Shown here: positions 1 to 64,000 of the stretch, one piece after another
Layout: each line of letters starts with the position of its first letter
Numbering within the stretch: position 1 is the stretch's first letter
DNA from: an uncultured Acidobacteriota bacterium
GTDB taxonomy: Bacteria; Actinomycetota; Acidimicrobiia; Spongiisociales; ZC4RG35
Direction of reading: 5' to 3'
NCBI GenBank assembly: GCA_963837055.1
Contig: CAWILU010000006.1
Coordinates: forward strand, 192,389-256,388
DNA: 64,000 nt
The notes under the pieces: model-generated
Databases searched by the model: none
What the model was told of the DNA's origin: nothing
Seen by the model: the letters and a program-made list of their open reading frames with translations, nothing else
Translations under genes and position numbers: made by a program

Positions 1-306
1 GACCATCACGAATGTGGAGAGGACGAGGAGGGGAAGGCTGATCCCGTCGACACCCAGGTGGTAGTTGGCGTTGATCGCCCCGATCCAGGTCTCGTTGACC
101 TCGAACTGGTAGGTGTTGTAGGGGACCCCCGAGAAATCGAACTGGAAGATCACCGCCAGGGAAAGGAGAAACGCGGCCACGCTGACCAGCAATGCCGCCC
201 CTTTCAGGGCCATCTCGTTCGTCTTCGGGATGATGCCGATCAGGAGCACACCGGCCAGCGGCAAGAACACGATGAGGGTGAGGGCCCACGTTTCGAACAA
301 TTCCAT
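1..306 (-). CDS. nuoM: NADH-quinone oxidoreductase subunit M, N-terminal fragment (gene runs off the left window edge), operon 1
   Basis: Not in the ORF track. Minus-strand ATG at 306 reads MELFETWALTLIVFLPLAGVLLIGIIP...YHLGVDGISLPLLVLSTFVMV, a typical NuoM/ND4 N-terminus. It starts 17 nt after the nuoL stop. Confidence 0.75.
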   Translation of the reverse strand, partial: MELFETWALTLIVFLPLAGVLLIGIIPKTNEMALKGAALLVSVAAFLLSLAVIFQFDFSGVPYNTYQFEVNETWIGAINANYHLGVDGISLPLLVLSTFVMV

Positions 307-322
307 CTGCTCTCTACCTCTC

Positions 323-2347
323 CTATATCACGAACACGAACAGGACGATCAGGACCAGGGCGCCCCCGACGAACGACGCCGCGTACTGCTGGATCCGGCC
401 CGTCTGCAATCGCCGCAGGGCCGATCCGGCCCCGTCCGCCCCGGCGCCCAGACCATGGATCACGCCGTCGACCCCACGCTGATCGACCACGGCGTAGACG
501 AAAGAGCCCAGACCCTTGGTGAGGAAAGCCACACCGTTGACGAACCCGTCGATCACGTAGTCGTTGACCCAGTTGATGAAGCGGGCCATCGGGCCCATCG
601 TCCCGGCGGTGATCCCATCGGCCAGGTCGTCGACGTAGTACTTGTTGCGCAACAGCGGATAGAGCGCGGGGACCTCGAAGCGGTCCCGCTCCGCCTGAGT
701 CGCCCGGTCCTTGCCCCAGACCATCCACCCCAGGGCGATGCCGAGGAGCGCGGCGAACAGCCCGCTCCCGGCCAGCACCAGATCGATCGCCTCGGCGTGC
801 TCGTCGCCCATTGGGACCACCCGCACCGCCAGCCATTGGCTGAAGTTCCCGATGCCGGGGATCTCCCAGCCGGGGACATTGAAGAACCCGAAGAGGATCG
901 AGGGGATGGCCAGGGCGACCAAGGGCACGGTCATGATGGCGGGGGCCTCGTGGGGGTGGCCGTGTCCCTTGTACTCCCCGTGGAAGGTGAGGGCCACTGC
1001 CCGGGTCATGTAGAAAGCCGTGACGAAGGCGCCGGCGATCGCGATCCACATCACCGCGACATAGCCCTCATGACCGAGGGCAACGAGGATCTCGTCCTTG
1101 GACCAGAACCCGGCCAGGGGCATGATCCCGGCCAGTGAGAGGGAACCGACGACGAAGGTCCAGTAGGTCCGAGGCATCGCCTTGCGCAGACCCCCCATGT
1201 CGCTCATGTTGTTGGAGTGCACGGCGTGGATCACCGCGCCGGCCCCGAGGAAGAGAAGCGCCTTGAAGAATGCGTGGGTGAACAGGTGGAAGAGACCGGC
1301 TGTGTAGCCGCCCGCGGCCACCGCCGTCATCATGTACCCGAGCTGGGAGACGGTTGAATAGGCGAGCACCTTCTTGATGTCGTCGGCTACCAGGGCGAGG
1401 AGACCGACGCCGAAGAGCGTGATCGCCCCGATCGCCACCATCCAGGGCCGGATGTCGAAGGCGAGGTACTCGAAGAGGGGGAACACCCGACCCATCAGAT
1501 AGACCCCGGCAGTGACCATGGTCGCCGCGTGCATCAGCGCCGAGACCGGGGTGGGGCCGGCCATCGCGTCGGGGAGCCAGATGTGGAGGGGGAATTGGGC
1601 GCTCTTGCCCATCGCCCCGAAGAAGAGCAGCGCCCCACCGACGACGGCAACTGCCCCAAGCGGCTCAGAATGCTCGAAGGCAGCCGTGCTCAGGTCGAAG
1701 AAGTCGAACGTGCCGATGGCGAGCCCGAGGATGATCGCCCCCAGGATCAGCCCGACGTCGGCCACCTTGTTGACCATGAACGCCTTGTTGCCTGCGTTCA
1801 CGTTGGCCATGTCCTCCCAGTAGAAACCGATCAGGAAGTAGGAGGCGAGACCGACCCCTTCCCACCCGATGATCAGCTGAATCAGATTGGGGGCGCCCAC
1901 CAGGATCAGCATGGAGCCGGCAAAGAGGGAGAAAGCAGCAAAGAACCAATCGACCCTGATGTCGCCCTTCATATAGCCGACCGCGTAGATGAACACGATC
2001 AGACCGACCACGTTGACCAGGAAGTACATCATGATCGACAGCCCGTCGACGACCCATCCGAGCTCGAAGACGAGATTGCTCCCGATCGAGGCGATCTCGA
2101 AGGTCTTCTGTGCGAGGACACCCTCGGTCATATTCATTACGAACAGGACCGTGGCCCAGACGCTGTTGATGGCGAGAGCCCCGATGGCGATCTCGGCTCC
2201 GTGGTTCTTCATCCTCTTCCCCACGGCGAGGATGAGCAGGAAGGCGACGACGGGAAGGATCAACATGATCCCGGCGGTGTCCACCCAGAACCCGCCGGTC
2301 ACACCGGCCTCGACCACGTGTTCAGCCTCGGTCGCGATCACAATCAC
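323..2347 (-). CDS. nuoL: NADH-quinone oxidoreductase subunit L (operon 1)
   Basis: ORF 323..2470. The body is NuoL/ND5-like ([62 protein letters not shown]). Start trimmed to GTG 2347, which follows GGAGG. The 41 upstream codons are Arg-rich and overlap a repeat element. Confidence 0.85.
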   Translation of the reverse strand: MIVIATEAEHVVEAGVTGGFWVDTAGIMLILPVVAFLLILAVGKRMKNHGAEIAIGALAINSVWATVLFVMNMTEGVLAQKTFEIASIGSNLVFELGWVVDGLSIMMYFLVNVVGLIVFIYAVGYMKGDIRVDWFFAAFSLFAGSMLILVGAPNLIQLIIGWEGVGLASYFLIGFYWEDMANVNAGNKAFMVNKVADVGLILGAIILGLAIGTFDFFDLSTAAFEHSEPLGAVAVVGGALLFFGAMGKSAQFPLHIWLPDAMAGPTPVSALMHAATMVTAGVYLMGRVFPLFEYLAFDIRPWMVAIGAITLFGVGLLALVADDIKKVLAYSTVSQLGYMMTAVAAGGYTAGLFHLFTHAFFKALLFLGAGAVIHAVHSNNMSDMGGLRKAMPRTYWTFVVGSLSLAGIMPLAGFWSKDEILVALGHEGYVAVMWIAIAGAFVTAFYMTRAVALTFHGEYKGHGHPHEAPAIMTVPLVALAIPSILFGFFNVPGWEIPGIGNFSQWLAVRVVPMGDEHAEAIDLVLAGSGLFAALLGIALGWMVWGKDRATQAERDRFEVPALYPLLRNKYYVDDLADGITAGTMGPMARFINWVNDYVIDGFVNGVAFLTKGLGSFVYAVVDQRGVDGVIHGLGAGADGAGSALRRLQTGRIQQYAASFVGGALVLIVLFVFVI

Positions 2348-2373
2348 GATCCGCCTCCGACGAGGCCGAAGCA

Positions 2374-2472
2374 CCGGCCGACCGGCGTCTGTTCGCCCTG
2401 AGGTGTGGTGACGCGATAGGAGGCCCACCTCGCGACATGAGGGTTGCCGAAGGGCGAAGTCGGCCGGCAATC
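2374..2472 (-). repeat. ~100-nt structured intergenic repeat, copy 2 (nuoK-nuoL spacer, inverted relative to copy 1)
   Basis: The reverse complement reads gattgccggccgacttcgcccttcggc...agggcgaacagacgccggtcggccgg. Both ~27-nt termini nearly match copy 1 at 4859..4958, and the ~45-nt centre differs. Confidence 0.7.
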
Positions 2473-2486
2473 AAACACAGCCATCT

Positions 2487-2792
2487 CTACCACCGCATCA
2501 GATTGAGCTCGTCGACGTTTGCAGACTTCCGATTGCGGAAGATCATCAGGACGATGGCCAGCCCGATTCCCACCTCGGCCGCGGCCACCGTGATGATGAA
2601 AACCGTGAAGACCTGGCCGATGGCATCGGGAGTTCTGAGGACCGCCTCGAAGGCGATCAAATTGATATTGACCGCGGCCAGCATCAGTTCCACCGAGAGC
2701 AGGATCAGCACGATGTTGCGCCGGACGAGCAGGCCGTAGATGCCGAGGGAGAACATCGCCGCCGCCAGGATCAGGAACTGGTTGAGCAGCAT
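2487..2792 (-). CDS. nuoK: NADH-quinone oxidoreductase subunit K (operon 1)
   Basis: 101 aa with 3 TM segments, NuoK/ND4L-like (LSVELMLAAVNINLIAF, AAAEVGIGLAIVL). Its ATG overlaps the nuoJ stop by 1 nt. Confidence 0.9.
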   Translation of the reverse strand: MLLNQFLILAAAMFSLGIYGLLVRRNIVLILLSVELMLAAVNINLIAFEAVLRTPDAIGQVFTVFIITVAAAEVGIGLAIVLMIFRNRKSANVDELNLMRW

Positions 2793-3343
2793 CAGACCGC
2801 CCCCCGCTCTTCTTCCTCGAGGGGGCTCAGGTCACGGCGGGCGATGGTGATCCCGCCGACGAGCGCAGCGAGGAGGACGAAGGACACCACCTCGAAGGGG
2901 ATCACGAACCGCCCCAAGAGTGAAAGCCCGAGCACCTCGGTCGAGGTTGCCTCACCGAGCCCCACGATCTCTGTTGATCCGAAAGCATCGATCGAAGCCC
3001 AGGAGAGGAGCACGAAGGTTGTTGCGGAGAGGATCGCTGGCCACACGTTGTTCGGCGTGTCCAGCCCGACGTCCTTCCCGGTTGGAGCCCGGGTGATCAT
3101 GATCCCGAAGAGGAAGAGAACCAAGACTGCGCCGATGTAGACCAATACGAGGACCCATGCGACGAACTCGGCGGAGAGCATCAGAAACAAGATGGCGGTG
3201 CCACCGAGGGCGCCGATCAGGAAAAGGGCGGCGTGGACCACGTTCTTGGCGGTCACCACCTTGATCGAGGAGAACAGGGTCAGGCCCCCTACCACGACGA
3301 AAACCCAGTTGATGGGTGCCGCGATCCAGTCACCCAAACTCAC
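2792..3343 (-). CDS. nuoJ: NADH-quinone oxidoreductase subunit J (operon 1)
   Basis: 183-aa hydrophobic NuoJ/ND6-like protein in the conserved position. GTGA overlap with the nuoI stop. Confidence 0.8.
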
Positions 3344-3840
3344 TTCTCAAGCTCCGGATCCGCCGGCACCGTCTCCAGCCAGTCCTGAAGCCGGTCCATA
3401 TCGTGGAGCATCTCACCCATCCGGGTCTCCGAGTACTCGTACTCGGGCGACCAGAACAGTGCGTCGAAGGGGCAGACCTCGACACAGATACCGCAGTACA
3501 TGCATAGGGCGTAGTCGATGTCGAACCGGTCGAGGGTGTTGCGAACCTTGATCCGGCCGCCGGGCTTGTCCGGCGCCTTCTCCTCCTTGTGCCCCTCGAT
3601 GTAGATGCACCAGTCGGGGCAGTTGCGAGCGCAGAGCATGCACACCGTGCACGCCTCCTGGTCGAGGGCGATCACCCCACGGGCCCGGGGCACCGGGGTC
3701 TCCTTGACCTTGGGGTAATTGACCGTGGCCAGGTACTTCCCAGGGCGGAAGATGGTCCGAAACATCGTGTAGATGGTCACCCAAAGCCCTTTGGCCATTC
3801 CCATGCCCGGCAACACGCGACGGTTGTTGGTCGTGGTCAC
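3340..3840 (-). CDS. nuoI: NADH-quinone oxidoreductase subunit I (operon 1)
   Basis: Two CxxCxxCxxxCP motifs ([24 protein letters not shown]). Start set at GTG 3840, which forms GTGA with the nuoH stop. ATG 3804 is an alternative start. Confidence 0.85.
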
Positions 3841-4844
3841 AGGTACACCTTGAAGGCCCCGGTGAGGATGATGTTGGCCAGGGCCAGGGGGATGAGCCAT
3901 TTCCAGGCCAGATTCTGCAATTGGTCCTCACGGAACCGGGGGAAGGTCCAGCGAAACCAGATCATCGCAAAGACGAGTAGGAAGGTCTTGCCGAGGACGA
4001 TGACCGGGCCGGCATAGGCGAGGGCGTCCTCGGGGATGCCTGGCAGCCAGTACCCGCCGAGGAAGAGGGTGACTGCGATCGCCGAGAGGGAGAACATGTT
4101 GGCGAATTCGGCCAGGAAGAAGAAGAGGAAGCGGAAGCCCGAGTACTCCGTCAAATACCCCATGACCAGTTCCGACTCGGCGATTGGCATGTCGAAGGGA
4201 ATCCGGCTCAGCTCGGCGAGGGCGGCGATCATGAACACCCCGAAGCCGATGAATTGGAGGATCACGTATGGGTACCCGGCCGAGATCTGGGCCTCCACGA
4301 TCCCGCTCATGCTCATCGTCCCGGCGAGGATGACCGACCCGATTACGGCCAGCACGAGCGGCAACTCATACGCGATCAGCTGCCCGGCCGCGCGCAGCCC
4401 GCCCATCAAGGAGTACTTGTTCCCAGAAGACCACCCAGCCATGAGGATGCCGACGGTGCTCAACGACGAGATGGCGAGGGCGAAGAAGATTCCGACCGAC
4501 AGATCCCGAAAGATCAGGTCCGGGCCGAATGGGATGACCACGAGCAGGGCGACCGTGCTCACCAGAACCAACACCGGTGCGAGCTTGAATACCGGGCGGT
4601 CGGCTTCGTCCGGGACCAGGTCCTCCTTCTGGAAGAACTTGACCCCATCGGCGATGAGCTGCGCCCATCCCCATCGCCCACCGGCGAAATAGGGGCCGAC
4701 CCGGGCCTGCATCTTTGCGGAGAGCTTCATCTCGGCGAAACCGATGACCATCCCGACCAGCGGGATCATCAGAGCGACCAAGAGCAGCTTCCCGGCCAGC
4801 GAGACCCAGAAGTTGGAGAAGAGCTCGGTGACAAACTCGACCAT
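3837..4844 (-). CDS. nuoH: NADH-quinone oxidoreductase subunit H (operon 1)
   Basis: NuoH/ND1 motifs ([46 protein letters not shown]). Start trimmed to ATG 4844 (MVEFVTELF), preceded by AAAGAGG. Confidence 0.85.
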
Positions 4845-4858
4845 CACGGAACCTCTTT

Positions 4859-4958
4859 GATTGCCGGCCGACTTTGCCCTCGGCCCACTCCTGTGCTGAC
4901 CGATTGCAACCGAACTCTCGTCAGACCAGCCGAGGGCAAACAGACGCCGGTCGGCCGG
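4859..4958 (+). repeat. ~100-nt structured intergenic repeat, copy 1 (nuoD-nuoH spacer)
   Basis: gattgccggccgactttgccctcggc...gccgagggcaaacagacgccggtcggccgg. The termini pair with each other: tttgccctcggc/gccgagggcaaa (12 bp) and ccggccgac/gtcggccgg (9 bp). Confidence 0.7.
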
Positions 4959-4995
4959 GGCTGCCGCTCCAAGGAGAGGTTGAGAGTCTGGCAAA

Positions 4996-6186
4996 TCATC
5001 GATCAACATCTCCGAGTACGAAGTCCAGACTTCCCATGATGGCGATGATGTCGGGGACCAGCACGCCCTCCAGGATCCAGGGGAGGATGGAGATGTTGGA
5101 GAAGCTGGCGGAGCGGATCTTGAGCCGGTACGGCCCTTGGTTCCCGTTGGACACGAGGTAATACCCCATCTCCCCCTTTGGGTTCTCCGCTCTGACGTAG
5201 GTCTCTCCCTGCGGGACTTTGATCACCTTGGGCACCTTGGCCTGAAGCGGCCCCGACGGAATGCCGTCGACGGCTTGCTGCACGATCCGGACCGATTGGC
5301 GGATCTCGAGGAGGCGCACATGCCATCGATCCCAGCAATCCCCGTTCTCCCCGACCGGGATCTCGAAATCGAACAAGTGGTACGGCAGGTAGTTCTCGAC
5401 CTTGCGAAGGTCGAAACCGACCCCTGAGGCGCGGAGATTCGGACCCGATACGCCGTAGGCAGCGGCCACCTCGGCGGGCAGGACCCCGACGCCCTTCGTG
5501 CGGGCCAGGATGATCTCGTTGTCGGCGACCAGCTGCTCGAGCTCATCGACCGCCTCCAGCACCTTGTCCATCGCCTCCCGGGTCTGGGCGAGGAAGCCGG
5601 CCGGCAAGTCCTGGATGACTTTCCGGGTACTCGAGCCAGACCCGTACGCGGGCTTGACTCCACCGATCCGGTTGAAGTTGGGGTGGAACCGGCCCCCGGT
5701 CACACCTTCGAGCAGGTCGAGCACTCGCTCCCTCTCCCTGAGGGCGAAGAAGAGAGGGGTAGCCGCACCCAATTCGAGCGGATAGGAGGCCATGAAGATG
5801 AGATGCGAGGAGATGCGGGCCATCTCGGTGAGGATCAGCCTGATGTACTGCGCCCTCTCCGGCACCTCGAGGCCGAGCAGCTTCTCCGCAGCGACGACGA
5901 ATGGGATCTCGTTCGCATAACCCGACACCCAGTCGATCCGGTTGACCAGGGTCGTGATCTGGGGGTAGGTCCGCACCTCGGAGAGCTTCTCGTACCCGCG
6001 ATGCATGTACCCGATCACAGGCTGGATGTCGAAGGCCCGCTCACCGTCGACCCGGGCCACGAGCCGGAGGACACCATGGGTGGACGGATGCTGGGGGCCG
6101 ATGTTGAGCGTCATGTCCTCGGTCTCGAGCTCCACCGAGACCGAGGACTCGGAGAGATGGCGAACCAGGTCCTGATCTAAGACCAC
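4996..6186 (-). CDS. nuoD: NADH-quinone oxidoreductase subunit D (operon 1)
   Basis: NIGPQHPSTHGVLRL and a C-terminal ...IMGSLDFVLGDVDR, typical of NuoD/49-kDa subunits. Start set at GTG 6186, just after the nuoC stop. Confidence 0.9.
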   Translation of the reverse strand: MVLDQDLVRHLSESSVSVELETEDMTLNIGPQHPSTHGVLRLVARVDGERAFDIQPVIGYMHRGYEKLSEVRTYPQITTLVNRIDWVSGYANEIPFVVAAEKLLGLEVPERAQYIRLILTEMARISSHLIFMASYPLELGAATPLFFALRERERVLDLLEGVTGGRFHPNFNRIGGVKPAYGSGSSTRKVIQDLPAGFLAQTREAMDKVLEAVDELEQLVADNEIILARTKGVGVLPAEVAAAYGVSGPNLRASGVGFDLRKVENYLPYHLFDFEIPVGENGDCWDRWHVRLLEIRQSVRIVQQAVDGIPSGPLQAKVPKVIKVPQGETYVRAENPKGEMGYYLVSNGNQGPYRLKIRSASFSNISILPWILEGVLVPDIIAIMGSLDFVLGDVDR

Positions 6187-6187
6187 G

Positions 6188-6829
6188 TCACGCCTCCGGG
6201 TTCTCTTCCGAAGGTCCGTCCGCCGCGTCATCATCCTCGTCGCCGTCGCCTGGCATCTTCTCCACATCGACCGTGCCTGGCCAGGGCTTCACCTCTCGGC
6301 TGAGCAAGGGGAAACTCTTACGAAGGGGGTTCCCCTGAAAGGAGTCGGGCAGATAGAGATGGGCGAGGTTCGGATGGCCCTCGAACTCGATCCCGAACAT
6401 CTCATGGGCTTCTCTTTCGTGCCAGTTGGCCCCCGCGTAGACCTCGACGAGGCTGGCAACTGAGGGCGACTCCTTGGGCAGGGCGGCGGAGAAGGTCACC
6501 CGGCGCCCTTCTGAGATGTCCCCAACCGTCGCCAGGAGCTCGACACGATCCTCGACCTCCCCGGGGAAAGGGTCGCCTACCTCGACTTCGGTCGACCAGT
6601 CGACGGCGGAGAGCCAGGAGAAGAAGATCAGTCCCAGGTCATCTCGCGCCGCCGTCAGCGCCGATACCCAATCGTCCGCGGTCACCTCCACCTTGACCGT
6701 GTCGAAGGTGATCGTTGCCGACCCGCCGACGGTCTCCGCCACGTGATCGGCGAATTCCTGGAGCGGATGCGGGGCCGCGGCCCCAACCTCCGACTCCGCA
6801 GCCTCGGTCTCAGACGGGCTCGAGGTCAC
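6188..6829 (-). CDS. nuoC: NADH-quinone oxidoreductase subunit C (operon 1), acidic C-terminal tail
   Basis: NuoC/30-kDa motifs ([27 protein letters not shown]). Start set at GTG 6829, preceded by GGAG; it overlaps the nuoB end by 20 nt. Confidence 0.8.
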
Positions 6830-7307
6830 GCCTGCTCCACTTCTCTTTGATGTCCTCGCCCTGGATCTTCTGCTGGAGCAAGACGATCCCGTCCATGAGA
6901 GCCTCGGGGCGGGGCGGGCATCCGGGCACGTAGACATCGACCGGAATCACCTGGTCGACCCCCTTTGTTACCGAGTACGAGTCCCAATAAGGCCCGCCGC
7001 AGTTGGCGCACGATCCCATCGAGATCACGTATTTCGGATCGGGCATCTGGTCGTAGAGACGGCGAATCGCGGGCGCCATCTTGTCGGTCACGGTGCCCGC
7101 CACCACCATGAGGTCCGCCTGGCGGGGAGAGGCCGGCAACGGGATGATCCCGAATCGCATGAAGTCGTAGCGTGGACCGGAGGCGGCCATCAGCTCGATG
7201 GCGCAGCAGGCGAGGCCGAACTGGAACAGCCACAAGGAGTATTTCCGGGACCAATTGAGAAGCCAGCTCACCGGCTTCGGGGCCCCGAACTTCTGGACTA
7301 CTCCCAC
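6810..7307 (-). CDS. nuoB: NADH-quinone oxidoreductase subunit B (operon 1)
   Basis: N2-cluster cysteines ([27 protein letters not shown]). Start set at GTG 7307, overlapping the nuoA end. Confidence 0.9.
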
Positions 7308-7663
7308 CGGAGAACTCCCTTGCGGACGGCGTAGACCAGGCCCAGGATCAGGACGTCGATGAAAATGAACATCTCGACGAGGCCGAATGTGCCCAACTGC
7401 TCGATCACGATGGCCCACGGGAAGATGAACACTGCCTCCACGTCGAAGATGACGAAGAGAAGCCCGTAGACGTAATAGCGGACGTAACTCTGGCTCCATC
7501 CTGAGCCGACCGGGTCGACGCCGCACTCATAGGTGAGGCGTTTGGTCGTAGTGGGATTGGTGGGCCGAAGCACAGCGGCGACCCCGAGCATCACCATCAC
7601 CAGGATGGCGCCCAGTACGGCGAAAGCGCCGACCGTCAGATAGCTCTCAAAGTAAGGGCTCAT
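7298..7663 (-). CDS. nuoA: NADH-quinone oxidoreductase subunit A (operon 1)
   Basis: NuoA/ND3 motifs ([22 protein letters not shown]). Start trimmed to ATG 7663 (MSPYFESYL). Confidence 0.85.
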
Positions 7664-7696
7664 GCCTCTGCGGGTCGATGGACACCACCGCGGGCG

Positions 7697-7725
7697 AGTA
7701 TACGCACGGGTCCTTTTCCGTCGAA
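7697..7725 (-). promoter_or_regulatory. Candidate sigma70-type promoter for nuo operon 1
   Basis: The minus strand reads TTCGAC-17 nt-TATACT, about 30 nt upstream of the nuoA ATG. Pattern match only. Confidence 0.25.
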
Positions 7726-7783
7726 GTTTGGAAACTCCAACTGCCATCGGCAAAAACCGTGGAGCCGGCCCTAGCCTGGATCG

Positions 7784-8866
7784 ATGGCGGACGCCCCCTC
7801 ACCAGACTCCACAGGTCTGGTCAACCTCGTCGCGGAGCTCGAGACAAGGCTGATCGGCACCTCGCCATCACCCCCGCTCGACCCCTCGATCGGCAGTTCG
7901 ATCCCCGACGGGCGGTCATACGTCCTCGTCCTGTTCGATGGTCTCGGCGTGGCACAACTGGCCCACGAATCCGCCCGATCCTTACGCGAATCGCATCGAA
8001 GGACGTTGCGAGCGCCCTTTCCAACCACCACGAGTGTCGCTCTGGCCACCGTGGCCACCGGGCTCGCGCCCGGGCAGCACGGTCTCATCTCCCATCTCTG
8101 CTGGTTGGAGGAGGCGGGACGCGTGGTGAACACCTTGAAATGGGTGGATCTGTCCGGCCAGCCAGTCCATTACGACTACGGGTCGTTCCTGGCCCGACCC
8201 AATCTCTGGGAACGGCTTCGCCAGGCTGGCATCGAGCCGATCACGGTTCAACCGGAGTCTTTCGCGGGCAGCCCTCTCTCCCGCGTGCTCTATCGCGGCG
8301 CTCGTTTCGAACGGACCTGGGATGACCACGATCTCGCGGAGGCCACAGTGCAACTCGCGGCGGAGCCGAACCGGCTCATCTTCACCTACTTCTGGCCGGT
8401 CGACTTCGCCGGCCACGTCCACGGGCTCGCCTCTGCGGAGTTCGCCGAGGCAATTCGCCTCGCCGCCAACCTCTGGGAGGAGATCGTCTCGAGGATGCCG
8501 CCCGACGTCACCGTGCTGGGAACTGCCGACCACGGGCTGATCGACTACAGCGATGAGGACAAGGTCCTCATCCGCCACGAGCCATTCAATTCTCTCCGCT
8601 ATGCGGGAGATCCAAGGGGGGTTCATGCCTGGGGAGAGCCTGATTTGCTCGATGCCCTGGCCCGGCAGGTCGGGGCAGAGCTGACGGATGCTCTCACCCA
8701 ATTCGGCGCCGAGCCAGGTCTCGAAACGCGCGCCAGGTCAGGCGACGCCCTGCTCATGGCCCCGCCAGGGAAGGTGCTCCTTCCCTCCGGCTTCGACAAG
8801 CGGCTTCAGGCCTACCACGGTGGCCTCGCCCAGGACGAGGTCGAGATCCCGCTCCTGGTTGGTTGA
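7784..8866 (+). CDS. Alkaline phosphatase superfamily protein (nucleotide pyrophosphatase/phosphodiesterase-like)
   Basis: FDGLG...FPTTTSVALATVATGLAPGQHG (Thr nucleophile region), FAGHVHG and GTADHG metal-site-like motifs. Confidence 0.6.
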   Translation: MADAPSPDSTGLVNLVAELETRLIGTSPSPPLDPSIGSSIPDGRSYVLVLFDGLGVAQLAHESARSLRESHRRTLRAPFPTTTSVALATVATGLAPGQHGLISHLCWLEEAGRVVNTLKWVDLSGQPVHYDYGSFLARPNLWERLRQAGIEPITVQPESFAGSPLSRVLYRGARFERTWDDHDLAEATVQLAAEPNRLIFTYFWPVDFAGHVHGLASAEFAEAIRLAANLWEEIVSRMPPDVTVLGTADHGLIDYSDEDKVLIRHEPFNSLRYAGDPRGVHAWGEPDLLDALARQVGAELTDALTQFGAEPGLETRARSGDALLMAPPGKVLLPSGFDKRLQAYHGGLAQDEVEIPLLVG

Positions 8867-8920
8867 TCGGAGATTGCTCCTGCGGTTTGGCCCCATGTGG
8901 CAGGGGGTAGGTGCCTGCCC

Positions 8921-9304
8921 GTGCATGACCTGACCGGGACTGTGGTGGCCATCATCGACCACGCCGAACAAGGCCGGCAGGCCGTGGCCGCCCTTGCCCA
9001 GGAGCAGTTCCCCGCCGAGCTCCTCCATGGCGAGGAGGGGAGGGCGCACCTCACTGCAAAGGACGAGGAAGGATTGTCGGCGATGGTCAAGAAAGTCGCC
9101 CAGGCCTTCGGTGACGAGGTCCGGATCCTCGACCGCCTCGAGCGCGCCCTGGAAGGGGGACGCTCGGTGGTGTCTGTAAATGTGGACGACGAGCAAGCGG
9201 CCCGAGCCGCAATCATCCTGGAGGAGCACGGCGGCCACGACATGTGGCGTCTGGGCGAATGGAGTTTCAACAGGATCGGCACCGAGGGATCCGGGGAAGG
9301 CTGA
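8921..9304 (+). CDS. Hypothetical protein (small acidic, stress-protein-like)
   Basis: ORF 8897..9304 with GC-rich third positions. Start uncertain: TTG 8897 (the track's M) or GTG 8921. No motif recognised with confidence. Confidence 0.45.
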   Translation: MHDLTGTVVAIIDHAEQGRQAVAALAQEQFPAELLHGEEGRAHLTAKDEEGLSAMVKKVAQAFGDEVRILDRLERALEGGRSVVSVNVDDEQAARAAIILEEHGGHDMWRLGEWSFNRIGTEGSGEG

Positions 9305-9311
9305 GCCGCTC

Positions 9312-10259
9312 ATGGGTGGAGACCGGCACAGGATCACCGTTTTCGCCCCTCATCTCAGCCTCACCGTGACCATCGAGAGAGGACGTGAAGACGGTCCACC
9401 CGATGTGCACATCCACCCCGGCGGCCAGGGCTTCTGGGTGGCGCGAATGCTCCGCCATTTGAAAGAGAATCCGTTGCTCTGCGGCCCGGTGGGGGGTGAG
9501 ACGGGCGGGGTGCTTCGCAGTCTGATCAGTCAGTGGGGAATCGACTTGAGCCCGGTGGAGGTGCAGGAGAGCTCTCCGGCCATCGTTCAGGACCGGCGGT
9601 CGGGCGACAGGAGCGCGGTGGCGGAAGCGCCCATGCCCAGCCTCGCCCGTCACGAGCTGGACGACGCCTACGGGAGGATCCTCGACCATGCCCTCAGCTC
9701 AGAGGTGGTGGTCATCACAGGTCAGAGCGCTGAGATCGTCCCGGTCGCCACCTACCGTCGTCTCGGTCACGATCTGGCCGCGGCAGACGCCCGGGTGGTG
9801 GGCGACCTGCACGGCCGCGAGCTCGACGCCTTCTTGGAAGGCGGCGACTTCGACCTGCTCAAGGTCAGCGACGAGGACCTGATCGAAGACGGCCTCCTCG
9901 CGGACGAGGAGGAGGCCAGCGCGTTGGCCGAGCTACACCGACTCGTCCGGGCCGGAGCGAGGAATGTGGTCATCTCGCGCGGCACTCGCCCGACTCTGGC
10001 GCTGATGGATGACGTGACCTACCGGGTGACCGGGCCCGAACTTGAGCCCGCCGACTACCGGGGCGCCGGCGACTCGATGACCGCGGCCCTGGCCGCTGGG
10101 ATGAGGCGTCGCCTCGGGGCCGAGGATTCACTCCGGCTGGCCTCGGGAGCGGGCGCTGCAAATGTGACCCGGCACGGGCTGGGAAGCGCGTCGGACGACC
10201 TGATCCCCCGACTGGCCGAACGGGTAGAGATCGAGATCCTGACCGGGACGCCACAATGA
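9312..10259 (+). CDS. PfkB-family carbohydrate/phosphofructo-type kinase
   Basis: PfkB signature DYRGAGDSMTAALAAG near the C-terminus. Start trimmed to ATG 9312, preceded by GGAAGG. Confidence 0.7.
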   Translation: MGGDRHRITVFAPHLSLTVTIERGREDGPPDVHIHPGGQGFWVARMLRHLKENPLLCGPVGGETGGVLRSLISQWGIDLSPVEVQESSPAIVQDRRSGDRSAVAEAPMPSLARHELDDAYGRILDHALSSEVVVITGQSAEIVPVATYRRLGHDLAAADARVVGDLHGRELDAFLEGGDFDLLKVSDEDLIEDGLLADEEEASALAELHRLVRAGARNVVISRGTRPTLALMDDVTYRVTGPELEPADYRGAGDSMTAALAAGMRRRLGAEDSLRLASGAGAANVTRHGLGSASDDLIPRLAERVEIEILTGTPQ

Positions 10260-11017
10260 AGGACCTTCCCCGGGTCATCGTCACCAACGACGATGGCATC
10301 GATTCCCCGGGGCTGCGGAAGCTCGCAGCGAGGCTGGCAGACGAATTCGATGTCGTGGTAGCTGCCCCGGCAAGCGACATGTCCGGAAGTGGCACCGGAA
10401 TCGGTGGCTTCGACCCGGTCAGGGGGGTCGATCTCACCACAGTGGATCTGGGCGGGATCACGGCGTACACCATCGCCGGGCCTCCGGGCCTGGCCGTGAT
10501 GGCGGCAGCACTCGGGGCGTTCGGCCGCTTCCCCGACCTGGTGGTCTCCGGCGTGAACGCAGGGATGAACGTCGGGCATTCGATCATCCATTCGGGCACG
10601 GTCGGCGCCGCGCTCACCGCGCGGACCTTTCGCAGCCGCGGTCTCGCGGTGAGCCTCGCCCAGTCCGAGCCGTGGCAGTGGGACACCGCAGTCGAGGTAG
10701 GTGTTTCGGCGACTCGGTGGCTCCTCGGTCGCACCGGGAGCCCCCATGTGCTCAATGTGAATGTGCCCGGTGTCCCTATCTCTGAGGTCAACGGGATCCA
10801 CTGGGCGGATCTGGACGATTTCGGGTATTTCCGGGTGGCCAACGCCGATGTCGAGGACAGAAAGCTCCAATTCGTCGTCGGATCGTCGTCTGCGGGAACC
10901 GATCCAGGAAGTGACACCGCCCTCTGCGCCAAGAACTTCGTCACCGTCACCCCACTGGCGAGCATCGAGCCGGCCCGTTTCCCCGATATCGAAGCCAGCG
11001 CGGTGTGGGAGCCCTGA
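10256..11017 (+). CDS. surE: 5'/3'-nucleotidase SurE
   Basis: N-terminal RVIVTNDDGIDSPGL, and GVNAGMNVGHSIIHSGTVGAA. ATGA overlap with the PfkB stop. Confidence 0.9.
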   Translation: MKDLPRVIVTNDDGIDSPGLRKLAARLADEFDVVVAAPASDMSGSGTGIGGFDPVRGVDLTTVDLGGITAYTIAGPPGLAVMAAALGAFGRFPDLVVSGVNAGMNVGHSIIHSGTVGAALTARTFRSRGLAVSLAQSEPWQWDTAVEVGVSATRWLLGRTGSPHVLNVNVPGVPISEVNGIHWADLDDFGYFRVANADVEDRKLQFVVGSSSAGTDPGSDTALCAKNFVTVTPLASIEPARFPDIEASAVWEP

Positions 11018-11087
11018 CCGTGCCCCGCTTCGGTTTTGCCGGCGTTCCTGACGGGTATGACATTTCCACCTGACAACGGGAGATCCG

Positions 11088-11243
11088 ATGGAATGCGCTC
11101 ATGAGTCCTGCACCTGCTTGGTGATGGAGGAAGGCGAGTTCTGTAGCGAGAGCTGCGAGGTGGGCACGATGTCCGGCGGCTTCTGTGGCTGCGATCACGC
11201 CACTTGCCGTGCGAGCCGGGTTCCCGTATCCGAGCCGTCGTGA
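11088..11243 (+). CDS. Small Cys/His-rich protein, bacterial metallothionein (SmtA/BmtA)-like
   Basis: 51 aa, below the ORF-track cutoff: MECAHESCTCLVMEEGEFCSESCEVGTMSGGFCGCDHATCRASRVPVSEPS. It has 8 Cys and 2 His in the pattern C.H..C.C ... FCSESC ... CGC.H..C. GGGAG lies 7 nt upstream. Confidence 0.55.
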   Translation: MECAHESCTCLVMEEGEFCSESCEVGTMSGGFCGCDHATCRASRVPVSEPS

Positions 11244-11593
11244 ATCGTGTCAGCCTGATCGGTGGAGCGGCAATCGGAGCTTCAGCAGCCTATCTCTTCG
11301 ACCCCTCCCAGGGAAAGAGACGTCGGAGGCAGCTGGCCCGTCGATTCGCAAACGCTGTCGACCGCCTGCGGTCGGGCTCAGGTAGTCCGTCTCATCGGTC
11401 ATTGAAATCCGATGAATGGGAGGCGCCGATGGCTACCGTGAATATCGACATCGACCAGGGGACGGTCACGCTGCGCGGTGCGTTTCCCCCGTCCGATGTG
11501 CCACCGAGTCAGAATTGGGCCCATCGTGGTCTGATTCGGGCACGGGGTCTTGCGGCGACCCGTCGAGGTTTCGACGGGTCGGATCAGGGGTAG
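11240..11593 (+). CDS. Hypothetical protein with YtxH/BON-like features
   Basis: ORF 11204..11593. GTG 11240 forms GTGA with the upstream stop. Contains GGAAIGASAAYLFDPSQGKRRRRQ and VNIDIDQGTVTLRG (BON-like). Confidence 0.45.
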   Translation: MNRVSLIGGAAIGASAAYLFDPSQGKRRRRQLARRFANAVDRLRSGSGSPSHRSLKSDEWEAPMATVNIDIDQGTVTLRGAFPPSDVPPSQNWAHRGLIRARGLAATRRGFDGSDQG

Positions 11594-11620
11594 TCACAAC
11601 CTCTATCCAGGAACGATCCA

Positions 11621-12301
11621 ATGTCGTCACACCTGCCGTTCTCCGAGCGCCCGACCCAGGAACCGCCTGAGGAAGAGCAGCTCAGCACCTTCAGTGCGGC
11701 CTATCCCGACCCCTCAGTCGCCAACGCCGTGGTGGAGGACCTCGAGAAAGCAGGGCTACGTCCAACGGTGATAGCTCCGCTCGGCCCATGGACTCTCTCC
11801 TCTCTCCCCGACCCGCGCAGCCGTCTGTTCGAACATCCACTGATCACCGCCGCAACCGGAGCATTGGCCCTGGGGACGATCACGGCTCTCGCCTCGATCG
11901 TCTGGCTCGATGGGAGACACTGGTTGCTGTACGCCGGGCTGGGTGCCGTGGTGGGCGCACTCACCGGTTGGATTGGAAGTGCCATGGCCGCGACCGCCCA
12001 TCCCCCTCGTCGTGAAGATCTCCTGGCCCATCCGGTCGGAGGCCTCACCATCGAGGTGGAGGCAGGCGAAATCCGAAAGGCGGAATTGGCCGAGCAAGTG
12101 ATGGGACGTCACGGACCGACGTTGTTCACCGCTCGAACCAGACCCGGCCCCCGCTCGCCCACCGAGCGGGTGATGTGGCAACACGAAAACGGTCTCTCGC
12201 CCCTGGAGGCGCTCTCCTCGTGGTTAGACGGCAGGGAAGGATCTCGCCGCTCGGTCACTCCCCGGGGCAGACATCTGGAGACAAATCGGCTCCGACCTTG
12301 A
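11621..12301 (+). CDS. Hypothetical membrane protein
   Basis: 226 aa with two clear hydrophobic helices (ITAATGALALGTITALASIVW, LLYAGLGAVVGALTGWIGSAMAA). No family recognised. Confidence 0.5.
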   Translation: MSSHLPFSERPTQEPPEEEQLSTFSAAYPDPSVANAVVEDLEKAGLRPTVIAPLGPWTLSSLPDPRSRLFEHPLITAATGALALGTITALASIVWLDGRHWLLYAGLGAVVGALTGWIGSAMAATAHPPRREDLLAHPVGGLTIEVEAGEIRKAELAEQVMGRHGPTLFTARTRPGPRSPTERVMWQHENGLSPLEALSSWLDGREGSRRSVTPRGRHLETNRLRP

Positions 12302-12355
12302 CGGTGGCCGCCTAGAGGGAGCGCCGCCGGTCAAGTCGCTATTCGTACTCCGGAG

Positions 12356-12411
12356 TCGGCCATGCGACGCCCGGGAAGGGGGACTCTGGGAACCCGGCGT
12401 CGCATGGCCGA
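12356..12411 (+). other. Long near-perfect hairpin (19-bp stem, 1-nt bulge, 17-nt loop)
   Basis: tcggccatgcgacgcccggg / cccggcgtcgcatggccga. Flanked by the 10-bp palindromes ACTCCGGAGT and CGAGTACTCG. Confidence 0.6.
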
Positions 12412-12474
12412 CGAGTACTCGACCTTGCTCTCGGCCGATACCCCTGTCGGGCAGACTTCAAACGTCGACCTTTT

Positions 12475-12503
12475 GCACTACGGCGGTAGTGCTTTTAGAT
12501 TTT
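12475..12503 (+). terminator. Rho-independent terminator-like hairpin upstream of the ABC importer
   Basis: gcactac-ggcg-gtagtgc followed by ttttagatttt. Confidence 0.55.
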
Positions 12504-12545
12504 CCTTGATTTGTTTGGTAGCTAACGATCTGGAGGATCGCTGCC

Positions 12546-13541
12546 TTGAAGAGGTTGATCGTCGGTGCGCTCGTGGCCGCGGCAATCATGGCGGCCTGCG
12601 GAGGCTCGAGCGGGGGGGAGTCCCGAGACGCTCTGGTCATCTACTCCGGGCGCAGTGAGGAGCTGGTGGCTCCGCTGATCGAAGACTTCGAATCGTCTTC
12701 GGGCATCGATGTCGAAGTCCGATATGCCGACTCAGGAGAGCTCGCCGCCACCCTCCTCGCCGAAGGTGCGACAACCGAGGCCGACATCTTCTTCGCCCAA
12801 GACCCCGCCTCGCTCGGAGCGGCTTCAGGGCTCATGTCGGAGTTGCCAGCACAGACCCTCGGCCTGGTCGAGCCCCGTTTCCAGGATGGTCAGGGAAGAT
12901 GGATCGGGACCTCGGGGCGGGTCCGGGTCGTGGCGCACAACATCGACTCGGACATCCCGCTCCCCCAGACCATCGATGACACGGTCGATCCGGTGTGGGC
13001 GGGCCAACTGGGCGTGGCTCCGACCAATGGCTCGTTCCTTGCCTTCATCTCGGCGATGATCCTCGAACGGGGCGAAGAGGGGACCCGTCGGTGGTTGGAA
13101 GCGCTGGCCGCCAACGATCCGGTCGAGTTCGACGGAAACGCTCCGATCGTCGACGCTACCGACACCGGCGAGCTGTCCGGAGGTCTGGTGAATCACTACT
13201 ACCTGCTGCGTCTTCGAGCAGAAGGCCAGGGCGAGAACACCGAGAACTACTTCATCCCGGGAGGCGATGTCGGCTCATTGGTGATGACGGCCGGAGTCGG
13301 GATGATGTCGGGGACACAAGACCCCGAAATGGCGGAGGAATTCGTCGATTTTCTGCTGGGCGAGGACGCCCAGGCCTACTTCGCAACCGAGACGTTCGAA
13401 TATCCCTTGGTCGAGGGAATAGCCCAACCAGAGGGAGTGCCGCCCTTGTCGGAGATCGCTTCGCCTGATATCGATCTCAGCGAGCTGGCAGGCGTTCTCG
13501 ACCTCGCCACCCGCCTTGTGGCCGAGGCGGGCCTGGTGTGA
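12546..13541 (+). CDS. Fe3+-type ABC transporter substrate-binding lipoprotein (FbpA/AfuA-like)
   Basis: TTG start. Lipobox LVAAAIMAACGG. The body resembles iron(III)/thiamine-type SBPs (VIYSGRSEELVAPLIEDFE, VAPTNGSFLAF). Confidence 0.75.
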   Translation: MKRLIVGALVAAAIMAACGGSSGGESRDALVIYSGRSEELVAPLIEDFESSSGIDVEVRYADSGELAATLLAEGATTEADIFFAQDPASLGAASGLMSELPAQTLGLVEPRFQDGQGRWIGTSGRVRVVAHNIDSDIPLPQTIDDTVDPVWAGQLGVAPTNGSFLAFISAMILERGEEGTRRWLEALAANDPVEFDGNAPIVDATDTGELSGGLVNHYYLLRLRAEGQGENTENYFIPGGDVGSLVMTAGVGMMSGTQDPEMAEEFVDFLLGEDAQAYFATETFEYPLVEGIAQPEGVPPLSEIASPDIDLSELAGVLDLATRLVAEAGLV

Positions 13542-15117
13542 GTTGACTGTTCCGCTGATCGCACCGCCGCGCCCTTTGGCCCGGCCCGTTCGGCAACCCG
13601 GGGGTCGAGGATGGTGGCTGGCTGCAGGGATCGCTCTGCTCCCCTCGCTGATACCCCCCATCAGCCTGTTGTTCCAGGTGATCGGGAGCGGGACCTCCCT
13701 CGCAATTCCCCCAGCGCGGTTGGCCGAGTTGTTGCTGAACACGGCCATGCTGTCCATCGCTGTCACGGTCACAGCGGTCACGATCGGATTGGCTACCGCC
13801 TGGGTCACCAACAGGGTGAGGCTCCCCTTCCGTAGAGGCTGGTTGACCCTCGCCGCGCTCCCCCTGGTCGTCCCCTCCTACGTCGCAGCGCTCACGCTCA
13901 TCGCCGCCACCGGGCCTTCCGGCGTGTTGGTCGAGGTGCCCACCCCCTACGGCTTCGTGGGGTCGTGGCTCGTCCTCTCGTTGTTCACCGCACCCCTGGC
14001 CCATCTCACCCTCATTCCCGGGTTGCGGTCGATCGACCCGGCCACCGAGGAGGCCGCCACAGGTCTCGGGGCGAGTCGTTGGAAGGTGTTCGGCACTGTC
14101 ACCGTGCCGCAGTTGAAGCCCGCCCTCGTCTCTTCCGCCCTCCTTGTTGGCCTCTACACGATCTCGGACTTCGGGGCAGTCTCGTTGCTTCGATATGACA
14201 CCTTCACCCGGGCCATCTACACCCTTTATCGGGGCCAGATCGATCGCAGGCCGTCGGCGACGCTGTCCCTCATCCTGATGATCCTCGCCATCCTGATCCT
14301 CGTGGTCGAACGCCGGTATCGCGGCCGGATCTCTCTCCACTCGCGGCGACCCCGGAGGTCGCGCCCCCTGATAACCCTCAGCGGCTGGCCCCGGGCTCTC
14401 TCGATCTCGGGCCTGTCCGTCTATCTCCTGATCACCCTCGGGATCCCACTCATGGTGCTGGTGGCTTCAGTCAGGCGCGGGGTCGCGTCGGAGCAGACCA
14501 TTGGGTCGCTGGGTGCCGAGACAGGAAGATCGCTGGGGGTGGCGGTGATCGCCGCTCTCCTCACCGTGATCCTCGCCTTCCCGGTCGCCATGGTGACCAC
14601 TCGCAGACCGGGACGGCTTTCCGGATGGGTGGAGTCCGCCATGTGGGGCGCATACTCGCTGCCCCATATCACCGTCGGAGTGGCTGCCGTCGGTTTCGCC
14701 CTCTCCTGGGCTCGGCCTCTCTATCAAACCCTGCTCTATCTGGTGATCATCTACGGGGCGATCTTCCTTCCGCAGGCCGTAGGGGCGGCCCAGGACGCCA
14801 TGGTCAGAGCGAGCCCGGATCTCGAGAATGCATCGCGGGGACTGGGCAAAGGAGCGGTGGCAACACTGATGAGGGTGACGCTCCCGTTGGCCGTGCCCGG
14901 GCTGGTGGCCGGGGCTGCCCTTGTCTTCCTCAGCGTGATGAAAGAGCTCCCTGCCACCCTCCTGCTCCGCCCCAATGGCTTTGAGACGCTGGCAATCCGA
15001 ATCTGGAGCTCGACCGCCGAGGGTTTCGTGACCAGGGCGTCTGCGGCCGGCCTCGTGCTCCTCGTGGTCTCGATCGTGCCACTCTTCCTCCTGATGTCAC
15101 GTGAGCTCAGCGACTGA
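13516..15117 (+). CDS. Iron ABC transporter permease (fused two-domain FbpB-like)
   Basis: 533 aa with about 12 TM segments and two EAA-like loops (EEAATGLGASRW.., LENASRGLGKGAV). Start uncertain (TTG 13516 or TTG 13543). Confidence 0.8.
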   Translation: MWPRRAWCELTVPLIAPPRPLARPVRQPGGRGWWLAAGIALLPSLIPPISLLFQVIGSGTSLAIPPARLAELLLNTAMLSIAVTVTAVTIGLATAWVTNRVRLPFRRGWLTLAALPLVVPSYVAALTLIAATGPSGVLVEVPTPYGFVGSWLVLSLFTAPLAHLTLIPGLRSIDPATEEAATGLGASRWKVFGTVTVPQLKPALVSSALLVGLYTISDFGAVSLLRYDTFTRAIYTLYRGQIDRRPSATLSLILMILAILILVVERRYRGRISLHSRRPRRSRPLITLSGWPRALSISGLSVYLLITLGIPLMVLVASVRRGVASEQTIGSLGAETGRSLGVAVIAALLTVILAFPVAMVTTRRPGRLSGWVESAMWGAYSLPHITVGVAAVGFALSWARPLYQTLLYLVIIYGAIFLPQAVGAAQDAMVRASPDLENASRGLGKGAVATLMRVTLPLAVPGLVAGAALVFLSVMKELPATLLLRPNGFETLAIRIWSSTAEGFVTRASAAGLVLLVVSIVPLFLLMSRELSD

Positions 15118-16123
15118 CCGGCTCGCCATCCGCGCCCGGGACCTGACCAGGTCCTTTGGCGACGCCGTCGCCCTCGACCATTTCAGCCTGGACGTCTGGG
15201 AGGGCGGTGTTGTCACCATCCTCGGGCCTTCGGGATGTGGCAAGACCACCGCGTTACGGGTCATCGCCGGCTTCGAGACCGCAGGAGGATCGGTCGAGAT
15301 CCATGGCAGGACCGTGCTCGGGCCGGGAGCCTTCATCCCTCCGGACCGGCGTCGGGTGGGAATGGTGTTCCAGGACTACGCCCTTTTCCCCCACATGACC
15401 GTCGCCGGGAATGTCGCCTATGGGCTGCCCCGGGGCGACCGAGGGCCACGTGTGGCCGAGGTTCTGGAGTTGGTCGGATTGACCGGATTGGAGGGCCGGA
15501 TGCCAAACGAGCTATCCGGCGGGCAACAACAGCGAGTCGCCCTCGCCCGCGCCCTCGCCCCCAAGCCGGAGGTGATCCTGCTCGACGAGCCGTTCTCCAA
15601 CCTCGACGCCAGTTTGCGTGACCGGGTCCGCCGTGAGCTGCGAACCATCCTCACCGAGGCACGCACCACGGCCGTTTTTGTGACTCACGACCAGGAAGAG
15701 GCCCTGGCAACATCCGACATCGTCGCCGTCATGAGGGATGGACGCGTGCTGCAGGCCGACACTCCGGGCCATCTCTACTCGAATCCGGCCGACCAATGGG
15801 TGGCCGAGTTCCTGGGTGATGCCGATGTCCTGGAGTCGATAGCGCGCAATGGGAGAGTCGACACCCCGGTCGGCGCCTTCGACACAGATCTCCACGGCAC
15901 CGTGTCGGTGATCGTCAGGCCGGAGAACGTCCAGATCTCTCTCGGCGAGACGCCGAATGCGGTGGTGGCCGGGTCCGAGTTCTTCGGCCATGACCAGTTG
16001 GTGACGCTCGCCCTCCACGAGGGCACCCGGGTCCGGGCCAGAATCGGCCCTCGTCCCATATACCGGGTGGGTCAGCCGGCCCGGGTCCGCGCAACCGACG
16101 CCCGCATCTTCCTGCGGTCCTGA
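15101..16123 (+). CDS. ABC transporter ATP-binding protein (FbpC/PotA-like)
   Basis: Walker A GPSGCGKTT, signature LSGGQQQRVALARAL, Walker B ILLDEPFS. Confidence 0.9.
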   Translation: MSSATDRLAIRARDLTRSFGDAVALDHFSLDVWEGGVVTILGPSGCGKTTALRVIAGFETAGGSVEIHGRTVLGPGAFIPPDRRRVGMVFQDYALFPHMTVAGNVAYGLPRGDRGPRVAEVLELVGLTGLEGRMPNELSGGQQQRVALARALAPKPEVILLDEPFSNLDASLRDRVRRELRTILTEARTTAVFVTHDQEEALATSDIVAVMRDGRVLQADTPGHLYSNPADQWVAEFLGDADVLESIARNGRVDTPVGAFDTDLHGTVSVIVRPENVQISLGETPNAVVAGSEFFGHDQLVTLALHEGTRVRARIGPRPIYRVGQPARVRATDARIFLRS

Positions 16124-16130
16124 TCGTCGG

Positions 16131-16886
16131 TTGGGCCGGATTCTGGCCCGTCCTAGCCTGACGGGAGTGGATGCGGCTCTGGCCCTCATCGCGGCGCTGG
16201 CAGCGTCGTTTTTCGCCGTCGATCTCTGGCTCGACTACCGAAGACGGCCCCGTCCCCACATCGCCGCATACGGGACGGGCATGGCCATGTTCGCCATCGC
16301 CACCTGGGCGTTCTTCCTGGGAGTCACCGTGGGCTGGACCGGGCCGATGTACCGGATCTTCTATCTATTCGGTGCCATTCTCAACATACCGTTTCTGGCC
16401 CTGGGCTCGATGTTCCTGGTCGTCGGGAAGCGCTCGGGACATGTCATGGCCATCGCGCTCGGTGCCTTCACCGCCATCTCCACGACCCTGACCGCCACCG
16501 TGCCATTCGCCAATCCCCTGCCTGAGACCGGGGTGCCCCATGATATTTTCGCCTCGGGATTCGGTCCGAGGTTGTTCGCCATCATTGGCGGGGCGATGGG
16601 CGCGACCATCCTCGCCGTCCTGTCGCTCGTGTCGATCTTCCGATTCTGGAAAAGGAACCGCCGGATCGTCTGGGGAAACCTGCTCATCGTCGCCGGCACG
16701 TTCGCGGCAGCGTCGGGCGGCACCGGTCTCGCCCTCGGCGAGTCGAGTGCCTTCGCCTTGTCGCTACTCGCAGCGGTGACCTTGATCTGGGCGGGCTATC
16801 GGGTCGCGTCGGGTGGTGGTGGAGCACCAGCGCCGACCGAGGCCGCCGGCCGCCACACATCCGAAGTAGCCCATCCCGACACGTAG
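16131..16886 (+). CDS. Hypothetical integral membrane protein
   Basis: 251 aa with 6-7 hydrophobic segments. No family recognised. Confidence 0.5.
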   Translation: MGRILARPSLTGVDAALALIAALAASFFAVDLWLDYRRRPRPHIAAYGTGMAMFAIATWAFFLGVTVGWTGPMYRIFYLFGAILNIPFLALGSMFLVVGKRSGHVMAIALGAFTAISTTLTATVPFANPLPETGVPHDIFASGFGPRLFAIIGGAMGATILAVLSLVSIFRFWKRNRRIVWGNLLIVAGTFAAASGGTGLALGESSAFALSLLAAVTLIWAGYRVASGGGGAPAPTEAAGRHTSEVAHPDT

Positions 16887-17284
16887 ACCATGCCTAGCTC
16901 AGCGGAGGGTTGCTCGTCCCAGCGAATCGGGGTGATAAAGGTGATCTGGGACATGCCGAACTCCGGGTACCTGCCCCTTGTGGCCATGAGGCCTTTCGAT
17001 GCGTTCCCGCAGTCTCTTGAGAAGACGAGAGTTCTCGCGCTCAGTTGTTTCTTCGTTGCTCATAAGTGTGTCGGCTCTATCTGTTCGTAGGTCGTCTAAC
17101 TGGCCTTCTCGAGGCCCAGATCGGCATCCCAGAGGGCGCGCTTGGTGGCGGAACCGTGAGATGGTTGTGAGCGATGTTTCGCTCAGCACCAATGATATGA
17201 GGGACTCGCACCCAATCGAAAGCCGTGACCGTGGGTCTGCGGGACTATTCGCCTGACCATCGCCATGAGTCCGGCGGCGGCGCC

Positions 17285-18289
17285 CTAGCCCCCGATGTAG
17301 CTCATCTCGACCCGGGAGCCGATGCTCACCGTCTGGGCCGACCTGATCTCGGAATAACGGTCGTCCCGAGTCGACCACACCCGGTCGATGATCGCCCCGA
17401 CGTTCTCTCCGGCCCTGATCGCGTCACGAAGATTGGAGCCGGCGGAGGCGAAGAGACAGGTGTAGAGGACACCTTCGGCGGAAAGACGTGCCCTGGTGCA
17501 GGACCCGCAGAAGGGCCTGGTCACCGAGGCGATCACACCCACCTCGCCCTCGCCGTCGAGATAGCGGAACCGGCTGGCCACCTCACCGGGGTAGTTGGGC
17601 GGGATCGGCTCCAGCGGGTACACCTGGTTGATCGCAGAGATCATCTCCTCGGCCGGGACGACGTCGTCCAACCGCCAGCCGTTGGTGGTCCCCACGTCCA
17701 TGAACTCGATGAAGCGGACGATGTGACCGGTGCCCTTGAAATGCCCCGCCATGCCGACCACGGCGTGCTCGTTCACTCCCCGTTTGACGACGGCATTCAC
17801 CTTGATCGGGCCCAGCCCCGCCTCGGCAGCAGCTTCGATGCCCTCGAGCACCGCCGCCACCGGAAAGCCGACATCGTTCATGCTCTGGAAAGTCGGGTCG
17901 TCGAGGGCGTCGAGACTCACCGTCACCCGACCGAGCCCGGCCGCGGCCAGGGACCGGGCCTTCCGGGTCAACAGGGAGGCATTGGTGGTCAAGGTCAGAT
18001 CTTCCACCCCTTCGATGGAAGCGAGCCGGCCGATCAGCTTCTCCAGATCCTTGCGGAGAAGCGGCTCCCCTCCGGTGATCCGCACCTTCTCCACGCCCCG
18101 AGCGACGAACAACTGGGTGAGAGTGGCGATCTCCTCGAAGGTCAAGAGCTGATCACGGGGCAAGAACTCGTGGTCCTTGCCGAACAGCTCCTTCGGCATG
18201 CAGTAGGTGCATCGGAAGTTGCATCGGTCGGTGACCGAGATACGCAGGTCGCGCACCGGGCGCCGGTACTCGTCTTTCAAGAGGGTCAT
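17285..18289 (-). CDS. moaA: GTP 3',8-cyclase MoaA (radical SAM)
   Basis: RISVTDRCNFRCTYCMP radical-SAM motif, C-terminal cluster CGSCTRARLSAEG, ends in GG. Confidence 0.9.
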   Translation of the reverse strand: MTLLKDEYRRPVRDLRISVTDRCNFRCTYCMPKELFGKDHEFLPRDQLLTFEEIATLTQLFVARGVEKVRITGGEPLLRKDLEKLIGRLASIEGVEDLTLTTNASLLTRKARSLAAAGLGRVTVSLDALDDPTFQSMNDVGFPVAAVLEGIEAAAEAGLGPIKVNAVVKRGVNEHAVVGMAGHFKGTGHIVRFIEFMDVGTTNGWRLDDVVPAEEMISAINQVYPLEPIPPNYPGEVASRFRYLDGEGEVGVIASVTRPFCGSCTRARLSAEGVLYTCLFASAGSNLRDAIRAGENVGAIIDRVWSTRDDRYSEIRSAQTVSIGSRVEMSYIGG

Positions 18290-18365
18290 CTCCGCTCAAC
18301 GTTATTTGCCGTCGAGCCAAATGTCTCGTGACGCCCGCCGCCGTGAGCCGTTAGCGTGACTCGCG

Positions 18366-19856
18366 ATGCCGGAAGGGCCGCTGCGGGTGTCGATGACCAT
18401 CGACCCGGACGCCGTCATGGCCCCGGTCAACCGTCGGGTGTTCGGCTCGTTCGTGGAGCACATGGGCCGGGGCGTGTACGGGGGTTTGTACGAGCCGGAT
18501 CACCCCCATGCAGACGAAGACGGCTACCGCACCGATGTCCTGGCCCTCGTGAGAGAGTTGGGGGTGAGCATCGTCCGCTACCCGGGTGGGAACTTCGTTT
18601 CCGGCTACCGCTGGGAGGACGGCGTGGGGCCGGTTGGCGGGCGCCCGGCTCGATTCGACCGGGCGTGGCGGAGCATCGAGCCCAACGTGTTCGGCCTCGA
18701 CGAGTTCGCCCGCTGGGCGACCAAGGCGGGGACCGACGTCATGCTGGCCGTCAATCTCGGGACACGAGGCGCCCAGCAGGCGGCAGAGCTGGTGGAATAT
18801 GCCAACGTCAGTCGTGGGAGCAGGCTCTCGGACCTGCGCCGGCGCCACGGTCGAGAACAGCCCTATGGGGTCAGGACCTGGTGCCTCGGAAACGAGATGG
18901 ACGGCCCGTGGCAGATCGGCCAGAAGTCTGCCGAGGAGTACGGGCGGCTTGCCTTAAAGACCGCCAATGCGATGCGGGCGATCGACCCCACCCTGGAGCT
19001 CGTGGCATGTGGCAGCTCCGCGAGATCGATGCCCAGCTTCGGCACCTGGGATGATACGGTGCTGGAGCATTGCTACGAGGCCGTCGATCTGATCTCGGCC
19101 CACGGCTACTACGACCCCGAGGCCTCCGACCTACCCAGCTTCGTCGCTTCATCGGCAGCGATGGACGAGCACATCCGACAGGTCGTGACGATCGCCGATC
19201 GAGTCGGGCGGAGAAAGGGGATGGCCAAGCGGCTTGGGATCTCATTCGACGAGTGGAACGTCTGGTACATGGGGCGCCATGAGTCGCAGGAGTCCACCCC
19301 CGAGTGGAGGCGAGCGCCACGACTGTGTGAGGACGACTACACGAGCACCGACGCCGTGGTGGTGGGATCCCTCCTGATCACACTGCTCCGTCACGGGGAC
19401 CGGGTGGCCCTCGCCTGCCAGGCTCAACTGGTCAACACCATCGCACCGATCCACACCGAGCCGAACGAGCCGGCGCGGCGCCAGGCCATCTTCCACCCGT
19501 TCGCTCTCACTTCACGTCATGCAGTCGGTGATGTCGTCCACTCCGTTGCCCTCGGCCCGACTGTGCAGACCCGAGTTCACGGCGAGGTCCCGGTCTTCGA
19601 CGGGGTGGTGACCCGCGACAACGCCACCGGGGCTTTCACCTCGTTCTCCGTGAACCGCTCGACCACGGATCCGATTCAGCTCGCTGTCAATCTGAGCTCT
19701 CTCCCCGAGGTTCGAGTCGTCGAGCATGTTCTCCTCGATGGCGGCAAGACGGGGGCCAGGGAGCCTCACCCGGCCCCGTGGGAGCATGCCGGCGGAGAGG
19801 TGGCCCTGCTCCTCCCACCCGTCTCCTGGTCGATGATCCGACTCGCCACGACCTGA
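18366..19856 (+). CDS. abfA: Alpha-L-arabinofuranosidase, GH51
   Basis: FGSFVEHMGRGVYGGLYEP, RYPGGNFVSGYRWEDG, and CLGNEMDGPWQIG (acid/base Glu region). Confidence 0.85.
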   Translation: MPEGPLRVSMTIDPDAVMAPVNRRVFGSFVEHMGRGVYGGLYEPDHPHADEDGYRTDVLALVRELGVSIVRYPGGNFVSGYRWEDGVGPVGGRPARFDRAWRSIEPNVFGLDEFARWATKAGTDVMLAVNLGTRGAQQAAELVEYANVSRGSRLSDLRRRHGREQPYGVRTWCLGNEMDGPWQIGQKSAEEYGRLALKTANAMRAIDPTLELVACGSSARSMPSFGTWDDTVLEHCYEAVDLISAHGYYDPEASDLPSFVASSAAMDEHIRQVVTIADRVGRRKGMAKRLGISFDEWNVWYMGRHESQESTPEWRRAPRLCEDDYTSTDAVVVGSLLITLLRHGDRVALACQAQLVNTIAPIHTEPNEPARRQAIFHPFALTSRHAVGDVVHSVALGPTVQTRVHGEVPVFDGVVTRDNATGAFTSFSVNRSTTDPIQLAVNLSSLPEVRVVEHVLLDGGKTGAREPHPAPWEHAGGEVALLLPPVSWSMIRLATT

Positions 19857-19911
19857 AAGGCTGCAGAATTTCACCGGAATCAGCTGCATCGCCGCGGAGC
19901 GGCTGGCTATG

Positions 19912-19952
19912 TTGAAATCGTTATCGACATCGTTTTCTGACAACGATTTCAA
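19912..19952. promoter_or_regulatory. Candidate LacI-family operator pair / 11-bp inverted repeat upstream of the lacI-type gene
   Basis: TTGAAATCGTT (19912..19922) and AACGATTTCAA (19942..19952). Each arm sits in a CG-centred pseudo-palindrome such as TGTTGAAATCGTTATCGACA. Confidence 0.45.
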
Positions 19953-19969
19953 CTCGGCGAGGCGGCGGG

Positions 19970-20983
19970 ATGAGGCCATCGACCAACAGAGTGACCATCG
20001 GTGATGTGGCTGCCACCGCCGGGGTCTCGATCGCCACCGTTTCCCGCGTGGTCAACCGTCGTTACGGAGTGGCCCCCGACACGTCGTCCCGGGTACAGGC
20101 GGTGATCGACGATCTGGGATACGAGTCGAGCCTGGTGGCGAGGAGCCTGCGCATCCACCGTACCAGCGTCATCGGGATCATCGTCCCCGACCTCGAGCCG
20201 TTCAGCACCGAGCTGCTCAAGGGGGCGGCCCGGGCCATTCACTCGACAGGCTACGAGCTCATCGTGTGCGCCGGGGACGGCCATGTCGGGGCACAGGTGG
20301 GTTGGGAGCGTCGCTATCTCTCGCGGCTCAACGGCACACTGGCCGATGGGACGCTGCTGGTCACTCCCACTGTCGTCGACGTCGCCCACGCCGCTCCGGT
20401 CGTCGTCATCGACCCCCACGCCGGCGCCTCGCCCCTGCCGACAGTCGCTTCCCAGAACCTCGAGGGGGCGATCACGGCGACCGACTACTTGATCGGTCTG
20501 GGTCACCGCCGGATCGGATTCATCGGCGGCCGTCCCGACCTGGAATCGGCCCGGCTCCGTGAGCAGGGCTACCTCAAGGCGCTCGAGCAGGCCGGGATCG
20601 AGGTAGACCCCGGACTGGTCCGCGTCGGCGAGTACACCCGGGAGGCAACGGAGGGCCCGGCCCATGAGCTGCTCGAGATGAGCCATCCCCCGACCGCGAT
20701 CTTCGCCGCCAACGACGTGTCCGCAATCGCCACGATGGATGTCGCGCATTCGCTCGGGCTCTCGGTGCCGGATGACCTGTCGGTGATCGGCTTCGACAAC
20801 ATCCTCGAGTCGGCGCTGTCGTCGCCGTCATTGACCACGATCGACCAGTCCATCCAGGAGATGGGCTACGAGGCGACGCGCCTTCTCGTCGAGCTCATCG
20901 ATGATCCCGACCAGGATCCGGCGCACCTGACCCTTCCCACCGAGTTGGTGGTCCGGCAGTCATGTCGGGCCGTGACCGTCTAG
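19970..20983 (+). CDS. LacI-family transcriptional regulator
   Basis: HTH region VTIGDVAATAGVSIATVSRVVN...ARSLR, followed by a periplasmic-binding-like sugar domain. Confidence 0.9.
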   Translation: MRPSTNRVTIGDVAATAGVSIATVSRVVNRRYGVAPDTSSRVQAVIDDLGYESSLVARSLRIHRTSVIGIIVPDLEPFSTELLKGAARAIHSTGYELIVCAGDGHVGAQVGWERRYLSRLNGTLADGTLLVTPTVVDVAHAAPVVVIDPHAGASPLPTVASQNLEGAITATDYLIGLGHRRIGFIGGRPDLESARLREQGYLKALEQAGIEVDPGLVRVGEYTREATEGPAHELLEMSHPPTAIFAANDVSAIATMDVAHSLGLSVPDDLSVIGFDNILESALSSPSLTTIDQSIQEMGYEATRLLVELIDDPDQDPAHLTLPTELVVRQSCRAVTV

Positions 20984-21018
20984 ACCGAAATCGAGGAGGA
21001 GAACCACCAGACCCTGAC

Positions 21019-21035
21019 TGAAAACGATTACAACG
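21019..21035. promoter_or_regulatory. Candidate LacI-family operator upstream of the sugar ABC operon
   Basis: TGAAAACGATTACAACG resembles TGAAATCGTTATCGAC at 19913..19928 (shared pattern TGAAAnCGnTnnCnAC). Confidence 0.35.
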
Positions 21036-21060
21036 ACGGAGGCAAGCGAAGGAGGAACAT

Positions 21061-22436
21061 GTGGAACCGGTGAGACGATCCATGGCGATCATCGCCATCC
21101 TGGCCCTGGTCCTGGCCGCCTGTGGCGGTGGAGGGACCACCGAGGACGCGACCACCACTACCGAGCGGCGCGGTGACCGAGACGACGGCGGTCGAGGCGG
21201 CGACCACAACCGCCGCAGCCGAGGAGCCGGCGGAGGAGGTCACGATCGAGTGGTGGCACATCCAGAACACAGACCCGATGATGACGTTGTGGCAGGACAT
21301 GGCCAACGAGTTCATGGAGGCCAATCCCAACGTCCAGATCAACATCACAGTGATGGAGAACGAGGCGTTCAAGGCGGCGCTTCAGACCAATCTCCAGGCC
21401 GGTGACGTGCCGGACCTCTTCCAATCCTGGGGTGGCGGTGGCCTCCGTGAGCAGGTGGACGCCGGATTGGTTCAGGACATCACCGACGCTTCCTCCGGGT
21501 TCATCGGCAACTTGAACGAAGGCGCTGTCGGGCTCTACAACGTGGATGGTGTCCAATACGGCATTCCATTCAACCTGGGAATGGTCGGGTTCTGGTACAA
21601 CAAGGACCTGTTCGCCCAGGCAGGGCATCGATGCACCTCCGGCTACCTGGGACGAGTTCCTCGAGGATGTCCAGGCACTGAAGGACGCCGGGATCACGCC
21701 GATCGCGGTCGGCGCCGGAGACAAGTGGCCGGCTCACTTCTACTACTCGTATCTGATGATCCGAGAGGGTGGCGAGGCGGCGATGGAAACCGTGACGGAG
21801 ACGCTTGACTTCAACACGCCCGAGTTCATCGAGGCCGGAAATCAATTGCAGCGTCTCATCGACATGGAGCCCTTCCAGCCGGGCTTCCTGGCCGCGCCGT
21901 GGGATGCTCCCGACGGTGAGTCGGGGACGATCGGCACTGGAGCAGCCGCGATCAGCCTGATGGGTCAATGGGGACCGGGCGCCTATGCCAACCAGTCGGG
22001 CATCGGGACCCCTGAGGACCCGATCGAGGAGCGGCTCCCCGCTGAGTTCGGCTGGTTCCCGTTCCCGGCGGTCGAAGGTGGTGCCGGCGCTGCGACCGAC
22101 GGTTTCGGTGGCGGCGACGGGTTTGCTGTCGGCAAAGATGCGCCACCAGAGGCAGTTCAGTTCCTGGAATACATCAGTGCCGTCGAGCAGGCGATTCGGA
22201 CCGGCGAGACAGGGACCACCCTTCCGGTCACCGCTGGCGCCGAGGTGTCCGTGACCGATCCGTTGCAGCAGGAGGTGCTGGCGGGACTGGGACAGGCGGG
22301 CTTCGTCCAGCTCTACCTGGACCAATACTTCTCGCCTGAGCTCGGGGCTGCGGTCAATGACGCGGTGGCGACCCTGTTCGCCGGTGAGGCGACGCCGGAG
22401 GACGTCACTCAGGCCATCACGGACGCAGCTGGTTAG
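21061..22436 (+). pseudogene. Sugar ABC transporter substrate-binding lipoprotein, disrupted by two +1 frameshifts
   Basis: Signal/lipobox VEPVRRSMAIIAILALVLAACGG is in frame 1, after AAGGAGGA. The N-domain is in frame 2 (VTIEWWHIQNT...GFWYNKDLFAQAG) and the C-domain in frame 3 (IDAPPATWDEFLEDVQALKDAGITPIAVG...). The junctions lie near 21160-21175 and 21621-21630. Confidence 0.75.
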
Positions 22437-22509
22437 ACCATCAGCCGTAATCGTGAGCAAGACAGTGGAGGGCCGCCGCATCGGCGGCCCTCCACCCGCC
22501 GACCCGATC

Positions 22510-23453
22510 GTGACCAGGCATGCAAAAACCGACGGCCCGCGCCCCGGGCGCCATCAGGTCACTCGCCGGGCACAGCGCCGTGGCCTGTGATTGCAGGATT
22601 TCTGCTGCCTGCCCTGGCCCTCTACGCCCTCTTCGTCCTTTACCCGATCACTCAGAGCATCCGCTACAGCGGGTACGACTGGAACGGTCTGGAGCCGCTG
22701 ACCGATTGGGTGGGCTTGCAGAACTTCAAAGACGCTTTCGCCGACCCGTTGTTCATCGAGGCGGTCACTCACAACGCGATAATCATCGGCCTCTCCCTCC
22801 TCCTTCAGATCCCTTTCGCAGTCGCCCTCGCCGTGCTCCTCAGTCGAAACCTGAAGGGCCGCGGAGTGTTCCGGACCATGTACTTCGCCCCTTTCATTCT
22901 CTCCGAGGTGGTGACCGGGGTGGTGTGGCGCCAGATCTATCGGCCCGAGGGCCTTTTTGACCAGATCTGGGCCGGTTGGCGCCAACGATCGTGACCAGAG
23001 AGTGGCTGGCCGACCCTCAGATAGCCCTATACAGCCTCTTCTTTGTCATCTCCTGGAAATACTTCGGGTTTCCACATGGTGCTGATCCTGGCCGGTCTGC
23101 AGCTGATCCCCACCGAGCTCGAGGAGGCGGCGTCCATCGACGGGGCCTCGTGGTGGCAGGGCTTCCGTCACGTCACCCTTCCCCTGCTCGGGCCAACCAT
23201 CCGGGTTTCGATGTTCCTATCCATCATCGGCGCTCTGCAGCTCTTCGATCTGGTATGGGTCACCACCAAAGGCGGGCCGGTCAACGCCACCGCCACCATG
23301 GCCACCTACCTGGTCGACTGGGGCTTCCGCAGAACTCAATTCGGCTATGCCAGCGCCATCTCGGTGATCGTCTTCGGGCTTTCCCTCATCGTGGCGATCC
23401 TCTATCAACGATTCGTGTTGAGGCGTGACCTGGAGGGGGCGCTCAGCACATGA
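22510..23453 (+). pseudogene. Sugar ABC transporter permease (MalF/UgpA-like), disrupted by at least two frameshifts
   Basis: Frame 3 reads ...VVWRQIYRPEGLFDQIW then a stop. Frame 2 carries REWLADPQIALYSLFFVISWKYFGF. Frame 3 resumes with HMVLILAGLQLIPTELEEAASIDGASWWQGF (EAA loop). A basic N-terminus in frame 1 (VTRHAKTDG..RRAQRRGL) suggests a third shift near 22585. Confidence 0.7.
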
Positions 23454-23519
23454 CGGCGGTCACAGCTCCGACCAGCAATTCGACCGCGGAAATACGACTT
23501 CGGCCGTGGGCTTCTCTAC

Positions 23520-24311
23520 GTGATCGCTGCCCTGGTCTTACTGGTGATCGTGGTTCCGCTGAGTTTCTCGATCATCGGCGGATTTCGGAGCAACGCCCAA
23601 CTGGCCGCCGACCCGGTGGCACTCCCGAATCCCTGGATCTTCACGAACTACCAGACCGCTCTCACCGACCCGGACTTCTACCAGTGGGTGAAGAACAGCG
23701 TGCTGATCGCGCTGATCACCACGGCCCTGGTCCTCCCCGCCTCGTCCCTGGCCGCGTTCGTGATCGCCCGCTACCGGTTCCGGGGCCGGGAGTTCTTCTT
23801 CGCTCTGTTCACTCTGGGGCTGTTGTTCCCCGTCGCAGTGGCCATCCTTCCTCTGTTCATCACCCTGCGCCAGACCGGCCTGCTCAACAGCCCTCTCGGT
23901 ATCGCCCTCCCCCAGGCGGCGTTCGGGCTGCCCCTCTCGATCGTCATCCTTCGCCCGTTCTTCCGCAGCATCCCCCGTGACCTCGAAGACGCAGCCGCCA
24001 TCGACGGCTGCGGCCCACTGCGCTTCTACTGGTCGGTGATGCTTCCCCTCTCCCGTCCGATTCTGAGCACGATCGCGGTGCTCACCGTGGTTGGAAGCTG
24101 GAATGCCTTCCTGCTCCCGCTCCTGGTCCTGATCCAACCCGATCAGTGGACGCTCCCGCTCGGCATCAACAACATCTCGGCTCAATACGTGACGGACACC
24201 GCAATGATCCTGGCCTACACGACTCTCGCCATGATCCCGGCCTTGATCTTCTACTTCATCGCACAGCGTCAAATAGTGAGCGGGCTCACAGCAGGAGGTG
24301 TCAAGGGATGA
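23520..24311 (+). CDS. Sugar ABC transporter permease (MalG/UgpE-like)
   Basis: EAA loop DLEDAAAIDGCGPLRFYWSVMLPLSRP. Intact from GTG 23520. However, ATG 23450 forms ATGA with the upstream stop in another frame, and frame B reads KYDFGRGLLYVIAAL, so an N-terminal frameshift near 23480-23495 is possible. Confidence 0.7.
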   Translation: MIAALVLLVIVVPLSFSIIGGFRSNAQLAADPVALPNPWIFTNYQTALTDPDFYQWVKNSVLIALITTALVLPASSLAAFVIARYRFRGREFFFALFTLGLLFPVAVAILPLFITLRQTGLLNSPLGIALPQAAFGLPLSIVILRPFFRSIPRDLEDAAAIDGCGPLRFYWSVMLPLSRPILSTIAVLTVVGSWNAFLLPLLVLIQPDQWTLPLGINNISAQYVTDTAMILAYTTLAMIPALIFYFIAQRQIVSGLTAGGVKG

Positions 24312-26686
24312 CCGCGGTCACCGTCGACGGGCAGCAGCCCGCTTACCGCGATCCCGGCCTCTCCTTGGGCGAGCGAGTCGAGAGTCTGCTGGAGATGATG
24401 ACCCTCGAGGAGAAGGTCGCACAATTGGGGAGCGCCTGGGTGTTCCAACTGATCGAGGATGGACGGCTCTCCGAGAACAAGGCCCGCGACCTGCTCGGTG
24501 ACGGTCTCGGCCATGTGACCCGGATCTCCGGGGCGAGCGATCTCGGGGCGGAGGACGTGGCCCAACTTGCCAACGAGATCCAGCGCTTCCTTCTCGAGGA
24601 GACTCGACTCGGCATCCCGGCAATAGTCCACGAGGAGATCTGCTCGGGACTCATGTCGCGCCAGGCCGTCGTCTATCCGCAGGCGATCGGTGTGGCCGCC
24701 ACCTGGGACCCCGACCTCGCTCGGGAGATGGCCGCCGCGGTACGTCGTCAGATGCGAGCCATGGGCGCGCACCACGGTCTGTCCCCGGTCCTCGATGTCG
24801 CAAGGGACCCGCGCTGGGGCCGGACCGAGGAGACCTTCGGGGAGGACCCCTACCTCGTCGCCCGGATGGGAATCGCCTTTGTCGAAGGCCTGCAAGGCGC
24901 GGATCTGACTGAGGGCGTGGTGGCGACCGCCAAGCACTTCGTCGGGTACAGCGCCTCCGAGGGAGGGTTGAACTGGGCCCCGCCCCATCTACCCCCCCGT
25001 GAGCTGAGGGAGGTCTACCTCCATCCATTCGAAGCGGTCGTGGCCGCCGGGGCATGGTCGGTGATGAACGCCTATCACGAGCTCGATGGGATACCTTGCG
25101 GCGCCGACCGCGACCTGCTCACGGTGCTCCTCAGGGAGCATTGGGGATTCGAAGGGACGGTGGTGTCCGACTACTTCGCCGTCAGACAATTGGCCAGTTA
25201 CCACCACGTGGCGCAAGACGCCACGGACGCGGCGGGGACCGCCCTCACCGCCGGGATCGACGTCGAGCTCCCCGGGACCGACTGCTACGGGGCGCCGCTG
25301 ATCGAGGGTGTGAAGAGCGGGACGATCGATCCGGGTGTCGTCGATACCGCGGTGAGGAGGGTCCTGCTGTCGAAATTCGAACTGGGCCTCTTCGAACAGC
25401 CCTTCGTTGATCCTGACGCCGTTTCGACCGTGATCGAGGGACTGTCTGAAGGCGAGCTGGCCCGGCGGATCGCAGTCAACAGCCTGGTTCTTCTGGCCAA
25501 CGACGGCACGCTCCCCATCACCTCTGGAGGCGGGTCGATCGCCGTGATCGGGCCTAACGCGCACGACCCCCGGAATCTCTTCGGTGACTACACCTACCCG
25601 GCCCACATCGAAGCGCTGGTCGACATGCAATCGGGCGACAACGTCTTCGGGGTGCCTTTCTCTGGAGACGTCAGCCTCGAAGGCTCCATGAAACAAGCCC
25701 TCTCCGTCTTCGATGCCCTCCATGACCGTATGGGAGATCGCGTCGGGTACGCCCGGGGTTGTGACGTCGACAGTCAGTCTCGCGATGGGTTCGCCGAGGC
25801 GGTCTCCCTGGCGCAGGATGCAGACCTGGCAGTGCTGGTCATGGGAGACAAGGCGGGCCTGACCAGCGAGTGCACCTCCGGCGAGGGGCGGGACCGTCTC
25901 TCGCTCGATCTTCCCGGCGTGCAGGAGGATCTGGTCCGAGCCGTCATCGAGACCGGGACCCCGGTCATTCTCGTGCTGGTCACCGGCAGGCCATGTGGGA
26001 CCCAGTGGGCCCATGAGCACAGCGCCGCCGTCATTCAGGCCTGGCTACCGGGCGAAGAGGGAGCCGGGGCAATCGCCGACGTGCTCACCGGCGCGGTGAG
26101 CCCGGGCGGGAAACTGCCGATCTCGCACCCGCGGTCGGCAGGGCAGATCCCCGTCTACTACGGGCACAAGGTCTCCGGGGGACGATCGCACTGGAAGGGT
26201 GACTACGTCGACGGCGAGGCCACCCCGCTCTACCCGTTCGGGCACGGTCTGGGGTACACCACATTCGAGGTGTCCGACCTCGAGATGAGCACCGAAGAGG
26301 TCTGGTGGAATGGGGCTATTGCCGCCGCGGCGACCGTGACCAATACCGGCAGCCGGGAAGGCGACGAAGTCGTCCAGCTCTACGTCAGCGACCCGTCAGC
26401 CAGCGTGACCCGTCCTGTCCTGGAGTTGAAGAGCTTCGCCCGGGTGCATCTGCCGGCCGGAGCATCGTGCCGGGTGAACTTCCAGGTCCCGGTCGGCCAG
26501 CTCGGGTTCTACGACCGTGACCTCGAATACGTGGTCGAGCCCGGGTCGGTCGACGTGCTGATCGGGACGTCGTCGACGGACCTCGCGCCGGCAGGATCCG
26601 TCAGTGTCGTGCCGGACCCGACGGGCCGTCCCGTGGTCAAGCGGTTCGATGGGACGACGGAGGTAGTTCCTCTTCGCTCGAGCTGA
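24308..26686 (+). CDS. bglX: Glycoside hydrolase family 3 (beta-glucosidase/beta-xylosidase, BglX-like)
   Basis: MTLEEKVAQLG, DPRWGRTEETFGEDP, GTVVSDYFA (nucleophile region), and a C-terminal fibronectin-like domain. ATGA overlap with the permease stop. Confidence 0.85.
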   Translation: MTAVTVDGQQPAYRDPGLSLGERVESLLEMMTLEEKVAQLGSAWVFQLIEDGRLSENKARDLLGDGLGHVTRISGASDLGAEDVAQLANEIQRFLLEETRLGIPAIVHEEICSGLMSRQAVVYPQAIGVAATWDPDLAREMAAAVRRQMRAMGAHHGLSPVLDVARDPRWGRTEETFGEDPYLVARMGIAFVEGLQGADLTEGVVATAKHFVGYSASEGGLNWAPPHLPPRELREVYLHPFEAVVAAGAWSVMNAYHELDGIPCGADRDLLTVLLREHWGFEGTVVSDYFAVRQLASYHHVAQDATDAAGTALTAGIDVELPGTDCYGAPLIEGVKSGTIDPGVVDTAVRRVLLSKFELGLFEQPFVDPDAVSTVIEGLSEGELARRIAVNSLVLLANDGTLPITSGGGSIAVIGPNAHDPRNLFGDYTYPAHIEALVDMQSGDNVFGVPFSGDVSLEGSMKQALSVFDALHDRMGDRVGYARGCDVDSQSRDGFAEAVSLAQDADLAVLVMGDKAGLTSECTSGEGRDRLSLDLPGVQEDLVRAVIETGTPVILVLVTGRPCGTQWAHEHSAAVIQAWLPGEEGAGAIADVLTGAVSPGGKLPISHPRSAGQIPVYYGHKVSGGRSHWKGDYVDGEATPLYPFGHGLGYTTFEVSDLEMSTEEVWWNGAIAAAATVTNTGSREGDEVVQLYVSDPSASVTRPVLELKSFARVHLPAGASCRVNFQVPVGQLGFYDRDLEYVVEPGSVDVLIGTSSTDLAPAGSVSVVPDPTGRPVVKRFDGTTEVVPLRSS

Positions 26687-27812
26687 GGAGCCACGCCCCC
26701 AGGCCGATAGGCAGCATCAGAGCCGGAACCAGCCACCCGACATAGGGAATGAGCCATATGGCACCGGCAAGCAGAGACCCGACCAGGATCGACCCGTACA
26801 TCCCCCGCCCGCGCGGGAACGCCCGGCCCAGGGCGAGGGCGGCCGGGGCACCGGCTACCAGGGCCAGCACGAACACGACGCCCAGCAGTGCGACGATGAG
26901 GGGGCCGAAGATCGCCAACAGGGGCAAGCTCGCCGACGGTGGGGCAAGTCTGGCGGCCAGCGCGGCGATGCCGGCCACGATCACCGGCGAGAGCATGACC
27001 AGAGCGCCGGACCCAAGGGCACGCCAGGGTCTGGTTCTGACCATCTGAGCGGCGCGGTCGGTACGCCCCGACCATCCCCACCCCACCAACAGAGCAGCGG
27101 CGGTGAGTCCCAAGACGACCAGGAATCGGGTCACGATGCCAAGCGCCCTGATCCTGAGGTTCGCCGGCAACGGCGTCTTGTGCGCCACCACGCCTCCCAC
27201 CGTCGCCTGGTCCAGACCTTCGGCCTCGGATTGGGATCGATAGCCAAGATCGCCCGTCACATCGAGCGGCCCGGTCACGACGAGCCTGTTGACGCTCACG
27301 TCGACGTCTCCACCCACACTGCCGGCCAGCTCGAGGGTCCTTTGCGAGCCTTCGAGGTCCGCTCCGACGGTGCCCGTCGCGCTCATTCGCACTGCCCAGA
27401 TCAGGACGTCACCGTCGATTCGGGACTCGGGGCCCAATTCGACCGTCACCGCGGCGCCAACCACGTCGCCGGACACGGACCCCGACACGGTGAGACGATT
27501 GGCGGAAAACCGCACCGAGCCACCTACATCCCCGCTGATCGTCACGGTGGGTGCCAGCGCCAGCACGCTCCCGGTCACCTCGCCGGTGATGACGACCTCC
27601 TCAGTGGCGAAAGCGGTCAGATCACCTTCGATCCGACCCTCGACCAGTACCCGTGACCCGACGGCATACAGGTCATCGGTGACGACGTCGTTCTCAGGGA
27701 TGACCACGATGTCCGAGGCGGCGGTCTCCGCGGCGTGGGCCGGGCTCGCCATGAGGAGAAGAAAGAGACCCGATGCGGCGGCGCACAGCCCTGCCCTAGA
27801 TGGGAAGCGCAT
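26637..27812 (-). CDS. Secreted beta-helix (bactofilin/DUF583-like repeats) protein with C-terminal multi-TM domain
   Basis: Signal peptide MRFPSRAGLCAAASGLFLLLMASPAHA. Repeats include VEGRIEGDLTAFA..VITGEVTGSV..ISGDVGGSV..VSGSVSGDVV. Four to five C-terminal TM helices. Start ATG 27812 overlaps the nuoN end by 17 nt. Confidence 0.6.
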   Translation of the reverse strand: MRFPSRAGLCAAASGLFLLLMASPAHAAETAASDIVVIPENDVVTDDLYAVGSRVLVEGRIEGDLTAFATEEVVITGEVTGSVLALAPTVTISGDVGGSVRFSANRLTVSGSVSGDVVGAAVTVELGPESRIDGDVLIWAVRMSATGTVGADLEGSQRTLELAGSVGGDVDVSVNRLVVTGPLDVTGDLGYRSQSEAEGLDQATVGGVVAHKTPLPANLRIRALGIVTRFLVVLGLTAAALLVGWGWSGRTDRAAQMVRTRPWRALGSGALVMLSPVIVAGIAALAARLAPPSASLPLLAIFGPLIVALLGVVFVLALVAGAPAALALGRAFPRGRGMYGSILVGSLLAGAIWLIPYVGWLVPALMLPIGLGAWLLSSSEEELPPSSHRTA

Positions 27813-29256
27813 CAGCGGCCAGATCGAGGAGTGACGACGGGAAGATCCCCCACAGAATCGTCGCCCCGACTGCCAGTGCCACCACCCAACGTTCCGGGCC
27901 CACTCGCAGCGCCTCCTCGTCCTGGGCGTCATCCATGTACATGACGACGATGACCCTGATGTAGAAGGCGAAGGCGATCACCGAGGCCAGGACAGCCACC
28001 AGCACCAGCCACTCGTAGCCCTCGGCCCAGGCGCCGGTGAACACACCGAATTTGGCCACGAACCCGGAGGTGAGGGGCAGACCACCCATCCCGAGAAGGA
28101 GGATCGTGAACGCACCGGCGAGGAGTGGGCTCCGCCGGCCGAGGCCTCGGTACTCGTCGATCTTCGACCCTGCCCCATCGGGCCCGCTCACCACCGACAC
28201 GACGGCGAACGCGCCGATCAGCTGGATCGTGTAGATGGCCAGATAGAAGAGAATCCCCTCCGTGGAGCCGCCGACAACGCCGGTCAGGATGAATCCGGCA
28301 TGGGCCACCCCCGAATAGGCAAGAAGGCGCCGGACGTCACTCTGGACCAGTGCCAGCACGGACCCGAGCAGCATCGACAACACCGAGATCGCCGCGACCA
28401 CCGGGAGCCAGGCCGAGTCGAGATCCGGGAGCGCGGTGAGGAGGATGCGGGCAATGGCGGCGAACCCGGCGACCTTGGCCACCGCCGCCATATACCCGAC
28501 CAGCCCCGCCGGCGCCCCCTGGTAGACGTCAGGGGCCCAGGTGTGAAATGGGGCCGCGGAGACCTTGAACCCGAGACCGGCAACCACGAGACCGAGCCCG
28601 ATGTAGATGATCGCCGGGCTGGAGACGATGAAATCCGCGAGAAGGGCTCGGATGGCAGTGATCTCGAACTCACCGGTCCCGGCGTAGATGAGGGCGACGC
28701 CATACACAAACACCGCCGAGGCGAAAGAGCCGAGCAGGAAGTACTTGATGGCCGCCTCTTCCGATTCACGCCGTTCCCGCGCCAGACCGGCCAGCACATA
28801 CAAGGAGATCGAGCCCACCTCGAGACCGAGGAACAACATGACGAGGTTATTGGAGGCGACCATCACCGAGAACCCGGCGGTGGCCAACATGACCAGGGCG
28901 ATGGCCTCGGCCCCGCGGCGCCCCAGACCGACGATAAATCGCCACCCCGCGGTCAGACCCAGAGCGGTGGCGACGATCAGGGCAAGCCGGGCGAACACTG
29001 CGAATCCGTCCATGGTGATCAGACCGGAGAAGGCGACCAGACTCGCTGTGTCCCCGGCGACGATTGCGTCGGAACCTTGCACCCACTGCAACACGGTCAG
29101 CCCGCCGGCGACGGCGAGGGTCGCGGCCGTCACCCAGCCGAGGACCCGCGCTGCCGGCTTCCATTGCACATCGACCAGCAGCACGAGGGCGGCGCCGATG
29201 GCTAAAGCGAGATCGGGGGCGATGGCGATCCAGGAGATCTCCGGCGGTGTGATCAT
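27796..29256 (-). CDS. nuoN: NADH-quinone oxidoreductase subunit N (operon 2)
   Basis: 486-aa antiporter-like protein (FKVSAAPFHTWAPDVYQGAP, LLAYSGVAHAGF). ATGA overlap with nuoM. Confidence 0.9.
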   Translation of the reverse strand: MITPPEISWIAIAPDLALAIGAALVLLVDVQWKPAARVLGWVTAATLAVAGGLTVLQWVQGSDAIVAGDTASLVAFSGLITMDGFAVFARLALIVATALGLTAGWRFIVGLGRRGAEAIALVMLATAGFSVMVASNNLVMLFLGLEVGSISLYVLAGLARERRESEEAAIKYFLLGSFASAVFVYGVALIYAGTGEFEITAIRALLADFIVSSPAIIYIGLGLVVAGLGFKVSAAPFHTWAPDVYQGAPAGLVGYMAAVAKVAGFAAIARILLTALPDLDSAWLPVVAAISVLSMLLGSVLALVQSDVRRLLAYSGVAHAGFILTGVVGGSTEGILFYLAIYTIQLIGAFAVVSVVSGPDGAGSKIDEYRGLGRRSPLLAGAFTILLLGMGGLPLTSGFVAKFGVFTGAWAEGYEWLVLVAVLASVIAFAFYIRVIVVMYMDDAQDEEALRVGPERWVVALAVGATILWGIFPSSLLDLAADALPI

Positions 29257-30782
29257 TCGCCGGCCTCCGCCACGTACACGTCGGCGAGGCGCCCCGGCTC
29301 AGGGACGACATGACCAGTCTCGGCGACGATGTTGTCGAGCACGGCCTCGGTCGAGGGCGTGATCTTGTCCAGGAGCAGGTTCGGATAGAGCCCGATGACC
29401 AGGATCAGAACCGCGATTGGGACGAGCAGAGCGATCTCACGGCCGGACAGATCGGACAACGTCGTGTTCTCCTCCTTGTCGGGGACACCGGTGAACACCC
29501 GCTGGTAGGCCCAGAGGAGGTAGATGGCGGCGAGCACGACACCAGATGCGGCGATGATCGTCAGGCTGGGCAGAGCCGGGAAGCTGCCGATGAGCACGAG
29601 GAACTCGCCGACAAAGCCGTTGAGCCCGGGCAAGCCAATGGAGGCAAACGTCATGAAGAGGAAGAAACCGGCGAGAAGCGGCACCGTCTTCTGAAGCCCG
29701 CCGAAGTCGGCGATCTTCTTGGTGTGCCTTCGGTCGTAGACCATCCCGACCAGGAGGAAGAGGGCGCCGGTGGTGAGACCGTGGTTGACATTCTGGATCA
29801 CCGCCCCTTGCAGCCCACCCGAGGTCAGGGCGAAGGTGCCGAGGACGATGAAGCCGAGGTGGCTCACCGACGAGTAGGCCACCAGTTTCTTCAGGTCGGG
29901 CTGGACGATGGCCACCACCGCCCCGTAGACGATCCCGATCACTGCCAGGATCGCCATGATCGGGATGGCGTCAACCGATGCATCGGGGAAGAGGGTGAGA
30001 TTGAACCGGAGCAGCCCGTAGGTCCCCAACTTCAGGAGGACGGCGGCGAGAAGGACCGACCCGGCCGTCGGCGCCTCGACATGGGCGTCGGGGAGCCAGG
30101 TGTGGAAGGGAAAGAGTGGGACCTTGATTGCGAACGCGATGGCGAAAGCGGCGAAGAACAGCCTCTCGCTGCCTACCGACAGGTCGAGATTGGCCAGGTC
30201 GGACAGTGCGAAAGACGGAGACCCCTCCTGGGTGGAGTAGGCGAGGGCGAGCCCGATGATCGCCGCCAGCATCAGCGCCGACCCGAAGGCGGTGTAGATG
30301 AAGAACTTGACAGCGGCGTAGATCCGGCGCTCGGCACCCCAGATCCCGATGATGAAGTACATGGGGATCAACATCGCCTCGAAGAAGACAAAGAAGAGGA
30401 ACAGATCCAGAGCGAGAAACGCCCCGATCAGACCGGCTTCGAGGAAGAGTGTGTAGACCACGAACTCCTTGGTCCGGGTGGTGATCGTGGTGGATGCGCC
30501 GAGGGCGATCGGCACGAGGAGCGTGGTGAGCGCCACCATCGGGAGTGAGATCCCGTCGACGCCGAGATTCCAGGCGATCCCCCAAGGCTCGTACCAGGGC
30601 ACATCGACGACGTATTGGAACCCGGCCGAAGGCTCGAAGACCCAGAAGAGATAGCCCGCCAGCGCCAGCGGCATCACCGAGAGAGCGATCCCGAGGGGGA
30701 GATGGATCTCTCTCCGTCGGGCCGGGATCAGCATCACGATGATCGCCGCGGCCACCGGAAGGAGCACGAGAGCGGTCAGCAT
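29253..30782 (-). CDS. nuoM: NADH-quinone oxidoreductase subunit M (operon 2)
   Basis: 509 aa (LGVDGISLPMVALTTLL, KVPLFPFHTWLPDAHVEAPTAGSVLLA, LVAYSSVSHLGF). Confidence 0.9.
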   Translation of the reverse strand: MLTALVLLPVAAAIIVMLIPARRREIHLPLGIALSVMPLALAGYLFWVFEPSAGFQYVVDVPWYEPWGIAWNLGVDGISLPMVALTTLLVPIALGASTTITTRTKEFVVYTLFLEAGLIGAFLALDLFLFFVFFEAMLIPMYFIIGIWGAERRIYAAVKFFIYTAFGSALMLAAIIGLALAYSTQEGSPSFALSDLANLDLSVGSERLFFAAFAIAFAIKVPLFPFHTWLPDAHVEAPTAGSVLLAAVLLKLGTYGLLRFNLTLFPDASVDAIPIMAILAVIGIVYGAVVAIVQPDLKKLVAYSSVSHLGFIVLGTFALTSGGLQGAVIQNVNHGLTTGALFLLVGMVYDRRHTKKIADFGGLQKTVPLLAGFFLFMTFASIGLPGLNGFVGEFLVLIGSFPALPSLTIIAASGVVLAAIYLLWAYQRVFTGVPDKEENTTLSDLSGREIALLVPIAVLILVIGLYPNLLLDKITPSTEAVLDNIVAETGHVVPEPGRLADVYVAEAGE

Positions 30783-30807
30783 GTGGCCCCCCTCGGAGGC
30801 CGGTTGC

Positions 30808-30862
30808 GAGTTCTGAGTTCTGAGTTCTGAGACTCAAAACCCAAGACCCACCACCCAAGACC
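30808..30862. repeat. Short-repeat block in the nuoL-nuoM spacer
   Basis: The 7-bp tandem GAGTTCT occurs 3 times plus a degenerate GAGACTC (30808..30835). The direct repeat CCCAAGACC follows twice (30840.., 30854..). The block shares CGAGTTCTG and CACCACCCAAGAC with 62059..62119. Confidence 0.7.
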
Positions 30863-30892
30863 GGAGTTGATGATGCGAGCCTCATCAACTCC
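30863..30892 (-). other. Perfect 11-bp hairpin spanning the nuoL stop codon
   Basis: ggagttgatga-tgcgagcc-tcatcaactcc. The stop TGA lies at 30887..30885, inside the 3' arm. Confidence 0.6.
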
Positions 30893-32768
30893 CAGCCACC
30901 AGCCACACCACTACGACCAGGGCGCCGGCCAGGAAGAGCACGCCGTAATTGCGGACGAACCCGGTCTGGAGAGGCCGGGCCCAGTCGCCGGCCCCACGCA
31001 CCACCCGGCCCACCCCATTGACCGCCCCGTCGACCACCCCGGCGTCGACCGCGAAGGCGGTCGCCTCGGCCAGGCGACGCCCCGGGGCTACCAGAGCCCG
31101 GCCATATAGATCGTCCACCCCGTACGCCTGCTCCCAGGTCCCCCACAGCGGCTCGAAAGACTCCTCGAATTGACGCCACCGCACCGGAGGGCGTCGGTAG
31201 GCGAGATACCCGAAAGCGGCTCCGGCCCCCGCGGCCAGGATGGACAGCCCGGCTAGCACGCCGAGGGTCAACCAGTCGGTTGGTGCCTCCTGAATGTGAA
31301 CCCCTTCGAAGCTGGGCTCGAGAAAATGCTCGAGGGAGAGTCGGAACGGGGTGTTGACCAAACCCCCGACGATGGACAGAACCGCCAGTGCGATGAGGGG
31401 CAAGGTCATCACCCGAGGCGACTCGTGGGGATGGGCGTCCTCCTCCCAGCGAGGCTCCCCGAGGAAGACCAGCACCCACAGCCTGGCGATGTAGAAAGCG
31501 GTGAGCAGAGCGGTGACCAGCCCGATCACCCAGAGGACGTAGAACCAGCCTCCCCTGGCGAATTCGGCGCCCAAGATCTCGTCCTTGGACCAGAACCCGG
31601 CGAGAGGCGGGATCCCGGCCAGGGCCAGCGCCCCGACTGCCATGGTGATCGCGGTCACCGGCATCTTGCGGAACAGCCCCCCCATCCGGTGCATGTCCTG
31701 CTCGTCGCTCATGGCATGGATGACCGAGCCGGCGCCGAGGAAGAGAAGAGCCTTGAAGAAAGCGTGGGTCATGAGATGGAACACCCCGGCGACGTAGGCG
31801 GTGGCGCCGACGGCCATGAACATGAACCCGAGCTGGGAGATGGTCGAGTAGGCGAGCACCTTCTTGATATCACGCTGGGCGAGGGCGATCGAGGCCGCCC
31901 AGATCGCGGTGAGAGCCCCGACCGATGCGACCACGGTCGAGGCGAACGGAGTGAACTCGTAGATGGGAGCGGAGCGGGCGATGACGTACACCCCGGCGGT
32001 CACCATCGTGGCGGCATGGATCAGGGCAGAGACCGGGGTGGGGCCTTCCATGGCGTCGGGCAGCCACACGTAGAGCGGGATCTGTGCCGATTTCCCCGCC
32101 GCTCCCACCAGGAAGAGCAGCCCGATGGCGGTCGCCAGCCCACTGGTCAGCTCTTCGCCGGCACGCTCGAAGATCCCGCTGAACGAGAGGGTCCCGAAGG
32201 TGGCGAACACCAGCATCAAGCCGATCATGAACCCGAGATCCCCGATCCGGTTCACCACGAACGCCTTCTTGGCGGCTCCGGCCGCGCTCGGCCGGGTGTA
32301 CCAGAACCCGATCAACAGATACGAGCAGAGCCCGACCAGCTCCCAGCCAAGGAACAACATTGCGTAGTTGCCCGCAAGGACCAGGGTGAGCATCGATGCG
32401 GCAAAGAGGTTGAGATTGGTGAAGAAGCGGTGAAACCGCTCGTCGCCGTGCATGTAGCCGATTGCAAACACGTGGATGAGGGCTCCGACACCGGTCACCA
32501 CCAGCACCATCAGGGCGGCAAGAGGGTCCCAGAGCAATTCGAAGCTCGCCCCGATCGCCGGCATCCACTCCCAGAGGGCGATGGTGATTGGCTCGGCCCC
32601 TCCCTGGAAGAAGGGGAGCGCCGCGATGGCCGCGATGACGAACGCCCCGCCGATGGCAGCCGCAGCCAGCCAGCCGCTGAACGGCTCTTTGATGTACCGG
32701 CCGAAGAAGTGAAGGAACACCGCCCCGGCCAGAGGCAGCGCGATCACCAACCAGATCAACTCACTCAC
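30885..32768 (-). CDS. nuoL: NADH-quinone oxidoreductase subunit L (operon 2)
   Basis: Start GTG 32768 forms GTGA with the nuoK stop ([15 protein letters not shown]). Motifs [46 protein letters not shown]. Confidence 0.9.
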
Positions 32769-33067
32769 CCGCGCAGCTCCGAGAGCTCGTCCACCGAGGC
32801 GGTGGCCCGTCGTCGGAAGATGGCGACGATGATGGCGAGACCCACCACCACCTCGGCAGCAGCCACCACCAGGATGAAGAACACCGCCACCTGCCCGTTG
32901 AGATCGTTCATGGCCCGACCCGCCGAGATCAGGGTGAGATTGACCGCGTTGAGCATCAGCTCGATGCACATGAACATGACGAGGGCGTTGCGACGGAGGA
33001 GGATGCCGAGAGCGCCGATCAGGAACAGTGCCGCAGCCAGGGCCATGTACCAACCAACTGGGACCAT
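32765..33067 (-). CDS. nuoK: NADH-quinone oxidoreductase subunit K (operon 2)
   Basis: 100 aa: [18 protein letters not shown]...[14 protein letters not shown]...[13 protein letters not shown]. Confidence 0.9.
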
Positions 33068-33597
33068 CACGCCCGCTTTCGCTTGAACTGGGCGAGGACG
33101 ATGGCGCCGGCGGCGGCAATGGTGAGGAGCAGGGCGGTGGCCTCGAAGGCGAGCACCCAGTCGGTGAACAGCGGTTCGGCGATCGCCTGGATGGTTCCGT
33201 TGGTGGCTTCCTGATCCACTGTGCTCGCCGCGGCCGGGACCCAGGTGAAGTCCCCGAACAGGGCGACTCCGGCCGCGAACAGGATCACCACACCGGCGAT
33301 GGCGCCGACCCACACCCGTTGCATCGGCAGCGGCTCTTCCCGGGTCTCTTCCTTGTCCACCCCGATCAGCATGATCACGAACAGGAACAGCGTCATCACG
33401 GCGCCTGCGTATACGATCACCTGAACCGCGGCGACCAGATGGGCGAGCTGGACGACATAGAGGATTGCGACGGAGAAGAGAGTCCCGAGAAGGCCCACGG
33501 CCGAGTAGATCGGGTTCCTCGCCACCACCACCGTCACCGCCCCGGCCAGGGCGGCGATGGCCGCGATCGCGAAGAGGATCGTCTCAATCATCGGCAT
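33067..33597 (-). CDS. nuoJ: NADH-quinone oxidoreductase subunit J (operon 2)
   Basis: [34 protein letters not shown]... is NuoJ-like. Start is ATG 33597 or 33591. Confidence 0.85.
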
Positions 33598-34240
33598 CCC
33601 CGTCGCCGGCCCTTCGGTCTCGCTCCTCCTGGGATGGCTCCGGGGACCAGTCGCCTGGACCTGGAGTCCCCTGCCACATCTTGACGCCTTCGTAGGCGGC
33701 GACACCTGCGGGGGCCGTCGCCCGCATCCAGCCGTCGGCCGTGTCGAGCTCGTCGAGGTCGGCTAGCTCGTCGTCAGGGAACATGTGAGGGACCGACCCC
33801 CGCGAGTCCATCAGGAGAGTCTCTTTGGTGTAGATCGCGTCGTCACGGTTAGTCGTGGAGAATTCGAAGAGGCTCGTCATCGTGATTGCTTCGGTGGGGC
33901 AGGCCTCGACGCAGAGCCCACAGAAGATGCAGCGGAGCATGTTGATCTCGTAGACGTATCCGAATCTCTCCCCGGGGGAAGTCGGGTTCTCCGGGTCGTT
34001 GTCCTTCCCTCTCACGTAGATGCATTGGGCGGGGCAGGCTCCGGCGCAGAGCTGGCAACCGATGCACTTCTCCATCCCGTCTGGGTATCGGTTGAGGACA
34101 TGGCGGCCGTGGAACCGCTGGGGCTTGACCCTCATCTCGTGCGGGTATTCGGTGGTGACCAGCTCGTCTCCGGCGATGGTTCGGACCATCGTCCCCCCGG
34201 TGACGCGGAGACCCTTGATCAGCTCCTTGATGAGACCCAT
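33584..34240 (-). CDS. nuoI: NADH-quinone oxidoreductase subunit I (operon 2), with acidic C-terminal extension
   Basis: CIGCQLCAGACP and CIFCGLCVEACP. Start ATG 34240 overlaps the nuoH stop. The rest of the 559-aa track ORF is an out-of-frame reading of nuoH. Confidence 0.9.
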   Translation of the reverse strand: MGLIKELIKGLRVTGGTMVRTIAGDELVTTEYPHEMRVKPQRFHGRHVLNRYPDGMEKCIGCQLCAGACPAQCIYVRGKDNDPENPTSPGERFGYVYEINMLRCIFCGLCVEACPTEAITMTSLFEFSTTNRDDAIYTKETLLMDSRGSVPHMFPDDELADLDELDTADGWMRATAPAGVAAYEGVKMWQGTPGPGDWSPEPSQEERDRRAGDGDADD

Positions 34241-35346
34241 CACTGACTCCAGGGCGCGCCGAATTGGCGGAACGATATGACGAAAGCGGAGAGGACCAGC
34301 CAGGCCAGGGCGCCCGGGATCAGCCGCTTCCAGCCGAGCTGCATGAGCTGGTCGTAGCGGAGCCGGGGCAGGGTGGCCCTGATCCAGAAGAAGAGGAAGA
34401 TCAGGAAATAGGTCTTGGCCAGGAACCACACGGTGGGCAGGATCCCCGAGACGATCGCGGGGACCGATCCCTCGAACGTTGGCCCGTTCCAGCCGCCCAG
34501 GAACAAGGAGGCGGCGATGGCGCACATCGAGAAGATGTTCACGTATTCGGCGAGGAAGAACATGGCGAACCTCATCCCCGAGTACTCGGTGTGAAAGCCA
34601 ACGATCTCCTGCTCTGCCTCGACCAGGTCGAAGGGGGCGCGATTGGTCTCGGCGACGATGGCGATGAAGAAGATGATGAAGGCCACGATCTGGGGGAACA
34701 CGTTCCAGCGCGGGATGAATCGCAACACCGGCTCGAGGGCCGGGATGATGTCGCCCCAGGTCCCGGACTGACGTTCGACGATCTCGGCCAACGACAAGGT
34801 GCCCCCGTCTCCCTGGGTGGCGGTGAACATGACCACTGCCACCATGGCCAGCCCCATGGCCGCCTCGTAGGAGATCGCCTGGGCCGTCGCCCGCACCCCG
34901 CCGAGGAGTGGGTACTTGGACCCCGATGCCCATCCCGCCAGCACCACCGAATACACAGCCAGCGACGACATGGCGAGGATGAAGAGCAGCCCGATGTTGA
35001 GGTCGGCGCCCTGCAAGGTCACCTCGTTGCCCCCGATGGTGAACGGCTTGCCCCAGGGGACCATCATGAAGATGAGGAAGGCTGGGACCACTGCCAGGAA
35101 CGGCGCCAGCAAGTACATCCCCAGCTCCACCTTGCGTGGGGTGACTGCCTCTTTGAAGAACAGCTTTAGGCCATCTGCGACGGTCTGCAGGATGCCCCAC
35201 GGCCCGGCCCGCTTGGGGCCGATCCGGTTCTGCATGTCGGCCAGAATCTTTCGCTCTGCCCACACGTTGATCAATGTGGCCACCAACAAGAGAGCGAAGG
35301 TGACGATCACCCGAAGGACGACGATCCAGAACTCGGGCCAGGTCAT
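34240..35346 (-). CDS. nuoH: NADH-quinone oxidoreductase subunit H (operon 2)
   Basis: AERKILADMQNRIGP, GWASGSKYPLLGGVRATAQ, EAEQEIVGFHTEYSG. Confidence 0.9.
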   Translation of the reverse strand: MTWPEFWIVVLRVIVTFALLLVATLINVWAERKILADMQNRIGPKRAGPWGILQTVADGLKLFFKEAVTPRKVELGMYLLAPFLAVVPAFLIFMMVPWGKPFTIGGNEVTLQGADLNIGLLFILAMSSLAVYSVVLAGWASGSKYPLLGGVRATAQAISYEAAMGLAMVAVVMFTATQGDGGTLSLAEIVERQSGTWGDIIPALEPVLRFIPRWNVFPQIVAFIIFFIAIVAETNRAPFDLVEAEQEIVGFHTEYSGMRFAMFFLAEYVNIFSMCAIAASLFLGGWNGPTFEGSVPAIVSGILPTVWFLAKTYFLIFLFFWIRATLPRLRYDQLMQLGWKRLIPGALAWLVLSAFVISFRQFGAPWSQ

Positions 35347-37781
35347 TTGCCCACCGCGGTCACCCGAACCACGGCCTCGGTGCCCAATGAGCTCGCGCCG
35401 GGTTGGTTGAACGGCACGAATACGACCCCTGGGGGTGTCCCCGCGTCGAGGACTGCGGCGAACTTCCCCTCACCGTGTTTGGTCACCACCTTTACCGCAT
35501 ATCCCTCCTGGGCACCGGCCTTTTTGGCATCCTCCGGATTGAGATGGGCCACCGCCGTTGAGGCAAGTTGGTGCAGGAACGGGCTGTGCCGCATCATGAC
35601 GCCATCGTCATACAGGGTCCTGGCGACGTGCAGGATCAGCGGGGCGGATGGCGCCTTGTCCCCCTTCAGGGCCACGGGGATGTGGCGGAGTGGCTGCGTG
35701 CCCGACATCGGCACGACTGCGCCGTCACGTGCCTCCCAGTCGAGCAGATCCCAGGTGACGCCGACGTAGGCGGGGGCAACCTCGGAGATCTCCTTGGCGA
35801 TCGACTCCGCCGACGCCAAGCCAATCGGGCGACCTGCGCGCTCGGCCAGGTCGGTGAGTATCTCCCAATCGGAACGGGCCTGTCCCGGTGCCGGTGCGAT
35901 CACGTTCACCTTCTGGACACGGCCTTCGAGGTTGGTGACCGTGCCCTCTTTCTCGGCGAACCCGGCGGCAGGGAGGATCATGTCGGCGTCACGGTTGGAG
36001 TCGTTGACGAACAAGTCGATGGAGACCGTGTACTCCGCCGATTCCAGGCCGAGCACCGCCTGTCTCGGGTCGGGCAAATCCCGGATCGGATCGGCGCCCA
36101 CCAAGAGGAGGAATCGGACCTCACCCGAGTCGAGCCCTTCGAGCATGGTCCTGGTGTCCTTGCCCCTCATGGTCGGGATCTCACCCCACGATTCGGCCAG
36201 TGTGGTTCGCGCCCCATCGTCATCAGCGACCCGGCCAGGCAGGAGGTCCGGTGCGAGCCCCATGTCGAGAGCGCCGAAGATGTTGCCCCGCCGGCCGAGG
36301 GGCAGGATCCTCGCCGAGCCCGACTTGTTGCGAACGTGGGCTGCCACCGACTCGGCCAGCTTGGGGCCATCGGCGAAAGATGCCTGTCCGACCAGGGCAA
36401 CCACCCTGTCCGCGCTCAGCGCCTGCTTCACCTCGGGGTGCTTGCCATCGGCGATCTCGTCGAGGAGAGCGAAGCCACCGCCGGGCCGATAGTCGAGTTT
36501 GATCGTCGCCCGATCGTCGAGCCCGGTCGCACGCGGGTGGACCACGACCAGCTTGACCCCGAGCTCCTGTGCCGCCCGACGCACGCGGAGATAGAGGGTG
36601 GGATGCTCTTCTTTGAGATCGGGCCCCCAGATCAGGATCGTGTCGGCGGTGTCGAGATCGGAGATCAGGGCTCGGTCAGCCGTGGCCGCGAGAAAGTGCG
36701 AGGCGAGGGCGTCGTCGAGACGGGCGTCGACGTTGTTGGTGCCGAGCACCACCCGGGCGAACTTGGACAAGGCGTACGCATCCTCGTTGGTCCCATGGGC
36801 CCCGCCGATGACAGCGAAGGCACCACCGCCGTCCTCGTCCCGGATCAACCCGATCCTCTCCGCCACCCGGTCGAGTGCCTCCGCCCACGACGTCTCCACC
36901 AGCTCGCCATCCTTGCGGACGAGTGGCATGGAGAGCCGTTCCTCTGACGTCAGGTATTGGAACCCGAACCGGTCCTTGTCGGAGAGCCAGCCGTGATTGG
37001 TGGCGTCGTTGTCCACCCCAACCAGACGGAGGATCTCGTTTTGGCTGACATGCACCGAGAGGCGAGGGTGTGCGGTGTCGTGGAGACCGGAGCTCTCCAC
37101 CATCCGCAGGTCCCAAGGACGAGCCCGGAACCGGTATTGGGCCGAAGTGAGGGCGCCGACTGGGCAGAGCTGGATGGTGTTCCCCGAGAAATAGGAGGAA
37201 AAGGGAAGGTCGGGGAAGGTGTTGACCTCGGTGACGTTTGCCCGCGACTTGAACTCGATCAGAGGGTCACCGCTGATCTCGTCGGAGAACCGGGTGCATC
37301 GGGCGCAGAGGATGCAGCGCTCCCGGTCGAGGAGGACCAGGCTGGAGATGGCGATCGGCTTCTCGTAATTGCGCTTGATCTCGACGAACCGGCTCTCCCC
37401 CGGGCCATGGGAAAAAGCCTGGTCCTGGAGCGGGCACTCCCCGCCCTTGTCGCACACCGGGCAGTCGAGCGGGTGGTTGGCGAGGAGGAATTCGAGCACG
37501 CCCTCCTGGGCCTTCTTCACGGTGTCGTTCCGGGTGTCGACCACCATCCCTTCGGCGACGTTGTTGGTGCAGGCCGTGACCAGCATCGGTCCCCGCGGCC
37601 CCTGCACCTCGACAAGGCACATCCGGCACATGCCCACCGGGCTCATCCGCTCGTGCCAGCAGAACCTCGGTATGTAGGTGCCGTTGTCCTGGGCGGCCTC
37701 GATCAACAACGATCCCGCCGCGACCTGATGGGAGACACCATCGATGGTGACGTTGACGCGCTCGGGCGGAGTTTCACTCAT
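35343..37781 (-). CDS. nuoG: NADH-quinone oxidoreductase subunit G (operon 2)
   Basis: 812 aa. N-terminal 2Fe-2S and 4Fe-4S motifs (CWHERMSPVGMCRMCLVEV, HPLDCPVCDKGGECPLQD, CILCARCTRF), then a molybdopterin-like domain. Confidence 0.9.
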   Translation of the reverse strand: MSETPPERVNVTIDGVSHQVAAGSLLIEAAQDNGTYIPRFCWHERMSPVGMCRMCLVEVQGPRGPMLVTACTNNVAEGMVVDTRNDTVKKAQEGVLEFLLANHPLDCPVCDKGGECPLQDQAFSHGPGESRFVEIKRNYEKPIAISSLVLLDRERCILCARCTRFSDEISGDPLIEFKSRANVTEVNTFPDLPFSSYFSGNTIQLCPVGALTSAQYRFRARPWDLRMVESSGLHDTAHPRLSVHVSQNEILRLVGVDNDATNHGWLSDKDRFGFQYLTSEERLSMPLVRKDGELVETSWAEALDRVAERIGLIRDEDGGGAFAVIGGAHGTNEDAYALSKFARVVLGTNNVDARLDDALASHFLAATADRALISDLDTADTILIWGPDLKEEHPTLYLRVRRAAQELGVKLVVVHPRATGLDDRATIKLDYRPGGGFALLDEIADGKHPEVKQALSADRVVALVGQASFADGPKLAESVAAHVRNKSGSARILPLGRRGNIFGALDMGLAPDLLPGRVADDDGARTTLAESWGEIPTMRGKDTRTMLEGLDSGEVRFLLLVGADPIRDLPDPRQAVLGLESAEYTVSIDLFVNDSNRDADMILPAAGFAEKEGTVTNLEGRVQKVNVIAPAPGQARSDWEILTDLAERAGRPIGLASAESIAKEISEVAPAYVGVTWDLLDWEARDGAVVPMSGTQPLRHIPVALKGDKAPSAPLILHVARTLYDDGVMMRHSPFLHQLASTAVAHLNPEDAKKAGAQEGYAVKVVTKHGEGKFAAVLDAGTPPGVVFVPFNQPGASSLGTEAVVRVTAVGK

Positions 37782-37799
37782 TCGCGATTTCCAATCACC

Positions 37800-37819
37800 T
37801 CTGGGGGGCGACCCCCAGA
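37800..37819 (-). other. 8-bp GC hairpin in the 121-nt nuoF-nuoG spacer
   Basis: tctggggg-gcga-cccccaga. Confidence 0.4.
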
Positions 37820-37902
37820 CCCCCGCTCGCCTTGCAGGCAGCCTGCCAAATCATCTCGGCGATCTCTTGCACAGGTCACCTCGACAGATATTCGCGTCGG
37901 GC

Positions 37903-39219
37903 TCACTGAGAGAGCACCTCGACTGGTTTCAGAGGGCAGCCACCCATCTCCACATGGGCATTGACCTCGTCCCGGAAGTAGTCACGCAGGGCAAGGACCG
38001 GTGACACCGCCGAGGGGCCGAGCGGGCAGATGGTGGTCATCTTGGGGGGCCAGCCGAGACCGACGCTGATGTTGTCCGAGACGTCGAGCAAAAGGTCGAG
38101 GTCGACCGCCCTGCCCTGGCCTTCCTCGATCCGGCGCAGGATCATCTCCATCCAGGTGGTTCCCTCCCGGCAGGGCGTGCACTGGCCACAGGACTCGTGG
38201 GCGAAGAAACGCACGATCCGCTCGGCCGCGCGCACCATGCAGGTGGTGTCGTCCATGACGATGACCGCCCCTGACCCGAGCATCGAGCCTGCCTCGGCGC
38301 ATATGTCCTTCGTGATCTGGTCGTCGAGGTGGATCTGGGGGACGAACCAAGGCGATGACGCTCCGCCGGGGATGAGAGCCTTGAGCGCCCGGTCGTTGGG
38401 GATGCCCCCTGCGATGTCATAGACGAGATGACGCCAGGTGATCCCATGGGGAAGCTCGTAGTTGCCCGGTTTGTTGACATGGCCTGAGACCGAGAGCATG
38501 AACGTCCCGGTGTCCAGAGGGTGGCCGATCTCTTGGTACTTCTCCGCCCCCATCGCCAGGATGTGAGGCAGGTTCGACACCGTCTCCACGTTGTTGACGA
38601 TGGTGGGCTGCATGTAGAGCCCCTTGGCGGCGGGAAAGTAGGGAGGCTTGAGCCGGGGCTCGCCGCGGAGACCCTCGAGACTGTTGATGAGGGCTGTCTC
38701 CTCACCGCAGATGTAGGCCCCCGCCCCCAGGTGAACCGTCAGCTCGAGGTCGTATTCGGATCCGAGGATCCCCTTGCCCAGATAGCCCTTGGCGTACGCC
38801 TCGTCGACGGCGGTCTGGACCCGTCGCGCCGGCTTGGGGTACTCGCCTCGTATATAGATGAAAGCCTCATGGACCTCGTTGGCGATCGCGGTGATGAGGA
38901 TCCCTTCGATCATCTGGTGGGGGTCCCGCTCGAGCAACTGACGGTCCTTGAATGTGCCGGGCTCGGACTCGTCGCCGTTGATGACGAGGTAGGCAGGTCG
39001 GGCCGGGGCAAGGAAGCTCCACTTGAGACCGGCGGAGAAAGCCGCCCCGCCGCGGCCGAGAAGACCCGAGGTCTTGATCTCTTCGACCAGCTCGTCACGG
39101 GTCATGGTGGTGGCCCGCCGTGCCTGCTCATAGCCACCGGTCGACTCGTACCGGTCGATGGTGTGCGAGTCGCCGGGGAACTCGGTCATCCGCTTGGTGA
39201 CAACGAGTGGTGTCGTCAA
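37903..39219 (-). CDS. nuoF: NADH-quinone oxidoreductase subunit F (operon 2)
   Basis: GRGGAAFSAGLKWSF (FMN site), GDESEPGTFKDR, ESCGQCTPCREG (N3 cluster). Start is TTG 39219 (TTGA with the nuoE stop) or ATG 39189. Confidence 0.9.
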   Translation of the reverse strand: MTTPLVVTKRMTEFPGDSHTIDRYESTGGYEQARRATTMTRDELVEEIKTSGLLGRGGAAFSAGLKWSFLAPARPAYLVINGDESEPGTFKDRQLLERDPHQMIEGILITAIANEVHEAFIYIRGEYPKPARRVQTAVDEAYAKGYLGKGILGSEYDLELTVHLGAGAYICGEETALINSLEGLRGEPRLKPPYFPAAKGLYMQPTIVNNVETVSNLPHILAMGAEKYQEIGHPLDTGTFMLSVSGHVNKPGNYELPHGITWRHLVYDIAGGIPNDRALKALIPGGASSPWFVPQIHLDDQITKDICAEAGSMLGSGAVIVMDDTTCMVRAAERIVRFFAHESCGQCTPCREGTTWMEMILRRIEEGQGRAVDLDLLLDVSDNISVGLGWPPKMTTICPLGPSAVSPVLALRDYFRDEVNAHVEMGGCPLKPVEVLSQ

Positions 39220-39839
39220 GTGTTGCCCTCGCTGCCAACCGTTCCCAGCGGCTGGAACGCCGGATAGGGCCCGATCGCCCCGTCTTCCTCTCTGATCGCC
39301 CAATCGAAGCTTCGCACCCCACCGAACAGCTCTTGCATCTCGTCGGTGTTGACGATCGCTGGCTGAGCGCTCCCCAACCATCTCACCAGATCACGGGCCT
39401 TTTCCGGGGTGACCCCTTCGATCAGCTCGTAGTTGACCTGGACCGCCGGGGCCCCGCCGCAGGCGCCGATGCACTCGACGTGCTCCACGGAGAGAAGTCC
39501 ATCTTCGCCGGTCTCGCCGTGGGGGACCCCCGATTCGTCTTCCACCGCGTGAAGCACGTCGTCGCCGCCCAGGAGCATGCAAGAGATCGAGGTGCAGCAC
39601 GAGATGAGGTATCGCCCGGTCGGGCGCCGTTTGTACATCGTGTAGAAGGAGGCGACCGCCTGGACCTGGGCCGGGGTGATCCCCACCCAGCGGGCCACTT
39701 CTTCCATGCCCTCGTTGGTGAGATGACCTTCTTCAGCCATCGCCAGATAGAGCAATGGCATCACGGCCGACCGCTTCTGGGGATACCTGGAGATGATCTC
39801 CCGGGCCCGCTCCTGGGTGGCCTCCGACCAGTGGCTCAT
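39216..39839 (-). CDS. nuoE: NADH-quinone oxidoreductase subunit E (operon 2)
   Basis: 2Fe-2S cysteines in CCTSISCMLLG and ECIGACGGAP. Confidence 0.9.
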   Translation of the reverse strand: MSHWSEATQERAREIISRYPQKRSAVMPLLYLAMAEEGHLTNEGMEEVARWVGITPAQVQAVASFYTMYKRRPTGRYLISCCTSISCMLLGGDDVLHAVEDESGVPHGETGEDGLLSVEHVECIGACGGAPAVQVNYELIEGVTPEKARDLVRWLGSAQPAIVNTDEMQELFGGVRSFDWAIREEDGAIGPYPAFQPLGTVGSEGNT

Positions 39840-39888
39840 CGACGGCGCAGAATAGGTAGCACCGTTATCAGGGGCGAAACCCGGCTGT

Positions 39889-41229
39889 CTACCGGTCGAC
39901 GTCGCCCATCACCGGGTCGAGGGACGCGATCGTGGCGACGGTGTCGGCCATCAGGGAGTCGGCCATGGCGATGGGAAGGGCCTGGAGGTTGGCGAAGGAC
40001 GGGGCCCGGGTGTGCATCCGGTAGGGACAGGCCCCGCCATCGGAAACCAGATAACACCCAAGCTCGCCCCGGGGTGACTCGACCGCCACGTAGGTCTCCC
40101 CGGCCGGGACCTTGTAACCCTCGGTGAACAACTTGAAGTGATGGATCAGCGCCTCCATCGATTCGTCGATCCGGGCCCGGGGCGGCGGGGTCACCTTGCG
40201 ATCGTCGACCCGATAATCGCCTTTGGGCATGGTGTCCATGACCTGCTCGACGATCCCCAGGGACTGCTTGATCTCCTCGACCCTGATCCGGTAACGGTCA
40301 TAGACATCGCCGTGCTCACCGAGCGGGACCTCGAACTCGTACTGCTCGATGCCGCTATAGGGGAATGCCTTGCGGATGTCCCAGTCGACACCGGTCGAGC
40401 GCAGCGGCGGCCCGGTGATCCCGTAGGCGATGGCCTCCTCCGCCGTCAGCACCCCGACGTCCTTCGTGCGGGCCAACCAGATCGGGTTGTTCTCGAGGAG
40501 GTCATCGTATTGACCCAGCCGCCTGGGGAGCTCCTCGATGATGGCGGCAACGTCGTCCTTCCAACCCGGTGGCAGATCGGCGGCCACCCCTCCCGGTCGG
40601 ATGAAGTTGTGGTTCATCCGCAGCCCGGTCGTCTTCTCGAAGAAGGCGAGGATCTGCTCCCGCTCTCGGAAGCCGTACATCATCATGGAGATGGCCCCGA
40701 TATCCATCCCGTTGGTGGCCAGCGCGACGAGATGCGACGAGCATCGGTTGAGCTCAGTGAGGAGCACCCGGATTGCAGCGGCCCTCGGTGGGACCTCGAT
40801 CCCGAGCAGCCGCTCCACCGCCAGCGCGTAGGCCAGCTCGTTGTGAAGCGGGGCCAGGTAGTCCATGCGGGTCACATTGGTCCCGCCCTGGGAGAAGTTG
40901 AGCTGCTCCCCGGTCTTCTCCATCCCGGTATGGAGATATCCGATGATCGGCTTGGTCCGCCGGATGATCTCCCCCTCCAGCTCGATCTGGAGCCTGAGCA
41001 CACCATGTGTGGACGGATGCTGGGGGCCCATGTTGAGGATCATCCGCTCGTCCTCTTCGGCCTCGTCGTCGAAGACGTAGTCGTCGTCGATCACCCGCCC
41101 GAACTCTTCGGCGAGACGGCCCTCCGGTTCGTCGAGGGTCATCTCCTGGGCGCCCTCGTCGGTCGGCGTCAATTCCGGCTCCTCGGTGCCGGCCACCCAG
41201 ACGTCGAGATTCTTGGCGTCGTCGCTCAT
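39889..41229 (-). CDS. nuoD: NADH-quinone oxidoreductase subunit D (operon 2), acidic N-terminal extension
   Basis: LNMGPQHPSTHGVLRL, and it ends in SLDPVMGDVDR. Confidence 0.9.
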   Translation of the reverse strand: MSDDAKNLDVWVAGTEEPELTPTDEGAQEMTLDEPEGRLAEEFGRVIDDDYVFDDEAEEDERMILNMGPQHPSTHGVLRLQIELEGEIIRRTKPIIGYLHTGMEKTGEQLNFSQGGTNVTRMDYLAPLHNELAYALAVERLLGIEVPPRAAAIRVLLTELNRCSSHLVALATNGMDIGAISMMMYGFREREQILAFFEKTTGLRMNHNFIRPGGVAADLPPGWKDDVAAIIEELPRRLGQYDDLLENNPIWLARTKDVGVLTAEEAIAYGITGPPLRSTGVDWDIRKAFPYSGIEQYEFEVPLGEHGDVYDRYRIRVEEIKQSLGIVEQVMDTMPKGDYRVDDRKVTPPPRARIDESMEALIHHFKLFTEGYKVPAGETYVAVESPRGELGCYLVSDGGACPYRMHTRAPSFANLQALPIAMADSLMADTVATIASLDPVMGDVDR

Positions 41230-41230
41230 C

Positions 41231-41770
41231 TCAACTCGCCTTGTGGCTTTCCTTGAACTGGACCGGCACCGCGCCGACGCCGAAGTCCTTGCGCAACGGA
41301 TGGCCCTCCCATTCGTCGGGCATGAGGATGCGGGTCAGATCGGGGTGCCCTTCGAAGACGATCCCGAACATGTCATACGCCTCGCGCTCGGCGAAGTTGG
41401 CTCCGGGCCAGACCGGCACGAGTGAGGCGACAGTCGGCTCGAGGCGAGGGGCCGTGGTGCTCATGCGAAGCCGAAGGCGATGCTGCATCGACAAGAGGTT
41501 GGCAACGACCTCGAATCGGTCGGGCCGCGCGCGCATCCAGTCGACGGCGGTGACATCGACACACACTTCGAACCCGGCCTCTTTCGCCGCGGTGGCGAAC
41601 TCGAGCCAGCCCTCGTTTGGCACCCGAGCCACGTCCTGACCCAACGACGACTCCCACGTGACGTCCTCGAATCTCTCGAACAGAGTCTTGAGGACTTCGT
41701 TCTCGGGAAGGATCCGCGCCGGGACCTCGATGGCCTCCTCGATCTCGATCGGTTGAGAATCGTCGGTCAA
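41231..41770 (-). CDS. nuoC: NADH-quinone oxidoreductase subunit C (operon 2)
   Basis: [28 protein letters not shown]. Start TTG 41770 forms TTGA with the nuoB stop. Confidence 0.85.
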
Positions 41771-42234
41771 CTGGCGATCTCGCCCTTCATGATCTTGTCG
41801 TGCAGGGTGAGGATCCCGTGCATCAGGCTCTGCGGCCCCGGTGGGCAACCCGGCACGTAGATATCGACCGGTACCACCTGATCGACGCCCTGGACCAGGG
41901 CGTAGTTGTTGAACATGCCCCCGGTGGAGGCGCAGGCCCCCATCGAGATCACCCATTTCGGGTCGGGCATCTGGTCGTACACCTGTCGGAGCACCGGGGC
42001 CATCTTCTGGCTGACCCGCCCGGCCACCACCATGAGATCAGACTGCCGGGGTGAGGCGCGGAACACCTCCATCCCGAACCGGCTCAGGTCGTAGTGGGCC
42101 GTCCCGGTGGCCATCATCTCGATGGCGCAACAGGCGAGGCCGAACGAGGCGGGAAACATCGACCGGGTGCGGGCCCAGCGAGCGGCCTTGTCGATCGTGG
42201 TCATGAGCAGATTGCCCGGAGCGGTGGTGGCCAT
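41767..42234 (-). CDS. nuoB: NADH-quinone oxidoreductase subunit B (operon 2)
   Basis: [29 protein letters not shown] 42234 overlaps the nuoA stop. Confidence 0.9.
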
Positions 42235-42644
42235 CAGGCAGCCTCGTCGCTGGCGTCGGCGGGGATGTAACGGGCCCGACGATGGACGTTCCAGTCGAGA
42301 GCGCCCCGCTTCCACACATAGGCGAGGGTCTCGGCCACGAAGAAGGTGAAGATGAAGATCGCCGCCACCCCGTACCAACCCAGACGGTCGTAGATCGAGG
42401 CCCAGGCGAAGAGGAAGATGATCTCGACGTCGAAGATGACGAACAGCATCGCCACCAGATAGAACTTGACCGGGAAGCGCTGCACCGGCTCGGTCTCGGG
42501 GACGATCCCGCTCTCGTAGGGGTCGAGCTTGGCCGCGGTGGGATTATCGGGCCGGACCAGACGGGAGGCGATCAGGGACACGGCCACGAAGACTGTCGCC
42601 AGGATGAGCATGATCCCGATCGGCAGATAGTCGGCCAGAGTCAC
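42234..42644 (-). CDS. nuoA: NADH-quinone oxidoreductase subunit A (operon 2)
   Basis: [25 protein letters not shown] start at 42644 (uncertain). Confidence 0.85.
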
Positions 42645-42680
42645 CTTCTGAGCTTAGGACAGGCTGATTGATGGGGTAAA

Positions 42681-43271
42681 TCAGTCCCGGTCAGGTCGGT
42701 AGGTGGCCAGGATGACCCCAGTGGTGGAGGTTTTCGTGTCCACCAGTGGGAGGGGCGTCATCATCGACGATCCGTCGAAGAGGCGCTTGCCGGAACCGAG
42801 CAGCAAAGGGTGGATAGAGAGAGTCCACTCGTCGACGAGGTCGTTCTCGAGTAGATAGCGAGCTAGCTGTCCACTGCCGAGGACCACGATGTTCCCACCT
42901 GGCTCCTCCTTGAGCGCAGCCACCGTCTCGGCGACGTCACCCTTCAAGAGACTGGAGCCTGCCCAGGCCAAGGGCTCGTCGAGGGTGGTCGACGCCACGT
43001 GCTTGGGCGAGCCGTTGAGCACATCCGCGAACATGTTCCCCTTGGGCTGATTGGGCCAATAGGCGGCCATGATCTCGTAGGTCTTGCGGCCAAAGAGGAA
43101 TGCGCCGGTCTCCGCCATCGACTTGCCGGCCTCCTCGCCTGCCACCTCGTCGAAGTAGGACATCGCCCATCCACCATGCTCGAACCCGCCGCTGCGATCC
43201 TCATCCGGGCCGCCTGGGGCCTGCATGACCCCGTCCAGTGACAGTTGTTCGACCACGACCAGCTTCGCCAT
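42681..43271 (-). CDS. Dihydrofolate reductase family protein (RibD C-terminal domain type)
   Basis: MAKLVVVEQLSLDGVMQAPGGPDED...FLFGRKTYE...VVLGSGQLA, typical of this family. Confidence 0.7.
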   Translation of the reverse strand: MAKLVVVEQLSLDGVMQAPGGPDEDRSGGFEHGGWAMSYFDEVAGEEAGKSMAETGAFLFGRKTYEIMAAYWPNQPKGNMFADVLNGSPKHVASTTLDEPLAWAGSSLLKGDVAETVAALKEEPGGNIVVLGSGQLARYLLENDLVDEWTLSIHPLLLGSGKRLFDGSSMMTPLPLVDTKTSTTGVILATYRPDRD

Positions 43272-43346
43272 GATCCGTTTCCCTTCCCCGGTGTCTACTT
43301 CGCCGAAACGACGTCTGGTCCGGCCTCCGTCTACAAGCCGGTCTTG

Positions 43347-44045
43347 TTACACAGCTTGAGATACGGCCTTGGGAGCCTGAAGGATTGGAGAGTCGCGCCG
43401 GAAGCCCCAGATCGCGCAGTAGATGCCGAGGAAGGCCTCCCAGATGAATTCGGGAGCTACCAGGAGCGCTGGAAACGCGCTGCCTGCTCCCCACCCGTCG
43501 ACGAGCGTGACGAGGTTCCCAATCAGAAGGATGGGTCCCCCAATCAGTCCGAACCACGTCATGGGCCGCGGTACGAGACCGGACTTGTACATCAGGTAGC
43601 CGAGTATCAGCCCATTCCCAAACGGGACGACCAATCCGGGACCGAACAGGGCTGTCCATTCCTTGAGCGACCCAAGCGACAAGGCGAGGTCGGCTGCGTC
43701 CGGTGAGTCTCGACGAAGGCTCACTATCCCGAGCACAAATATGATCCCGGCGGCAATGAAGACGCATTCCATGATGCGAGCGGAGACGTAGCCGAGTGCA
43801 AGGACCTTGCTCTGTCGCCGAGCGATCGGGTAGAGGACGACGGCGGTTCCGACGTTCGCCAGTATGAGAAGAAACTCCAAGATGACTGCCAGGTAGATCT
43901 GGTTGTCATTCCCGCTACCAGCGATGTAGCCGGCCGGGTCGTCGGTAACCGACTGGAAGAGGAGGGCGGCCGGGATCGAGGTGAGGAACGTGAGGATGAA
44001 CAGCACCCCGAAGATCCGGGCATCCCTCTGATCGGCCTCCATCAA
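43347..44045 (-). CDS. DUF4386-like membrane protein
   Basis: ARIFGVLFILTFLTSIPAALLF and six hydrophobic segments. Family assignment is from memory. Confidence 0.5.
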   Translation of the reverse strand: MMEADQRDARIFGVLFILTFLTSIPAALLFQSVTDDPAGYIAGSGNDNQIYLAVILEFLLILANVGTAVVLYPIARRQSKVLALGYVSARIMECVFIAAGIIFVLGIVSLRRDSPDAADLALSLGSLKEWTALFGPGLVVPFGNGLILGYLMYKSGLVPRPMTWFGLIGGPILLIGNLVTLVDGWGAGSAFPALLVAPEFIWEAFLGIYCAIWGFRRDSPILQAPKAVSQAV

Positions 44046-44167
44046 GCCTCCTTGGCCGATACCGTTACTACCCGGTAGCTGCGGCCTCTAACCAAGATTT
44101 AGCCAGACGACCAACTGGTAAGAGTGGTTCAGTCAAAGACAATCTCCCAAACAGATAAGGAGTTGGA

Positions 44168-44566
44168 GTGCCTCAGACGTCACTGCTTCGTCCAGAAGGA
44201 CTTGTGCAATCCCCCGCTTTCACGCACGTCGCGGTCGTACCTCCGGACGCGACGACCGTCTACATCGGCGGCCAGAACGCCGTCGACGGTGAGGGGACGC
44301 TCGTCGGCGGTGACGATGTCGTCGCTCAGACGCAACAGGTTATGAAGAACCTGCACGTCGCGCTGGCGGCGGCAGGCGCAACCGTCCAGGACCTGGTGAT
44401 GATGACCGTTCTGTTCGTTGATGGCGTCGATCTCTCCGCGGCCTATCCGGTCGCAGCCGCCGAGTTGGCGGGAGCGACGCCGCCGGTCGTGGGCGCACAG
44501 GTGGCCGGACTGGCCGTGCCAGGTGCGCTGATCGAGGTCAGCGCGGTTGCGGCGGTTTTCACGTAG
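44168..44566 (+). CDS. ridA: RidA/YjgF family protein
   Basis: 132 aa. GQNAVDGEG..., QTQQVMKNLHVALAAAG, LIEVSAVA, typical of the RidA fold. Confidence 0.75.
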   Translation: MPQTSLLRPEGLVQSPAFTHVAVVPPDATTVYIGGQNAVDGEGTLVGGDDVVAQTQQVMKNLHVALAAAGATVQDLVMMTVLFVDGVDLSAAYPVAAAELAGATPPVVGAQVAGLAVPGALIEVSAVAAVFT

Positions 44567-44622
44567 AAGCACGTTCTAGACCCAATCGACCCTCTGGAAT
44601 CTGTCAGAGGATCGTTGGAGGG

Positions 44623-44638
44623 TCGAACATATGTTCGG
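44623..44638. promoter_or_regulatory. LexA SOS box (Cheo-box type)
   Basis: TCGAACATATGTTCGG contains the perfect 14-bp palindrome CGAACATATGTTCG. It lies 95 nt upstream of GTG 44733 and 10 nt upstream of ATG 44648. Confidence 0.7.
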
Positions 44639-44732
44639 GGAGAGAACATGAGTGGTTTGAGATCCGGTTTGGAAGAGTGGGGCCTCGCAGGATCTGAGCG
44701 AGGTTGGGGTTGATGAGCTGGCCGAGGATCTC

Positions 44733-45768
44733 GTGGAGTTGGAAGTGGTCAGCGGACTGCTCGAGTCCCAGAGGGCCAGGCGTCTGAGTCGCTTCGACGA
44801 GATCGGCGGGCCTCAGAAGCACGGCTACCCGTCACTGACTGCATTTCTGATCCATCGATGCCGAATCGCCGCGGGGAGGTCGAGAAGACTCGTCGGGCTC
44901 GCCCGCACCGCGGCCACCTGTCGCCGCGTCCACGACACTTGGGCCGGACAGCGCATTTCAACGGACCAAGCCCATCGCTTGTTGGAGGCCGCGGATGTGG
45001 CGCCAGGGCCCTTTCACGATTCAGAGCAAGTGTTGGTGGACTTGGTCGAACCACTGAGCCCGAGCGACACCAGGCGAGCCCTCCGTTATTGGAGGCATGC
45101 CGGTCGATCAGGACGGAACTGAGCTCGAACAGGAGGCGGCACGCGGGATCTCTCTCTCCAGAACGATCGATGGGCTAGGCCGGATCGACGGCTGGCTCAC
45201 CCCTCCCGCGTATGAGACTCTTCGCGCAGCCCTCGATGCGCTGCTTCCGCCCCCGGTGGGATCGGACCATCGCACGGCCCGACAACGTCGCCACGACGCG
45301 CTGGAGGACCTGGCTCGCAATTTCCTGGATCATGGCGAGACACCCACCGTCGGAGGCGAGAGGCCGCACGTCAACGTGCTCGTCGACTGGGCTGCGTTGA
45401 CCGGGATCGCAGGAGGGCGTCACGAAATCGAGGACGCCGAGGTGGTCGATCTCGACACCGTCCGGAAGATTCCCTGCGATTCGTCCGTCTGCCGGATCGT
45501 GTTCGGCCCGCCATCGGAGATCCTCGACGTGGGCCGGAGGACGCGGGTCATCCCGCCGGCCCTGAGACGGGCGATGATCGCACGCGACCGCCATTGCACC
45601 TGGTCTGGCTGCGGCCGGAACCCGCGCTGGTGTGATGTTCATCACATCAGACACTGGGCCGATGGTGGGCTCACAGTGCCCGACAATCTGCGGCTGCTAT
45701 GTCGCTACCACCACACGCTCGCCCACCGCGAGGAGGACCAGGGCCGAGGCCCACCCGCCTCTACGTAG
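44733..45768 (+). pseudogene. DUF222 / HNH endonuclease (REP13E12-like), frameshifted
   Basis: The DUF222-like N-part (ORF 44733..45122) ends ...ALRYWRHAGRSGRN*. The next frame continues VDQDGTELEQ... through the HNH motif CTWSGCGRNPRWCDVHHIRHWADGGLTVPDNLRLLCRYHH. Junction near 45090-45105. The N-terminus may extend to ATG 44648 through a second shift. Confidence 0.7.
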
Positions 45769-45777
45769 TCTGGCTGC

Positions 45778-46794
45778 ATGAGTCTCGGATTCGGCCTTCT
45801 CAGCGCACAGCTCCGACCCGGTGAGACCGATTGGTCCCGGGTCTATCAGGAGACGATCTCGCTCGCCATCGAGGCAGAACGGCTCGGTCTCTCCTCGGTC
45901 TGGACCACCGAGCACCATTTCGTCGACGACGGTTACATGCCCTCGCTCGCCGTGGTCAGCGCCGCGATCGCCACCGCCACTTCGACCATCGAGGTCGGCA
46001 CCGGCGTCATCCTCGCCCCACTCCATCATCCGCTCCGCCTCGCCGAAGACACGGCCACGGTCAGTCTGCTCAGCGGTGGACGTTTCACCCTGGGGCTGGG
46101 TCTCGGGTGGAGTGGGGTCGAGTTCGACCGCCTCGGTGCCCGCATCGATCAACGAGGGAGGGCAATGGAGGAGATCCTCGAGATCCTCCCCCAAGCCTGG
46201 ACCGGTCAGCCCTTCACCCATCAGGGCAGCATCTATGAATTCGAGGAGATGGCAGTCCGTCCCTCCCCATCGGCCCGAATTCCGATCCTGATCGGCGGCG
46301 GCGCCGAGCCGGCGATCAGACGGGCAGCCCGTCTCGCTGACGGCATCTTCTCCAATGCGTCGGCCAATAGTTTTCTCCGCCAACTGGAGTGGATCCGGGA
46401 CGAATGTGATCGGATCGGCCGCGATCCTGGCGAGCTCCGCGTCGTCCACTACTCGGTGATCCTCCCCGGATCCTCGGCGGAAGACGCCTGGTCTCGATAC
46501 ACGGACCATCTGTGGCACATGACGTGGAAATACTCGGACATGGAGGCCTCCGCCATCAGACCCGGACCTCCATCCGCCGCACCCGACCTGACGGAGGCCG
46601 ATCGAGGAGCACTTCTTCGTCGGGCCACCATCGCGGGGTCCAGCGCCGAGATCGTCGAAGAGCTGCTCGGATTGCGGGAGCGGGCCGGTGTCCCAGTCGA
46701 GTTCGTGGCCCGGAGCTACTTCGCCACCCTGGATTACGAGGCGCAGCTGGAGTTGATGCAGCAGCTCGCCGAGGAGGTCGCTCCCCGGCTGTGA
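45778..46794 (+). CDS. LLM-class (luciferase-like) flavin/F420-dependent oxidoreductase
   Basis: GLSSVWTTEHHF, GRFTLGLGLGW, and the typical ~340-aa length. Confidence 0.75.
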   Translation: MSLGFGLLSAQLRPGETDWSRVYQETISLAIEAERLGLSSVWTTEHHFVDDGYMPSLAVVSAAIATATSTIEVGTGVILAPLHHPLRLAEDTATVSLLSGGRFTLGLGLGWSGVEFDRLGARIDQRGRAMEEILEILPQAWTGQPFTHQGSIYEFEEMAVRPSPSARIPILIGGGAEPAIRRAARLADGIFSNASANSFLRQLEWIRDECDRIGRDPGELRVVHYSVILPGSSAEDAWSRYTDHLWHMTWKYSDMEASAIRPGPPSAAPDLTEADRGALLRRATIAGSSAEIVEELLGLRERAGVPVEFVARSYFATLDYEAQLELMQQLAEEVAPRL

Positions 46795-47460
46795 TCAGCC
46801 GATCAGCTGGTCGGCGATCGCCTTCAGGTCGGTGCCAAAGACCTCGGGCATCGCCCCGGGCAGGCTCCAGAAGCATCCCGGCCTCTGGACGAAGGCTGCG
46901 GATGCGCCGGCATTCATCGCCCCTGCCACATCCCAATCGTGGGCCGAGATCAACATCGATTGAGCGACGTCCACATCCATCACATGGGCCGCATGGCGAT
47001 AAGTGGCCGGGTCCGGCTTGAACCGGCCCAACTCCTCGACCGAGATCACGCGCTGGATGAACGTGTGCAACCCTGCGTTCTCGATCTGCACGTTCGCCGC
47101 CTTGGTGCTCCCGTTGGTCAGGGCGGCGGTACGGAACCCCGTATCGAGCAGACCCTCGAGAGCCGGGATCACATCGAGGTGGGCAGGGAGGATGGCGAGC
47201 CGGGTGACCAGCTCGGTAGCGGTCGCCTCATCGAGGTCCACCCCGCGACGCTCAGCCACCAAGAGAAGCGCTTCGACCCCGATCACCCCGAAGGCCCGGT
47301 AGTCATCGAGGTGATTGGAGACGAGTGACCCATGCAACAGACGAGCGAACCACTCCCCCATTGCATCAGCGCTGCCAAAGACATCCTCGAAGTCGATCCG
47401 CAGGGGCGACATGTCGAGCAACGTCTCGTTCACGTCGAAAACGAGTAGCTCGGGCCTCAC
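46795..47460 (-). CDS. HAD-superfamily hydrolase (haloacid dehalogenase type II-like)
   Basis: LLVFDVNETLLDM (DxxxT/motif I variant), ALTNGS, ISAHDWDVAGA. GTG 47460 forms GTGA with the upstream stop. Confidence 0.65.
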   Translation of the reverse strand: MRPELLVFDVNETLLDMSPLRIDFEDVFGSADAMGEWFARLLHGSLVSNHLDDYRAFGVIGVEALLLVAERRGVDLDEATATELVTRLAILPAHLDVIPALEGLLDTGFRTAALTNGSTKAANVQIENAGLHTFIQRVISVEELGRFKPDPATYRHAAHVMDVDVAQSMLISAHDWDVAGAMNAGASAAFVQRPGCFWSLPGAMPEVFGTDLKAIADQLIG

Positions 47461-48692
47461 GATGTCGGAAGGGTCCGGACGATCGCAGCCAGGGCGTCGT
47501 AGGTCCGCTCTCCCATCTGCTTCTCGTCTTCGTCGAGCAAGTTCGCCATGACCTTCAAAGTCCATTCCATCAACGACCGGCTCCGCAGCCCGGTGTGGGC
47601 CAGTGTCCGCATCACAGACGGGTGACCGATCAACTTCACGAAGATGCGGGCCATCTTGTAATAGAGCCCGTATTCATCTTCGAGTTGTTGTGGATATCGG
47701 CGTAACAGCCCGAAATCTGCAGTTCCCAATGCCCGACCGACGTGCTCGGCGGCGATGCGGCCGGTCTCGTAGGCGTAGGAGATCCCCTCGCCGTTCCAGG
47801 GATTGATCGCCCCGGCGGCGTCACCGATCGTGATCCAATTGGCGCCCACCAGGGGGCCCTTGGAGAATGACATGGTCAGCTTCCCGCCAACCGGGTTGGT
47901 CAGCTTCGACTCCTCGCTCAACTCCCAGTACTTCGGCGCCGTTGCCACGTAGTCGGCCATCATGTGGGTGGTGTTGACGTGCTTCCAGCGGGTGAAAGTG
48001 GAGAGCAGGCCGACCCCGACGTTGACCGTCCCATCACCGAGGGGAAAAACCCAGCCGTAACCGGGCATGGTCGCCCCGGTCGAGTCCCTCAGGTCGAGCT
48101 GGCTCTCCAGGAAGGGATCCTTCGAAAGTGGCGACGAGTAGTACCCCCGAGCGGCCATGCCCATCGGGTAGTCCCGGCGCCGCTCATTGCCCAGTTCCCG
48201 CCCGAACCGATTCATGGAGCCATCCGCGATCATGGTGATCCGGGGGGTGACCACCTCTTCAGTTCCACCATGGGCGAGCACGACACCGGTCAGCAGCCCC
48301 GCTTCGATCATCGGCGTCGCCGTGGTCTTCTCGAGGATCCTGACTCCCTGCTTCTCGGCGAGGGTGGCCACCTGACCGTCGAGGTCGCGTCGTCGCATCA
48401 CGCCACCCCAGTTGGGGAAGCGCGAATGATCGGGCCAGGTGAGCTCGACGTATCCCTCGCCTGCGTAAGAGCGGAGACCGGTGATCCGGTGGAACTCGGG
48501 GACGTCGAATTCGAAGCCCATGTCCTGGAGCTGGAGAACGGCCCGTGGCGTGAGACCGTCGCCACAGGTCTTGTCCCTGGGGTATTCCTTCGCTTCGACC
48601 AGAGTCACCTCGTGGCCGTCCCGGGCCAGCCAGTAGGCGGCGGCCGATCCGGCCGGGCCGCCACCGACTACGAGGACGGAGGGCGAGGACAT
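47457..48692 (-). CDS. Geranylgeranyl reductase family FAD-dependent oxidoreductase (possible menaquinone/isoprenoid reductase)
   Basis: VLVVGGGPAGSAAAYWLA, KTCGDGLTPR, GDAAGAINPWNGEGI. Confidence 0.8.
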   Translation of the reverse strand: MSSPSVLVVGGGPAGSAAAYWLARDGHEVTLVEAKEYPRDKTCGDGLTPRAVLQLQDMGFEFDVPEFHRITGLRSYAGEGYVELTWPDHSRFPNWGGVMRRRDLDGQVATLAEKQGVRILEKTTATPMIEAGLLTGVVLAHGGTEEVVTPRITMIADGSMNRFGRELGNERRRDYPMGMAARGYYSSPLSKDPFLESQLDLRDSTGATMPGYGWVFPLGDGTVNVGVGLLSTFTRWKHVNTTHMMADYVATAPKYWELSEESKLTNPVGGKLTMSFSKGPLVGANWITIGDAAGAINPWNGEGISYAYETGRIAAEHVGRALGTADFGLLRRYPQQLEDEYGLYYKMARIFVKLIGHPSVMRTLAHTGLRSRSLMEWTLKVMANLLDEDEKQMGERTYDALAAIVRTLPTS

Positions 48693-48764
48693 CGTGCCGA
48701 GAGGTTAGATACCGGGGCCTGGTAGCCGGGATTCTGATAATCCGAAGCGGGTTTAACGTGAGCT

Positions 48765-48780
48765 TGTGAATGAAATCCCA
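48765..48780. promoter_or_regulatory. Rex-operator-like site overlapping the rex start codon
   Basis: TGTGAATGAAATCCCA versus the Streptomyces ROP consensus TGTGAAnnnnTTCACA: 10 of 12 defined positions match. Confidence 0.3.
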
Positions 48781-49383
48781 AAGGCCACGGTGGTCCGTCT
48801 CCCCCGCTATCTCAGATTGTTGGAGGACCTCGACTCATCCCGCGACGTCGTCAGCTCGGAAGAGCTAGCCACCGCAGCCGGGGCAAACGCCGCCAACGTG
48901 CGCAGGGATCTCTCCCACCTCGACTTTCACGGTGTGCGCGGGATCGGCTACTCGGTCGGTGAGCTCAAGGCGCGCATCCGCCAGGAGCTGGGGATCGCCG
49001 AACGCCGGAAGGTCGCCATCGTCGGGGCCGGGAACCTGGGCCGAGCCCTGGCCAACTACGGGGGGCTGAGCCGACGCGGGTTCGATGTGATCGCGCTCTA
49101 CGACACCGATGTGAAGAAGATCGGCTCGACTGTGGGGAGCGTGACCATCCAGGATCTCGAGGTCCTCGACGGTGATTGCCAGTCGAAGAACTTCGAGATC
49201 GCCATCCTCGCCGTGCCCGCCGTGGCGGCACAACAGGTGGCCGATCGTCTGGTGGGGCACGGGATCCGCTCCATCCTCAATTTCGCCCCGGTCCGGGTGA
49301 ATGTTCCCGAGACGGTCTCGGTCCGTCAGGTGGATCTGTCGATGGAGCTACAGGTGCTGAGTTATTACGGGAGCCGGCTGTAG
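48766..49383 (+). CDS. rex: Redox-sensing transcriptional repressor Rex
   Basis: IPKATVVRLPRYLRLL, and the Rossmann motif VAIVGAGNLGRALANY. Confidence 0.9.
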   Translation: MNEIPKATVVRLPRYLRLLEDLDSSRDVVSSEELATAAGANAANVRRDLSHLDFHGVRGIGYSVGELKARIRQELGIAERRKVAIVGAGNLGRALANYGGLSRRGFDVIALYDTDVKKIGSTVGSVTIQDLEVLDGDCQSKNFEIAILAVPAVAAQQVADRLVGHGIRSILNFAPVRVNVPETVSVRQVDLSMELQVLSYYGSRL

Positions 49384-49387
49384 ACCC

Positions 49388-49771
49388 CTAGGCCCTGGCC
49401 TTCTCCTGCACTTCCTCGTACTGGTGCAGCGCCACCAGAAAGGCGAGAAAGAGCACCAGCGACACCAACAGATAGGTGATCGGGATGATCCGGATCTCGA
49501 ACGCGTTGAGGCCTTCGATGTCGGCCGGCTTGGGGCCACGCGGTGCATAGACCACGAACAACATCGAGGTGATCGTCAGCCAGCCGAACACCGCCGCCCC
49601 CGTCACCAGGAACCCGAGCCGTTTGCCCAGGTTGGTGTAATTGAACAGGTAGATCGAGCCGTAGAACAACGCAATCGCGGCCAGGGTGAGGATGATCCCG
49701 GTCACGAAGAGATTGGCCGAGAACAACGACCGGAAGAGCTCACGGAAGAACAACGGTGGCCTCCTTCCCAT
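49388..49771 (-). CDS. Small 4-TM membrane protein, last gene of the Rieske/cyt b operon
   Basis: 127 aa with four hydrophobic helices. It overlaps the cytochrome c gene end by 32 nt. No family recognised. Confidence 0.55.
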   Translation of the reverse strand: MGRRPPLFFRELFRSLFSANLFVTGIILTLAAIALFYGSIYLFNYTNLGKRLGFLVTGAAVFGWLTITSMLFVVYAPRGPKPADIEGLNAFEIRIIPITYLLVSLVLFLAFLVALHQYEEVQEKARA

Positions 49772-51662
49772 CCATGTTCCCGCCCCTCAGATAGCGGGCG
49801 AGCAACTCGATGTCATCCAGGCTCAGACTGGCGCCAAAAGCGGGCATTCGTCCCGAGCCGAAGCCATTGATCCCATACGGTGTCTCTGGTTGTGAACCTC
49901 TGATCAGGAACTGGATCAAGAGATCCTCTTCCGGGCTCTCCGTCGCTTCACCGAACTGGACGGTCGGCCGGCCGTCCCACAGCGCGGGGCCGAAACCGCC
50001 CGAGCCTGCCTCCTGCGTGTAGGGCACACCGGCGCTGTACCCGGCGGTGTGACACCGGGCGCAATTGGAGTTGAACAGACCTACCGCACGCTCCGCCTCG
50101 TCGGGCGACGAGCCCATGGCCTCTGCCACGCCGGCGAAATCGATCGAGTACAGCTGGGCTTCCAACGACTCCTCCAGATACCGGAGGCCTCCCTCTTCCT
50201 GCTCCAGGAGGGCATCCTGATTCTCCGACGTGATCGTGATCGTCGTCGACAGCGATTCCAGATTGCCGACCAGGGCGATGGCGGTGGCAGCATCGGGCTC
50301 GCCGCCGACTGAAGCCGGATTGGTCGGATCGAGAGTGACGAGTGTGATTTGGCTCGGGGTGGTCGCGGTGATGGCGGCGTCGACCTGGCTGGTGATGGCG
50401 GCCTCCGCTCCGGTGGACAACCCGTCGCCGTCGGGGTCCGAGCCTTCCTCGATGGCCGCGGTCGCAGCCGCGGCGAGGTCCGCCGCCCCCTCCACCGGCT
50501 CCTCGGCACCCGCCGCCTCGGTCAGCGCCGCCACCAGCTCGTCGGCGGCCCCGACGTCTTCAATCGCGCCCGGGACTTCGATCCCTGCCTCCTCGGCCGC
50601 AGCCCTGGTCTCCTCCAGAGTGGTCAATGCAGCGGTGCTCAGACCAACGGCTGGGTCGACCGCGCCGTCCTCCATCGCCGTCTCGATCGCCGCCACGTTG
50701 CCCAGGACAATCGGGTCTGTTTCAGACGCGTCTTGCAACGAGGCCAAGGCCTCATCAGCCAGCTCGGCGTCGGCTACCTCGGGATCGAGGGCGATCGGCT
50801 CCATGATCTGGAACCCGGCCACAGCCTCTGCAGAGATGTCGCTCAACTCGGTCTCGGCTGCGTCCGACACCCCATCGGCGTCGGTGTCGATCCCGGTCCC
50901 CGCCCCGGCCAGGACCTCACGAGCCCGGGTTGCGAGGGGCACCACGAGGTCGGCGTCCTCTGAAGCAGACTCGATGTTGGCTACCACCTGTCTCTGCTCG
51001 AGGATGGCCGCCTCGACAGCGGCGTCGGCGGTTTCGAGACGATCCAAAGCAGTGTCGATGCCCGGCTGGATATCCCCCAGGTTCTCATCCTGCGTCACCT
51101 GGATGGTCGCCAGATAGTTGACCACGTCCTCGACCTGCTGCTCGTTGAGTGGCCCACCGCCCGGGACGCCCCAGGCCGGCATCGGGGTGTTGCCCCGGCC
51201 GTACGTGACCCAGAAATTGACCTCGTCCTCCTGATATCGGAAGAAGACGTCGTTGAGAGAGGGCACCGCCCAATCCACCGTGACGCCGGACCGTTTCTCC
51301 ACGTATGGGGCAACTCCGCCCGATCCTTCCGGGCCGTGACAGTTGAAACAGCCGAACTCCTCGACCAGGTGCGCGCCACGCTCCACCGATCCCACGGCGA
51401 ACTCTTCGACGAATCCTGCCTGGCGATCCGGTTCGGTGAGGAAATAGAGAGGCAAGGAAATGGCGAGAAAGGCCGAGAAGGCGATAGCGGCTTTTTGCCC
51501 GCCCTCCAGACGTCGGGTCTCGATTTGCTCGTCGTCGATGCCTGGGCGGAGGTTGGGAGCGACTTCCTCACTGCCGCGGTTGCGGATCGCCGACACGAAA
51601 AGAAATCCGAGCCATGCGATCCCTGCGACCAGGGCGATGACCGTGATGATGTTGGCTGTCAT
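49740..51662 (-). CDS. Membrane-anchored dihaem cytochrome c with a ~340-aa acidic low-complexity insert
   Basis: N-terminal TM segment. CFNCH...TPMPAW and CARCH...GRMPAF haem-c motifs lie about 435 aa apart. ATG 51662 forms ATGA with the Rieske stop. Confidence 0.8.
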   Translation of the reverse strand: MTANIITVIALVAGIAWLGFLFVSAIRNRGSEEVAPNLRPGIDDEQIETRRLEGGQKAAIAFSAFLAISLPLYFLTEPDRQAGFVEEFAVGSVERGAHLVEEFGCFNCHGPEGSGGVAPYVEKRSGVTVDWAVPSLNDVFFRYQEDEVNFWVTYGRGNTPMPAWGVPGGGPLNEQQVEDVVNYLATIQVTQDENLGDIQPGIDTALDRLETADAAVEAAILEQRQVVANIESASEDADLVVPLATRAREVLAGAGTGIDTDADGVSDAAETELSDISAEAVAGFQIMEPIALDPEVADAELADEALASLQDASETDPIVLGNVAAIETAMEDGAVDPAVGLSTAALTTLEETRAAAEEAGIEVPGAIEDVGAADELVAALTEAAGAEEPVEGAADLAAAATAAIEEGSDPDGDGLSTGAEAAITSQVDAAITATTPSQITLVTLDPTNPASVGGEPDAATAIALVGNLESLSTTITITSENQDALLEQEEGGLRYLEESLEAQLYSIDFAGVAEAMGSSPDEAERAVGLFNSNCARCHTAGYSAGVPYTQEAGSGGFGPALWDGRPTVQFGEATESPEEDLLIQFLIRGSQPETPYGINGFGSGRMPAFGASLSLDDIELLARYLRGGNMDGKEATVVLP

Positions 51663-52552
51663 GCCCCGGCGGCCGGTGCCACGGCGCTGATGCAACTAGG
51701 ACCCTGCGGATAGGCGACGCTCAGCTCGGGCGCTCGAGGTGTCTCGATCCTGGTACCGGTCTTGATGATGAGGATCCCACCCTGGTTCTCGACGACGAAC
51801 CGGTCGAGGTTCCGCGGAGCCGGGCCTCCGAAATACTGGCCGATGGCGTTGTACCTCGACCCATGACAGGGGCACTCGAAACCCTGCGACGGCGCGCACC
51901 AAGGAACCCGGCATCCGAGATGGACACATCGCATGTAAAGCGCCATCAGACCGTCGGTTTCGACGCTCTTGCCTTCGAATTGGGCTGACGGCTCCTCTGG
52001 GGCGGGAACGATATAGGCCCGTGCCTCGGGTATGAACAGCGGTAGCACGGCTCCGCCCGGGGTGAACACCTGGGTGCGGAGATCCGAGATGGGGCCGGCC
52101 GTGATGTCGGCCCCGAAGCCGCCGGTGAGTTTGGGCCAGAAAAACACGAGGTAGTAGAGGCCCTGGCCGGCGAGAAAAGTGCCGAAGGTGGCGACGATGG
52201 CGCGGTTGAAGAACTGGCGCCTGTTGACGCCACCTTCTTCGGGAGATACCTCCACGATGCGCTGGGTCTCGAGGATGTCGACGACTGCATCGGCTTCCTC
52301 CACCTGCTCCTCGGTTTGCTCCGCCTCGGGCTCCGCCGGCTCGTCGACGTCCGGCTCCTCCTCGACCAGAGGAGGGACGACGACCGCGGTAGCGGCCGAT
52401 CGATCCGCGGCCAAGGTTTCCGCCGAGACACCGGCCAAGGGATCGGGTTTCTCGGCAGTCTGCGATCGGCGGTAGGCGACGGCGAACGCACCGGCCGCCC
52501 CGAGGATCGCCACGACGGCGACCGCAATGAGGGCGGCGTTGGTCCAGGTCAT
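51659..52552 (-). CDS. Rieske [2Fe-2S] subunit of a quinol-cytochrome c reductase-type complex
   Basis: CVHLGCRV and CPCHGSRY boxes, an internal RRQFF Tat-like motif, and an N-terminal TM segment plus acidic linker. Confidence 0.85.
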   Translation of the reverse strand: MTWTNAALIAVAVVAILGAAGAFAVAYRRSQTAEKPDPLAGVSAETLAADRSAATAVVVPPLVEEEPDVDEPAEPEAEQTEEQVEEADAVVDILETQRIVEVSPEEGGVNRRQFFNRAIVATFGTFLAGQGLYYLVFFWPKLTGGFGADITAGPISDLRTQVFTPGGAVLPLFIPEARAYIVPAPEEPSAQFEGKSVETDGLMALYMRCVHLGCRVPWCAPSQGFECPCHGSRYNAIGQYFGGPAPRNLDRFVVENQGGILIIKTGTRIETPRAPELSVAYPQGPSCISAVAPAAGA

Positions 52553-53652
52553 TCGAATTGCACCCAGTCCTTCAGGTCATCGAAATAGACCCCGTCCTTC
52601 CACGGGTAGGAGAAGTTGAAGCCAAGACCGCGGAATAGGACCCCGAAAATGGTCAACGTCGCGGCGCCGGCCAGGAACACCGAGTAGAGGGCGATGGCGA
52701 ACTTGCGGTCACTCGGCCGGGTAGACGGGTTCTTGTCGACGTAGGGCACCATCATGAAACCGATGATCCCCGTGATCGTGGGCACCGTGACGCCGGCGAT
52801 CTGGGGGTCGAAGTAGGACAGCAGCTCCTGGAGGCCGAGGAAGTACCACGGCGCCTTCGACGGGTTCGGGGTGGCGTTGAAATTGGCCGGGTCGAGCAGC
52901 GGGGAGTGGATGATCACCGACATGATCACCACCAGACCAGTGATGGCCAGCAGCGCACCGAATTCCATCAACATCAGATGGGGCCAGGTGTTGACCTTGT
53001 CGGTTGGCTCCGCCTTGACCGTCTGGATCGCCCTCGCCTTGACCACGGTGAGCAGACGCTGGGTGCGCACCCCTTCGGGCGTCCCCTTCGGGGGCACGGT
53101 GGGACGGGCGCTGACCACGGCCGCCACTTTTCCCGCGCCGTTTCCGGAGCCACTCCCTGCGCCGTTGCCCGCGCCGTCGCCCGCGCCGTCACCGGCTTCC
53201 GGGGCGGGACGGTCCTCGACCGCGGTAGCGACCGATGCGGCGACGGGCTCGACCTCGGTGTCGGGCTGGGCCTCGGTGTCAGGCTGGGCCTCGGTGTCAG
53301 GCTGGGCCTCGGGAGCCTCATCAGTCTCGGCTTCGGTAGGCGGCGCCGGTGGCACCTCTGCCTCGGCCGCGGCCTCGACCTCCGGCGTCTCCGTCGCCGC
53401 CGCCTCGGCAGGGACCTCCTCGGCCGGGGCAGGCTCCTCTTCGACCGCTTCCACTGCCTCTTCGATCTCCTCGGAACGCTCGGCCGAAGCCTCCATTTCC
53501 TTGGCCGGCTCCGGCTCGGGCTCGGCCGAAGGGGGTGGTGTCGGCGGCGCCTCGCCCTTCATCTCGGCCAGGACCTGTTCGACGGGGAGCCCCAATGCTT
53601 TGGCCTTGGCCTCTGCCGACCTTCTGAGGAGACTCTCTGGTATCTCGGTCAT
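52549..53652 (-). CDS. Cytochrome b C-terminal part / b6f subunit-IV-like protein with long N-terminal extension
   Basis: The C-terminal ~170 aa carries PNPSKAPWYFLGLQELL (PEWY-type motif) and 3 TM segments. The N-terminal ~190 aa holds a conserved module plus PDTEAQ and GAGDGAG repeats. Confidence 0.75.
   Translation of the reverse strand: MTEIPESLLRRSAEAKAKALGLPVEQVLAEMKGEAPPTPPPSAEPEPEPAKEMEASAERSEEIEEAVEAVEEEPAPAEEVPAEAAATETPEVEAAAEAEVPPAPPTEAETDEAPEAQPDTEAQPDTEAQPDTEVEPVAASVATAVEDRPAPEAGDGAGDGAGNGAGSGSGNGAGKVAAVVSARPTVPPKGTPEGVRTQRLLTVVKARAIQTVKAEPTDKVNTWPHLMLMEFGALLAITGLVVIMSVIIHSPLLDPANFNATPNPSKAPWYFLGLQELLSYFDPQIAGVTVPTITGIIGFMMVPYVDKNPSTRPSDRKFAIALYSVFLAGAATLTIFGVLFRGLGFNFSYPWKDGVYFDDLKDWVQFE
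53253..53312. repeat. 18-bp tandem repeat (3.3 copies) inside the subunit-IV-like gene
   Basis: cctcggtgtc[g/a]ggctggg repeated head to tail, encoding (PDTEAQ)n on the minus strand. A 12-bp GC-rich repeat lies nearby at about 53150..53195. Confidence 0.8.
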
Positions 53653-53661
53653 GACGACTCC

Positions 53662-54438
53662 TTAAAGCGGCCCTGAGATGCCGCCGTCCTTGCGCACTCG
53701 CCAGAAATGGACGGCGAGGAAAATCACGAGGACGAACGGAAACGCGAGCACATGCAGCACATAGAAGCGAAGCAGGGTGGAGGCCGACACCTCCACGCCG
53801 GCAAGCAAGGCGAATTTGACCTGATTTCCCACCACGGGGACGAAGCCGGCCATGTTGGTCCCAACCGTCACCGCCCACAGCGCCAGCTGGTCCCAGGGAA
53901 GGAGATAGCCGGAGAAAGAGAGGAGCAGGGTGAGGAAGAGGAGTACGACACCCACCACCCAGTTGAACTCACGAGGGGGTTTGTAGGCGCCGTGATAGAA
54001 GACCCGGCTCATGTGGAGGAAGACGGAGAGGACCATCAGATGGGCGCCCCAGCGGTGCATGTTCCGGACCAGGGAGCCGAAGGCGACGTTGGTGGAGAGG
54101 GCCTCGATATCGGCATAGGCGGTCTCGGCCGACGGCGTGTAATAGAACATCAGGAAGATGCCGGTGATGGTCAGGAGGATGAAGAGGAAGAAGCTGAGAC
54201 CGCCGAGACAGAGTGTGTAGGACAGCTTGACCCCGTGCCGCTTCACCTTCACCGGGTGGAGGTGATAGAGCACGTTGTTCATCACGACGTACGACCGGTT
54301 CCTCGGGCTGTCCGAGTATCCCTTTTTGAACGGCGAGCCAGGGCGGAGGATCGACTCGGCGACCTGGGAGCCCCAGACCTTGTCGTTCACCTCTTTGATT
54401 CTCGCCCCGATGCCGGGCTTACCGTTGCCGTTGGCCAC
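53662..54438 (-). CDS. Cytochrome b6-type (N-terminal four-helix) cytochrome b
   Basis: [46 protein letters not shown], and the second His pair in [23 protein letters not shown]. Start GTG 54438 follows AGGAGG. Confidence 0.85.
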
Positions 54439-54446
54439 GTCGCCTC

Positions 54447-54896
54447 CTACCAGCGCATCCCGTAGGCATAACCATTCTTGAAGTCCCTCTGCCCGGTGTC
54501 GAAATCCCAGGGCCGGCGGTCGAGACCGAGCTCCACGGCCTGCTCGGCGAGCGACCCCTCGAATTTGCCCAAGGTGATGACGTTGGTCGGGCAGCGATCG
54601 ACGCACAGAGCGCACCGGGTGCACTCGTCTTCGTCGACCACGAAAAAGCCGAGATTCTGCGGATCCTCACCGGGGTGGTCGACATTGACTCCCTCGGTGA
54701 TCGCATCGAGCGACAGGTAGTGGATGCACTTCCAGGGGCAGATGTCGACGCAGCCCTCGCAAATGATGCATTCGGCCTGATCGATGTGGAGGAACTGCTT
54801 GGGGCGGAGCTTGTCGGTGAAATAGTCGCCCTCGACCACTGCCAACTGATAGTCGTCGCGATATGGAGGCGTCTCGTCGACGACACCCTTGGGCAT
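54447..54896 (-). CDS. 2x[4Fe-4S] ferredoxin-type protein
   Basis: [12 protein letters not shown] and [15 protein letters not shown] 54896 overlaps the upstream stop by 1 nt. Confidence 0.8.
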
Positions 54897-55502
54897 CAGC
54901 CTTCGCCTCTGACGAGCGGCCGCCCATAAGGCGAGCGTGGCGGTTCCTTGTCGGCGGACACAGGTGGGCCCTTCTTGATCTTCTGGAGCTGAAGGACGAA
55001 CACGGCGGCCGCTCCGAGCATGACCAGGTGATAACCCATCGAGATCGAGTCTTTGATCGCGGCGTAGCTGAGCTGGACGTCGTTGCCCAGGACGAGCACC
55101 GGCGGGATGGTCAGGGCAACGCGTTGCGACGACCAGTCGAGATCGGTTTGTGCGAAGTTGAGCCATTCCGAGGGGACCATGCCGAAGATGATGACCAGCT
55201 CGATCCAAGAGATGAAGGCGGCGAACAGGGCGCGGGCCCAGGTCAACCGCTGATTGAGAACCCAGAGGAACAAGGCGCCGACAACCAGCATCTGGGATGC
55301 GCCGAAGACGACCAGATACCCGAGTCCCTTCCAAATCGCGCCGCGTGGGGATCCAATCGAAGATGCCTCCATCCTCCCCGGGCGCCAGGCTGGAATAGTG
55401 GATCCAGATCACCCCGACGACGAGAGCGACGAAGCCGAGACCGAGCAGTCCCCACCCGATGCTCTTGCGTCTGCTGTCGCTGAGTTCTGCCAGCCGGTAC
55501 AT
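54896..55502 (-). pseudogene. Membrane protein, first gene of the Rieske/cyt b operon, apparent frameshift
   Basis: Frame A reads MYRLAELSDSRRKSIGWGLLGLGFVALVVGVIWIHYSSLAPGEDGGIFDWIP, then turns Arg-rich. Frame B (ORF 54896..55372) continues RGAIWKGLGYLVVFG... with 3-4 TM segments. Junction near 55337-55352. Alternatively an intact 158-aa gene starts at ATG 55372. Confidence 0.5.
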
Positions 55503-55603
55503 CTCACGTTCTTCGGGCGCGCCGGTACAACCTGTTCACGTCGTTTCTACCACAACCCGGGTCTCGTTAGAGAACCTGCCGGGGACCCGGCAGCGGCGAC
55601 GCA

Positions 55604-57124
55604 GTGGCTGCGGTGGGAATCGATGAAGTAGTTATGCTCCCGCCGTCCCGTTCCGCGACGAGGGAACCCTTGGCCGCAACCCAAACTGCAGACATCAGGG
55701 CCCTGCTCGGGGCCGGTGACGAAGACCGCGTCGCCGTAGCCCATTTCCTCGTCGGCGCCTTGTTCCTCGTCGTGGCCGGTGTCTTCGAGCTTCTCTCTCT
55801 CTTCGCCCTGAGATTCGGCGGGCTCGCCCCGATCAGCTACGGCCGGGCCGAGTCGCTGGCCAACGTCACCGTCATGCTCGGGTTCCTCGTCCTCACTTTG
55901 GCCGGCGGCATCTACTACGTCCTCCCCAGACTGACCGGGGCTCGGCTGTGGAGGAAAGAGCTGGCCTATCTCGGTCTGCTCGGGGTGTCCGGTCTGGTGG
56001 TCCTCGACCTTCTCGCCATCGTCTTCGGCTTTGGCGAAGGCCGCCAGCCGTTCGGCGTTCCCTGGTGGCTCCATCTCCCGATGCTGGCCGTTCTCCTCAT
56101 CCCCCTGGCTGTCACCGTGATGACTATCCGGCGGCGCGAGGAACAACGGAGCTTCGTCACGCTCTGGTTCGTAATGGGTGGAGTCGTCTGGCTCCCATTG
56201 CTCTACCTCGTCTACACCGTTGGACAGCTCCCGTTCTTCTCCGCTCTCGGCGAGGAATACTCAGATCTCTTCTTCTCCGCCGGGTTCGTCACCCTCTGGG
56301 TGTTCACGGTGGGCAGCGGGCTCTTCTATTACACCCTCGTCAAGGAGCTGGACATCCCGCTCGCCTCCCGCCAGCTGGCCTCGGTTGGCTTCTGGTCGTT
56401 GGGATTCGCAGCAGCATGGTGGGGCTCAGCCCAGCTCGTGTTCGGCCCTGGGCCGGGCTGGATCGACGGAGTGTCAGCCGCGTTGGGCCTCGCCTTTCCG
56501 ATTGGGGCACTGGCCAACGCATCGAATGCCTCGGTCACCCTCCAGGGCCACTGGGAGGAGCTGGGCGACAAGCCGGGGGTGGTGTCGGGGGTCTTGGGTC
56601 TCTACCTGGGAGTGGCAGTGGCAATCCTCGCCAGCTTCGCCTCCTTCCCGTCCGTGGGATCGGTGACCGCGCTCACGGCTTATTGGGAGGCGATCGAATA
56701 TGCCGCTCTCTACGGGGTGGGAGTGCTCCTTGCCGCCGGGATCGTGTTCGAGGCCCTGCCCCGTGTCGCCGGTCGTGAGCTGGCCTCTCTGGACCGCCCC
56801 CGGTCGTTCAATCGCTGGACTGTGATCGGCGTCGGCGGCGTCGCGGTCAGCCTTGTGGCATCCGGGCTGGTCAGCGGCTACTCGTGGGTGGCCGGGTCCA
56901 ATAGCGCGGCCTATGTCGACGTTGGTGAAGGTTGGGCTGCGGGAGCCGGGACGGCCGAGGTCCTGCTGCTCGTTGCATTCGGGTTCGGCATCATCGCCTT
57001 CCTCGGCCAGCTGGCTTACGCCGCCACAGTCCTCGGGACCGTCACCATCGGGAAGGCGGTCCCCCAGGAGGTGCTGGTCTACGGGTTGGAGCCGCCGGGC
57101 GGCGAGGAAGTCGCTGATGAGTGA
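55604..57124 (+). CDS. cbb3-type oxidase subunit I (CcoN)-like 12-TM protein lacking the canonical His ligands
   Basis: Blocks resemble CcoN (ISYGRAESLANVTVMLGF, GGIYYVLPRLTGARLW, TLWFVMGGVVW, ALANASNASVTLQGHWEEL). Only 3 His in 506 aa, none at expected ligand positions. Start uncertain (GTG 55604 or ATG 55634). Confidence 0.6.
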   Translation: MAAVGIDEVVMLPPSRSATREPLAATQTADIRALLGAGDEDRVAVAHFLVGALFLVVAGVFELLSLFALRFGGLAPISYGRAESLANVTVMLGFLVLTLAGGIYYVLPRLTGARLWRKELAYLGLLGVSGLVVLDLLAIVFGFGEGRQPFGVPWWLHLPMLAVLLIPLAVTVMTIRRREEQRSFVTLWFVMGGVVWLPLLYLVYTVGQLPFFSALGEEYSDLFFSAGFVTLWVFTVGSGLFYYTLVKELDIPLASRQLASVGFWSLGFAAAWWGSAQLVFGPGPGWIDGVSAALGLAFPIGALANASNASVTLQGHWEELGDKPGVVSGVLGLYLGVAVAILASFASFPSVGSVTALTAYWEAIEYAALYGVGVLLAAGIVFEALPRVAGRELASLDRPRSFNRWTVIGVGGVAVSLVASGLVSGYSWVAGSNSAAYVDVGEGWAAGAGTAEVLLLVAFGFGIIAFLGQLAYAATVLGTVTIGKAVPQEVLVYGLEPPGGEEVADE

Positions 57125-57941
57125 GCTGAGCGCCGCCGCTGCCGAGGCCTTGGGCATCCCCGAGGCGATCGTCTCGCGGTCGGCTGCCGCCCGCGCTGAG
57201 GAAACCGGGATGACCGTTGACGAGGTTCTCGCCGCATGGGCCGGTGGCGGGGACATCCCGGCTCCTGTTTCCTCCCCCGGGAGCGAAGCGACTTTGGGTG
57301 AGGTGGATCGGCCGGAGGCCGAGACGGAGGGGGCTCCGGAACCCGTAAGAGACGACACTCCCCCCTCCCCGCCTCCGGCGGTACTCCCCCCTGCGGGGAG
57401 AGAAATGCCGCCGCCGGCCGTTCCCGGAAAGCCACCGGTCCTGATCGGAGAGACCGACAACCCGATCGCGGTGCTGGTGGGCGCGGTCGGTCTGTTCGTC
57501 GCTCTCTTCCTGGTCGGCGTTGTCGGCCCTTCCCTACCCACAGAGAACCCGGGGGCACGCACCAGTGAGCTGCCCTACAGCGCTGCGGGCCTCCATGGGC
57601 AGGACATCTACCAGTCTGTGGGCTGCGCTTCGTGCCATACCCAGATGGTCCGTCCCGTGATAGCGGACGTCGGCCTCGGTGCGGTCTCTCTCAATGACAG
57701 CAACCAGGTGCTCGGCTCACGCCGCTTCGGGCCGGATCTCTCCGATATCGGTGGACGTACCTCTGCCAGCCAGATCGAAGCAGTGATAACCGGTTTCGAT
57801 GGTCATCCGTCGCTGTCGCTGTCTACGGAGGATCTCGACGCGCTGGTCACCTATCTGGTCGAGTCGGCGACTCTCGAGGAGGCTCCGGCAGAAGAGCCCG
57901 TCGAGGAAGAGGCGGCTGAGGAAGAGGCAGCGGCTCCATGA
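57117..57941 (+). CDS. CcoO-like monohaem cytochrome c subunit with N-terminal conserved module
   Basis: GQDIYQSVGCASCHTQMVRP and GSRRFGPDLSDIGGR match CcoO. N-terminal module MSELSAAAAEALGIPEAIVSRSAAARAEETGMTVDEVLAAWAGGG, then a Pro-rich linker and a TM segment. It overlaps the upstream gene by 8 nt. Confidence 0.7.
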   Translation: MSELSAAAAEALGIPEAIVSRSAAARAEETGMTVDEVLAAWAGGGDIPAPVSSPGSEATLGEVDRPEAETEGAPEPVRDDTPPSPPPAVLPPAGREMPPPAVPGKPPVLIGETDNPIAVLVGAVGLFVALFLVGVVGPSLPTENPGARTSELPYSAAGLHGQDIYQSVGCASCHTQMVRPVIADVGLGAVSLNDSNQVLGSRRFGPDLSDIGGRTSASQIEAVITGFDGHPSLSLSTEDLDALVTYLVESATLEEAPAEEPVEEEAAEEEAAAP

Positions 57942-59005
57942 GCGATCTGAGCGCTGCCGCGGCCGCTCTCGGCGTCCCTGAGGCCATCGTGCAACGGTCG
58001 GCTGCGGCGCGCGCCACCGAGACCGGGATGACCGTCGACGAGGTGCTGGCCGCCTGGGCCGGTGGCGGATCGGTAGCAGGAGCTCCCGCTCCGTCTGCGG
58101 AGGACGCGCCACCCGCTGAGGTCGAAGAGGCAGTCGAGGAAAAGGCCGCCCCCTCCCCGCCTCCGGCGGTCGTTCCCCCTTCGGGTGGAGAGACGCCGGT
58201 CGAGCCGGCTGCGGCCCCCGCAGGTCCGGTGACTCGTTCGCCTGTCCCGGCCGAAGTCACCGCTGCCGAGGCAGCAGGTTTGCCCGAGGTGGTCACGGTG
58301 CCTACTGCAGGGATCAGGGAGCGCCCCAACTTCGCCATCCCTCGGTGGCTGGCCGCGGTGATGCTGATCATTCCCGCTTTCGCTCTGTTCGCCCTGGGCG
58401 GGTCCGCCACCGGCGAATGCGGCGAGTCGACCGAGCTCGACACCGACGTGATCACCGGTGAGGTGGTGAATTGCGACGGGACCGAGTTCACCGGATCCGG
58501 CACCGGGGGCGGTGGCGCCGACTTCATCGCCATGGGCGAGGACGTCTACATGAACGTCGCCAACTGCGACGGCTGTCATGGCGCCCAGGGAGAGGGTGGG
58601 GTGGGACCAGGTTTCGCCGGGGTGGTCAACACCTTCGGCTCCTGCGCCGATCACATCGAGTGGGTCACCCTCGGCTCGGCCGGTTTCCAGGCCGACGGGC
58701 GGGGAACCTACGGGGACACAGGCAAGGCGATAAACGGAGGCATGCCCGCATTTGGGGATAGTTTGAGTCCCGAGCAACTCGCCTCGGCAGTCGCCTACGA
58801 GCGGGTCCGTTTCGGTGGCGCCGACCCGGCCGAGGTCCTGACCGACTGTGGTCTCGCACCGGCGGAGGGTGAGGAAGGCGAAGAGGGCGGTGCCCCCGGT
58901 GAGACGACTCCGGGCTCGACCACCCCCGGTGAAGAGGCCCCGGCAGACGGCGAGACAACGACCACCGTGAGCGGCGCCGAGGCTGCGATCGCCCGCGTGC
59001 CCTGA
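57938..59005 (+). CDS. Membrane-anchored class-I cytochrome c (CcoP-like role) with the same N-terminal module
   Basis: CDGCHG ... GGMPAF. The N-terminal MSDLSAAAAALGVPEAIVQRSAAARATETGMTVDEVLAAWAGGG is paralogous to that of the preceding gene. ATGA overlap. Confidence 0.7.
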   Translation: MSDLSAAAAALGVPEAIVQRSAAARATETGMTVDEVLAAWAGGGSVAGAPAPSAEDAPPAEVEEAVEEKAAPSPPPAVVPPSGGETPVEPAAAPAGPVTRSPVPAEVTAAEAAGLPEVVTVPTAGIRERPNFAIPRWLAAVMLIIPAFALFALGGSATGECGESTELDTDVITGEVVNCDGTEFTGSGTGGGGADFIAMGEDVYMNVANCDGCHGAQGEGGVGPGFAGVVNTFGSCADHIEWVTLGSAGFQADGRGTYGDTGKAINGGMPAFGDSLSPEQLASAVAYERVRFGGADPAEVLTDCGLAPAEGEEGEEGGAPGETTPGSTTPGEEAPADGETTTTVSGAEAAIARVP

Positions 59006-59024
59006 CCCCTTTCCGATTTTTTTC

Positions 59025-59318
59025 TCAGTCGCCAAGTTTTCGCAACGCGCGGCGCAAGGGCTTCGCCTCGATCCGGCCCTCAGCCAACACCACGTCGTCG
59101 GGACCGAGGAGCACCGGAACTCGCAGGCCGTAATCCCTGGTCAGTGCATCGTCACCATCGATATCGATCTCCGAGAGGGTCCCACCCCTCTCTCGAACCG
59201 CCTGTTCCACCAGAGGGCGGGCCTCGTCACAGAGATGGCATCCGGGCCGGATCAAGAATTTGCAGATCAAATATTTCAAGTAACCACTCTCGGTGACCGA
59301 TAATGGACGGGCATGCAA
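59025..59318 (-). CDS. Glutaredoxin-like (DUF836/thioredoxin-fold) protein
   Basis: RPGCHLCDEA CxxC motif with ..VPVL.. downstream. The true start is probably an internal TTG near 59270-59280. Confidence 0.6.
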   Translation of the reverse strand: MHARPLSVTESGYLKYLICKFLIRPGCHLCDEARPLVEQAVRERGGTLSEIDIDGDDALTRDYGLRVPVLLGPDDVVLAEGRIEAKPLRRALRKLGD

Positions 59319-59423
59319 GAAGGAGGGTCAACCGTTCCCCTCATACCTAGGGCACGTTCGTCCAAGGTGTGAACGGATAGCCTCCCAGCCCGCCCCACGG
59401 TACGGCACTCTCCTTCGTGTGTA

Positions 59424-59460
59424 GATGAGGCCCCCGCCTAGCGGGGGCCTCATCTTTTTC
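59424..59460 (+). terminator. Strong rho-independent terminator (plus-strand polarity) with no annotated plus-strand gene upstream
   Basis: Perfect 14-bp stem gatgaggcccccgc-cta-gcgggggcctcatc followed by TTTTT. Confidence 0.75.
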
Positions 59461-59555
59461 CGCCCGGGCGATCGGGTCTGCCATCGTGGGGGAGTTGAGA
59501 CCCGCCACTGCCATCGTCCTGATCATCCTGTTGGTGCTCATCGCCGTGGCCGGGG

Positions 59556-60389
59556 TCATCCAGCTGATGTCGATCCTGTCCCAGCCAGGGTGACCGCAAC
59601 TCCAGCCGACAGATTCATCTCCTCGTCGGCGGCACCATCACGAACCGCAATGGCGATCAACCCGGACGAGTCGACGTGCAGCAAAGCCTCGCCGGGCTCC
59701 ACATCCGAATATGCCCCGGCCCAAGGGATGGTGTGGAGAGAAGCGCCGACTTTCATCGTGAGGACCGATCCGGGCGCCAACCCCACGGCAACCAGATCAT
59801 CGGGACCGATGTTGGTCTGAACGTTCCCGAACCGATCGACCCACCACGCCTCTCCGATGACAAGGCTGCCTTCGATCTCAGGAAGCGGCAGCAACAAGGG
59901 CTGGACCGAGTCGGGGCCGAGCTCGGTGCCGAGATCGCGGATCGCCGCTTCCCCCGAGGCGAGGAGCGCTGCAGCAGGCGCGAACACGTCACGGCCGTGG
60001 AAGGTCTCCCCGGGTGAGGGGATCCTGGCCTCGGGATTGTCGATCGAAACCATCACCCGGGCCCCTCCCACCATCGCCACCGCCGGGGAAAGGACGCCAT
60101 TGTCCGGGCCGACGAAGAACCCCCACTCGGTCTCGACCGCCAGCGCATGGCGCTCCGAGCCCACCCCGGGGTCGACCACCACCAAGGCCACACCTTCAGG
60201 GAGGTACTGGATGGCTCGGGTGAGGCTCAGAGCAGCCGCCTTCACGTCTCCCCTCGGCGTGCCATGTCCGACATCGATCACCCGTGAGTCGGGGGCGAGC
60301 TTGGCCAGCACCCCGTGCACCACGCCGACGAACTCGTCAGCGAGGCCGAAGTCGGAGAGGAAGCTGATGGGGAGTGCGTTGAGTGTCAT
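59556..60389 (-). CDS. SAM hydrolase / SAM-dependent halogenase family protein (DUF62)
   Basis: ISFLSDFGLADEFVGVVHGV, VVVDPGVGSER, FHGRDVFAPAAA. Start ATG 60389. Confidence 0.8.
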   Translation of the reverse strand: MTLNALPISFLSDFGLADEFVGVVHGVLAKLAPDSRVIDVGHGTPRGDVKAAALSLTRAIQYLPEGVALVVVDPGVGSERHALAVETEWGFFVGPDNGVLSPAVAMVGGARVMVSIDNPEARIPSPGETFHGRDVFAPAAALLASGEAAIRDLGTELGPDSVQPLLLPLPEIEGSLVIGEAWWVDRFGNVQTNIGPDDLVAVGLAPGSVLTMKVGASLHTIPWAGAYSDVEPGEALLHVDSSGLIAIAVRDGAADEEMNLSAGVAVTLAGTGSTSAG

Positions 60390-60410
60390 GCGTGGCCCTA
60401 TATTGCCGCG

Positions 60411-61292
60411 ATGTCCGAGCCCACCCACGACGGTGTCGCGCGCGAGGTGTCGCGGGCGCGGGTAGCCATGTTGATGGGGAGCGTCGACACAGGAAAGACG
60501 ACGCTCGCCCTCCAAGCCGCCCGCCTCGCCTTGGCCGCGGGCCGCACCGTCGCGATCGTCGACGCCGATGTCGGCAATTCCACGATCGGTCCCCCGGCGT
60601 GCGTCGGGCTGAAGGTGCTCCGCGTTCCCGAGGACATCGATGACGTGCACACGCCCGACCGGCTCCACTTCGTCGGGACGATCACCCCGGCCCGACTCGT
60701 CCTCCAACAGGTCGTCGCCACGGCGGCAATGGTCGACCAGGCCCGGGAGATGGCCGACCTGGTGATCCTGGACACCACCGCAGTGGTCTCGGGAGTCGCC
60801 GGCGAGACCCTGAAGTACCACAAGGCAGAGCTGTGCCGGCCCGACAAGGTGGTCGCGCTGCAACGGGGTGGGGAGATGGAGCCGGTAGTGGGGATGCTCA
60901 GGCGGTTCCTCGGAATGGAGGTGACGGTGACCCCGGCCGACCCAAATGTCATGCCTATCTCCCCAGACGAACGGGCGCAAAGGAGGACCGAGGCCTTCGC
61001 CCGGGCGCTTGCGCCCCCACTCGAGCGCTGGAAGGTCCGTCCCACCGTGTTCGCTCCCACTCTTCCCATGGGTCTCAACCTGGGGCGGCTCGACGACGTC
61101 CTGGTCGGGGTACAGGACGAAGGTGGGGGCTGTCTCGGCCTGGGAATCCTGAGCAACGAGGACGACGGTCTCCGAGTGATGACCAATACCGGCGAAGGGA
61201 TGAAAGGGCTCAGGCTCGGGTCGATGCGGCTCGATCCGGGCACCCTCGAATCGAGCGTGATCAGCCTGCGCGAGGTCATGTTCGGGATCTGA
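60411..61292 (+). CDS. Clp1/Grc3-like P-loop polynucleotide kinase family protein
   Basis: P-loop MLMGSVDTGKTTLA followed by VAIVDADVGNSTIGPPACVGL, typical of CLP1_P-type proteins. Start ATG 60411. Confidence 0.65.
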   Translation: MSEPTHDGVAREVSRARVAMLMGSVDTGKTTLALQAARLALAAGRTVAIVDADVGNSTIGPPACVGLKVLRVPEDIDDVHTPDRLHFVGTITPARLVLQQVVATAAMVDQAREMADLVILDTTAVVSGVAGETLKYHKAELCRPDKVVALQRGGEMEPVVGMLRRFLGMEVTVTPADPNVMPISPDERAQRRTEAFARALAPPLERWKVRPTVFAPTLPMGLNLGRLDDVLVGVQDEGGGCLGLGILSNEDDGLRVMTNTGEGMKGLRLGSMRLDPGTLESSVISLREVMFGI

Positions 61293-61325
61293 GTGGTGGG
61301 ATTCTGGTTTTGGGTATTGGGTGAT
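61288..61325. repeat. Short G/T-rich intergenic repeat, inverted copy of the 30831..30862 motif
   Basis: The reverse complement cccaaaaccagaatcccaccactcaga resembles ctcaaaacccaagacccaccacccaaga in the nuoL-nuoM spacer. Confidence 0.45.
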
Positions 61326-61351
61326 CGGCCCGTACGTCCGATATACACTCG

Positions 61352-62056
61352 ATGCCCGGGAAGAAGCACTGGCTGTCTCTGCTGCTCGTCGCCTTCGCCT
61401 CGACGGCCATTGGCCTGGCCGCGGCAGCTGACTCGGGGACGGAGAGCGCCTTCGTATCCCTGATCAACTCCACGCGTGCCAACAATGGAATGGCCCCCCT
61501 TCAGGTGGACGGTGGGCTCCAGGGACATGCCCGCAACCACACCCAGGACATGATCGCCTCTGGTGGGATCTACCACTCCAGCTCGGCTGAGCTCTCAGCG
61601 GCCGCGGGGAGTGGCTGGTCGAGGGTCGGGGAGAACGTCGGCAACGGCCAAACCCCAGAGACACTGCACAGCGCTTTCATGAATTCCTCGGGGCACGCCG
61701 CCAACATCCTCGGCGACTACAACTACGTAGGCGTCGGCACCGGAAACAGCGCCGACGGGTCGCTCTGGGTAACGGTCGTCTTCATGAAGAAGGGCGAGAC
61801 GGCGCCGCCCACGACAGCGGCGCCGCCGCCGACTGAGGCGCCCGCTCCGCCCCCACCGTCGGACTCACCCGCTCCCACCAACCCACCCTCCGGTGAAGCG
61901 GTCCCCTCCGCTCCGGCGTCGACCACGACTTCGACAACGACCACGACGCTGGCTCCCACCACGACCACGACCATGATCGTGCCGCCGGACAAGGCGGTGG
62001 CCCCGGGCCAGTCGTGCATCGAGGCAACCCGGTTCGCCCAGCTCTGCCACGACTGA
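61352..62056 (+). CDS. Secreted CAP/SCP/PR1-like domain protein with Pro/Thr-rich C-terminal region
   Basis: Signal peptide. FVSLINSTRANNGMAPL, GENVGNG, SSGHAANILGDYNYVGVG, then a PT-rich linker and a Cys pair. Confidence 0.75.
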   Translation: MPGKKHWLSLLLVAFASTAIGLAAAADSGTESAFVSLINSTRANNGMAPLQVDGGLQGHARNHTQDMIASGGIYHSSSAELSAAAGSGWSRVGENVGNGQTPETLHSAFMNSSGHAANILGDYNYVGVGTGNSADGSLWVTVVFMKKGETAPPTTAAPPPTEAPAPPPPSDSPAPTNPPSGEAVPSAPASTTTSTTTTTLAPTTTTTMIVPPDKAVAPGQSCIEATRFAQLCHD

Positions 62057-62058
62057 GT

Positions 62059-62119
62059 TTCGAGTTCTGGGTGGTGAGTGTTGGGTTTGGACTCACCATT
62101 CACCACTCACCACCCAAGA
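62059..62119 (+). repeat. Intergenic repeat/hairpin after the CAP-domain gene
   Basis: CGAGTTCTGGG ... a perfect 13-bp inverted repeat tgggtggtgagtg (62067..62079) / cactcaccaccca (62103..62115) ... CACCACCCAAGAC. Both end motifs are shared with 30807..30862. Confidence 0.6.
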
Positions 62120-62384
62120 CTCATACACAAACGCCCGAGTGACCTACCTGAGCCTCCTCCGCACTTCCCCGAACGGACGGTGCTCTGATCTGCCTCTCGG
62201 GCGTTCGCAATACCGAATGTAGGACCCGGCTGAGCGCGAGGCAACGACCTTGACCTGATCGTCGTCTATCGCTACCGAACGTAAGCTTGTGACAAATGGG
62301 CGGCCAGTCCGGTCCGGAGAGGGGTTACCAACAGGAATCCCGGGTTTCCACAGGGTTTGTCCACACGGCTTTGTTCACAAGTTT

Positions 62385-62810
62385 CTAACCCGAATTTTCG
62401 CGACCTGAGACGAGAGCGTGGAGCAAGGGCCTGAAACTGACCTCGATGGTGTCGTACACCTCACCTAGCGCCAGGTCGAGCTCGAGGTCGGTCACCTGGG
62501 GCTCGGCGAGCCGGCCACGGAGCACGAGACCATCCTCGTGGTCGAGGGCGAAGTGCGCCCGCCAGCCTCTCATGTTGCGTCGTAGGACCTGACCGAACAA
62601 CTCCGCTCCTGCCTCGGACGCGGGCAGCACGTAGGCCTCGTACTCCAGGCTGCGCTCCCCGACCGTGAACCAAACGGTGGTGGCATCGCGGGTCTCCTGG
62701 CGCATCCTCACCGCCCAGCGCCCTTCGACCTCCTCGGAATACTCGACACTCGAATCGGGGTCGGCCACCCAATCCTCGATCCGCCGCTCCAACACCTCCC
62801 TCATCCCCAT
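62385..62810 (-). CDS. YbjN-like domain protein (hypothetical)
   Basis: 141-aa acidic protein. WAVRMRQETRDATTVWFTVGERSLEYEAYV resembles actinobacterial YbjN-domain proteins (from memory). Confidence 0.45.
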   Translation of the reverse strand: MGMREVLERRIEDWVADPDSSVEYSEEVEGRWAVRMRQETRDATTVWFTVGERSLEYEAYVLPASEAGAELFGQVLRRNMRGWRAHFALDHEDGLVLRGRLAEPQVTDLELDLALGEVYDTIEVSFRPLLHALVSGRENSG

Positions 62811-63748
62811 CGCAGCTCCACCCTCGGCTCGAGCTCACCAACCACCCGTCCGCCGCCCAGCACCTTGGGGCGGGCGTGGTCGGCAAGACGGTCGGCGGCA
62901 ACGGCTGAGAGCTCATCCAATGCCGCCAACGTGGCGACGACGGCCACATCGGCAACCTCTTGAATCCCGTCCCAGGACTTGACCGCAACACCGAGCCGTC
63001 CCTCGATGGCCACCCCGATACAGCCGGCCGCCCCTCGCTTGGCGGCACCGTTGATCGCAACCGCCACTGCGGCGTCACCATTGGCCGTTCCAGACGCCAG
63101 CGCCGGGTATCGATGCATCGCCCCGAACACGGCTCCGAGACGGGGCGAGCTGGCGAGACGGGCATACAGAAGAGCCATCGCACGGGTGGTGGTGCGGTGG
63201 ACAGGAGCCCCGCACCCATCGACACCTACCGGCGAGCCCGAGAATCCGCTCAGGTCGGTGATCGCGTCGGTGATCGTCGCCTGGATCGGGTGATCGGGCG
63301 CCAGATATCCGTCGATCGGCCAGCCTTGCGCCCGGCACGCCCTCAACCACGCAGCATGCTTTCCCGAGCAGTTGTGCCACACGCGCCTCATCTGCTCATT
63401 CCCCCCTCTCCTCAGCCGCGTGGTCGCCGTGTCGGACAAGGGCCAATCCGGCGGGCATTGGAGAGCGGACTCGTCGAGACCGACCCCGGCGAGCATCGCC
63501 TCGACCAGTGCGACGTGAACCGGCTCACCATCATGAGACCCGGAGGCGACCGCCAACTCGAGCGGGCTGAGCGAGGCACCGCTCTCCTGGGAAACGAGGG
63601 CCTGAAATGGCTTGGACGCCGATCTGAGGAAGAAGGGCTGGTCGATGTCGCCGGAGGAGGCCACCAGCGCCCCTTCAGGGGTGAGGACCGCGACGGCTCC
63701 ATCGTGCATCGTCTCGACCAGGCCCGAGCGGGTTCGCGCCGCGAGCAA
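62801..63748 (-). CDS. Asparaginase, Asparaginase_II (Rhizobium-type) family
   Basis: FLRSASKPFQA, ASGSHDGEP, HNCSGKHAAWL, VDGCGAP. Confidence 0.75.
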   Translation of the reverse strand: MLAARTRSGLVETMHDGAVAVLTPEGALVASSGDIDQPFFLRSASKPFQALVSQESGASLSPLELAVASGSHDGEPVHVALVEAMLAGVGLDESALQCPPDWPLSDTATTRLRRGGNEQMRRVWHNCSGKHAAWLRACRAQGWPIDGYLAPDHPIQATITDAITDLSGFSGSPVGVDGCGAPVHRTTTRAMALLYARLASSPRLGAVFGAMHRYPALASGTANGDAAVAVAINGAAKRGAAGCIGVAIEGRLGVAVKSWDGIQEVADVAVVATLAALDELSAVAADRLADHARPKVLGGGRVVGELEPRVELRWG

Positions 63749-63752
63749 ACTT

Positions 63753-63995
63753 TCAGCCTGCCGGCTGCGCTTCGCCCTGCTGGCTCCGATACCGGGCGAT
63801 GATCTCGTCCTGAAGGGCGTCGATCACGGTGTGGAGCTGACGACGCTGGGCAGAGAGCTCAGACTCCACCTCCTGGAGACGCTCGATTGCCTCGCTGAGC
63901 TCCTCGCTGCTCAGCTCGGGGAGCTGGGTGAGGATGCCGTCGTCCATGATCTTGTCGATGAGACGACGACCCGTGGTCGCGGGAAGGGGGGGCAT
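63753..63995 (-). CDS. Small coiled-coil protein, RsiG-like
   Basis: 80 aa. ELSSEELSEAIERLQEVESELSAQRRQLHTVIDALQDE matches E-x3-S-x2-R-x3-(Q/H)-x3-D. Confidence 0.4.
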   Translation of the reverse strand: MPPLPATTGRRLIDKIMDDGILTQLPELSSEELSEAIERLQEVESELSAQRRQLHTVIDALQDEIIARYRSQQGEAQPAG

Positions 63996-64000
63996 TGTGT

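Follow-up and report, generated by a model that had tools for sequence, protein, structure and literature searches.

The two long spacers of the nuo operon in the window (the whole stretch of DNA analysed, 64,000 nt) each contain one copy of what is, with a probability of roughly 80%, a mobile DNA repeat that belongs to one Acidimicrobiia order and is neither coding nor autonomous, and the nuo copies are probably passengers. As a selfish element, the repeat is of a familiar type, but its ends are unusual and no enzyme that moves it is known. A sequence-only reading of this DNA had proposed a REP/MITE-like structured repeat with a compensatory stem change; this proposal is supported by further copies, stable hairpins, covariation in the stems, and orthologous spacers that are empty in close relatives.

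Structure of the repeat

Based on Pfam analysis, the operon has the gene order nuoA-B-C-D-H-I-J-K-L, without E, F, and G as had been read earlier. On the minus strand, it includes nuoD (4996..6186; Complex1_49kDa, 7.8e-85), nuoH (3837..4847; NADHdh, 3e-105, and its translation), nuoK (2487..2792; Oxidored_q2), and nuoL (323..2347; Proton_antipo_M/N). The nuoD-nuoH spacer is 148–151 nt long (nuoD stop codon at 4996-4998; nuoH start codon GTG at 4847 or ATG at 4844) and the nuoK-nuoL spacer is 139 nt long (nuoK stop codon at 2487-2489; nuoL GTG at 2347), in agreement with the lengths first reported. The core of copy 1 (4859..4958, plus strand; nhmmer 61.8 bits) is antisense to the nuo mRNA, whereas the core of copy 2 (2374..2472, minus strand) is sense to it; both read as originally quoted, copy 2 as the reverse complement. 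A repeat search identified two arm segments common to both copies, I1 (2365-2416/4916-4967, 52 nt, 79% identity) and I2 (2451-2475/4856-4880, 25 nt, 96% identity). A third copy in the nuo region of the window sits downstream of nuoL.

All parts of copy 1 are given on the plus strand. The left arm of the outer stem P1, CCGGCCGAC (4864..4872), pairs with the right arm GTCGGCCGG (4950..4958), and the left arm of the inner stem P2, TTTGCCCTCGGC (4873..4884), pairs at 12/12 positions (100%) with GCCGAGGGCAAA (4929..4940). The variable centre occupies 4885..4928, the unpaired 9-nt bulge CAGACGCCG lies at 4941..4949, and the conserved 3' tail GGCTGCCGCTCCAAGGAGAGGTT follows at 4959..4981. The inner stems of the two copies do differ by a compensatory change (TTTGCCC/GGGCAAA vs TTCGCCC/GGGCGAA).

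The unit length of ~100 nt proposed earlier holds for the core; the full unit is longer, with a 3' tail of ~23 nt, and the DNA inserted at copy 1 spans ~4848..4991 (plus strand; aligned with L006-L011 and L018), all of it missing from the empty nuoD-nuoH junction of the sister genome. Likewise, the segments taken for termini are near-identical, paired arms, but they are sub-terminal, with the real ends a few nt further left and 9–35 nt further right. A putative Shine-Dalgarno (SD) motif for nuoH, AAGAGG (complement of 4852-4857, minus strand), abuts copy 1, as had been observed, and is moreover part of the DNA that came with the insertion. A putative nuoL SD motif, GGAGG (complement of 2354-2358, minus strand), lies within the copy 2 tail (2348..2373, minus strand), 6 nt before the GTG at 2347.

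Across the family, the element forms a quasi-palindrome that is asymmetric; its core measures ~100 nt (~122 nt in a longer variant; total core length is otherwise steady at 97–104 nt) within a full insert of ~125–145 nt. It starts with a left end YTYTT-GATTG and has an outer stem of 9 bp (CCGGCCGAC/GTCGGCCGG) and an inner stem of 7–12 bp (TTYGSCC.../...GGSCRAA); the arms are conserved around a centre of ~45 nt that is different at every locus. The unpaired 9-mer CAGACGCCG, which occurs only in the right arm, is near-invariant (columns 37–45 invariant or ≥90%), and no other segment of the family is as well conserved. After CCGG, anchored information content from 38 copies identified a conserved 3' tail of ~23 nt, GGCTKCCGC-CGCG/TCCA-YGG-NRAGG. 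By itself, the tail motif was not enriched over the reversed control, and the tail was rejected as an independent repeat; the few solo tails are remnants. The inverted arms begin 5–15 nt within the left end and 9–35 nt within the right end; no terminal inverted repeats were found at the element ends, and the ends adjoining target duplications are non-complementary and shift by several nt. In a minority of copies, an additional left end, inverted, follows the tail.

Among 69 distinct copies, 94.7% of stem cells were paired overall, and 97.7% in P1. Double-sided changes occurred in 11 of 17 stem pairs (104 cells), a result that 0/500 shuffles matched and for which slid controls were flat; covariation across the family thus supports the compensatory change noticed between the two window copies. 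Mispairs were equally rare as G.U (18) and A.C (17), without strand bias, so the pairing of the stem is not evidence specifically for RNA structure. The stem constraint works on DNA or on both strands, and nothing points to a constraint on RNA from one strand. The two window hairpins have folding energies of −50.6 and −46.1 kcal/mol in the mRNA sense, and their z-scores of −1.8 to −3.5 against shuffled sequence show a stability advantage, the absence of which the sequence-only reading had named as refuting. In contrast to what had been suspected by eye, the centres (n = 72) showed no surplus folding over dinucleotide shuffles (z = −0.08 sense, +0.02 antisense), and self-structured centres were dropped as a candidate feature. 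The copies contain no promoter-like signal, terminator-like signal, or U-tract, and Rfam 15 covariance models (2200–5100, at E ≤ 10) gave only two chance-level matches (E = 2.1 and 2.8).

Dispersal, target duplications, and turnover

The host genome (G000) is a 2.6-Mb Acidimicrobiia MAG of a soil lineage, 88% complete. Using nhmmer, we identified 42 full copies and three solo left ends, the latter being truncated remnants beside ordinary genes; the right-arm 19-mer occurs 43 times in the genome, whereas its reversed control occurs 0 times. Further copies, for which a genome-wide search had been proposed, number hundreds among relatives, with 0–77 per genome in the genus. Among 401 genomes of the class, multi-copy presence is limited to the family of the window and to a small number of further families in its order. 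Every G000 copy is intergenic, in either orientation, and by neighbouring gene layout 12–17 are convergent, 11–12 co-directional sense, 9 antisense, and 4 divergent. Nested and tandem forms exist, including an array of seven units of ~106 nt in G035 and a tandem pair on G000 contig C4. The right-arm 19-mer was not found in IMG/VR viral contigs, which leaves a viral origin unsupported, and a literature search turned up no description of repeats in Acidimicrobiia.

Comparison of 80 orthologous loci identified the ancestral state of the nuoD-nuoH junction as an empty ATGA overlap, which is present in the sister genome (L006/G019; NuoH 99% identical) and in at least 25 other relatives and is filled in the window. 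Copy 1 is evidently a gain that followed the split from the sister species. It had been considered that the spacers might prove to be coding in orthologues; in close relatives, they are empty, not coding. Other relatives have independent insertions in the D-H, I-J, and K-L spacers, in both orientations, and in still others unrelated repeat types fill the same nuo junctions.

Based on empty and filled sites, the target duplications are about 7–10 bp long. Duplications of 6–10 bp were identified at L016, L012, L049/L047, L031/L032, L013/L016, L110, L111, and four G000 copies. The duplicated sequence is CCGATGAG (8/8) at L016, ATGATGAGCC/ATGTTGAGCC at L049 relative to the empty L047, and GGAGAAGTGA/GGAGAAGGAT at L013 relative to the empty L016; within G000, duplications include AGGCTCT, CGCTCTG, CCGAACAG, and GGCATAT. 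Flank matches of ≥6 nt were observed 12 times, compared with 6.0 ± 2.1 in shuffled pairings. Between G000 and G019, whose flanks are 93% identical, 25 loci are common to both and at least 10 are specific to G019; two remnant sites kept the tail, with the core gone. These comparisons show the repeat to be gained and lost between sister species and to insert into intergenic DNA in either orientation, with a target duplication of 7–10 bp.

At the loci common to G000 and G019, the arms are 94.8% identical, whereas the centre is 77–82% identical and the tail 78%, compared with 82–85% for third codon positions. Over 24 common loci, this centre identity is about neutral and over-dispersed. Copy 2 is identical at 98/99 positions to its sister-genome orthologue, whereas neighbouring synonymous sites are 82–88% identical and its own tail only 69% (18/26), which hints at a constraint on that particular copy. 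A general constraint on the centre, as copy 2 might suggest, is rejected by the approximately neutral drift over the 24 loci. No two non-orthologous copies have the same centre. The centre of copy 1 had no match elsewhere in G000 or among 31 genus genomes, and a 24-mer taken from it had none in JGI metagenome contigs; in the search for a donor, the best full-length match within the 31 genomes is 80% identical, in the arms only. Unique centres and a copy 1 without a donor in the collections searched are odd for copy-and-paste transposition of a recently active element.

Insertions within a coupled operon

Both window spacers contain an open reading frame that bridges the flanking genes on the minus strand. 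Between nuoD and nuoH, the bridging ORF (4844..4999; 51 codons plus stop) has an ATG that overlaps the nuoD stop codon (ATGA) and a TGA that overlaps the nuoH start (GTGATG); between nuoK and nuoL, the bridging ORF (2344..2493; 49 codons plus stop) has a GTG that overlaps the nuoK stop codon (GTGGTAG) and a TGA that overlaps the nuoL GTG (GTGA). Under strict overlap rules, a bridging ORF is present in 25/34 nuo copies, compared with 13.1 ± 2.6 when the interior is shuffled and 9.6 ± 2.4 when the frame is randomised, an enrichment suggesting that ribosomes read through the hairpins. Genome-wide, only 2/16 co-directional copies have one, both of them in nuo. Since bridging ORFs are also common in long nuo spacers without the repeat family (44/63, 70%), they probably reflect a filter imposed by the operon and not a property of the element.

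These observations are consistent with the following account of the nuo passengers. Target duplication would double the stop/start overlap; an insert of a length that leaves one frame open, together with the duplicated overlap, would rebuild a chain of coupled ORFs (nuoD, bridging ORF, nuoH; nuoK, bridging ORF, nuoL); and an SD-like motif just upstream of the downstream start would make the insertion non-polar. We infer that the nuo copies survived because the coupled chain was recreated and because an SD-like motif precedes the downstream start. The hairpins (−46 to −51 kcal/mol) may also affect how stable the mRNA is or how it is processed; any such effect would be secondary.

A stronger role for the RNA, in which the hairpins are cis-acting elements of the nuo mRNA (a processing site, a barrier to 3'-5' exonucleases, or an attenuator) that set the ratio of NuoA-D, NuoH-K, and NuoL-N, with dispersed copies acting likewise at other genes, appears unlikely. 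Although the predicted stability of both hairpins in the mRNA sense is very high, the window copies are oppositely oriented, G.U mispairs are no more frequent than A.C mispairs (18 vs 17), and the copies lack a U-tract and terminator-like or promoter-like signals. The three copies divide the operon at module boundaries (D/H, K/L, and downstream of nuoL); however, the closest relatives are spacer-free at these junctions, suggesting that the element is dispensable for nuo expression, and in other relatives unrelated repeats occupy the same junctions. The nuo copies of relatives lean toward the sense orientation (27:7 copies, roughly 15–18:5–6 events), whereas the enrichment of bridging ORFs implies that ribosomes read through. 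Copy 2 is conserved far above neutral sites, yet the centre is generally neither structured nor conserved. Also in favour of such a role, many genomic copies are located at 3' ends between convergent genes, like REP and ERIC, and effects on mRNA stability have been reported for ERIC (PMC3184786).

It is highly improbable that the copies are small-RNA genes with a common scaffold and a locus-specific guide or antisense region: conserved arms around a ~45-nt centre unique to each locus, the very constant length (97–104 nt), and the conservation of one copy's centre between species would fit such genes, but the copies have no promoter-like or terminator-like signals, no Rfam family match, and random orientation relative to neighbours, their mispairs show no strand bias, most centres at common loci drift at or above the neutral rate and have no match elsewhere in the genome, and sister species differ by gains and losses of copies, with target duplications.

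Mobilisation and relation to known repeats

Y1_Tnp (PF01797) was detected in 0/31 genus genomes, including the host's own, whereas it was detected in 6 control genomes. Transposase_mut, DDE_Tnp_1, DDE_Tnp_ISL3, TnpB, rve, and IS110 had no match in G000, G019, G014, and G011, so that with Y1_Tnp seven transposase families (Y1/RAYT, IS256, IS4/5, ISL3, rve, TnpB, and IS110) are missing from these four genomes; among five high-copy genomes, PF00872, PF01609, PF01610, and PF07282 had none, and PF00665 and PF01548 matched only in G005. These absences are to be read with the caveat that MAGs can lose IS elements and that the host genome is 88% complete. As for an autonomous copy, no pair of left and right ends lies 0.13–6 kb apart in G000, G019, or G003, and the genes between close copy pairs and beside the G035 tandem array are housekeeping genes.

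We also considered a wHTH-DUF559 nuclease as mobiliser and rejected it. Neither G000 (43 copies of the repeat) nor G014 (38 copies) has the gene, which is strong in G010, G044, and G023, genomes with 0–1 copies; none of the ten best DUF559 genes has a repeat within 1.5 kb, and a Mann-Whitney test gave p = 0.39.

These results bear on the REPIN/REP-RAYT systems of Proteobacteria, which Bertels and Rainey reportedly described in 2011. Like those systems, the repeat folds into a hairpin in which two conserved inverted arms enclose a variable spacer, with complementarity preserved, in tens of copies whose number varies widely between relatives, and it lacks an autonomous copy, which would lead one to expect a single trans-acting gene. 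It differs in the absence of a Y1/RAYT gene (31 genus genomes) and of a GTAG-type 5' motif, and in its target duplications, longer arms, and extra 3' tail. The more specific proposal that the copies are themselves REPINs (REP doublets forming a hairpin) moved by a RAYT or by the wHTH-DUF559 nuclease is already largely refuted and very doubtful. The ~100-nt intergenic units with two inverted conserved arms flanking a less conserved spacer, the tens of copies per genome varying strongly between relatives, and the nested and tandem forms agree with it; however, PF01797 is absent from 31/31 genus genomes despite six positive controls, DUF559 is tied to the repeat neither in presence nor in proximity (1.5 kb) nor statistically (p = 0.39), and insertion makes 7–10-bp target duplications. 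Y1 HUH transposition is not known to make such duplications.

The arms and bulge may serve as the site recognised by a protein, encoded by the host or acting in trans, that moves the copies or maintains them. It is conceivable, although doubtful, that this enzyme is of a kind new to bacterial repeats, namely the product of a single-copy host gene that reads an asymmetric hairpin and makes a staggered cut of 7–10 bp; it would recognise the outer stem and the unpaired CAGACGCCG in genomes that are nearly free of IS elements. If true, REP/RAYT would be joined by a further kind of pairing between repeat and enzyme, and the mechanism might copy the centre unfaithfully, which would explain why each copy has its own centre.

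Among known repeats, the family resembles MITEs in the broad sense, such as Correia/CREE of Neisseria and ERIC of Enterobacteriaceae (PMC3184786). As in these, the copies are 100–150 bp long, non-coding, multi-copy, and intergenic, with a long stem-loop and flanking direct target duplications; close relatives differ in which sites are empty and which are filled; and copies would often be transcribed together with genes and could provide expression signals. However, this family has inverted repeats that lie inside the ends and are asymmetric, one arm carrying a 9-nt insertion; its duplication is 7–10 bp instead of TA; conservation between copies is confined to the arms while each centre is distinct; and no parent IS or transposase sharing the ends was found in the genomes searched. 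The family thus shares with MITEs short (under ~400 bp) dispersed non-coding copies and target duplications, but not terminal inverted repeats or a trans-acting relative.

As far as MIRUs of Mycobacterium (Supply et al. 1997) are described in PMC3184786, they are similar in having an actinobacterial host, an intergenic position within polycistronic operons, a through-running ORF (here in nuo copies) that overlaps at its ends the stop codon of one neighbouring gene and the start codon of the other, short flanking direct repeats, empty sites in relatives, and tandem arrays. Nothing in that description points to a sequence relation; the bridging ORF of the present repeat is limited to nuo copies (2/16 co-directional copies genome-wide), the repeat occurs in both orientations, and its direct repeats are 7–10 bp and not 4 bp.

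For annotation, the long nuo spacers are then selfish-repeat insertions and not regulatory inventions or missing genes, and the same repeat accounts for dozens of odd intergenic hairpins across one order of uncultured soil Acidimicrobiia. It is a mobile repeat without terminal inverted repeats, autonomous copy, or recognisable transposase, in nearly IS-free genomes. Through the presence or absence of copies and the number of tandem units, the family also provides polymorphic markers with which strains of these MAG lineages could be typed. The case of nuo illustrates how insertions can be tolerated in an essential operon with tight coupling, in that a duplicated stop/start overlap would give rise to a bridging ORF and so restore coupling; the same tolerance is seen for unrelated repeats at the same nuo junctions.

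Hairpin repeats in the nuo operon and across the genome

The nuo genes of the window lie on the minus strand; Pfam gives their order as nuoA-B-C-D-H-I-J-K-L, from which nuoE, F and G are absent. The stop of nuoD (4996-4998, minus strand) and the start of nuoH (GTG 4847 or ATG 4844, minus strand), together with the stop of nuoK (2487-2489, minus strand) and the start of nuoL (GTG 2347, minus strand, with GGAGG ahead), give spacers of ~150 nt and 139 nt, respectively, and therefore agree with the lengths in the sequence-only reading. That reading had also placed one copy of the same element in each spacer; when copy 1 (4859-4958, plus strand) is compared with the reverse complement of copy 2 (2374-2472), the arms are indeed near-identical and the centres unrelated. 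The inner stems differ as TTTGCCC/GGGCAAA versus TTCGCCC/GGGCGAA. RNA folding of the four strands of these copies yielded -46 to -51 kcal/mol (z -1.8 to -3.5 versus dinucleotide shuffles).

A profile built from 35 paired-end hits identified 42 full copies and 3 solo left ends in the window's own genome, G000 (2.60 Mb, 7 contigs, 64% G+C, 88% complete), in which the window spans C6:192389-256388. Core length is very constant (97-104 nt), and every copy is intergenic, with flanking genes that are convergent (12-17), co-directional with the copy in sense (11-12) or antisense (9), or divergent (4). The consensus begins with ytyTT-GATTG, followed by CCGGCCGAC, TTYGSCC(TC/GA)GGC and c-AACCCTCA; it continues with ~30 variable nt, CAS, CC(TC)GGSC-RAA, CAGACGCCG, GTCGGCCGG and GGCTKCCGC-(CGCG or TCCA)-YGG-NRAGG-T. 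The best-conserved segment is an unpaired 9-mer on the right arm. More distant relatives carry a ~122-nt variant with a longer centre, and further forms include nested copies, tandem arrays and copies that have an additional inverted left end after them. No Rfam family matches the repeat.

The right-arm 19-mer occurs 43 times in G000, compared with 0 for a reversed control, and 0-77 times in 24 congeners. In a class-wide scan of 401 genomes, multiple copies were restricted to the window's order, in which many genera of the window's family have them, as do a few further families; the remaining genomes were at control level. One genome from another family of the order, G035, carries seven units arranged in tandem with a ~106-nt period (locus L001, 1100-1790; G035:C11:49600-50290), in which the alternation of two centre types suggests duplication of a dimer. 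In G000, a sense copy on contig C7 (293990-294089) lies between apparent ribosomal protein genes rplN and rplX, and its tail GGGAGG is 10 nt ahead of the rplX ATG.

In an arm alignment of 69 distinct copies (G000 and 80 orthologous nuo loci), standard pairs make up 94.7% of stem cells, and two-sided changes occur at 11 of 17 stem pairs (104 cells), although subfamilies inherited part of this pattern and a cell count should therefore not be read as a number of independent events. None of 500 shuffles reached any of these measures, and slid controls were flat. The compensatory T/C and A/G change first seen between the two window copies is therefore a single example of what the whole family shows, with T-A in 35 and C-G in 30 copies at that pair. 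Among mispairs, G.U (18) is no commoner than A.C (17). Both strands thus keep complementarity to the same degree, the hallmark of a DNA-level or both-orientation constraint and not of one-strand RNA selection. Over 72 centres, no structure was detected relative to shuffles (z -0.08 in sense, +0.02 in antisense).

Insertion and turnover

We fetched 80 orthologous nuo loci (L006-L085). The locus of the sister genome G019 (L006) is closely similar to the window (NuoH 99%; nuoL 94% at the nucleotide level). In G019 and many other relatives, nuoD and nuoH meet in an ATGA overlap, whereas the window junction has ~144 extra bases (4848-4991); copy 1 was therefore gained in the lineage of the window. 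The window and the sister genome both have copy 2, which is missing from the next closest relatives (L007-L011); there, only 8 nt separate nuoK from nuoL. Other relatives have independent copies in their D-H, I-J and K-L spacers (27 sense, 7 antisense).

Clean pairs of empty and filled sites revealed target duplications: CCGATGAG (8/8) in L016, CGATGA in L012, ATGATGAGCC/ATGTTGAGCC in L049 versus L047, ~10 bp in L031 versus L032, GGAGAAGTGA/GGAGAAGGAT in L013 versus L016, CGCCCTG in L110 and CTACTT in L111. Within G000, the left and right flanks of 12 copies share words of at least 6 nt (for example, AGGCTCT, CGCTCTG, CCGAACAG and GGCATAT), compared with 6.0 +/- 2.1 in shuffled pairings. The two ends set by the duplications do not form inverted repeats, and they vary by a few nt.

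We also fetched every G019 copy and mapped its flanks onto G000. The two genomes share 25 loci, and at least 10 are filled in G019 only; two G000 sites keep the tail with the core gone, and one of these also keeps an inverted solo left end. Conversely, ~17 G000 copies lack a counterpart among the G019 copies, of which copy 1 was individually verified. Across 24 parsable shared loci, identity is 94.8% in the arms, 77% in the centre (81.5% in a well-aligned subset), 78% in the tail and 71% in the 15 nt to the left; the reference values are 93% for coding flanks and 76-88% (most 82-85%) for nuo third codon positions. Centre identity is close to that of third codon positions; drift of the centre is therefore roughly neutral in rate, albeit over-dispersed (0.57-0.98), and this is why centres appear unrelated. 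Some K-L and I-J copies from different species resemble each other in their centres, which shows that subfamilies once had a common centre. Copy 2 stands apart: 98 of its 99 positions match the G019 orthologue, with its own tail at only 18/26 (69%). Third codon positions around copy 2 (2374-2472) are 82-88% identical, and most other shared copies are not so conserved.

A third copy in the same nuo operon lies ~1.4 kb left of the window start (G000:C6:190952-191050), in antisense orientation to the operon, between the two genes that follow nuoL. The orthologous G019 operon (contig C10) lacks this copy, and a second, 87%-identical G019 operon (C11) has it. Both G019 operons are NuoEFG-less (C10, L006; C11, L019), with 94% and 87% identity to the window's nuoL, a pair that reflects either a paralogue or contamination of the bin (3%).

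Reading frames across the nuo spacers

In both window copies, an open reading frame begins on the upstream stop and finishes on the downstream start. The copy 1 frame (51 codons, minus strand) runs from an ATG at 4999-4997 over the nuoD TGA to a TGA at 4846-4844 over the nuoH start (GTGATG), and the copy 2 frame (49 codons, minus strand) from a GTG at 2493-2491 over the nuoK TAG to a TGA at 2346-2344 over the nuoL GTG. Under strict overlap rules, 25 of 34 nuo copies have such a bridging frame, compared with 13.1 +/- 2.6 expected from shuffled spacer interiors and 9.6 +/- 2.4 from randomised frames, an enrichment whose significance is inflated by orthologous copies. A duplicated target with an ATGA overlap and a frame-keeping insert length would naturally give rise to a bridging frame; in L012, element and duplication total 131 nt, with ATG...TGA in frame.

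Among the co-directional G000 copies, only the two in nuo have a bridging frame (2/16), and 44 of 63 (70%) long nuo spacers without the hairpin family, which hold other repeats or degenerate copies, also have one. The bridging frame is therefore not a property of the element, and how often family-free spacers have one suggests that the insertions tolerated in these bacterial nuo operons obey a general rule. The downstream starts of both junctions have an SD-like motif shortly ahead of them, GGAGG within the copy 2 tail and AAGAGG within the left end inserted at copy 1. We infer that translational coupling acts as a filter on which nuo-operon insertions survive.

The nuoD-nuoH junction forms a hot spot that several repeat families share. 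At this ATGA junction, other relatives carry a different repeat type, inverted arrays of tandem 7-8-mers (for example, CAATCGT x3 ... GCGTTTT x4, GGAAGTC xN and GTACTGA/GTACCAA), at ~4390-4500 in each of L020, L025, L026, L030, L036, L037, L051, L065, L066, L069, L070, L077 and L078. At three sites filled by a hairpin copy in G019, G000 has instead a palindrome of G/T-rich heptamers (GGGTGGTGAGTG...CACTCACCACCC): window ~61994-62142 (G000:C6:254382-254530), C4:86580-86749 and C6:180794-180964; these appear to be the same heptamer-array type.

Candidate mobilising enzymes and comparison with known repeats

No Y1/RAYT gene was found in 31 genus genomes, with positive controls, and no IS256-, IS4/5-, ISL3-, rve-, TnpB- or IS110-type transposase in G000, G019, G014 or G011, which have 38-52 hairpin-family copies each; these negatives rest on MAGs (G000 being 88% complete) and cover the listed families only. 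G005 alone among those tested had hits (two rve, one IS110). Searches for left-end/right-end pairs at IS-like distances, for the right arm in IMG/VR, and for a donor of the copy 1 centre in the 31 genus genomes or JGI metagenome contigs were negative. A DUF559 nuclease was rejected as a partner, as its genes are not flanked by the hairpin family and copy number does not follow the presence of such a gene.

The family behaves like MITEs and REPINs, as a small passenger that forms hairpins, duplicates its target and is polymorphic in presence or absence, and its nuo-operon copies look MIRU-like by the definitions in PMC3184786; however, it departs from a strict MITE in terminal inverted repeats and parent IS, and from a REPIN in the RAYT gene. 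Our literature search returned no published repeats of such kind for the Acidimicrobiia. The hairpin family is best filed as a variant of known repeat kinds in a lineage without published ones.

Follow-up and report, generated by a model that had tools for sequence, protein, structure and literature searches.

Is a ferredoxin encoded in the midst of a Rieske/cytochrome b operon part of the complex that the operon specifies? The question arises from seven tightly packed minus-strand genes at 49388-55502 of the window, by which we mean the whole 64,000-nucleotide stretch of DNA analysed. The initial annotation had read these genes as membrane protein, ferredoxin, cytochrome b6, subunit IV, Rieske protein, di-haem cytochrome c and small 4-TM protein, closely linked by overlaps or short gaps of 1-32 nt; all seven were recovered in that order with their coordinates borne out (Table 1), and the junctions agree: a 1-nt overlap, gaps of 8-9 nt, ATGA overlaps and one overlap of 32 nt, which shrinks to 14 nt if the small 4-TM protein starts at an alternative TTG (49753) behind GGAGG. 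The di-haem cytochrome c likewise has two possible starts, ATG 51662 giving 640 aa and TTG 51695 giving 651 aa. The first membrane-protein gene is split into two frames, 55502-~55345 and 55372-54896; compared with five relatives it has an extra base within 55341-55354, and removal of one base yields a 201-aa ORF collinear with theirs. The 320-aa ORF for b6 overlaps the ferredoxin gene, and the true start is most likely GTG 54438 behind GGAGG.

Table 1. Genes of the Rieske/cytochrome b operon and of its surroundings in the window.
Feature	Coordinates	Strand	Remarks
Conserved membrane protein, ~200 aa, 4 TM	54896..55502	-	module gene 1; two frames here
2x[4Fe-4S] ferredoxin-like protein, 149 aa	54447..54896	-	two CxxCxxCxxxCP motifs; Pfam Fer4 families
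Cytochrome b6-type protein, 258 aa, 4 TM	53662..54438	-	Pfam Cytochrome_B 2.6e-47
Subunit IV homologue, 367 aa	52549..53652	-	Pfam Cytochrom_B_C; NCBIfam ExtQ and b6f subunit IV
Rieske [2Fe-2S] protein, 297 aa	51659..52552	-	Pfam Rieske; NCBIfam b6f iron-sulfur subunit 67 bits
Membrane-anchored di-haem cytochrome c, 640 aa	49740..51662	-	Pfam Cytochrome_CBB3 and Cytochrom_C
Small 4-TM protein, 127 aa	49388..49771	-	last module gene
Rex-type redox-sensing repressor	48766..49383	+	Pfam Put_DNA-bind_N and CoA_binding; convergent with operon end
ccoN-like gene	55604-57124	+	Pfam COX1; NCBIfam ccoN 85 bits, far under cut-off
ccoO-like gene	57117-57941	+	Pfam FixO; NCBIfam ccoO 44 bits, far under cut-off
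ccoP-like gene	57938-59005	+	context gene of the cbb3-like oxidase set
Complex I genes	27.8-42.4 kb		
NuoE	39219-39839		
NuoF	37906-39381		
NuoG	35346-37781		

The class of the complex can be read from its cytochrome b. As had been proposed, the locus is not a canonical actinobacterial qcrCAB, the NCBIfam models for QcrB, QcrA and QcrC giving 114, 20 and 17 bits against cut-offs of 500, 275 and 200, and cytochrome b is indeed split and b6-like, with separate b6 and subunit IV genes and b6 matches in Pfam and the PDB. The b6 protein has four haem-ligand histidines in b6 spacing and, as the site of covalent haem ci/cn attachment, the CxGG motif TLCLGG; CxGG is present in 85/85 relatives. The protein scores 302.8 bits with the NCBIfam ExtP model (cut-off 290) and 212 bits with the b6 model PRK03735, and it is preceded by a basic, cytoplasmic-side N-terminal extension of ~50 aa with a net charge of +9. 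Subunit IV begins with a conserved cytoplasmic motif, followed by an acidic low-complexity linker of ~140 aa and three TM helices that carry the Qo motif APWY ('SKAPWYF'), found in all 79 complete relatives. On the strength of its haem-ci cysteine (CxGG) and its Qo motif (APWY), the split core is assigned by sequence to the 'APWY clade', no member of which is biochemically characterised. Split cytochrome b with APWY and CxGG was already reported in 2014 for the deep-branching Actinobacteria Acidimicrobidae (Ilumatobacter) and Rubrobacteridae (Kao & Hunte, PMC4122944), and the clade, which includes the Geobacter ExtO/ExtP/ExtQ proteins, shares all three features with the present locus. The split core is thus not new; the part for which we found no prior description in the literature is the b6-linked ferredoxin. 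Other differences are that CxGG reads T[LF]CLGG here and WCMGG in most of the clade (PMC4122944), that b6 here has the extra N-terminal extension compared with the clade and Geobacter, and that the Geobacter cluster, in the order Rieske-cytb-ExtQ, lies among multihaem cytochromes and lacks a ferredoxin (PMC5877670), in place of the seven-gene order seen here.

In the Rieske protein, an N-terminal TM helix and an acidic linker precede a twin-arginine-like RRQFF and a second hydrophobic helix; the protein would reach the outer face by way of the twin-arginine motif. Its cluster boxes, CVHLGC and CPCHGSRY, form the S..Y 'high-potential' signature, and CPCHGS.Y is kept in 71 of the 72 relatives having the box; the rule predicts a potential of 300-350 mV (PMC3509893), here as read from two residues. 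The cytochrome c has two TM helices and two haem domains, with CFNCH at residue 105 and CARCH at residue 534; an acidic stretch of ~330 aa is inserted between the domains. Two CxxCH motifs occur in 63/71 of its relatives; with stop-to-stop ORF lengths sorted into 100-aa bins, the relatives extend from the 100-199 to the 700-799 aa bin. The family of the first membrane protein has invariant W, P and D residues and a C-terminal YGRPL motif in alignment, and no match to it was found in Pfam or the PDB. The small 4-TM protein is a short homologue of the last module gene of more distant Actinomycetota, a protein of 245-341 aa; it shares an N-terminal hairpin, a GPRG motif and a C-terminal helix with the 'extra' proteins of L081, L083, L085 and L087. 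The likeliest role of both these additional membrane proteins is that of supernumerary subunits.

The ferredoxin gene keeps its place far beyond what chance would allow, since in 79 of 80 species-level Acidimicrobiia genomes it immediately precedes b6, and the order of all seven genes is kept across them. The same order recurs in 5/5 further contigs (two from NCBI assemblies; the named matches of that ferredoxin sub-family are Actinomycetota MAGs), whose ferredoxins are just 31-44% identical. At metagenome loci with room for the next gene, the ferredoxin is followed by b6 (70/70), subunit IV (40/40) and the Rieske gene (37/37), and in all 75 ferredoxin-centred loci examined the family occurs solely immediately upstream of this b6. 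The conservation beside cytochrome b6 on which the initial annotation had staked its reading is thus borne out. Upstream of the ferredoxin a membrane-protein homologue is present at 68/80 genome loci and 63/71 metagenome loci with room, and the small 4-TM protein at 52/80 genome loci, where contig ends keep the count down. The ferredoxin gene overlaps the membrane-protein gene by 1 nt and is separated by 8 nt from b6, whose ribosome-binding site overlaps the ferredoxin stop codon, an arrangement that suggests translational coupling with both neighbours and that we count in favour of a complex subunit. Apparent ferredoxin-b6 fusions proved to be frameshifted MAG gene calls, and no natural one turned up.

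Around the module, the cbb3-like oxidase genes are highly divergent and divergently transcribed from the operon, and the ccoO-like and ccoP-like proteins carry the same N-terminal motif as subunit IV. L081, L083 and L087 likewise have a Rex homologue close to the module, and in the five further contigs the module is always beside genes for cytochrome c and haem biogenesis (ResB/CcsA, Ccm, CtaA/CtaB, hem). Near the module we found neither a conserved flavoprotein gene nor any other conserved gene for an obvious cytoplasmic partner. A link to an 11-subunit complex I lacking NuoEFG, which had been suggested, falls away: the window contains all three genes, NuoE, NuoF and NuoG.

The cluster motifs of the ferredoxin begin at residues 43 and 92, and all eight cysteines are kept in 83 of 84 relatives. 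Conserved extensions of ~40 aa (N-terminal) and ~37 aa (C-terminal) lie outside the fold; the AF2 model, of moderate quality (pLDDT 63), has a folded core and a disordered tail at 113-149. The protein is acidic (net charge -14) and has neither signal peptide nor TM helix, and is therefore predicted to be cytoplasmic. It is as conserved as cytochrome b6, with a median identity of 52% against 41% and 40% for the Rieske protein and cytochrome c, and with dN/dS values (0.015-0.06) that are the lowest or joint lowest of the operon in each of five comparisons. In the PDB it comes closest to FwdF and NdhI-type domains, with no match at E<1e-3. The family is small: an exhaustive HMMER search of 1.84e9 representative proteins gave 639 matches at E<=1e-3 and 128 at E<=1e-10, and the named members are all Actinomycetota. 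Databases call them only 'ferredoxin' or '4Fe-4S binding protein'.

Taken as a whole, the locus would probably encode the main complex III of its Acidimicrobiia host, a b6-type quinol:cytochrome c oxidoreductase of the APWY clade, with the ferredoxin as a cytoplasmic-side subunit wired to haems bn/ci; we hold this to be somewhat better than an even bet. The substrate is probably menaquinol; the quinone type of the host is presumably the one given in taxonomic descriptions. The CxGG cysteine of b6 would bind haem ci/cn on the cytoplasmic (n) side, and the di-haem cytochrome c could hand electrons to the adjacent terminal oxidase. The ferredoxin would be a peripheral subunit present in stoichiometric amount, or failing that a redox partner dedicated to the complex; it might dock on a basic cytoplasmic surface formed by the clade-specific b6 extension and juxtamembrane subunit IV, and the complementarity of their charges (-14 on the ferredoxin, +9 on the b6 extension) speaks for such docking. 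Its two [4Fe-4S] clusters could then wire haems bn/ci to the cytoplasm over a short distance and act as a third electron port, comparable to PsaC in photosystem I. Were electrons to exit, a high-potential Rieske protein paired with low-potential menaquinol would drive haem bp and the second electron to a very negative potential, low enough for the reduction of [4Fe-4S] clusters, a quinol-driven bifurcation to a low-potential acceptor as proposed for anammox complexes; were they to enter, they would come from reduced donors of the ferredoxin type and reach the quinone-reduction site via haem ci. Both directions fit the data. The additional low-potential branch of the initial annotation is plausible by analogy with the anammox complexes (PMC12954380), and would be compatible with the Rieske signature seen here. 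Against this reading count the absence of natural ferredoxin-b6 fusions and of a conserved cytoplasmic partner gene nearby; other APWY/CxGG complexes (Geobacter ExtOPQ) also do without a ferredoxin (PMC5877670), so that one would not be required for basic function.

A precedent is offered by Kuenenia, whose Rieske/cytochrome b complexes have high-potential Rieske proteins and, on the n-side, an NAD(P) oxidoreductase with a chain of [4Fe-4S] clusters (PMC12954380; PMC5600118). Kustd1480-1485 and Kuste4569-4574 likewise combine a b6-type protein with haem cn and an operon-encoded cytoplasmic-side iron-sulfur module, and there too an unexpectedly high-potential Rieske protein is paired with menaquinone, the second electron being proposed to pass to a low-potential acceptor (PMC12954380; PMC5600118). 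The anammox module, however, consists of a large protein that binds FAD and NAD(P) and has four [4Fe-4S]/[3Fe-4S] clusters, in operons with multihaem or HAO-like cytochromes, whereas the present operon has just a two-cluster ferredoxin that lacks flavin and nucleotide domains, and its hosts are aerobic heterotroph-type Actinomycetota with an oxygen reductase adjacent. Cytochrome b6f (PetB/PetD/PetC/PetA) also has separate b6 and subunit IV; its b6 shares the histidine spacing, the haem cn cysteine and the C-terminal ...RKxGISGPL ending, and chloroplast and cyanobacterial b6 are the nearest solved structures (1e-46). In its cyclic electron flow, delivery of electrons by ferredoxin to haem cn is a debated idea (PMC7908018), but that ferredoxin is soluble and encoded apart from the complex. 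Unlike b6f, the present complex has a di-haem class I cytochrome c in place of cytochrome f, APWY in place of PEWY, no identified PetG/L/M/N and a non-photosynthetic host. QcrCAB (bcc) of Mycobacterium and Corynebacterium, from the same phylum, resembles it in a di-haem c able to wire complex III to an oxidase, in extra N-terminal TM helix or helices of the Rieske protein and in menaquinol as the likely substrate, but has an unsplit QcrB of ~550 aa without CxGG, the order qcrC-qcrA-qcrB and no ferredoxin. The b6c complex of Bacillus and other Firmicutes (QcrABC) is likewise a menaquinol-oxidising, b6-type, haem ci complex of Gram-positives; in Bacillus, as is well established, one polypeptide (QcrC) combines subunit IV with a mono-haem c, the genes run Rieske-b6-IV/c, the Qo site reads PDWY and ferredoxin is lacking (PMC4122944).

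Gene adjacency fits a mature subunit, an assembly factor or a co-regulated soluble carrier alike, and cannot distinguish between them; other evidence must be weighed. Haem ci requires a dedicated n-side maturation route, the known one being the CCB pathway described for oxygenic phototrophs. The ferredoxin, perhaps with the upstream membrane protein, might therefore serve biogenesis, for example by supplying n-side reducing equivalents for thioether attachment of haem ci to CxGG or for cofactor insertion, with co-transcription ensuring stoichiometric supply. The biogenesis genes beside the module, and the origin of both proteins from families without annotation, agree with such a role. We nevertheless think it unlikely: the conservation of the ferredoxin is unusual for an assembly factor, and Geobacter ExtP, which passes the same NCBIfam equivalog model, comes from an operon with no ferredoxin, which, with the report that CxGG reads WCMGG in most of the clade (Kao & Hunte, PMC4122944), suggests that haem ci can mature without it.

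It also seems improbable that the protein is an ordinary soluble carrier or a redox or oxygen sensor, merely co-regulated with the operon (by Rex, for instance) and passing no electrons directly to the cytochrome b haems. Its generic 2x[4Fe-4S] fold, weak PDB matches and bare database names, and the conserved Rex gene nearby, are what a soluble carrier might show, but one fixed neighbour across such divergent lineages, as in the 75 ferredoxin-centred loci, is not seen for housekeeping ferredoxins, the tight coupling of start and stop codons with the neighbouring genes speaks against it, and long conserved extensions with a C-terminal tail disordered when alone are typical of docking segments. 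The clusters of the ferredoxin could also be internal, an n-side electron reservoir or inter-monomer bridge that aids two-electron reduction of menaquinone at Qn with no exchange with cytoplasmic partners. The lack of a conserved partner gene in the neighbourhood would agree, as would the proposed help of haem ci in concerted two-electron quinone reduction (PMC5600118) and anammox AlphaFold3 models that point to an additional cofactor at the centre, linking the monomers (PMC12954380). Two-cluster wires, however, would be expected to end at a protein surface serving a partner, and with typical [4Fe-4S] potentials far below that of menaquinone a reservoir would be energetically awkward; we regard purely internal clusters as very doubtful.

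Our preferred reading is accordingly that of a subunit or dedicated partner at the cytoplasmic face, and such a dedicated ferredoxin is a hint that complex III of a widespread bacterial group has a cytoplasmic port for electrons not described before.

Seven closely packed minus-strand genes make up the module considered here, in a window of about 64-67% G+C whose nearest relatives are Acidimicrobiia. The initial annotation had read them as an atypical Rieske/cytochrome b operon with an added ferredoxin, and re-reading of the genes and junctions in the window bears out its description, bar three corrections, and its interpretation is supported in part. The junctions comprise one 1-nt overlap, gaps of 8 and 9 nt, two ATGA overlaps and one overlap of 14-32 nt. 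For the b6 reading frame the most likely start is the GTG at 54438, preceded by GGAGG, rather than a codon inside the ferredoxin gene.

Genes of the Rieske/cytochrome b module and of the complex I operon in the window
Feature	Position	Strand	Remarks
Membrane protein	54896-55502	minus
Ferredoxin	54447-54896	minus	149 aa; two CxxCxxCxxxCP motifs
Cytochrome b6-type protein	53662-54438	minus	258 aa
Subunit IV homologue	52549-53652	minus	367 aa
Rieske protein	51659-52552	minus	297 aa
Di-haem cytochrome c	49740-51662	minus	640 aa
Four-helix membrane protein	49388-49771	minus	127 aa
Complex I operon	27799-42378	minus	NuoB, C, D, E (39219-39839), F (37906-39381), G (35346-37781), H, J, L, M, N

The first gene carries, relative to five relatives, one additional base within 55341-55354 (the GGATCCCCACGCGG region), which shifts the frame; removal of one base there restores a 201-aa membrane-protein reading frame collinear with those of the relatives. 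The gene may truly be inactivated, or the additional base may be an error of sequencing or assembly. Neither this protein nor the other extra membrane protein has a Pfam or PDB match, profile searches with the upstream family included. A scan of 48.6-56 kb for promoters and terminators gave counts no higher than those expected from shuffled sequence. Three of the subunits contain long, acidic, low-complexity inserts rich in Ala, Glu and Pro—subunit IV at 52990-53520, with three copies of 'EAQPDT', the Rieske protein at 52250-52420, and the cytochrome c at 50100-51050—and it is mostly this insert that makes the cytochrome c reading frame vary among relatives, over size classes ranging between 100-199 and 700-799 aa.

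Read from its sequence, the product of the operon is a predicted Rieske/cytochrome b6 complex whose b6 has the haem-ci cysteine and whose Qo motif is APWY, with a Rieske protein exported by the twin-arginine route and a membrane-anchored di-haem cytochrome c. The b6 protein matches Pfam Cytochrome_B at 2.6e-47; of all solved structures, b6 of chloroplasts and cyanobacteria matches it best (1e-46), its C-terminus ends in a manner resembling that of b6, and the haem-ligand histidines of helices B and D are at b6 spacing (RNMH...FLH, 14 apart; VLH...AVH, 15 apart). The Rieske protein, a Pfam Rieske match, has the boxes CVHLGC and CPCHGSRY, and the four histidines on cytochrome b together with co-encoded CxHxGC and CxCHGS boxes are what generally marks a Rieske/cytochrome b complex. 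Helix A of b6 contains the CxGG motif (TLCLGG) of the b6 type with haem ci (also termed haem cn), its cysteine being the predicted single-thioether ligand of that haem, and the Qo motif APWY ('SKAPWYF') lies on a separate subunit IV, as in the split cytochromes b of the APWY clade. These features are shared by relatives: among 85 genome-derived loci, consisting of the 80 loci of a genome scan and five contigs found via distant ferredoxins, CxGG is present in b6 in 85/85, APWY in subunit IV in 79/79 and the Rieske box CPCHGS.Y in 71/72. By motif the complex would belong to the APWY-type split Rieske/cytochrome b complexes, and probably also by its mode of working. Indirect evidence for a putative place in the APWY clade comes from the b6 score above the cut-off for Geobacter ExtP and from the inclusion of Ilumatobacter by the authors who defined it.

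That clade was defined by Kao & Hunte 2014 (PMC4122944) from split cytochromes b of delta-Proteobacteria, Chloroflexi, Nitrospirales, Planctomycetes, Symbiobacterium and a few deep-branching Actinobacteria; they knew of no characterised member and suggested operation in reverse. The operon had been called atypical for Actinobacteria, and correctly so, the canonical QcrB/QcrA/QcrC models scoring far below their cut-offs (NF050120, 114 vs 500 bits; NF050121, 20 vs 275; NF050122, 17 vs 200); this part of the claim was nevertheless already published, because Ilumatobacter (Acidimicrobidae) and Rubrobacteridae are placed explicitly in the APWY clade (PMC4122944). What is known is the type of complex III at the level of the clade; what is new is a conserved, undescribed candidate iron-sulfur subunit and two uncharacterised membrane proteins.

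Several better-known identities were rejected. Cytochrome b6f has cytochrome f (PetA), a PEWY Qo motif and the small subunits PetG/L/M/N, whereas the operon encodes no PetA-like protein, its c-type subunit being a di-haem class I cytochrome (Pfam Cytochrome_CBB3 and Cytochrom_C), and has APWY and extra membrane proteins outside Pfam and PDB families. The actinobacterial QcrCAB type has an unsplit QcrB, in contrast to the split cytochrome b here, and the Bacillus QcrABC type is excluded by a subunit IV that is separate from cytochrome c. On the NCBIfam equivalog for Geobacter ExtP the b6 protein does reach 302.8 bits, more than the cut-off of 290, but ExtP belongs to the extHIJKLMNOPQS cluster, which also encodes multihaem cytochromes, a porin and a rhodanese but no ferredoxin (PMC5877670), whereas the window operon has a ferredoxin and none of the other ext genes, the ExtQ model reaching 48 bits against a cut-off of 150. 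ExtP is thus a misleading name for the window b6, to which automatic annotation may apply the label of a selenite/tellurite reduction operon b-type cytochrome. Database labels of the ferredoxin also vary (NuoI, PreA, hydrogenlyase subunit 6), and of these NuoI and PreA are likewise misleading.

For the added part of the complex, the nearest functional analogues are the anammox Rieske/cytochrome b complexes with a cytoplasmic FeS-flavoprotein (PMC5600118; PMC12954380). In these an operon-encoded cytoplasmic FAD/NAD(P)-binding protein accompanies an iron-sulfur chain, whereas none of the seven window proteins has a flavin- or nucleotide-binding domain by Pfam and NCBIfam profiles; the hosts differ too, those here being of an aerobic-heterotroph type. 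The likeness is one of function, not of family membership.

Synteny of the ferredoxin with b6 across relatives, on which the initial annotation had made its reading depend, holds in both directions. From the b6 side, we scanned 80 species-representative genomes with b6 of 72-95% identity, all Acidimicrobiia-type MAGs or isolates, a few of them under other record titles, and found by tblastn a ferredoxin directly upstream of b6 on the same strand in 79; the complete order, membrane protein, ferredoxin, b6, subunit IV, Rieske, cytochrome c, small membrane protein, is kept wherever the contig is long enough, and the Rieske gene is adjacent in 69/80, a count limited by contig ends. The sole exception, L037, an Ilumatobacteraceae MAG, has a solitary b6 copy (6001-6768, 74% identical) amid unrelated genes, with no ferredoxin, subunit IV or Rieske gene in its neighbourhood; an orphan paralogue or else a misassembly accounts for it.

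From the ferredoxin side, HMMER run exhaustively against 1.84 billion representative proteins gave 639 matches at E<=1e-3 and 128 at E<=1e-10: the family is small and specific, and distinct from the ferredoxin superfamily at large. The members that are farthest removed but still recognisable, at 31-44% identity, all retain an N-terminal 'DYxLxxVDxxWL...KPK' and both cluster motifs, and their source names all read 'Actinomycetota/Actinobacteria bacterium'. All five contigs recovered for such members carry the series small membrane protein, ferredoxin, b6, subunit IV, Rieske, (cytochrome c), extra membrane protein, next to genes for haem-c maturation and for a haem-copper oxidase, often with Rex as well. 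A metagenome scan with a profile of the distant members yielded 80 loci; wherever there was room, b6 directly follows the ferredoxin (70/70), with subunit IV in 40/40 and Rieske in 37/37, and a membrane protein precedes the ferredoxin in 63/71. Both cluster motifs are kept in 83/84 of the ferredoxins from the 85 genome-derived loci. The ferredoxin of L026 (one of these loci; about 5519-5990) is missing the second cysteine of its second motif (CTRGQLCIDRCP) and could be a [3Fe-4S] variant or a sequencing error. Apparent Rosetta-stone fusions of ferredoxin with b6 or of the membrane protein with ferredoxin were rejected: these search matches (P0131, P0170, P0171, P0219, P0245 and others) are frameshifted or chimeric MAG gene calls. 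In the searchable full text, neither the ferredoxin family nor its association with b6 is described; an earlier mention elsewhere is possible.

The ferredoxin itself is of the bacterial 2x[4Fe-4S] type, with two CxxCxxCxxxCP motifs, at residues 43 and 92, a predicted (beta-alpha-beta)2 fold and matches to Pfam Fer4, Fer4_21 and Fer4_7. Across five close relatives its dN/dS is 0.015-0.06, compared with 0.05-0.17 for b6, about 0.09-0.27 for the Rieske protein, the cytochrome c and the two membrane proteins, and 0.10-0.24 for subunit IV, with one outlier of 0.87 from a partial alignment (L007), all of these ratios being rough because dS is near saturation. The extensions at both termini, which lie beyond the ferredoxin fold, are conserved as well. 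In an AF2 model (pLDDT 63) the core, residues 10-112, forms the two-cluster fold, and Foldseek against the PDB returned weak matches to generic 2x[4Fe-4S] domains (best E 5e-3, none at E<1e-3). The conserved C-terminal 37 residues are disordered in this model of the lone protein, as would be expected of a docking tail. Since its sequence contains no signal peptide, twin-arginine motif or hydrophobic helix, the ferredoxin is cytoplasmic. It is acidic, with a net charge of -14; the clade-specific N-terminal extension of b6 has a net charge of +9 and, by homology with b6f, would lie on the cytoplasmic side.

We place moderate confidence in the reading that the ferredoxin is a bound subunit or a dedicated redox partner on the n-side (cytoplasmic) face. 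As such a peripheral subunit or partner, it would connect haems bn and ci to the cytoplasm through its two clusters. Other roles can be imagined for a protein so consistently encoded beside b6. It might act in assembly of the complex or in maturation of haem ci, which we judge unlikely; it might be a soluble carrier or a sensor, merely co-regulated with the complex, which also seems improbable; and that its clusters act as an internal electron reservoir strikes us as very unlikely.

If the ferredoxin is a subunit or partner at the n-side, electrons might pass through it in either direction. Acidimicrobiia are, according to taxonomic descriptions, menaquinone organisms. The Rieske box of the window carries the Ser...Tyr pair that correlates with potentials of 300-350 mV (PMC3509893). 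A high-potential Rieske protein and menaquinone have been measured together in the anammox complexes, for which it has been argued that haem bp may reach potentials down to about -475 mV, enough for an n-side [4Fe-4S] chain and reduction of NAD(P)+ (PMC12954380). By this logic electrons would leave through the ferredoxin port; such an exit port is plausible by analogy, because the combination of high-potential Rieske and menaquinone, and with it a very low haem bp, would apply to the Ser...Tyr Rieske protein here. In the entry option, ferredoxin-type donors would supply the Qn site via haem ci, a route from ferredoxin to haem cn long debated for cytochrome b6f (PMC7908018). In the window, the operon adjoins a terminal oxidase.

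A stronger version, which we put forward tentatively and regard as doubtful, is a complex III with three electron ports, in which bound ferredoxin links haem ci/bn to the cytoplasm and the complex works as a bifurcating ferredoxin reductase or as a ferredoxin:menaquinone reductase. As the former, quinol oxidation at the high-potential Rieske protein would drive the second electron uphill to low-potential FeS clusters, in aerobes; as the latter, a ferredoxin:menaquinone reductase would be incorporated in complex III.

The neighbourhood of the module contains a cbb3-like oxidase, whose type adjoins the module in 30/80 genome loci by tblastn. Its ccoN-like subunit (55604-57124) is very divergent, at 85 bits on TIGR00780 against a cut-off of 583 and 7e-20 on Pfam COX1. 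Four of the five distant contigs have an oxidase of another type, aa3-type COX1 and COX2 in three (L081, L086, L087) and COX1 without a called FixO in one (L083); the oxidase adjacent in the fifth (L085) is of the FixO-containing type. A cytoplasmic N-terminal motif of about 35 aa, 'IPExL[LV]xRSAEA[KR]A..G..V[ED]..[LI]A', is common to subunit IV (53550-53652) and to both c-type subunits of the neighbouring oxidase, ccoO-like (57117-57260) and ccoP-like (57938-58080). It belongs to no Pfam family; its regular expression, run over the 80 Acidimicrobiia loci, found subunit IV 36 times, ccoO/P-like proteins 17 times and another protein once, and it may act as a shared element for docking or assembly that joins the bc complex and the oxidase. 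A search for Rex operators found none in the divergent intergenic region. The only similar site in the window (48764-48781, TTGTGAATGAAATCCCAA, 2 mismatches) overlaps the start of rex and is not above chance, one such site arising in 43/100 shuffles; it gives only a hint of possible rex autoregulation.

Complex I, described in the initial annotation as an 11-subunit enzyme devoid of NuoE, NuoF and NuoG, is complete in the window, and the proposed link between it and the ferredoxin is rejected, NuoE, NuoF and NuoG all being present. An ORF with a bactofilin domain (26640-27932) follows the complex I operon downstream, and sugar and ABC-transport genes lie in the left 7-20 kb of the window.

Oceans, lakes, soils and wastewater plants all harbour Acidimicrobiia and related bacteria in abundance; Actinomarina, Ilumatobacteraceae (one of them labelled acIV) and Microthrix are represented among the 80 genome loci. 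To our knowledge, the complex III of these bacteria has never been studied. Experiments on the ferredoxin would be worthwhile, since some of its hosts are in culture and it is relevant to how haem ci functions. Were it bound, such bacteria would possess a Rieske/cytochrome b complex with a cytoplasmic FeS port at the haem ci site, which would offer a tractable non-photosynthetic model for the question of electron exchange between haem cn and ferredoxin. A third port, if real, would be conserved across Acidimicrobiia and more distant lineages, the named members of which are Actinomycetota, and in either version would be a natural, genetically fixed counterpart of the b6f route from ferredoxin to haem cn. 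With a bound ferredoxin, the idea of a bifurcating Rieske/cytochrome b complex, until now confined to anammox, would also extend to common aerobes, and models of energy yield and redox balance in these organisms would change.

Follow-up and report, generated by a model that had tools for sequence, protein, structure and literature searches.

A conserved cbb3-type oxidase subunit I homologue without haem and copper ligands, encoded opposite a Rieske/cytochrome b6 operon in Acidimicrobiia

Introduction

The haem-copper oxidase superfamily is defined by six histidines, and the classification pipeline of Sousa et al. (2011, PMC3084760) used them as an inclusion criterion, discarding sequences without them. 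A later survey (Murali et al. 2024, PMC11214002) found the active-site histidines completely conserved in every family save gNOR, in which an active-site His can be replaced. The NO reductases (cNOR NorBC, qNOR and gNOR) are non-O2-reducing derivatives of the same superfamily, cNOR with a monohaem cytochrome c partner, and they have retained their two haems together with a metal site (FeB, held by three His plus Glu). In the canonical cbb3 oxidases (CcoNOP; structures 3mk7, 6xkw and 8smr), the gene for a 12-helix subunit I is followed by those for a TM-anchored monohaem cytochrome c (CcoO) and a further anchored cytochrome c (CcoP, with two haems), all translationally coupled. Going by the titles of 6xkw and 8smr, these oxidases dock onto bc1 in supercomplexes.

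Rieske/cytochrome b complexes of the APWY clade (Kao & Hunte 2014, PMC4122944), which include Geobacter ExtMNOPQ-type clusters (PMC5877670), have a cytochrome b split into b6 and subunit IV and are marked by a CxGG motif and, at the Qo site, the motif APWY. None of these complexes had been characterised according to Kao & Hunte (2014), and the searchable text of that paper contains no 'cbb3' and describes no oxidase-like partner for the clade. Here we analyse a cbb3-like operon and its divergent Rieske/cytochrome b6 neighbour in a 64-kb stretch of DNA, the whole of which we call the window.

Results and discussion

A CcoN-like gene in a coupled operon

Three open reading frames on the plus strand, at 55604-57124, 57117-57941 and 57938-59005, encode a ligand-less CcoN-like protein of 12 TM helices (hereafter pseudo-CcoN), a FixO-like cytochrome and a cytochrome that we call c3. 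The first two genes overlap by 8 nt and the last two by ATGA, as laid out in a preliminary description of this DNA, and the translational coupling of pseudo-CcoN with the downstream genes is conserved in relatives. The longest reading of pseudo-CcoN (55604..57124, +) is the 506 aa first reported, and that frame stands, but the true start is probably TTG 55670, giving 484 aa, because a GAGGGA Shine-Dalgarno sequence precedes this codon, the database copy of the protein (P0001) is 484 aa too, and conservation across the family begins only at about residue 24. The frame is intact with a GC3 of 0.81, and the 506-aa reading holds exactly three His, at positions 47, 157 and 316, which agrees with the gene having been called intact, GC-rich at third positions and poor in His.

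Pfam COX1 (PF00115) matched pseudo-CcoN at 71.7 bits (gathering score 34.8), and phmmer against the PDB returned cbb3 CcoN chains only (9g83_t, 9g6b_A, 6xkw_n, 3mk7_A and 8smr_E), reproducing all six of the blocks that had at first been aligned to CcoN. The AF2 model (pTM 0.82) has 12 helices, and its best structural match was CcoN 3mk7 (TM 0.80/0.87, rmsd 3.0 Å); Foldseek retrieved CcoN, NorB (more weakly than CcoN) and ba3/aa3 subunit I. Both PF00115 similarity and the 12-TM fold, by which a subunit I of the superfamily is recognised, are present. Judged from sequence and model together, pseudo-CcoN is a genuine homologue of the C-family haem-copper oxidase subunit I and descends from this cbb3-type lineage. 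It differs from cbb3 CcoN in falling far below the CcoN equivalog cutoff (TIGR00780, 85.2 bits vs 583.15), and it exceeded no NCBIfam cutoff. Membership of an unrelated transporter family is rejected.

Loss of the haem and CuB ligands

The ligand columns were mapped by three separate alignments (phmmer, MAFFT and hmmalign to the family profile), which agree that all six haem b, haem b3 and CuB histidines are replaced, as originally claimed. At the six positions pseudo-CcoN has A86 (haem b), A226, A276 and Q277 (CuB), I364 (haem b3) and Y366 (haem b). It therefore lacks every one of the six His by which Sousa et al. (2011) admitted sequences to the superfamily, and none of the columns is His in any of the 115 family members (115/115; 60-100% identical). 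The invariant Arg of the RPLH motif in canonical CcoN, which binds a propionate, is E83 here, and substitutions affect several more residues whose conservation among canonical representatives is 90-100%. At the column of the cross-linked active-site Tyr on helix 7 (Y251 in P. stutzeri CcoN), pseudo-CcoN has Ala, and the family as a whole has Ala, Gly or Ser (115/115). Pseudo-CcoN differs equally from cNOR and qNOR, with no ligand-column His to hold either haem or FeB. Since all six His ligands are lost, the protein cannot, on its sequence, be an oxidase, and it is predicted to be incapable of O2 or NO reduction; it appears to hold no cofactor of any kind.

A redox cofactor might instead be bound through non-His ligands (Tyr366, His47 or Glu, with haem or a non-haem metal), serving a new reaction or a transmembrane relay toward the cytoplasmic ferredoxin side. 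Y366 occupies precisely the position of a haem b ligand, with Tyr kept by 114/115 members, H47 in TM1 is the sole conserved His of the family (kept in 112/115), and the cytoplasmic 2x[4Fe-4S] protein of the neighbouring operon needs a redox partner. We nevertheless regard such a cofactor as very unlikely: of the remaining five ligand positions three have Ala, one Gln and one Ile, the propionate-binding Arg is gone, pseudo-CcoN apparently has no Cys, and no family column is an invariant Cys, Met or Lys. Moreover, the Y366 column holds Phe, Val, Trp or Leu in other ligand-less clades, so that Tyr ligation is not a general solution.

Selection and spread

Against nine relatives, the dN/dS of pseudo-CcoN is 0.07-0.14, about 100 columns of the family alignment are invariant, and 98 matches in species-representative genomes, nearly all of them Acidimicrobiia MAGs, encode a relative. 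The protein is under strong purifying selection and is not decaying. Among the options first offered for this gene was recent decay, that is, an inactivated cbb3 oxidase gene persisting as a pseudogene or relic. The absence of all catalytic residues would suit such a history, as would a frameshift in the opposite-strand upstream gene of the window; we give it practically no credence, and regard it as refuted, in view of the intact frame, the low dN/dS, the same substitutions in 115/115 homologues down to 60% identity, the 98 genome matches, the conserved cluster and the conserved translational coupling. The sequence and structure comparisons proposed at the outset came out as follows: profiles and structures support CcoN homology with no His at the ligand positions, the predicted structure is the 12-helix CcoN fold, ligand loss is shared by every orthologue examined (115/115), dN/dS indicates purifying selection, and related genomes keep the whole cluster, not only the three genes, wherever the contig is long enough.

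By sequence, the set of ligand-less CcoN-like proteins is far broader than the pseudo-CcoN family, large and diverse: 63 of the 96 full-length 50%-cluster representatives are without all six His. The preliminary description had treated pseudo-CcoN alone, and this wider set went unnoticed there.

The partner cytochromes

The FixO/CcoO-like monohaem cytochrome c (57117..57941, +) begins with a motif on the cytoplasmic side, continues through a linker rich in Pro and Ala and a single TM helix, and also has a haem domain. PF02433 matched with 46.9 bits (gathering score 29.6) over the N-terminal half of the model only, and the full-length CcoO equivalog TIGR00781 scored 45.5 against a cutoff of 200.65; the protein aligns to CcoO residues 31-121, and some 80 residues of CcoO have no counterpart in it. 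It has the TM anchor, CxxCH and GPDL..GGR of CcoO/FixO, and CxxCH and FGPDL are conserved in its family, bearing out the earlier statement that the partner keeps its haem-c motifs. Where CcoO has its distal Met (MPSY), however, there is an invariant His. The two alignments that place this residue differ: in phmmer against PDB CcoO, 'FDGHPSLS' pairs with the C-terminal 'FDGKPGLT' of R. capsulatus CcoO rather than with SKMPSY, whereas alignment to fused relatives, whose CcoO domains read WSxMPSYxYLSxxDLDAL, puts the 'GHP' His at the Met-ligand position to within one residue, as the first reading of GHPSLS had it. This His is found in 79 of 80 aligned FixO-like sequences (the 80th has a gap), and the haem c is probably ligated His/His.

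The third gene (57938..59005, +) encodes c3, a membrane-anchored class I cytochrome c (PF13442 and PF00034; motifs CDGCH and GGMPAF), normal for its class as had been noted. It has a single CxxCH and one haem where CcoP has two, and scored 18.9 against a cutoff of 179.95 for the dihaem CcoP model TIGR00782. The gene order is that of CcoNOP. Homologues of c3 (37-40% identity) follow fused pseudo-CcoN-FixO genes at two loci (L084 and L088).

The divergent Rieske/cytochrome b6 operon

Upstream of the trio, across an intergenic region read from the sequence at 55503..55669, lies an operon on the minus strand that was initially singled out as unusual, and the divergent arrangement is conserved in 83 loci. 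Its first gene (54896..55502, -) encodes a conserved membrane protein of ~195-209 aa with no known family and no Pfam match; in the window it is frameshifted near 55346 by one extra base relative to L030, and homologues occur in L001-L003, L084 and L088, with a short form in L087. There follows a ferredoxin of 149 aa with two 4Fe-4S motifs (54447..54896, -; Fer4 family matches), in which no signal peptide or TM segment was evident by eye and whose gene is better conserved than any other in the cluster (86-99% identity over 78 loci). The cytochrome b6-type N-terminal cytochrome b (53662..54438, -; PF00033, 160.7 bits) has a CxGG motif (TLCLGG), begins at GTG behind a GGAGG Shine-Dalgarno sequence, and passes the ExtP equivalog cutoff (NF040969, 301.9 bits vs 290). 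Like the APWY clade, the operon has a separate subunit IV-like C-terminal cytochrome b (52549..53652, -; PF00032 and ExtQ NF040970) with an APWY Qo motif; a long acidic linker follows its N-terminal motif. Genes for a 4Fe-4S ferredoxin and a Rieske protein are reportedly part of the Geobacter ExtMNOPQ cluster too, and here the ferredoxin gene stands alongside b6 and a Rieske iron-sulfur subunit is encoded at 51659..52552 (-; PF00355 and b6f-type Rieske NCBIfam matches). The operon continues with a membrane-anchored dihaem cytochrome c (49740..51662, -; PF13442 on two stretches), whose two class I domains are separated by a ~330-aa acidic linker and whose gene is kept in 66 loci, and ends with a small conserved membrane protein of no known family (49388..49771, -), without a Pfam match and 52% identical to the same-position genes in L084 and L088.

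Nine genes (pseudo-CcoN, FixO-like and c3 on one side; the TM protein, ferredoxin, b6, subunit IV, Rieske and dihaem c on the other) are all present, in an unchanged order, at each of the 83 loci as far as its contig reaches. In addition, a 35-aa N-terminal cytoplasmic motif is common to the FixO-like protein, c3 and, in the opposite operon, the b6 subunit IV. Gene order and this shared motif suggest that the pseudo-CcoN module is probably physically attached to the Rieske/b6 complex. Two very distant ligand-less clades (P0166, 27-29% identical to members of the window family, and P0327) have their CcoN-like and FixO-like parts fused, and both lie in the same divergon. Within one clade the C-terminal extracytoplasmic domain varies: P0174 has a FixO haem-c domain there, P0161 and P0216 a cupredoxin bearing the type-1 copper motif CDVHPNM. 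The fusions checked adjoin the same ferredoxin/b6 genes, and in L087 a carrier fusion is flanked by a ferredoxin/b6 cluster on one side and a cox2-cox1 operon on the other. There is an exception to this association: the ligand-less clade P0158 (L086) has no Rieske/b6 genes within 8 kb. No real terminal oxidase was found in the 64-kb window or the 83 window-family loci.

Proposed role

Homology, fold, loss of all ligands, selection, a conserved neighbourhood and interchangeable carrier domains in relatives are established. On balance we favour the reading that a dead oxidase has been kept to serve, in concert with the Rieske/b6 complex, as a membrane-embedded scaffold on which extracytoplasmic electron carriers are mounted. 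A CcoN ancestor would have lost haem b, haem b3 and CuB, and its 12-helix descendant would hold one-electron carriers on the outer membrane face, here the CcoO-like monohaem c and the class I His/Met cytochrome c. In partnership with the ferredoxin-containing APWY-type complex of the divergent operon, the module would be an electron relay, or a platform for docking, that is fixed in place, since a soluble cytochrome c is not retainable in a monoderm actinobacterium. We infer both this scaffold mechanism and the direction of electron flow. The haem-c and cupredoxin fusions beside ferredoxin/b6 genes favour the 'electron-transfer-only or structural module' among the options first proposed, and the core of the preliminary description, a cofactor-less scaffold kept with haem-c subunits, is upheld by the ligand alignments, the 115/115 substitutions and dN/dS. 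By way of analogy only, the MPP-like core proteins of mitochondrial bc1 are catalytically inactive structural subunits of a respiratory complex, an enzyme fold likewise kept in an electron-transfer complex after catalysis was lost; their fold is unrelated, and their incorporation is proven where that of pseudo-CcoN is inferred.

Pseudoenzymes are often regulators, and pseudo-CcoN could alternatively be a non-catalytic paralogue with a part in assembly, maturation or regulation, one that chaperones a real oxidase or the b6 complex, or competes with it for CcoO-type subunits, and does not belong stably to the working chain. Cytochrome c maturation genes do lie near the module in some loci (ResB/CcsA in L087, CcmE in L086). 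We think this quite unlikely, as dedicated co-translated cytochromes, fused in many lineages, fit a stoichiometric structural subunit better.

Extending the scaffold reading, we propose, with about as much reason to doubt as to believe it, that ligand-less CcoN-like proteins make up a large, so far unclassified branch (or several) of the superfamily without redox cofactors, and are obligatory subunits of a new respiratory assembly in Acidimicrobiia and related Actinomycetota. This would combine an APWY-type Rieske/b6 complex, with its cytoplasmic 2x[4Fe-4S] ferredoxin, and a 'fossil' cbb3 scaffold with tethered haem-c or blue-copper carriers, and the scaffold might retain a cation/proton site. 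The preliminary description knew of no reported operon of a cofactor-less oxidase scaffold with haem-c subunits, and we found no description of a ligand-less CcoN-like system in the searchable literature. For a superfamily defined by six His, a widespread, selected, cofactor-free branch would, if true, be a blind spot, and would provide an example of an oxidase turned structural subunit. NCBI and JGI label these proteins 'cbb3-type cytochrome c oxidase subunit I', and where metagenomes have been taken to show high-affinity O2 respiration by Acidimicrobiia, a group of major importance in soil and water, the inference may rest on a protein unable to reduce O2; if the assembly reading is true, the call 'cbb3 oxidase' is systematically mistaken for these abundant soil bacteria. 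The module also gives a practical way into the study of APWY-clade Rieske/b6 complexes and the ferredoxin subunit that belongs to them.

Three polar residues, E83, Q277 and Y366, are invariant within the family, and two more, E362 and E365, are nearly so; helix boundaries and the N-in topology of CcoN would place them towards the outer ends of helices 2, 7 and 10. They hint that, scaffolding aside, the protein has a specific site, perhaps one for protons or a cation. Taken further, they might make pseudo-CcoN an ion- or proton-conducting or cation-binding module, its polar path or site kept or re-used for charge translocation, gating or regulation and not just for anchoring cytochromes, for example with acidic side chains where haem propionates once lay in the former Ca2+/propionate site. 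The retained 12-helix fold, the exchange of an Arg invariant in canonical CcoN for E83 and the frequent Arg or Asp at the former CuB position of other ligand-less clades would be consistent with this. It is an unlikely reading, though less so than the other alternatives: the polar residues are family-specific and not common to the ligand-less clades, which argues against a common ion pathway, and no driving redox chemistry remains in the subunit.

Set against a plain scaffold, a 12-helix protein is an expensive anchor.

Fold and ligand loss in the pseudo-CcoN protein

The three overlapping plus-strand reading frames named in the preliminary description were present as claimed, namely the ORF of the ligand-less CcoN-like protein (pseudo-CcoN; 55604-57124, 506-aa reading), the FixO-like ORF (57117-57941), which overlaps it by 8 nt, and the ORF of the membrane-anchored class I cytochrome c, c3 (57938-59005), joined to the second by an ATGA overlap. 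Translation of pseudo-CcoN probably starts at TTG 55670 behind GAGGGA, yielding 484 aa, the same as the database copy P0001. The protein scored 71.7 bits against Pfam COX1 (threshold 34.8), and phmmer recovered each of the six CcoN block alignments drawn in the preliminary description, with the CcoN chains of cbb3 oxidases as the only sequence relatives of solved structure. The AlphaFold2 model (pTM 0.82; input alignment of 25 sequences) comprised 12 long helices, and its top PDB match was CcoN of 3mk7 (TM 0.80/0.87, rmsd 3.0 Å, 18% identity), followed by NorB and the A/B-family subunits I. No solved structure closer than CcoN was found by sequence and structure matching in a PDB copy of 2026. 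A NOR identity was rejected, and the fold of pseudo-CcoN is that of CcoN.

The ligands of Pseudomonas stutzeri CcoN (haem b, His60 and His347; haem b3, His345; CuB, His207, His257 and His258) were mapped by phmmer, by MAFFT with 114 full-length homologues, and by hmmalign to the family profile. All three methods placed non-His residues at the six positions, with A86 at the column of His60, Y366 at His347, I364 at His345, A226 at His207, A276 at His257 and Q277 at His258. The three His of the 506-aa reading (47, 157 and 316) are all far from the ligand columns. Among the 115 full-length sequences of the window family, His occurs in no ligand column, Q277 is invariant and Tyr occupies position 366 in 114. 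The preliminary description had claimed that all six haem/Cu ligands were lost and only three His remained, and had proposed profile and structural alignment as a check; run here, these placed no His at the ligand positions, and the agreement of three alignment methods with the structural match confirms the claim and rules out misalignment as the source of the "missing" ligands. No haem or CuB ligand is left in pseudo-CcoN.

It is unlikely that ligands other than His hold a cofactor, since five of the six ligand positions are Ala, Gln or Ile, the window family has no invariant Cys, Met or Lys, and the Tyr366 column holds Phe, Val, Trp or Leu in other ligand-less clades. We also considered an ion-conducting or cation-binding module. 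E83, Q277 and Y366 are invariant in the window family and E362 and E365 nearly so; combining the helix boundaries of the model with the N-in topology of CcoN, these residues would lie toward the outer ends of helices 2, 7 and 10, and with E83 in place of the canonical Arg, acidic side chains could replace the haem propionates at the Ca2+/subunit-interface site. However, these polar residues are not common to the other ligand-less clades, and we regard such a role as improbable.

Selection and distribution

The homologue search with pseudo-CcoN returned at least 405 matches, the best 120 at 61–100% identity. Approximately 100 columns were invariant among 25 aligned sequences (mean column identity 70%), Nei-Gojobori dN/dS ratios between pseudo-CcoN and nine relatives were 0.07–0.14, and 98 stretches encoding relatives turned up when one genome was scanned for each GTDB species. 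The gene is under purifying selection, and pseudogene decay is ruled out by the dN/dS ratios, the ligand columns free of His in 115/115 full-length sequences, the scan across GTDB species and the conserved cluster. These checks on dN/dS and related genomes, also proposed earlier, show that the ligand loss itself is conserved and refute the suggestion of recent decay. Pseudo-CcoN is very probably non-catalytic, cofactor-free and selected.

The 80 stretches listed of the 98 came from uncultured MAGs, nearly all Acidimicrobiia. Many are MAGs from soil with the record title "Acidobacteriota", and the title "uncultured Acidobacteriota bacterium" stands on MAGs bearing an Acidimicrobiia-type locus (L008, L010-L012, L014 and others); these titles are probably mislabelled.

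The divergent ferredoxin/b6/Rieske operon

On the minus strand, divergent from the trio, gene calls in relatives at 64–66% identity gave the order ~200-aa membrane protein, ferredoxin, cytochrome b6, subunit IV-like protein, Rieske protein, dihaem cytochrome c and small membrane protein. When 83 loci were searched with the window proteins by tblastn, these genes and the trio recurred with unchanged order on every contig of sufficient length. Ferredoxin (86–99% identity) and, apart from one cut match, b6 (84–99%) were best conserved, pseudo-CcoN (57–97%) evolved about as fast as the Rieske protein and the dihaem c, and the FixO-like gene was the fastest-evolving of the cluster.

The ~200-aa membrane protein that opens the operon (54896-55502, minus strand) belongs to no known family, and its gene is frameshifted near 55346 by one extra base relative to L030, the nearest related locus found (DNA 95% identical there), which may be either an artefact of sequencing or a genuine lesion; because of this frameshift, the ORF 54447-55502 is a chimera of two genes. 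The 149-aa 2×[4Fe-4S] ferredoxin (54447-54896, minus strand) is encoded directly upstream of b6 and, on reading its sequence, has no evident signal peptide or TM segment. Cytochrome b6 and subunit IV (52549-54438, minus strand) carry, respectively, a CxGG motif (TLCLGG), which may be a haem ci site, and the Qo motif APWY, and b6 scored 301.9 bits against the NCBIfam ExtP equivalog cutoff of 290. The pairing of CxGG in b6 with APWY in subunit IV assigns the complex to the "APWY clade" of Kao and Hunte, described as uncharacterised and possibly operating in reverse (PMC4122944). Among the deep-branching Actinobacteria with split cytochrome b, that paper names Ilumatobacter coccineus YM16-304, Conexibacter woesei, Patulibacter and Rubrobacter. 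Subunit IV (52549-53652, minus strand) also has a long acidic Pro/Ala/Glu linker with a triple EAQPDT repeat. Between its two class I domains, the dihaem cytochrome c (49740-51662, minus strand) has ~330 aa of acidic, low-complexity linker, which gives a weak TSP3-like match and suggests a long tether.

Just upstream, the window annotation further includes a nuo (complex I) operon (26637-42653, minus strand), a geranylgeranyl-reductase-like flavoprotein (47457-48704, minus strand) and the Rex redox-sensing repressor (rex; 48757-49383, plus strand), placing the pseudo-CcoN cluster in a respiratory gene island. The flavoprotein and Rex also accompany the cluster in three other loci (L003, L084 and L088). 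A Rex operator between the two divergent operons was rejected, as the sole match in the window is at position 48764, within the rex gene, and no better than chance. No terminal oxidase was detected by tblastn with A-family COX1 and COX2 in the window or the 83 window-family loci.

The FixO-like subunit and a shared N-terminal motif

Sequence comparison identified a cytoplasmic N-terminal motif of ~35 aa, P..L..RSA.ARA...G..VE.VLA.W.G, common to the FixO-like protein (57117-57250, plus strand), c3 (57938-58070, plus strand) and, from the opposite operon, b6 subunit IV (53550-53652, minus strand). Relatives have one to three tandem copies, and it is also found in L084 and L088, the loci of fused pseudo-CcoN-FixO genes. 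It matched no Pfam family, even at E up to 10, and could be a common docking module.

The segment GHPSLS of the FixO-like protein had been equated with the Met-ligand segment SKMPSY of CcoO. This pairing was not obtained by phmmer against PDB CcoO, but is supported when its His is aligned with the CcoO domains found in fused relatives (WSxMPSYxYLSxxDLDAL). Of 80 window-family FixO-like sequences, 79 have this His, and the haem in this family probably has His/His ligation, which would lower the potential of a c-type haem. Because the fused clades keep Met, the change to His is a tuning specific to this family rather than a core property of the module.

Ligand-less relatives beyond the window family

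Profile searching of 1.84 billion representatives at 50% identity returned 978 matches; among the best 150, 96 were full-length, of which 63 lacked all six His, 21 were canonical and the rest partial. A rough neighbour-joining tree, indicative only, set several ligand-less clades apart from canonical CcoN. One large clade consists of CcoN-like/FixO fusions of 620–700 aa, whose haem-c domain usually retains CxxCH and the Met of MPSY. Two of these fusions, P0166 (27–29% identity to window-family members) and P0327, occur in the same divergon as in the window, with ferredoxin, b6, subunit IV, Rieske, dihaem c, both small membrane proteins and a c3 homologue. Members of another clade end in one of two C-terminal domains, a FixO haem-c domain (P0174) or a cupredoxin that bears the type-1 copper motif CDVHPNM (P0161, P0216); in L087, one such cupredoxin fusion (5020-7104) is flanked by a b6/ferredoxin cluster, ResB/CcsA genes and a cox2-cox1 operon. 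In the P0158 clade (pattern ANGSRQW), FixO is encoded by a gene of its own (169 aa), accompanied by a hypothetical 226-aa protein (L086, 8001-10578), with no Rieske/b6 genes within 8 kb of the P0158 gene. Neighbours in L086 include a multihaem cytochrome, FHA/Pyr_redox and Fer4/cNMP-binding proteins and the nuo operon.

Canonical and ligand-less proteins have in common mainly Gly, Pro, Trp, Tyr and Arg residues, as is typical of fold conservation. Several residues with 90–100% conservation in canonical representatives, among them the ligands, the RPLH Arg and T234, are not retained. None of the ligand-less proteins tested passed the NCBIfam cutoffs, and PRK14485, "bifunctional subunit I/II", was rejected as the home of the fused forms (118–200 bits against a cutoff of 1080).

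Proposed role and relation to known systems

Ligand-less CcoN-like proteins are always co-encoded with an extracytoplasmic one-electron carrier, fused to it in many lineages, and stand head-to-head with the ferredoxin/b6/Rieske operon in the three lineages checked (mutual identity <30%). That haem-c and blue-copper domains are interchangeable on the same ligand-less membrane domain argues for a membrane part that need not receive the electron. We infer that pseudo-CcoN binds no redox cofactor and would serve as a membrane scaffold and docking platform for tethered carriers, either as a physical part of the b6 complex or docking onto it. Such a physical link is suggested by the invariant gene order, the shared 35-aa motif and the precedent of canonical cbb3 docking onto bc1, as entries such as 6xkw and 8smr are described. 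A transient assembly factor fits poorly, as covalent fusion to the carrier speaks against it. We favour the scaffold explanation overall, with some reserve, and consider its mechanism plausible. The core of the preliminary description, a cofactor-less oxidase scaffold kept in a haem-c operon, is supported with a wider scope and with decay removed.

The closest known system is the cbb3 oxidase CcoNOP, which has the fold, gene order and CcoO-type partner in common with the window trio; in contrast, the trio lacks the six His and the cross-linked Tyr and fails the CcoN, CcoO and CcoP equivalog cutoffs. By sequence, the ligand-less proteins would make up a branch of the haem-copper oxidase superfamily that is cofactor-free and non-catalytic and has conserved partners of its own. 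In the openly accessible full-text literature searched, no account was found of a CcoN or HCO subunit I that lacks its ligands. The group may have been overlooked because Sousa et al. discarded sequences without six His (PMC3084760) and Murali et al. stated that gNOR is the only family in which conservation of the active-site histidines is not complete (PMC11214002). In NCBI and JGI, the ligand-less proteins carry the name "cbb3-type cytochrome c oxidase subunit I".
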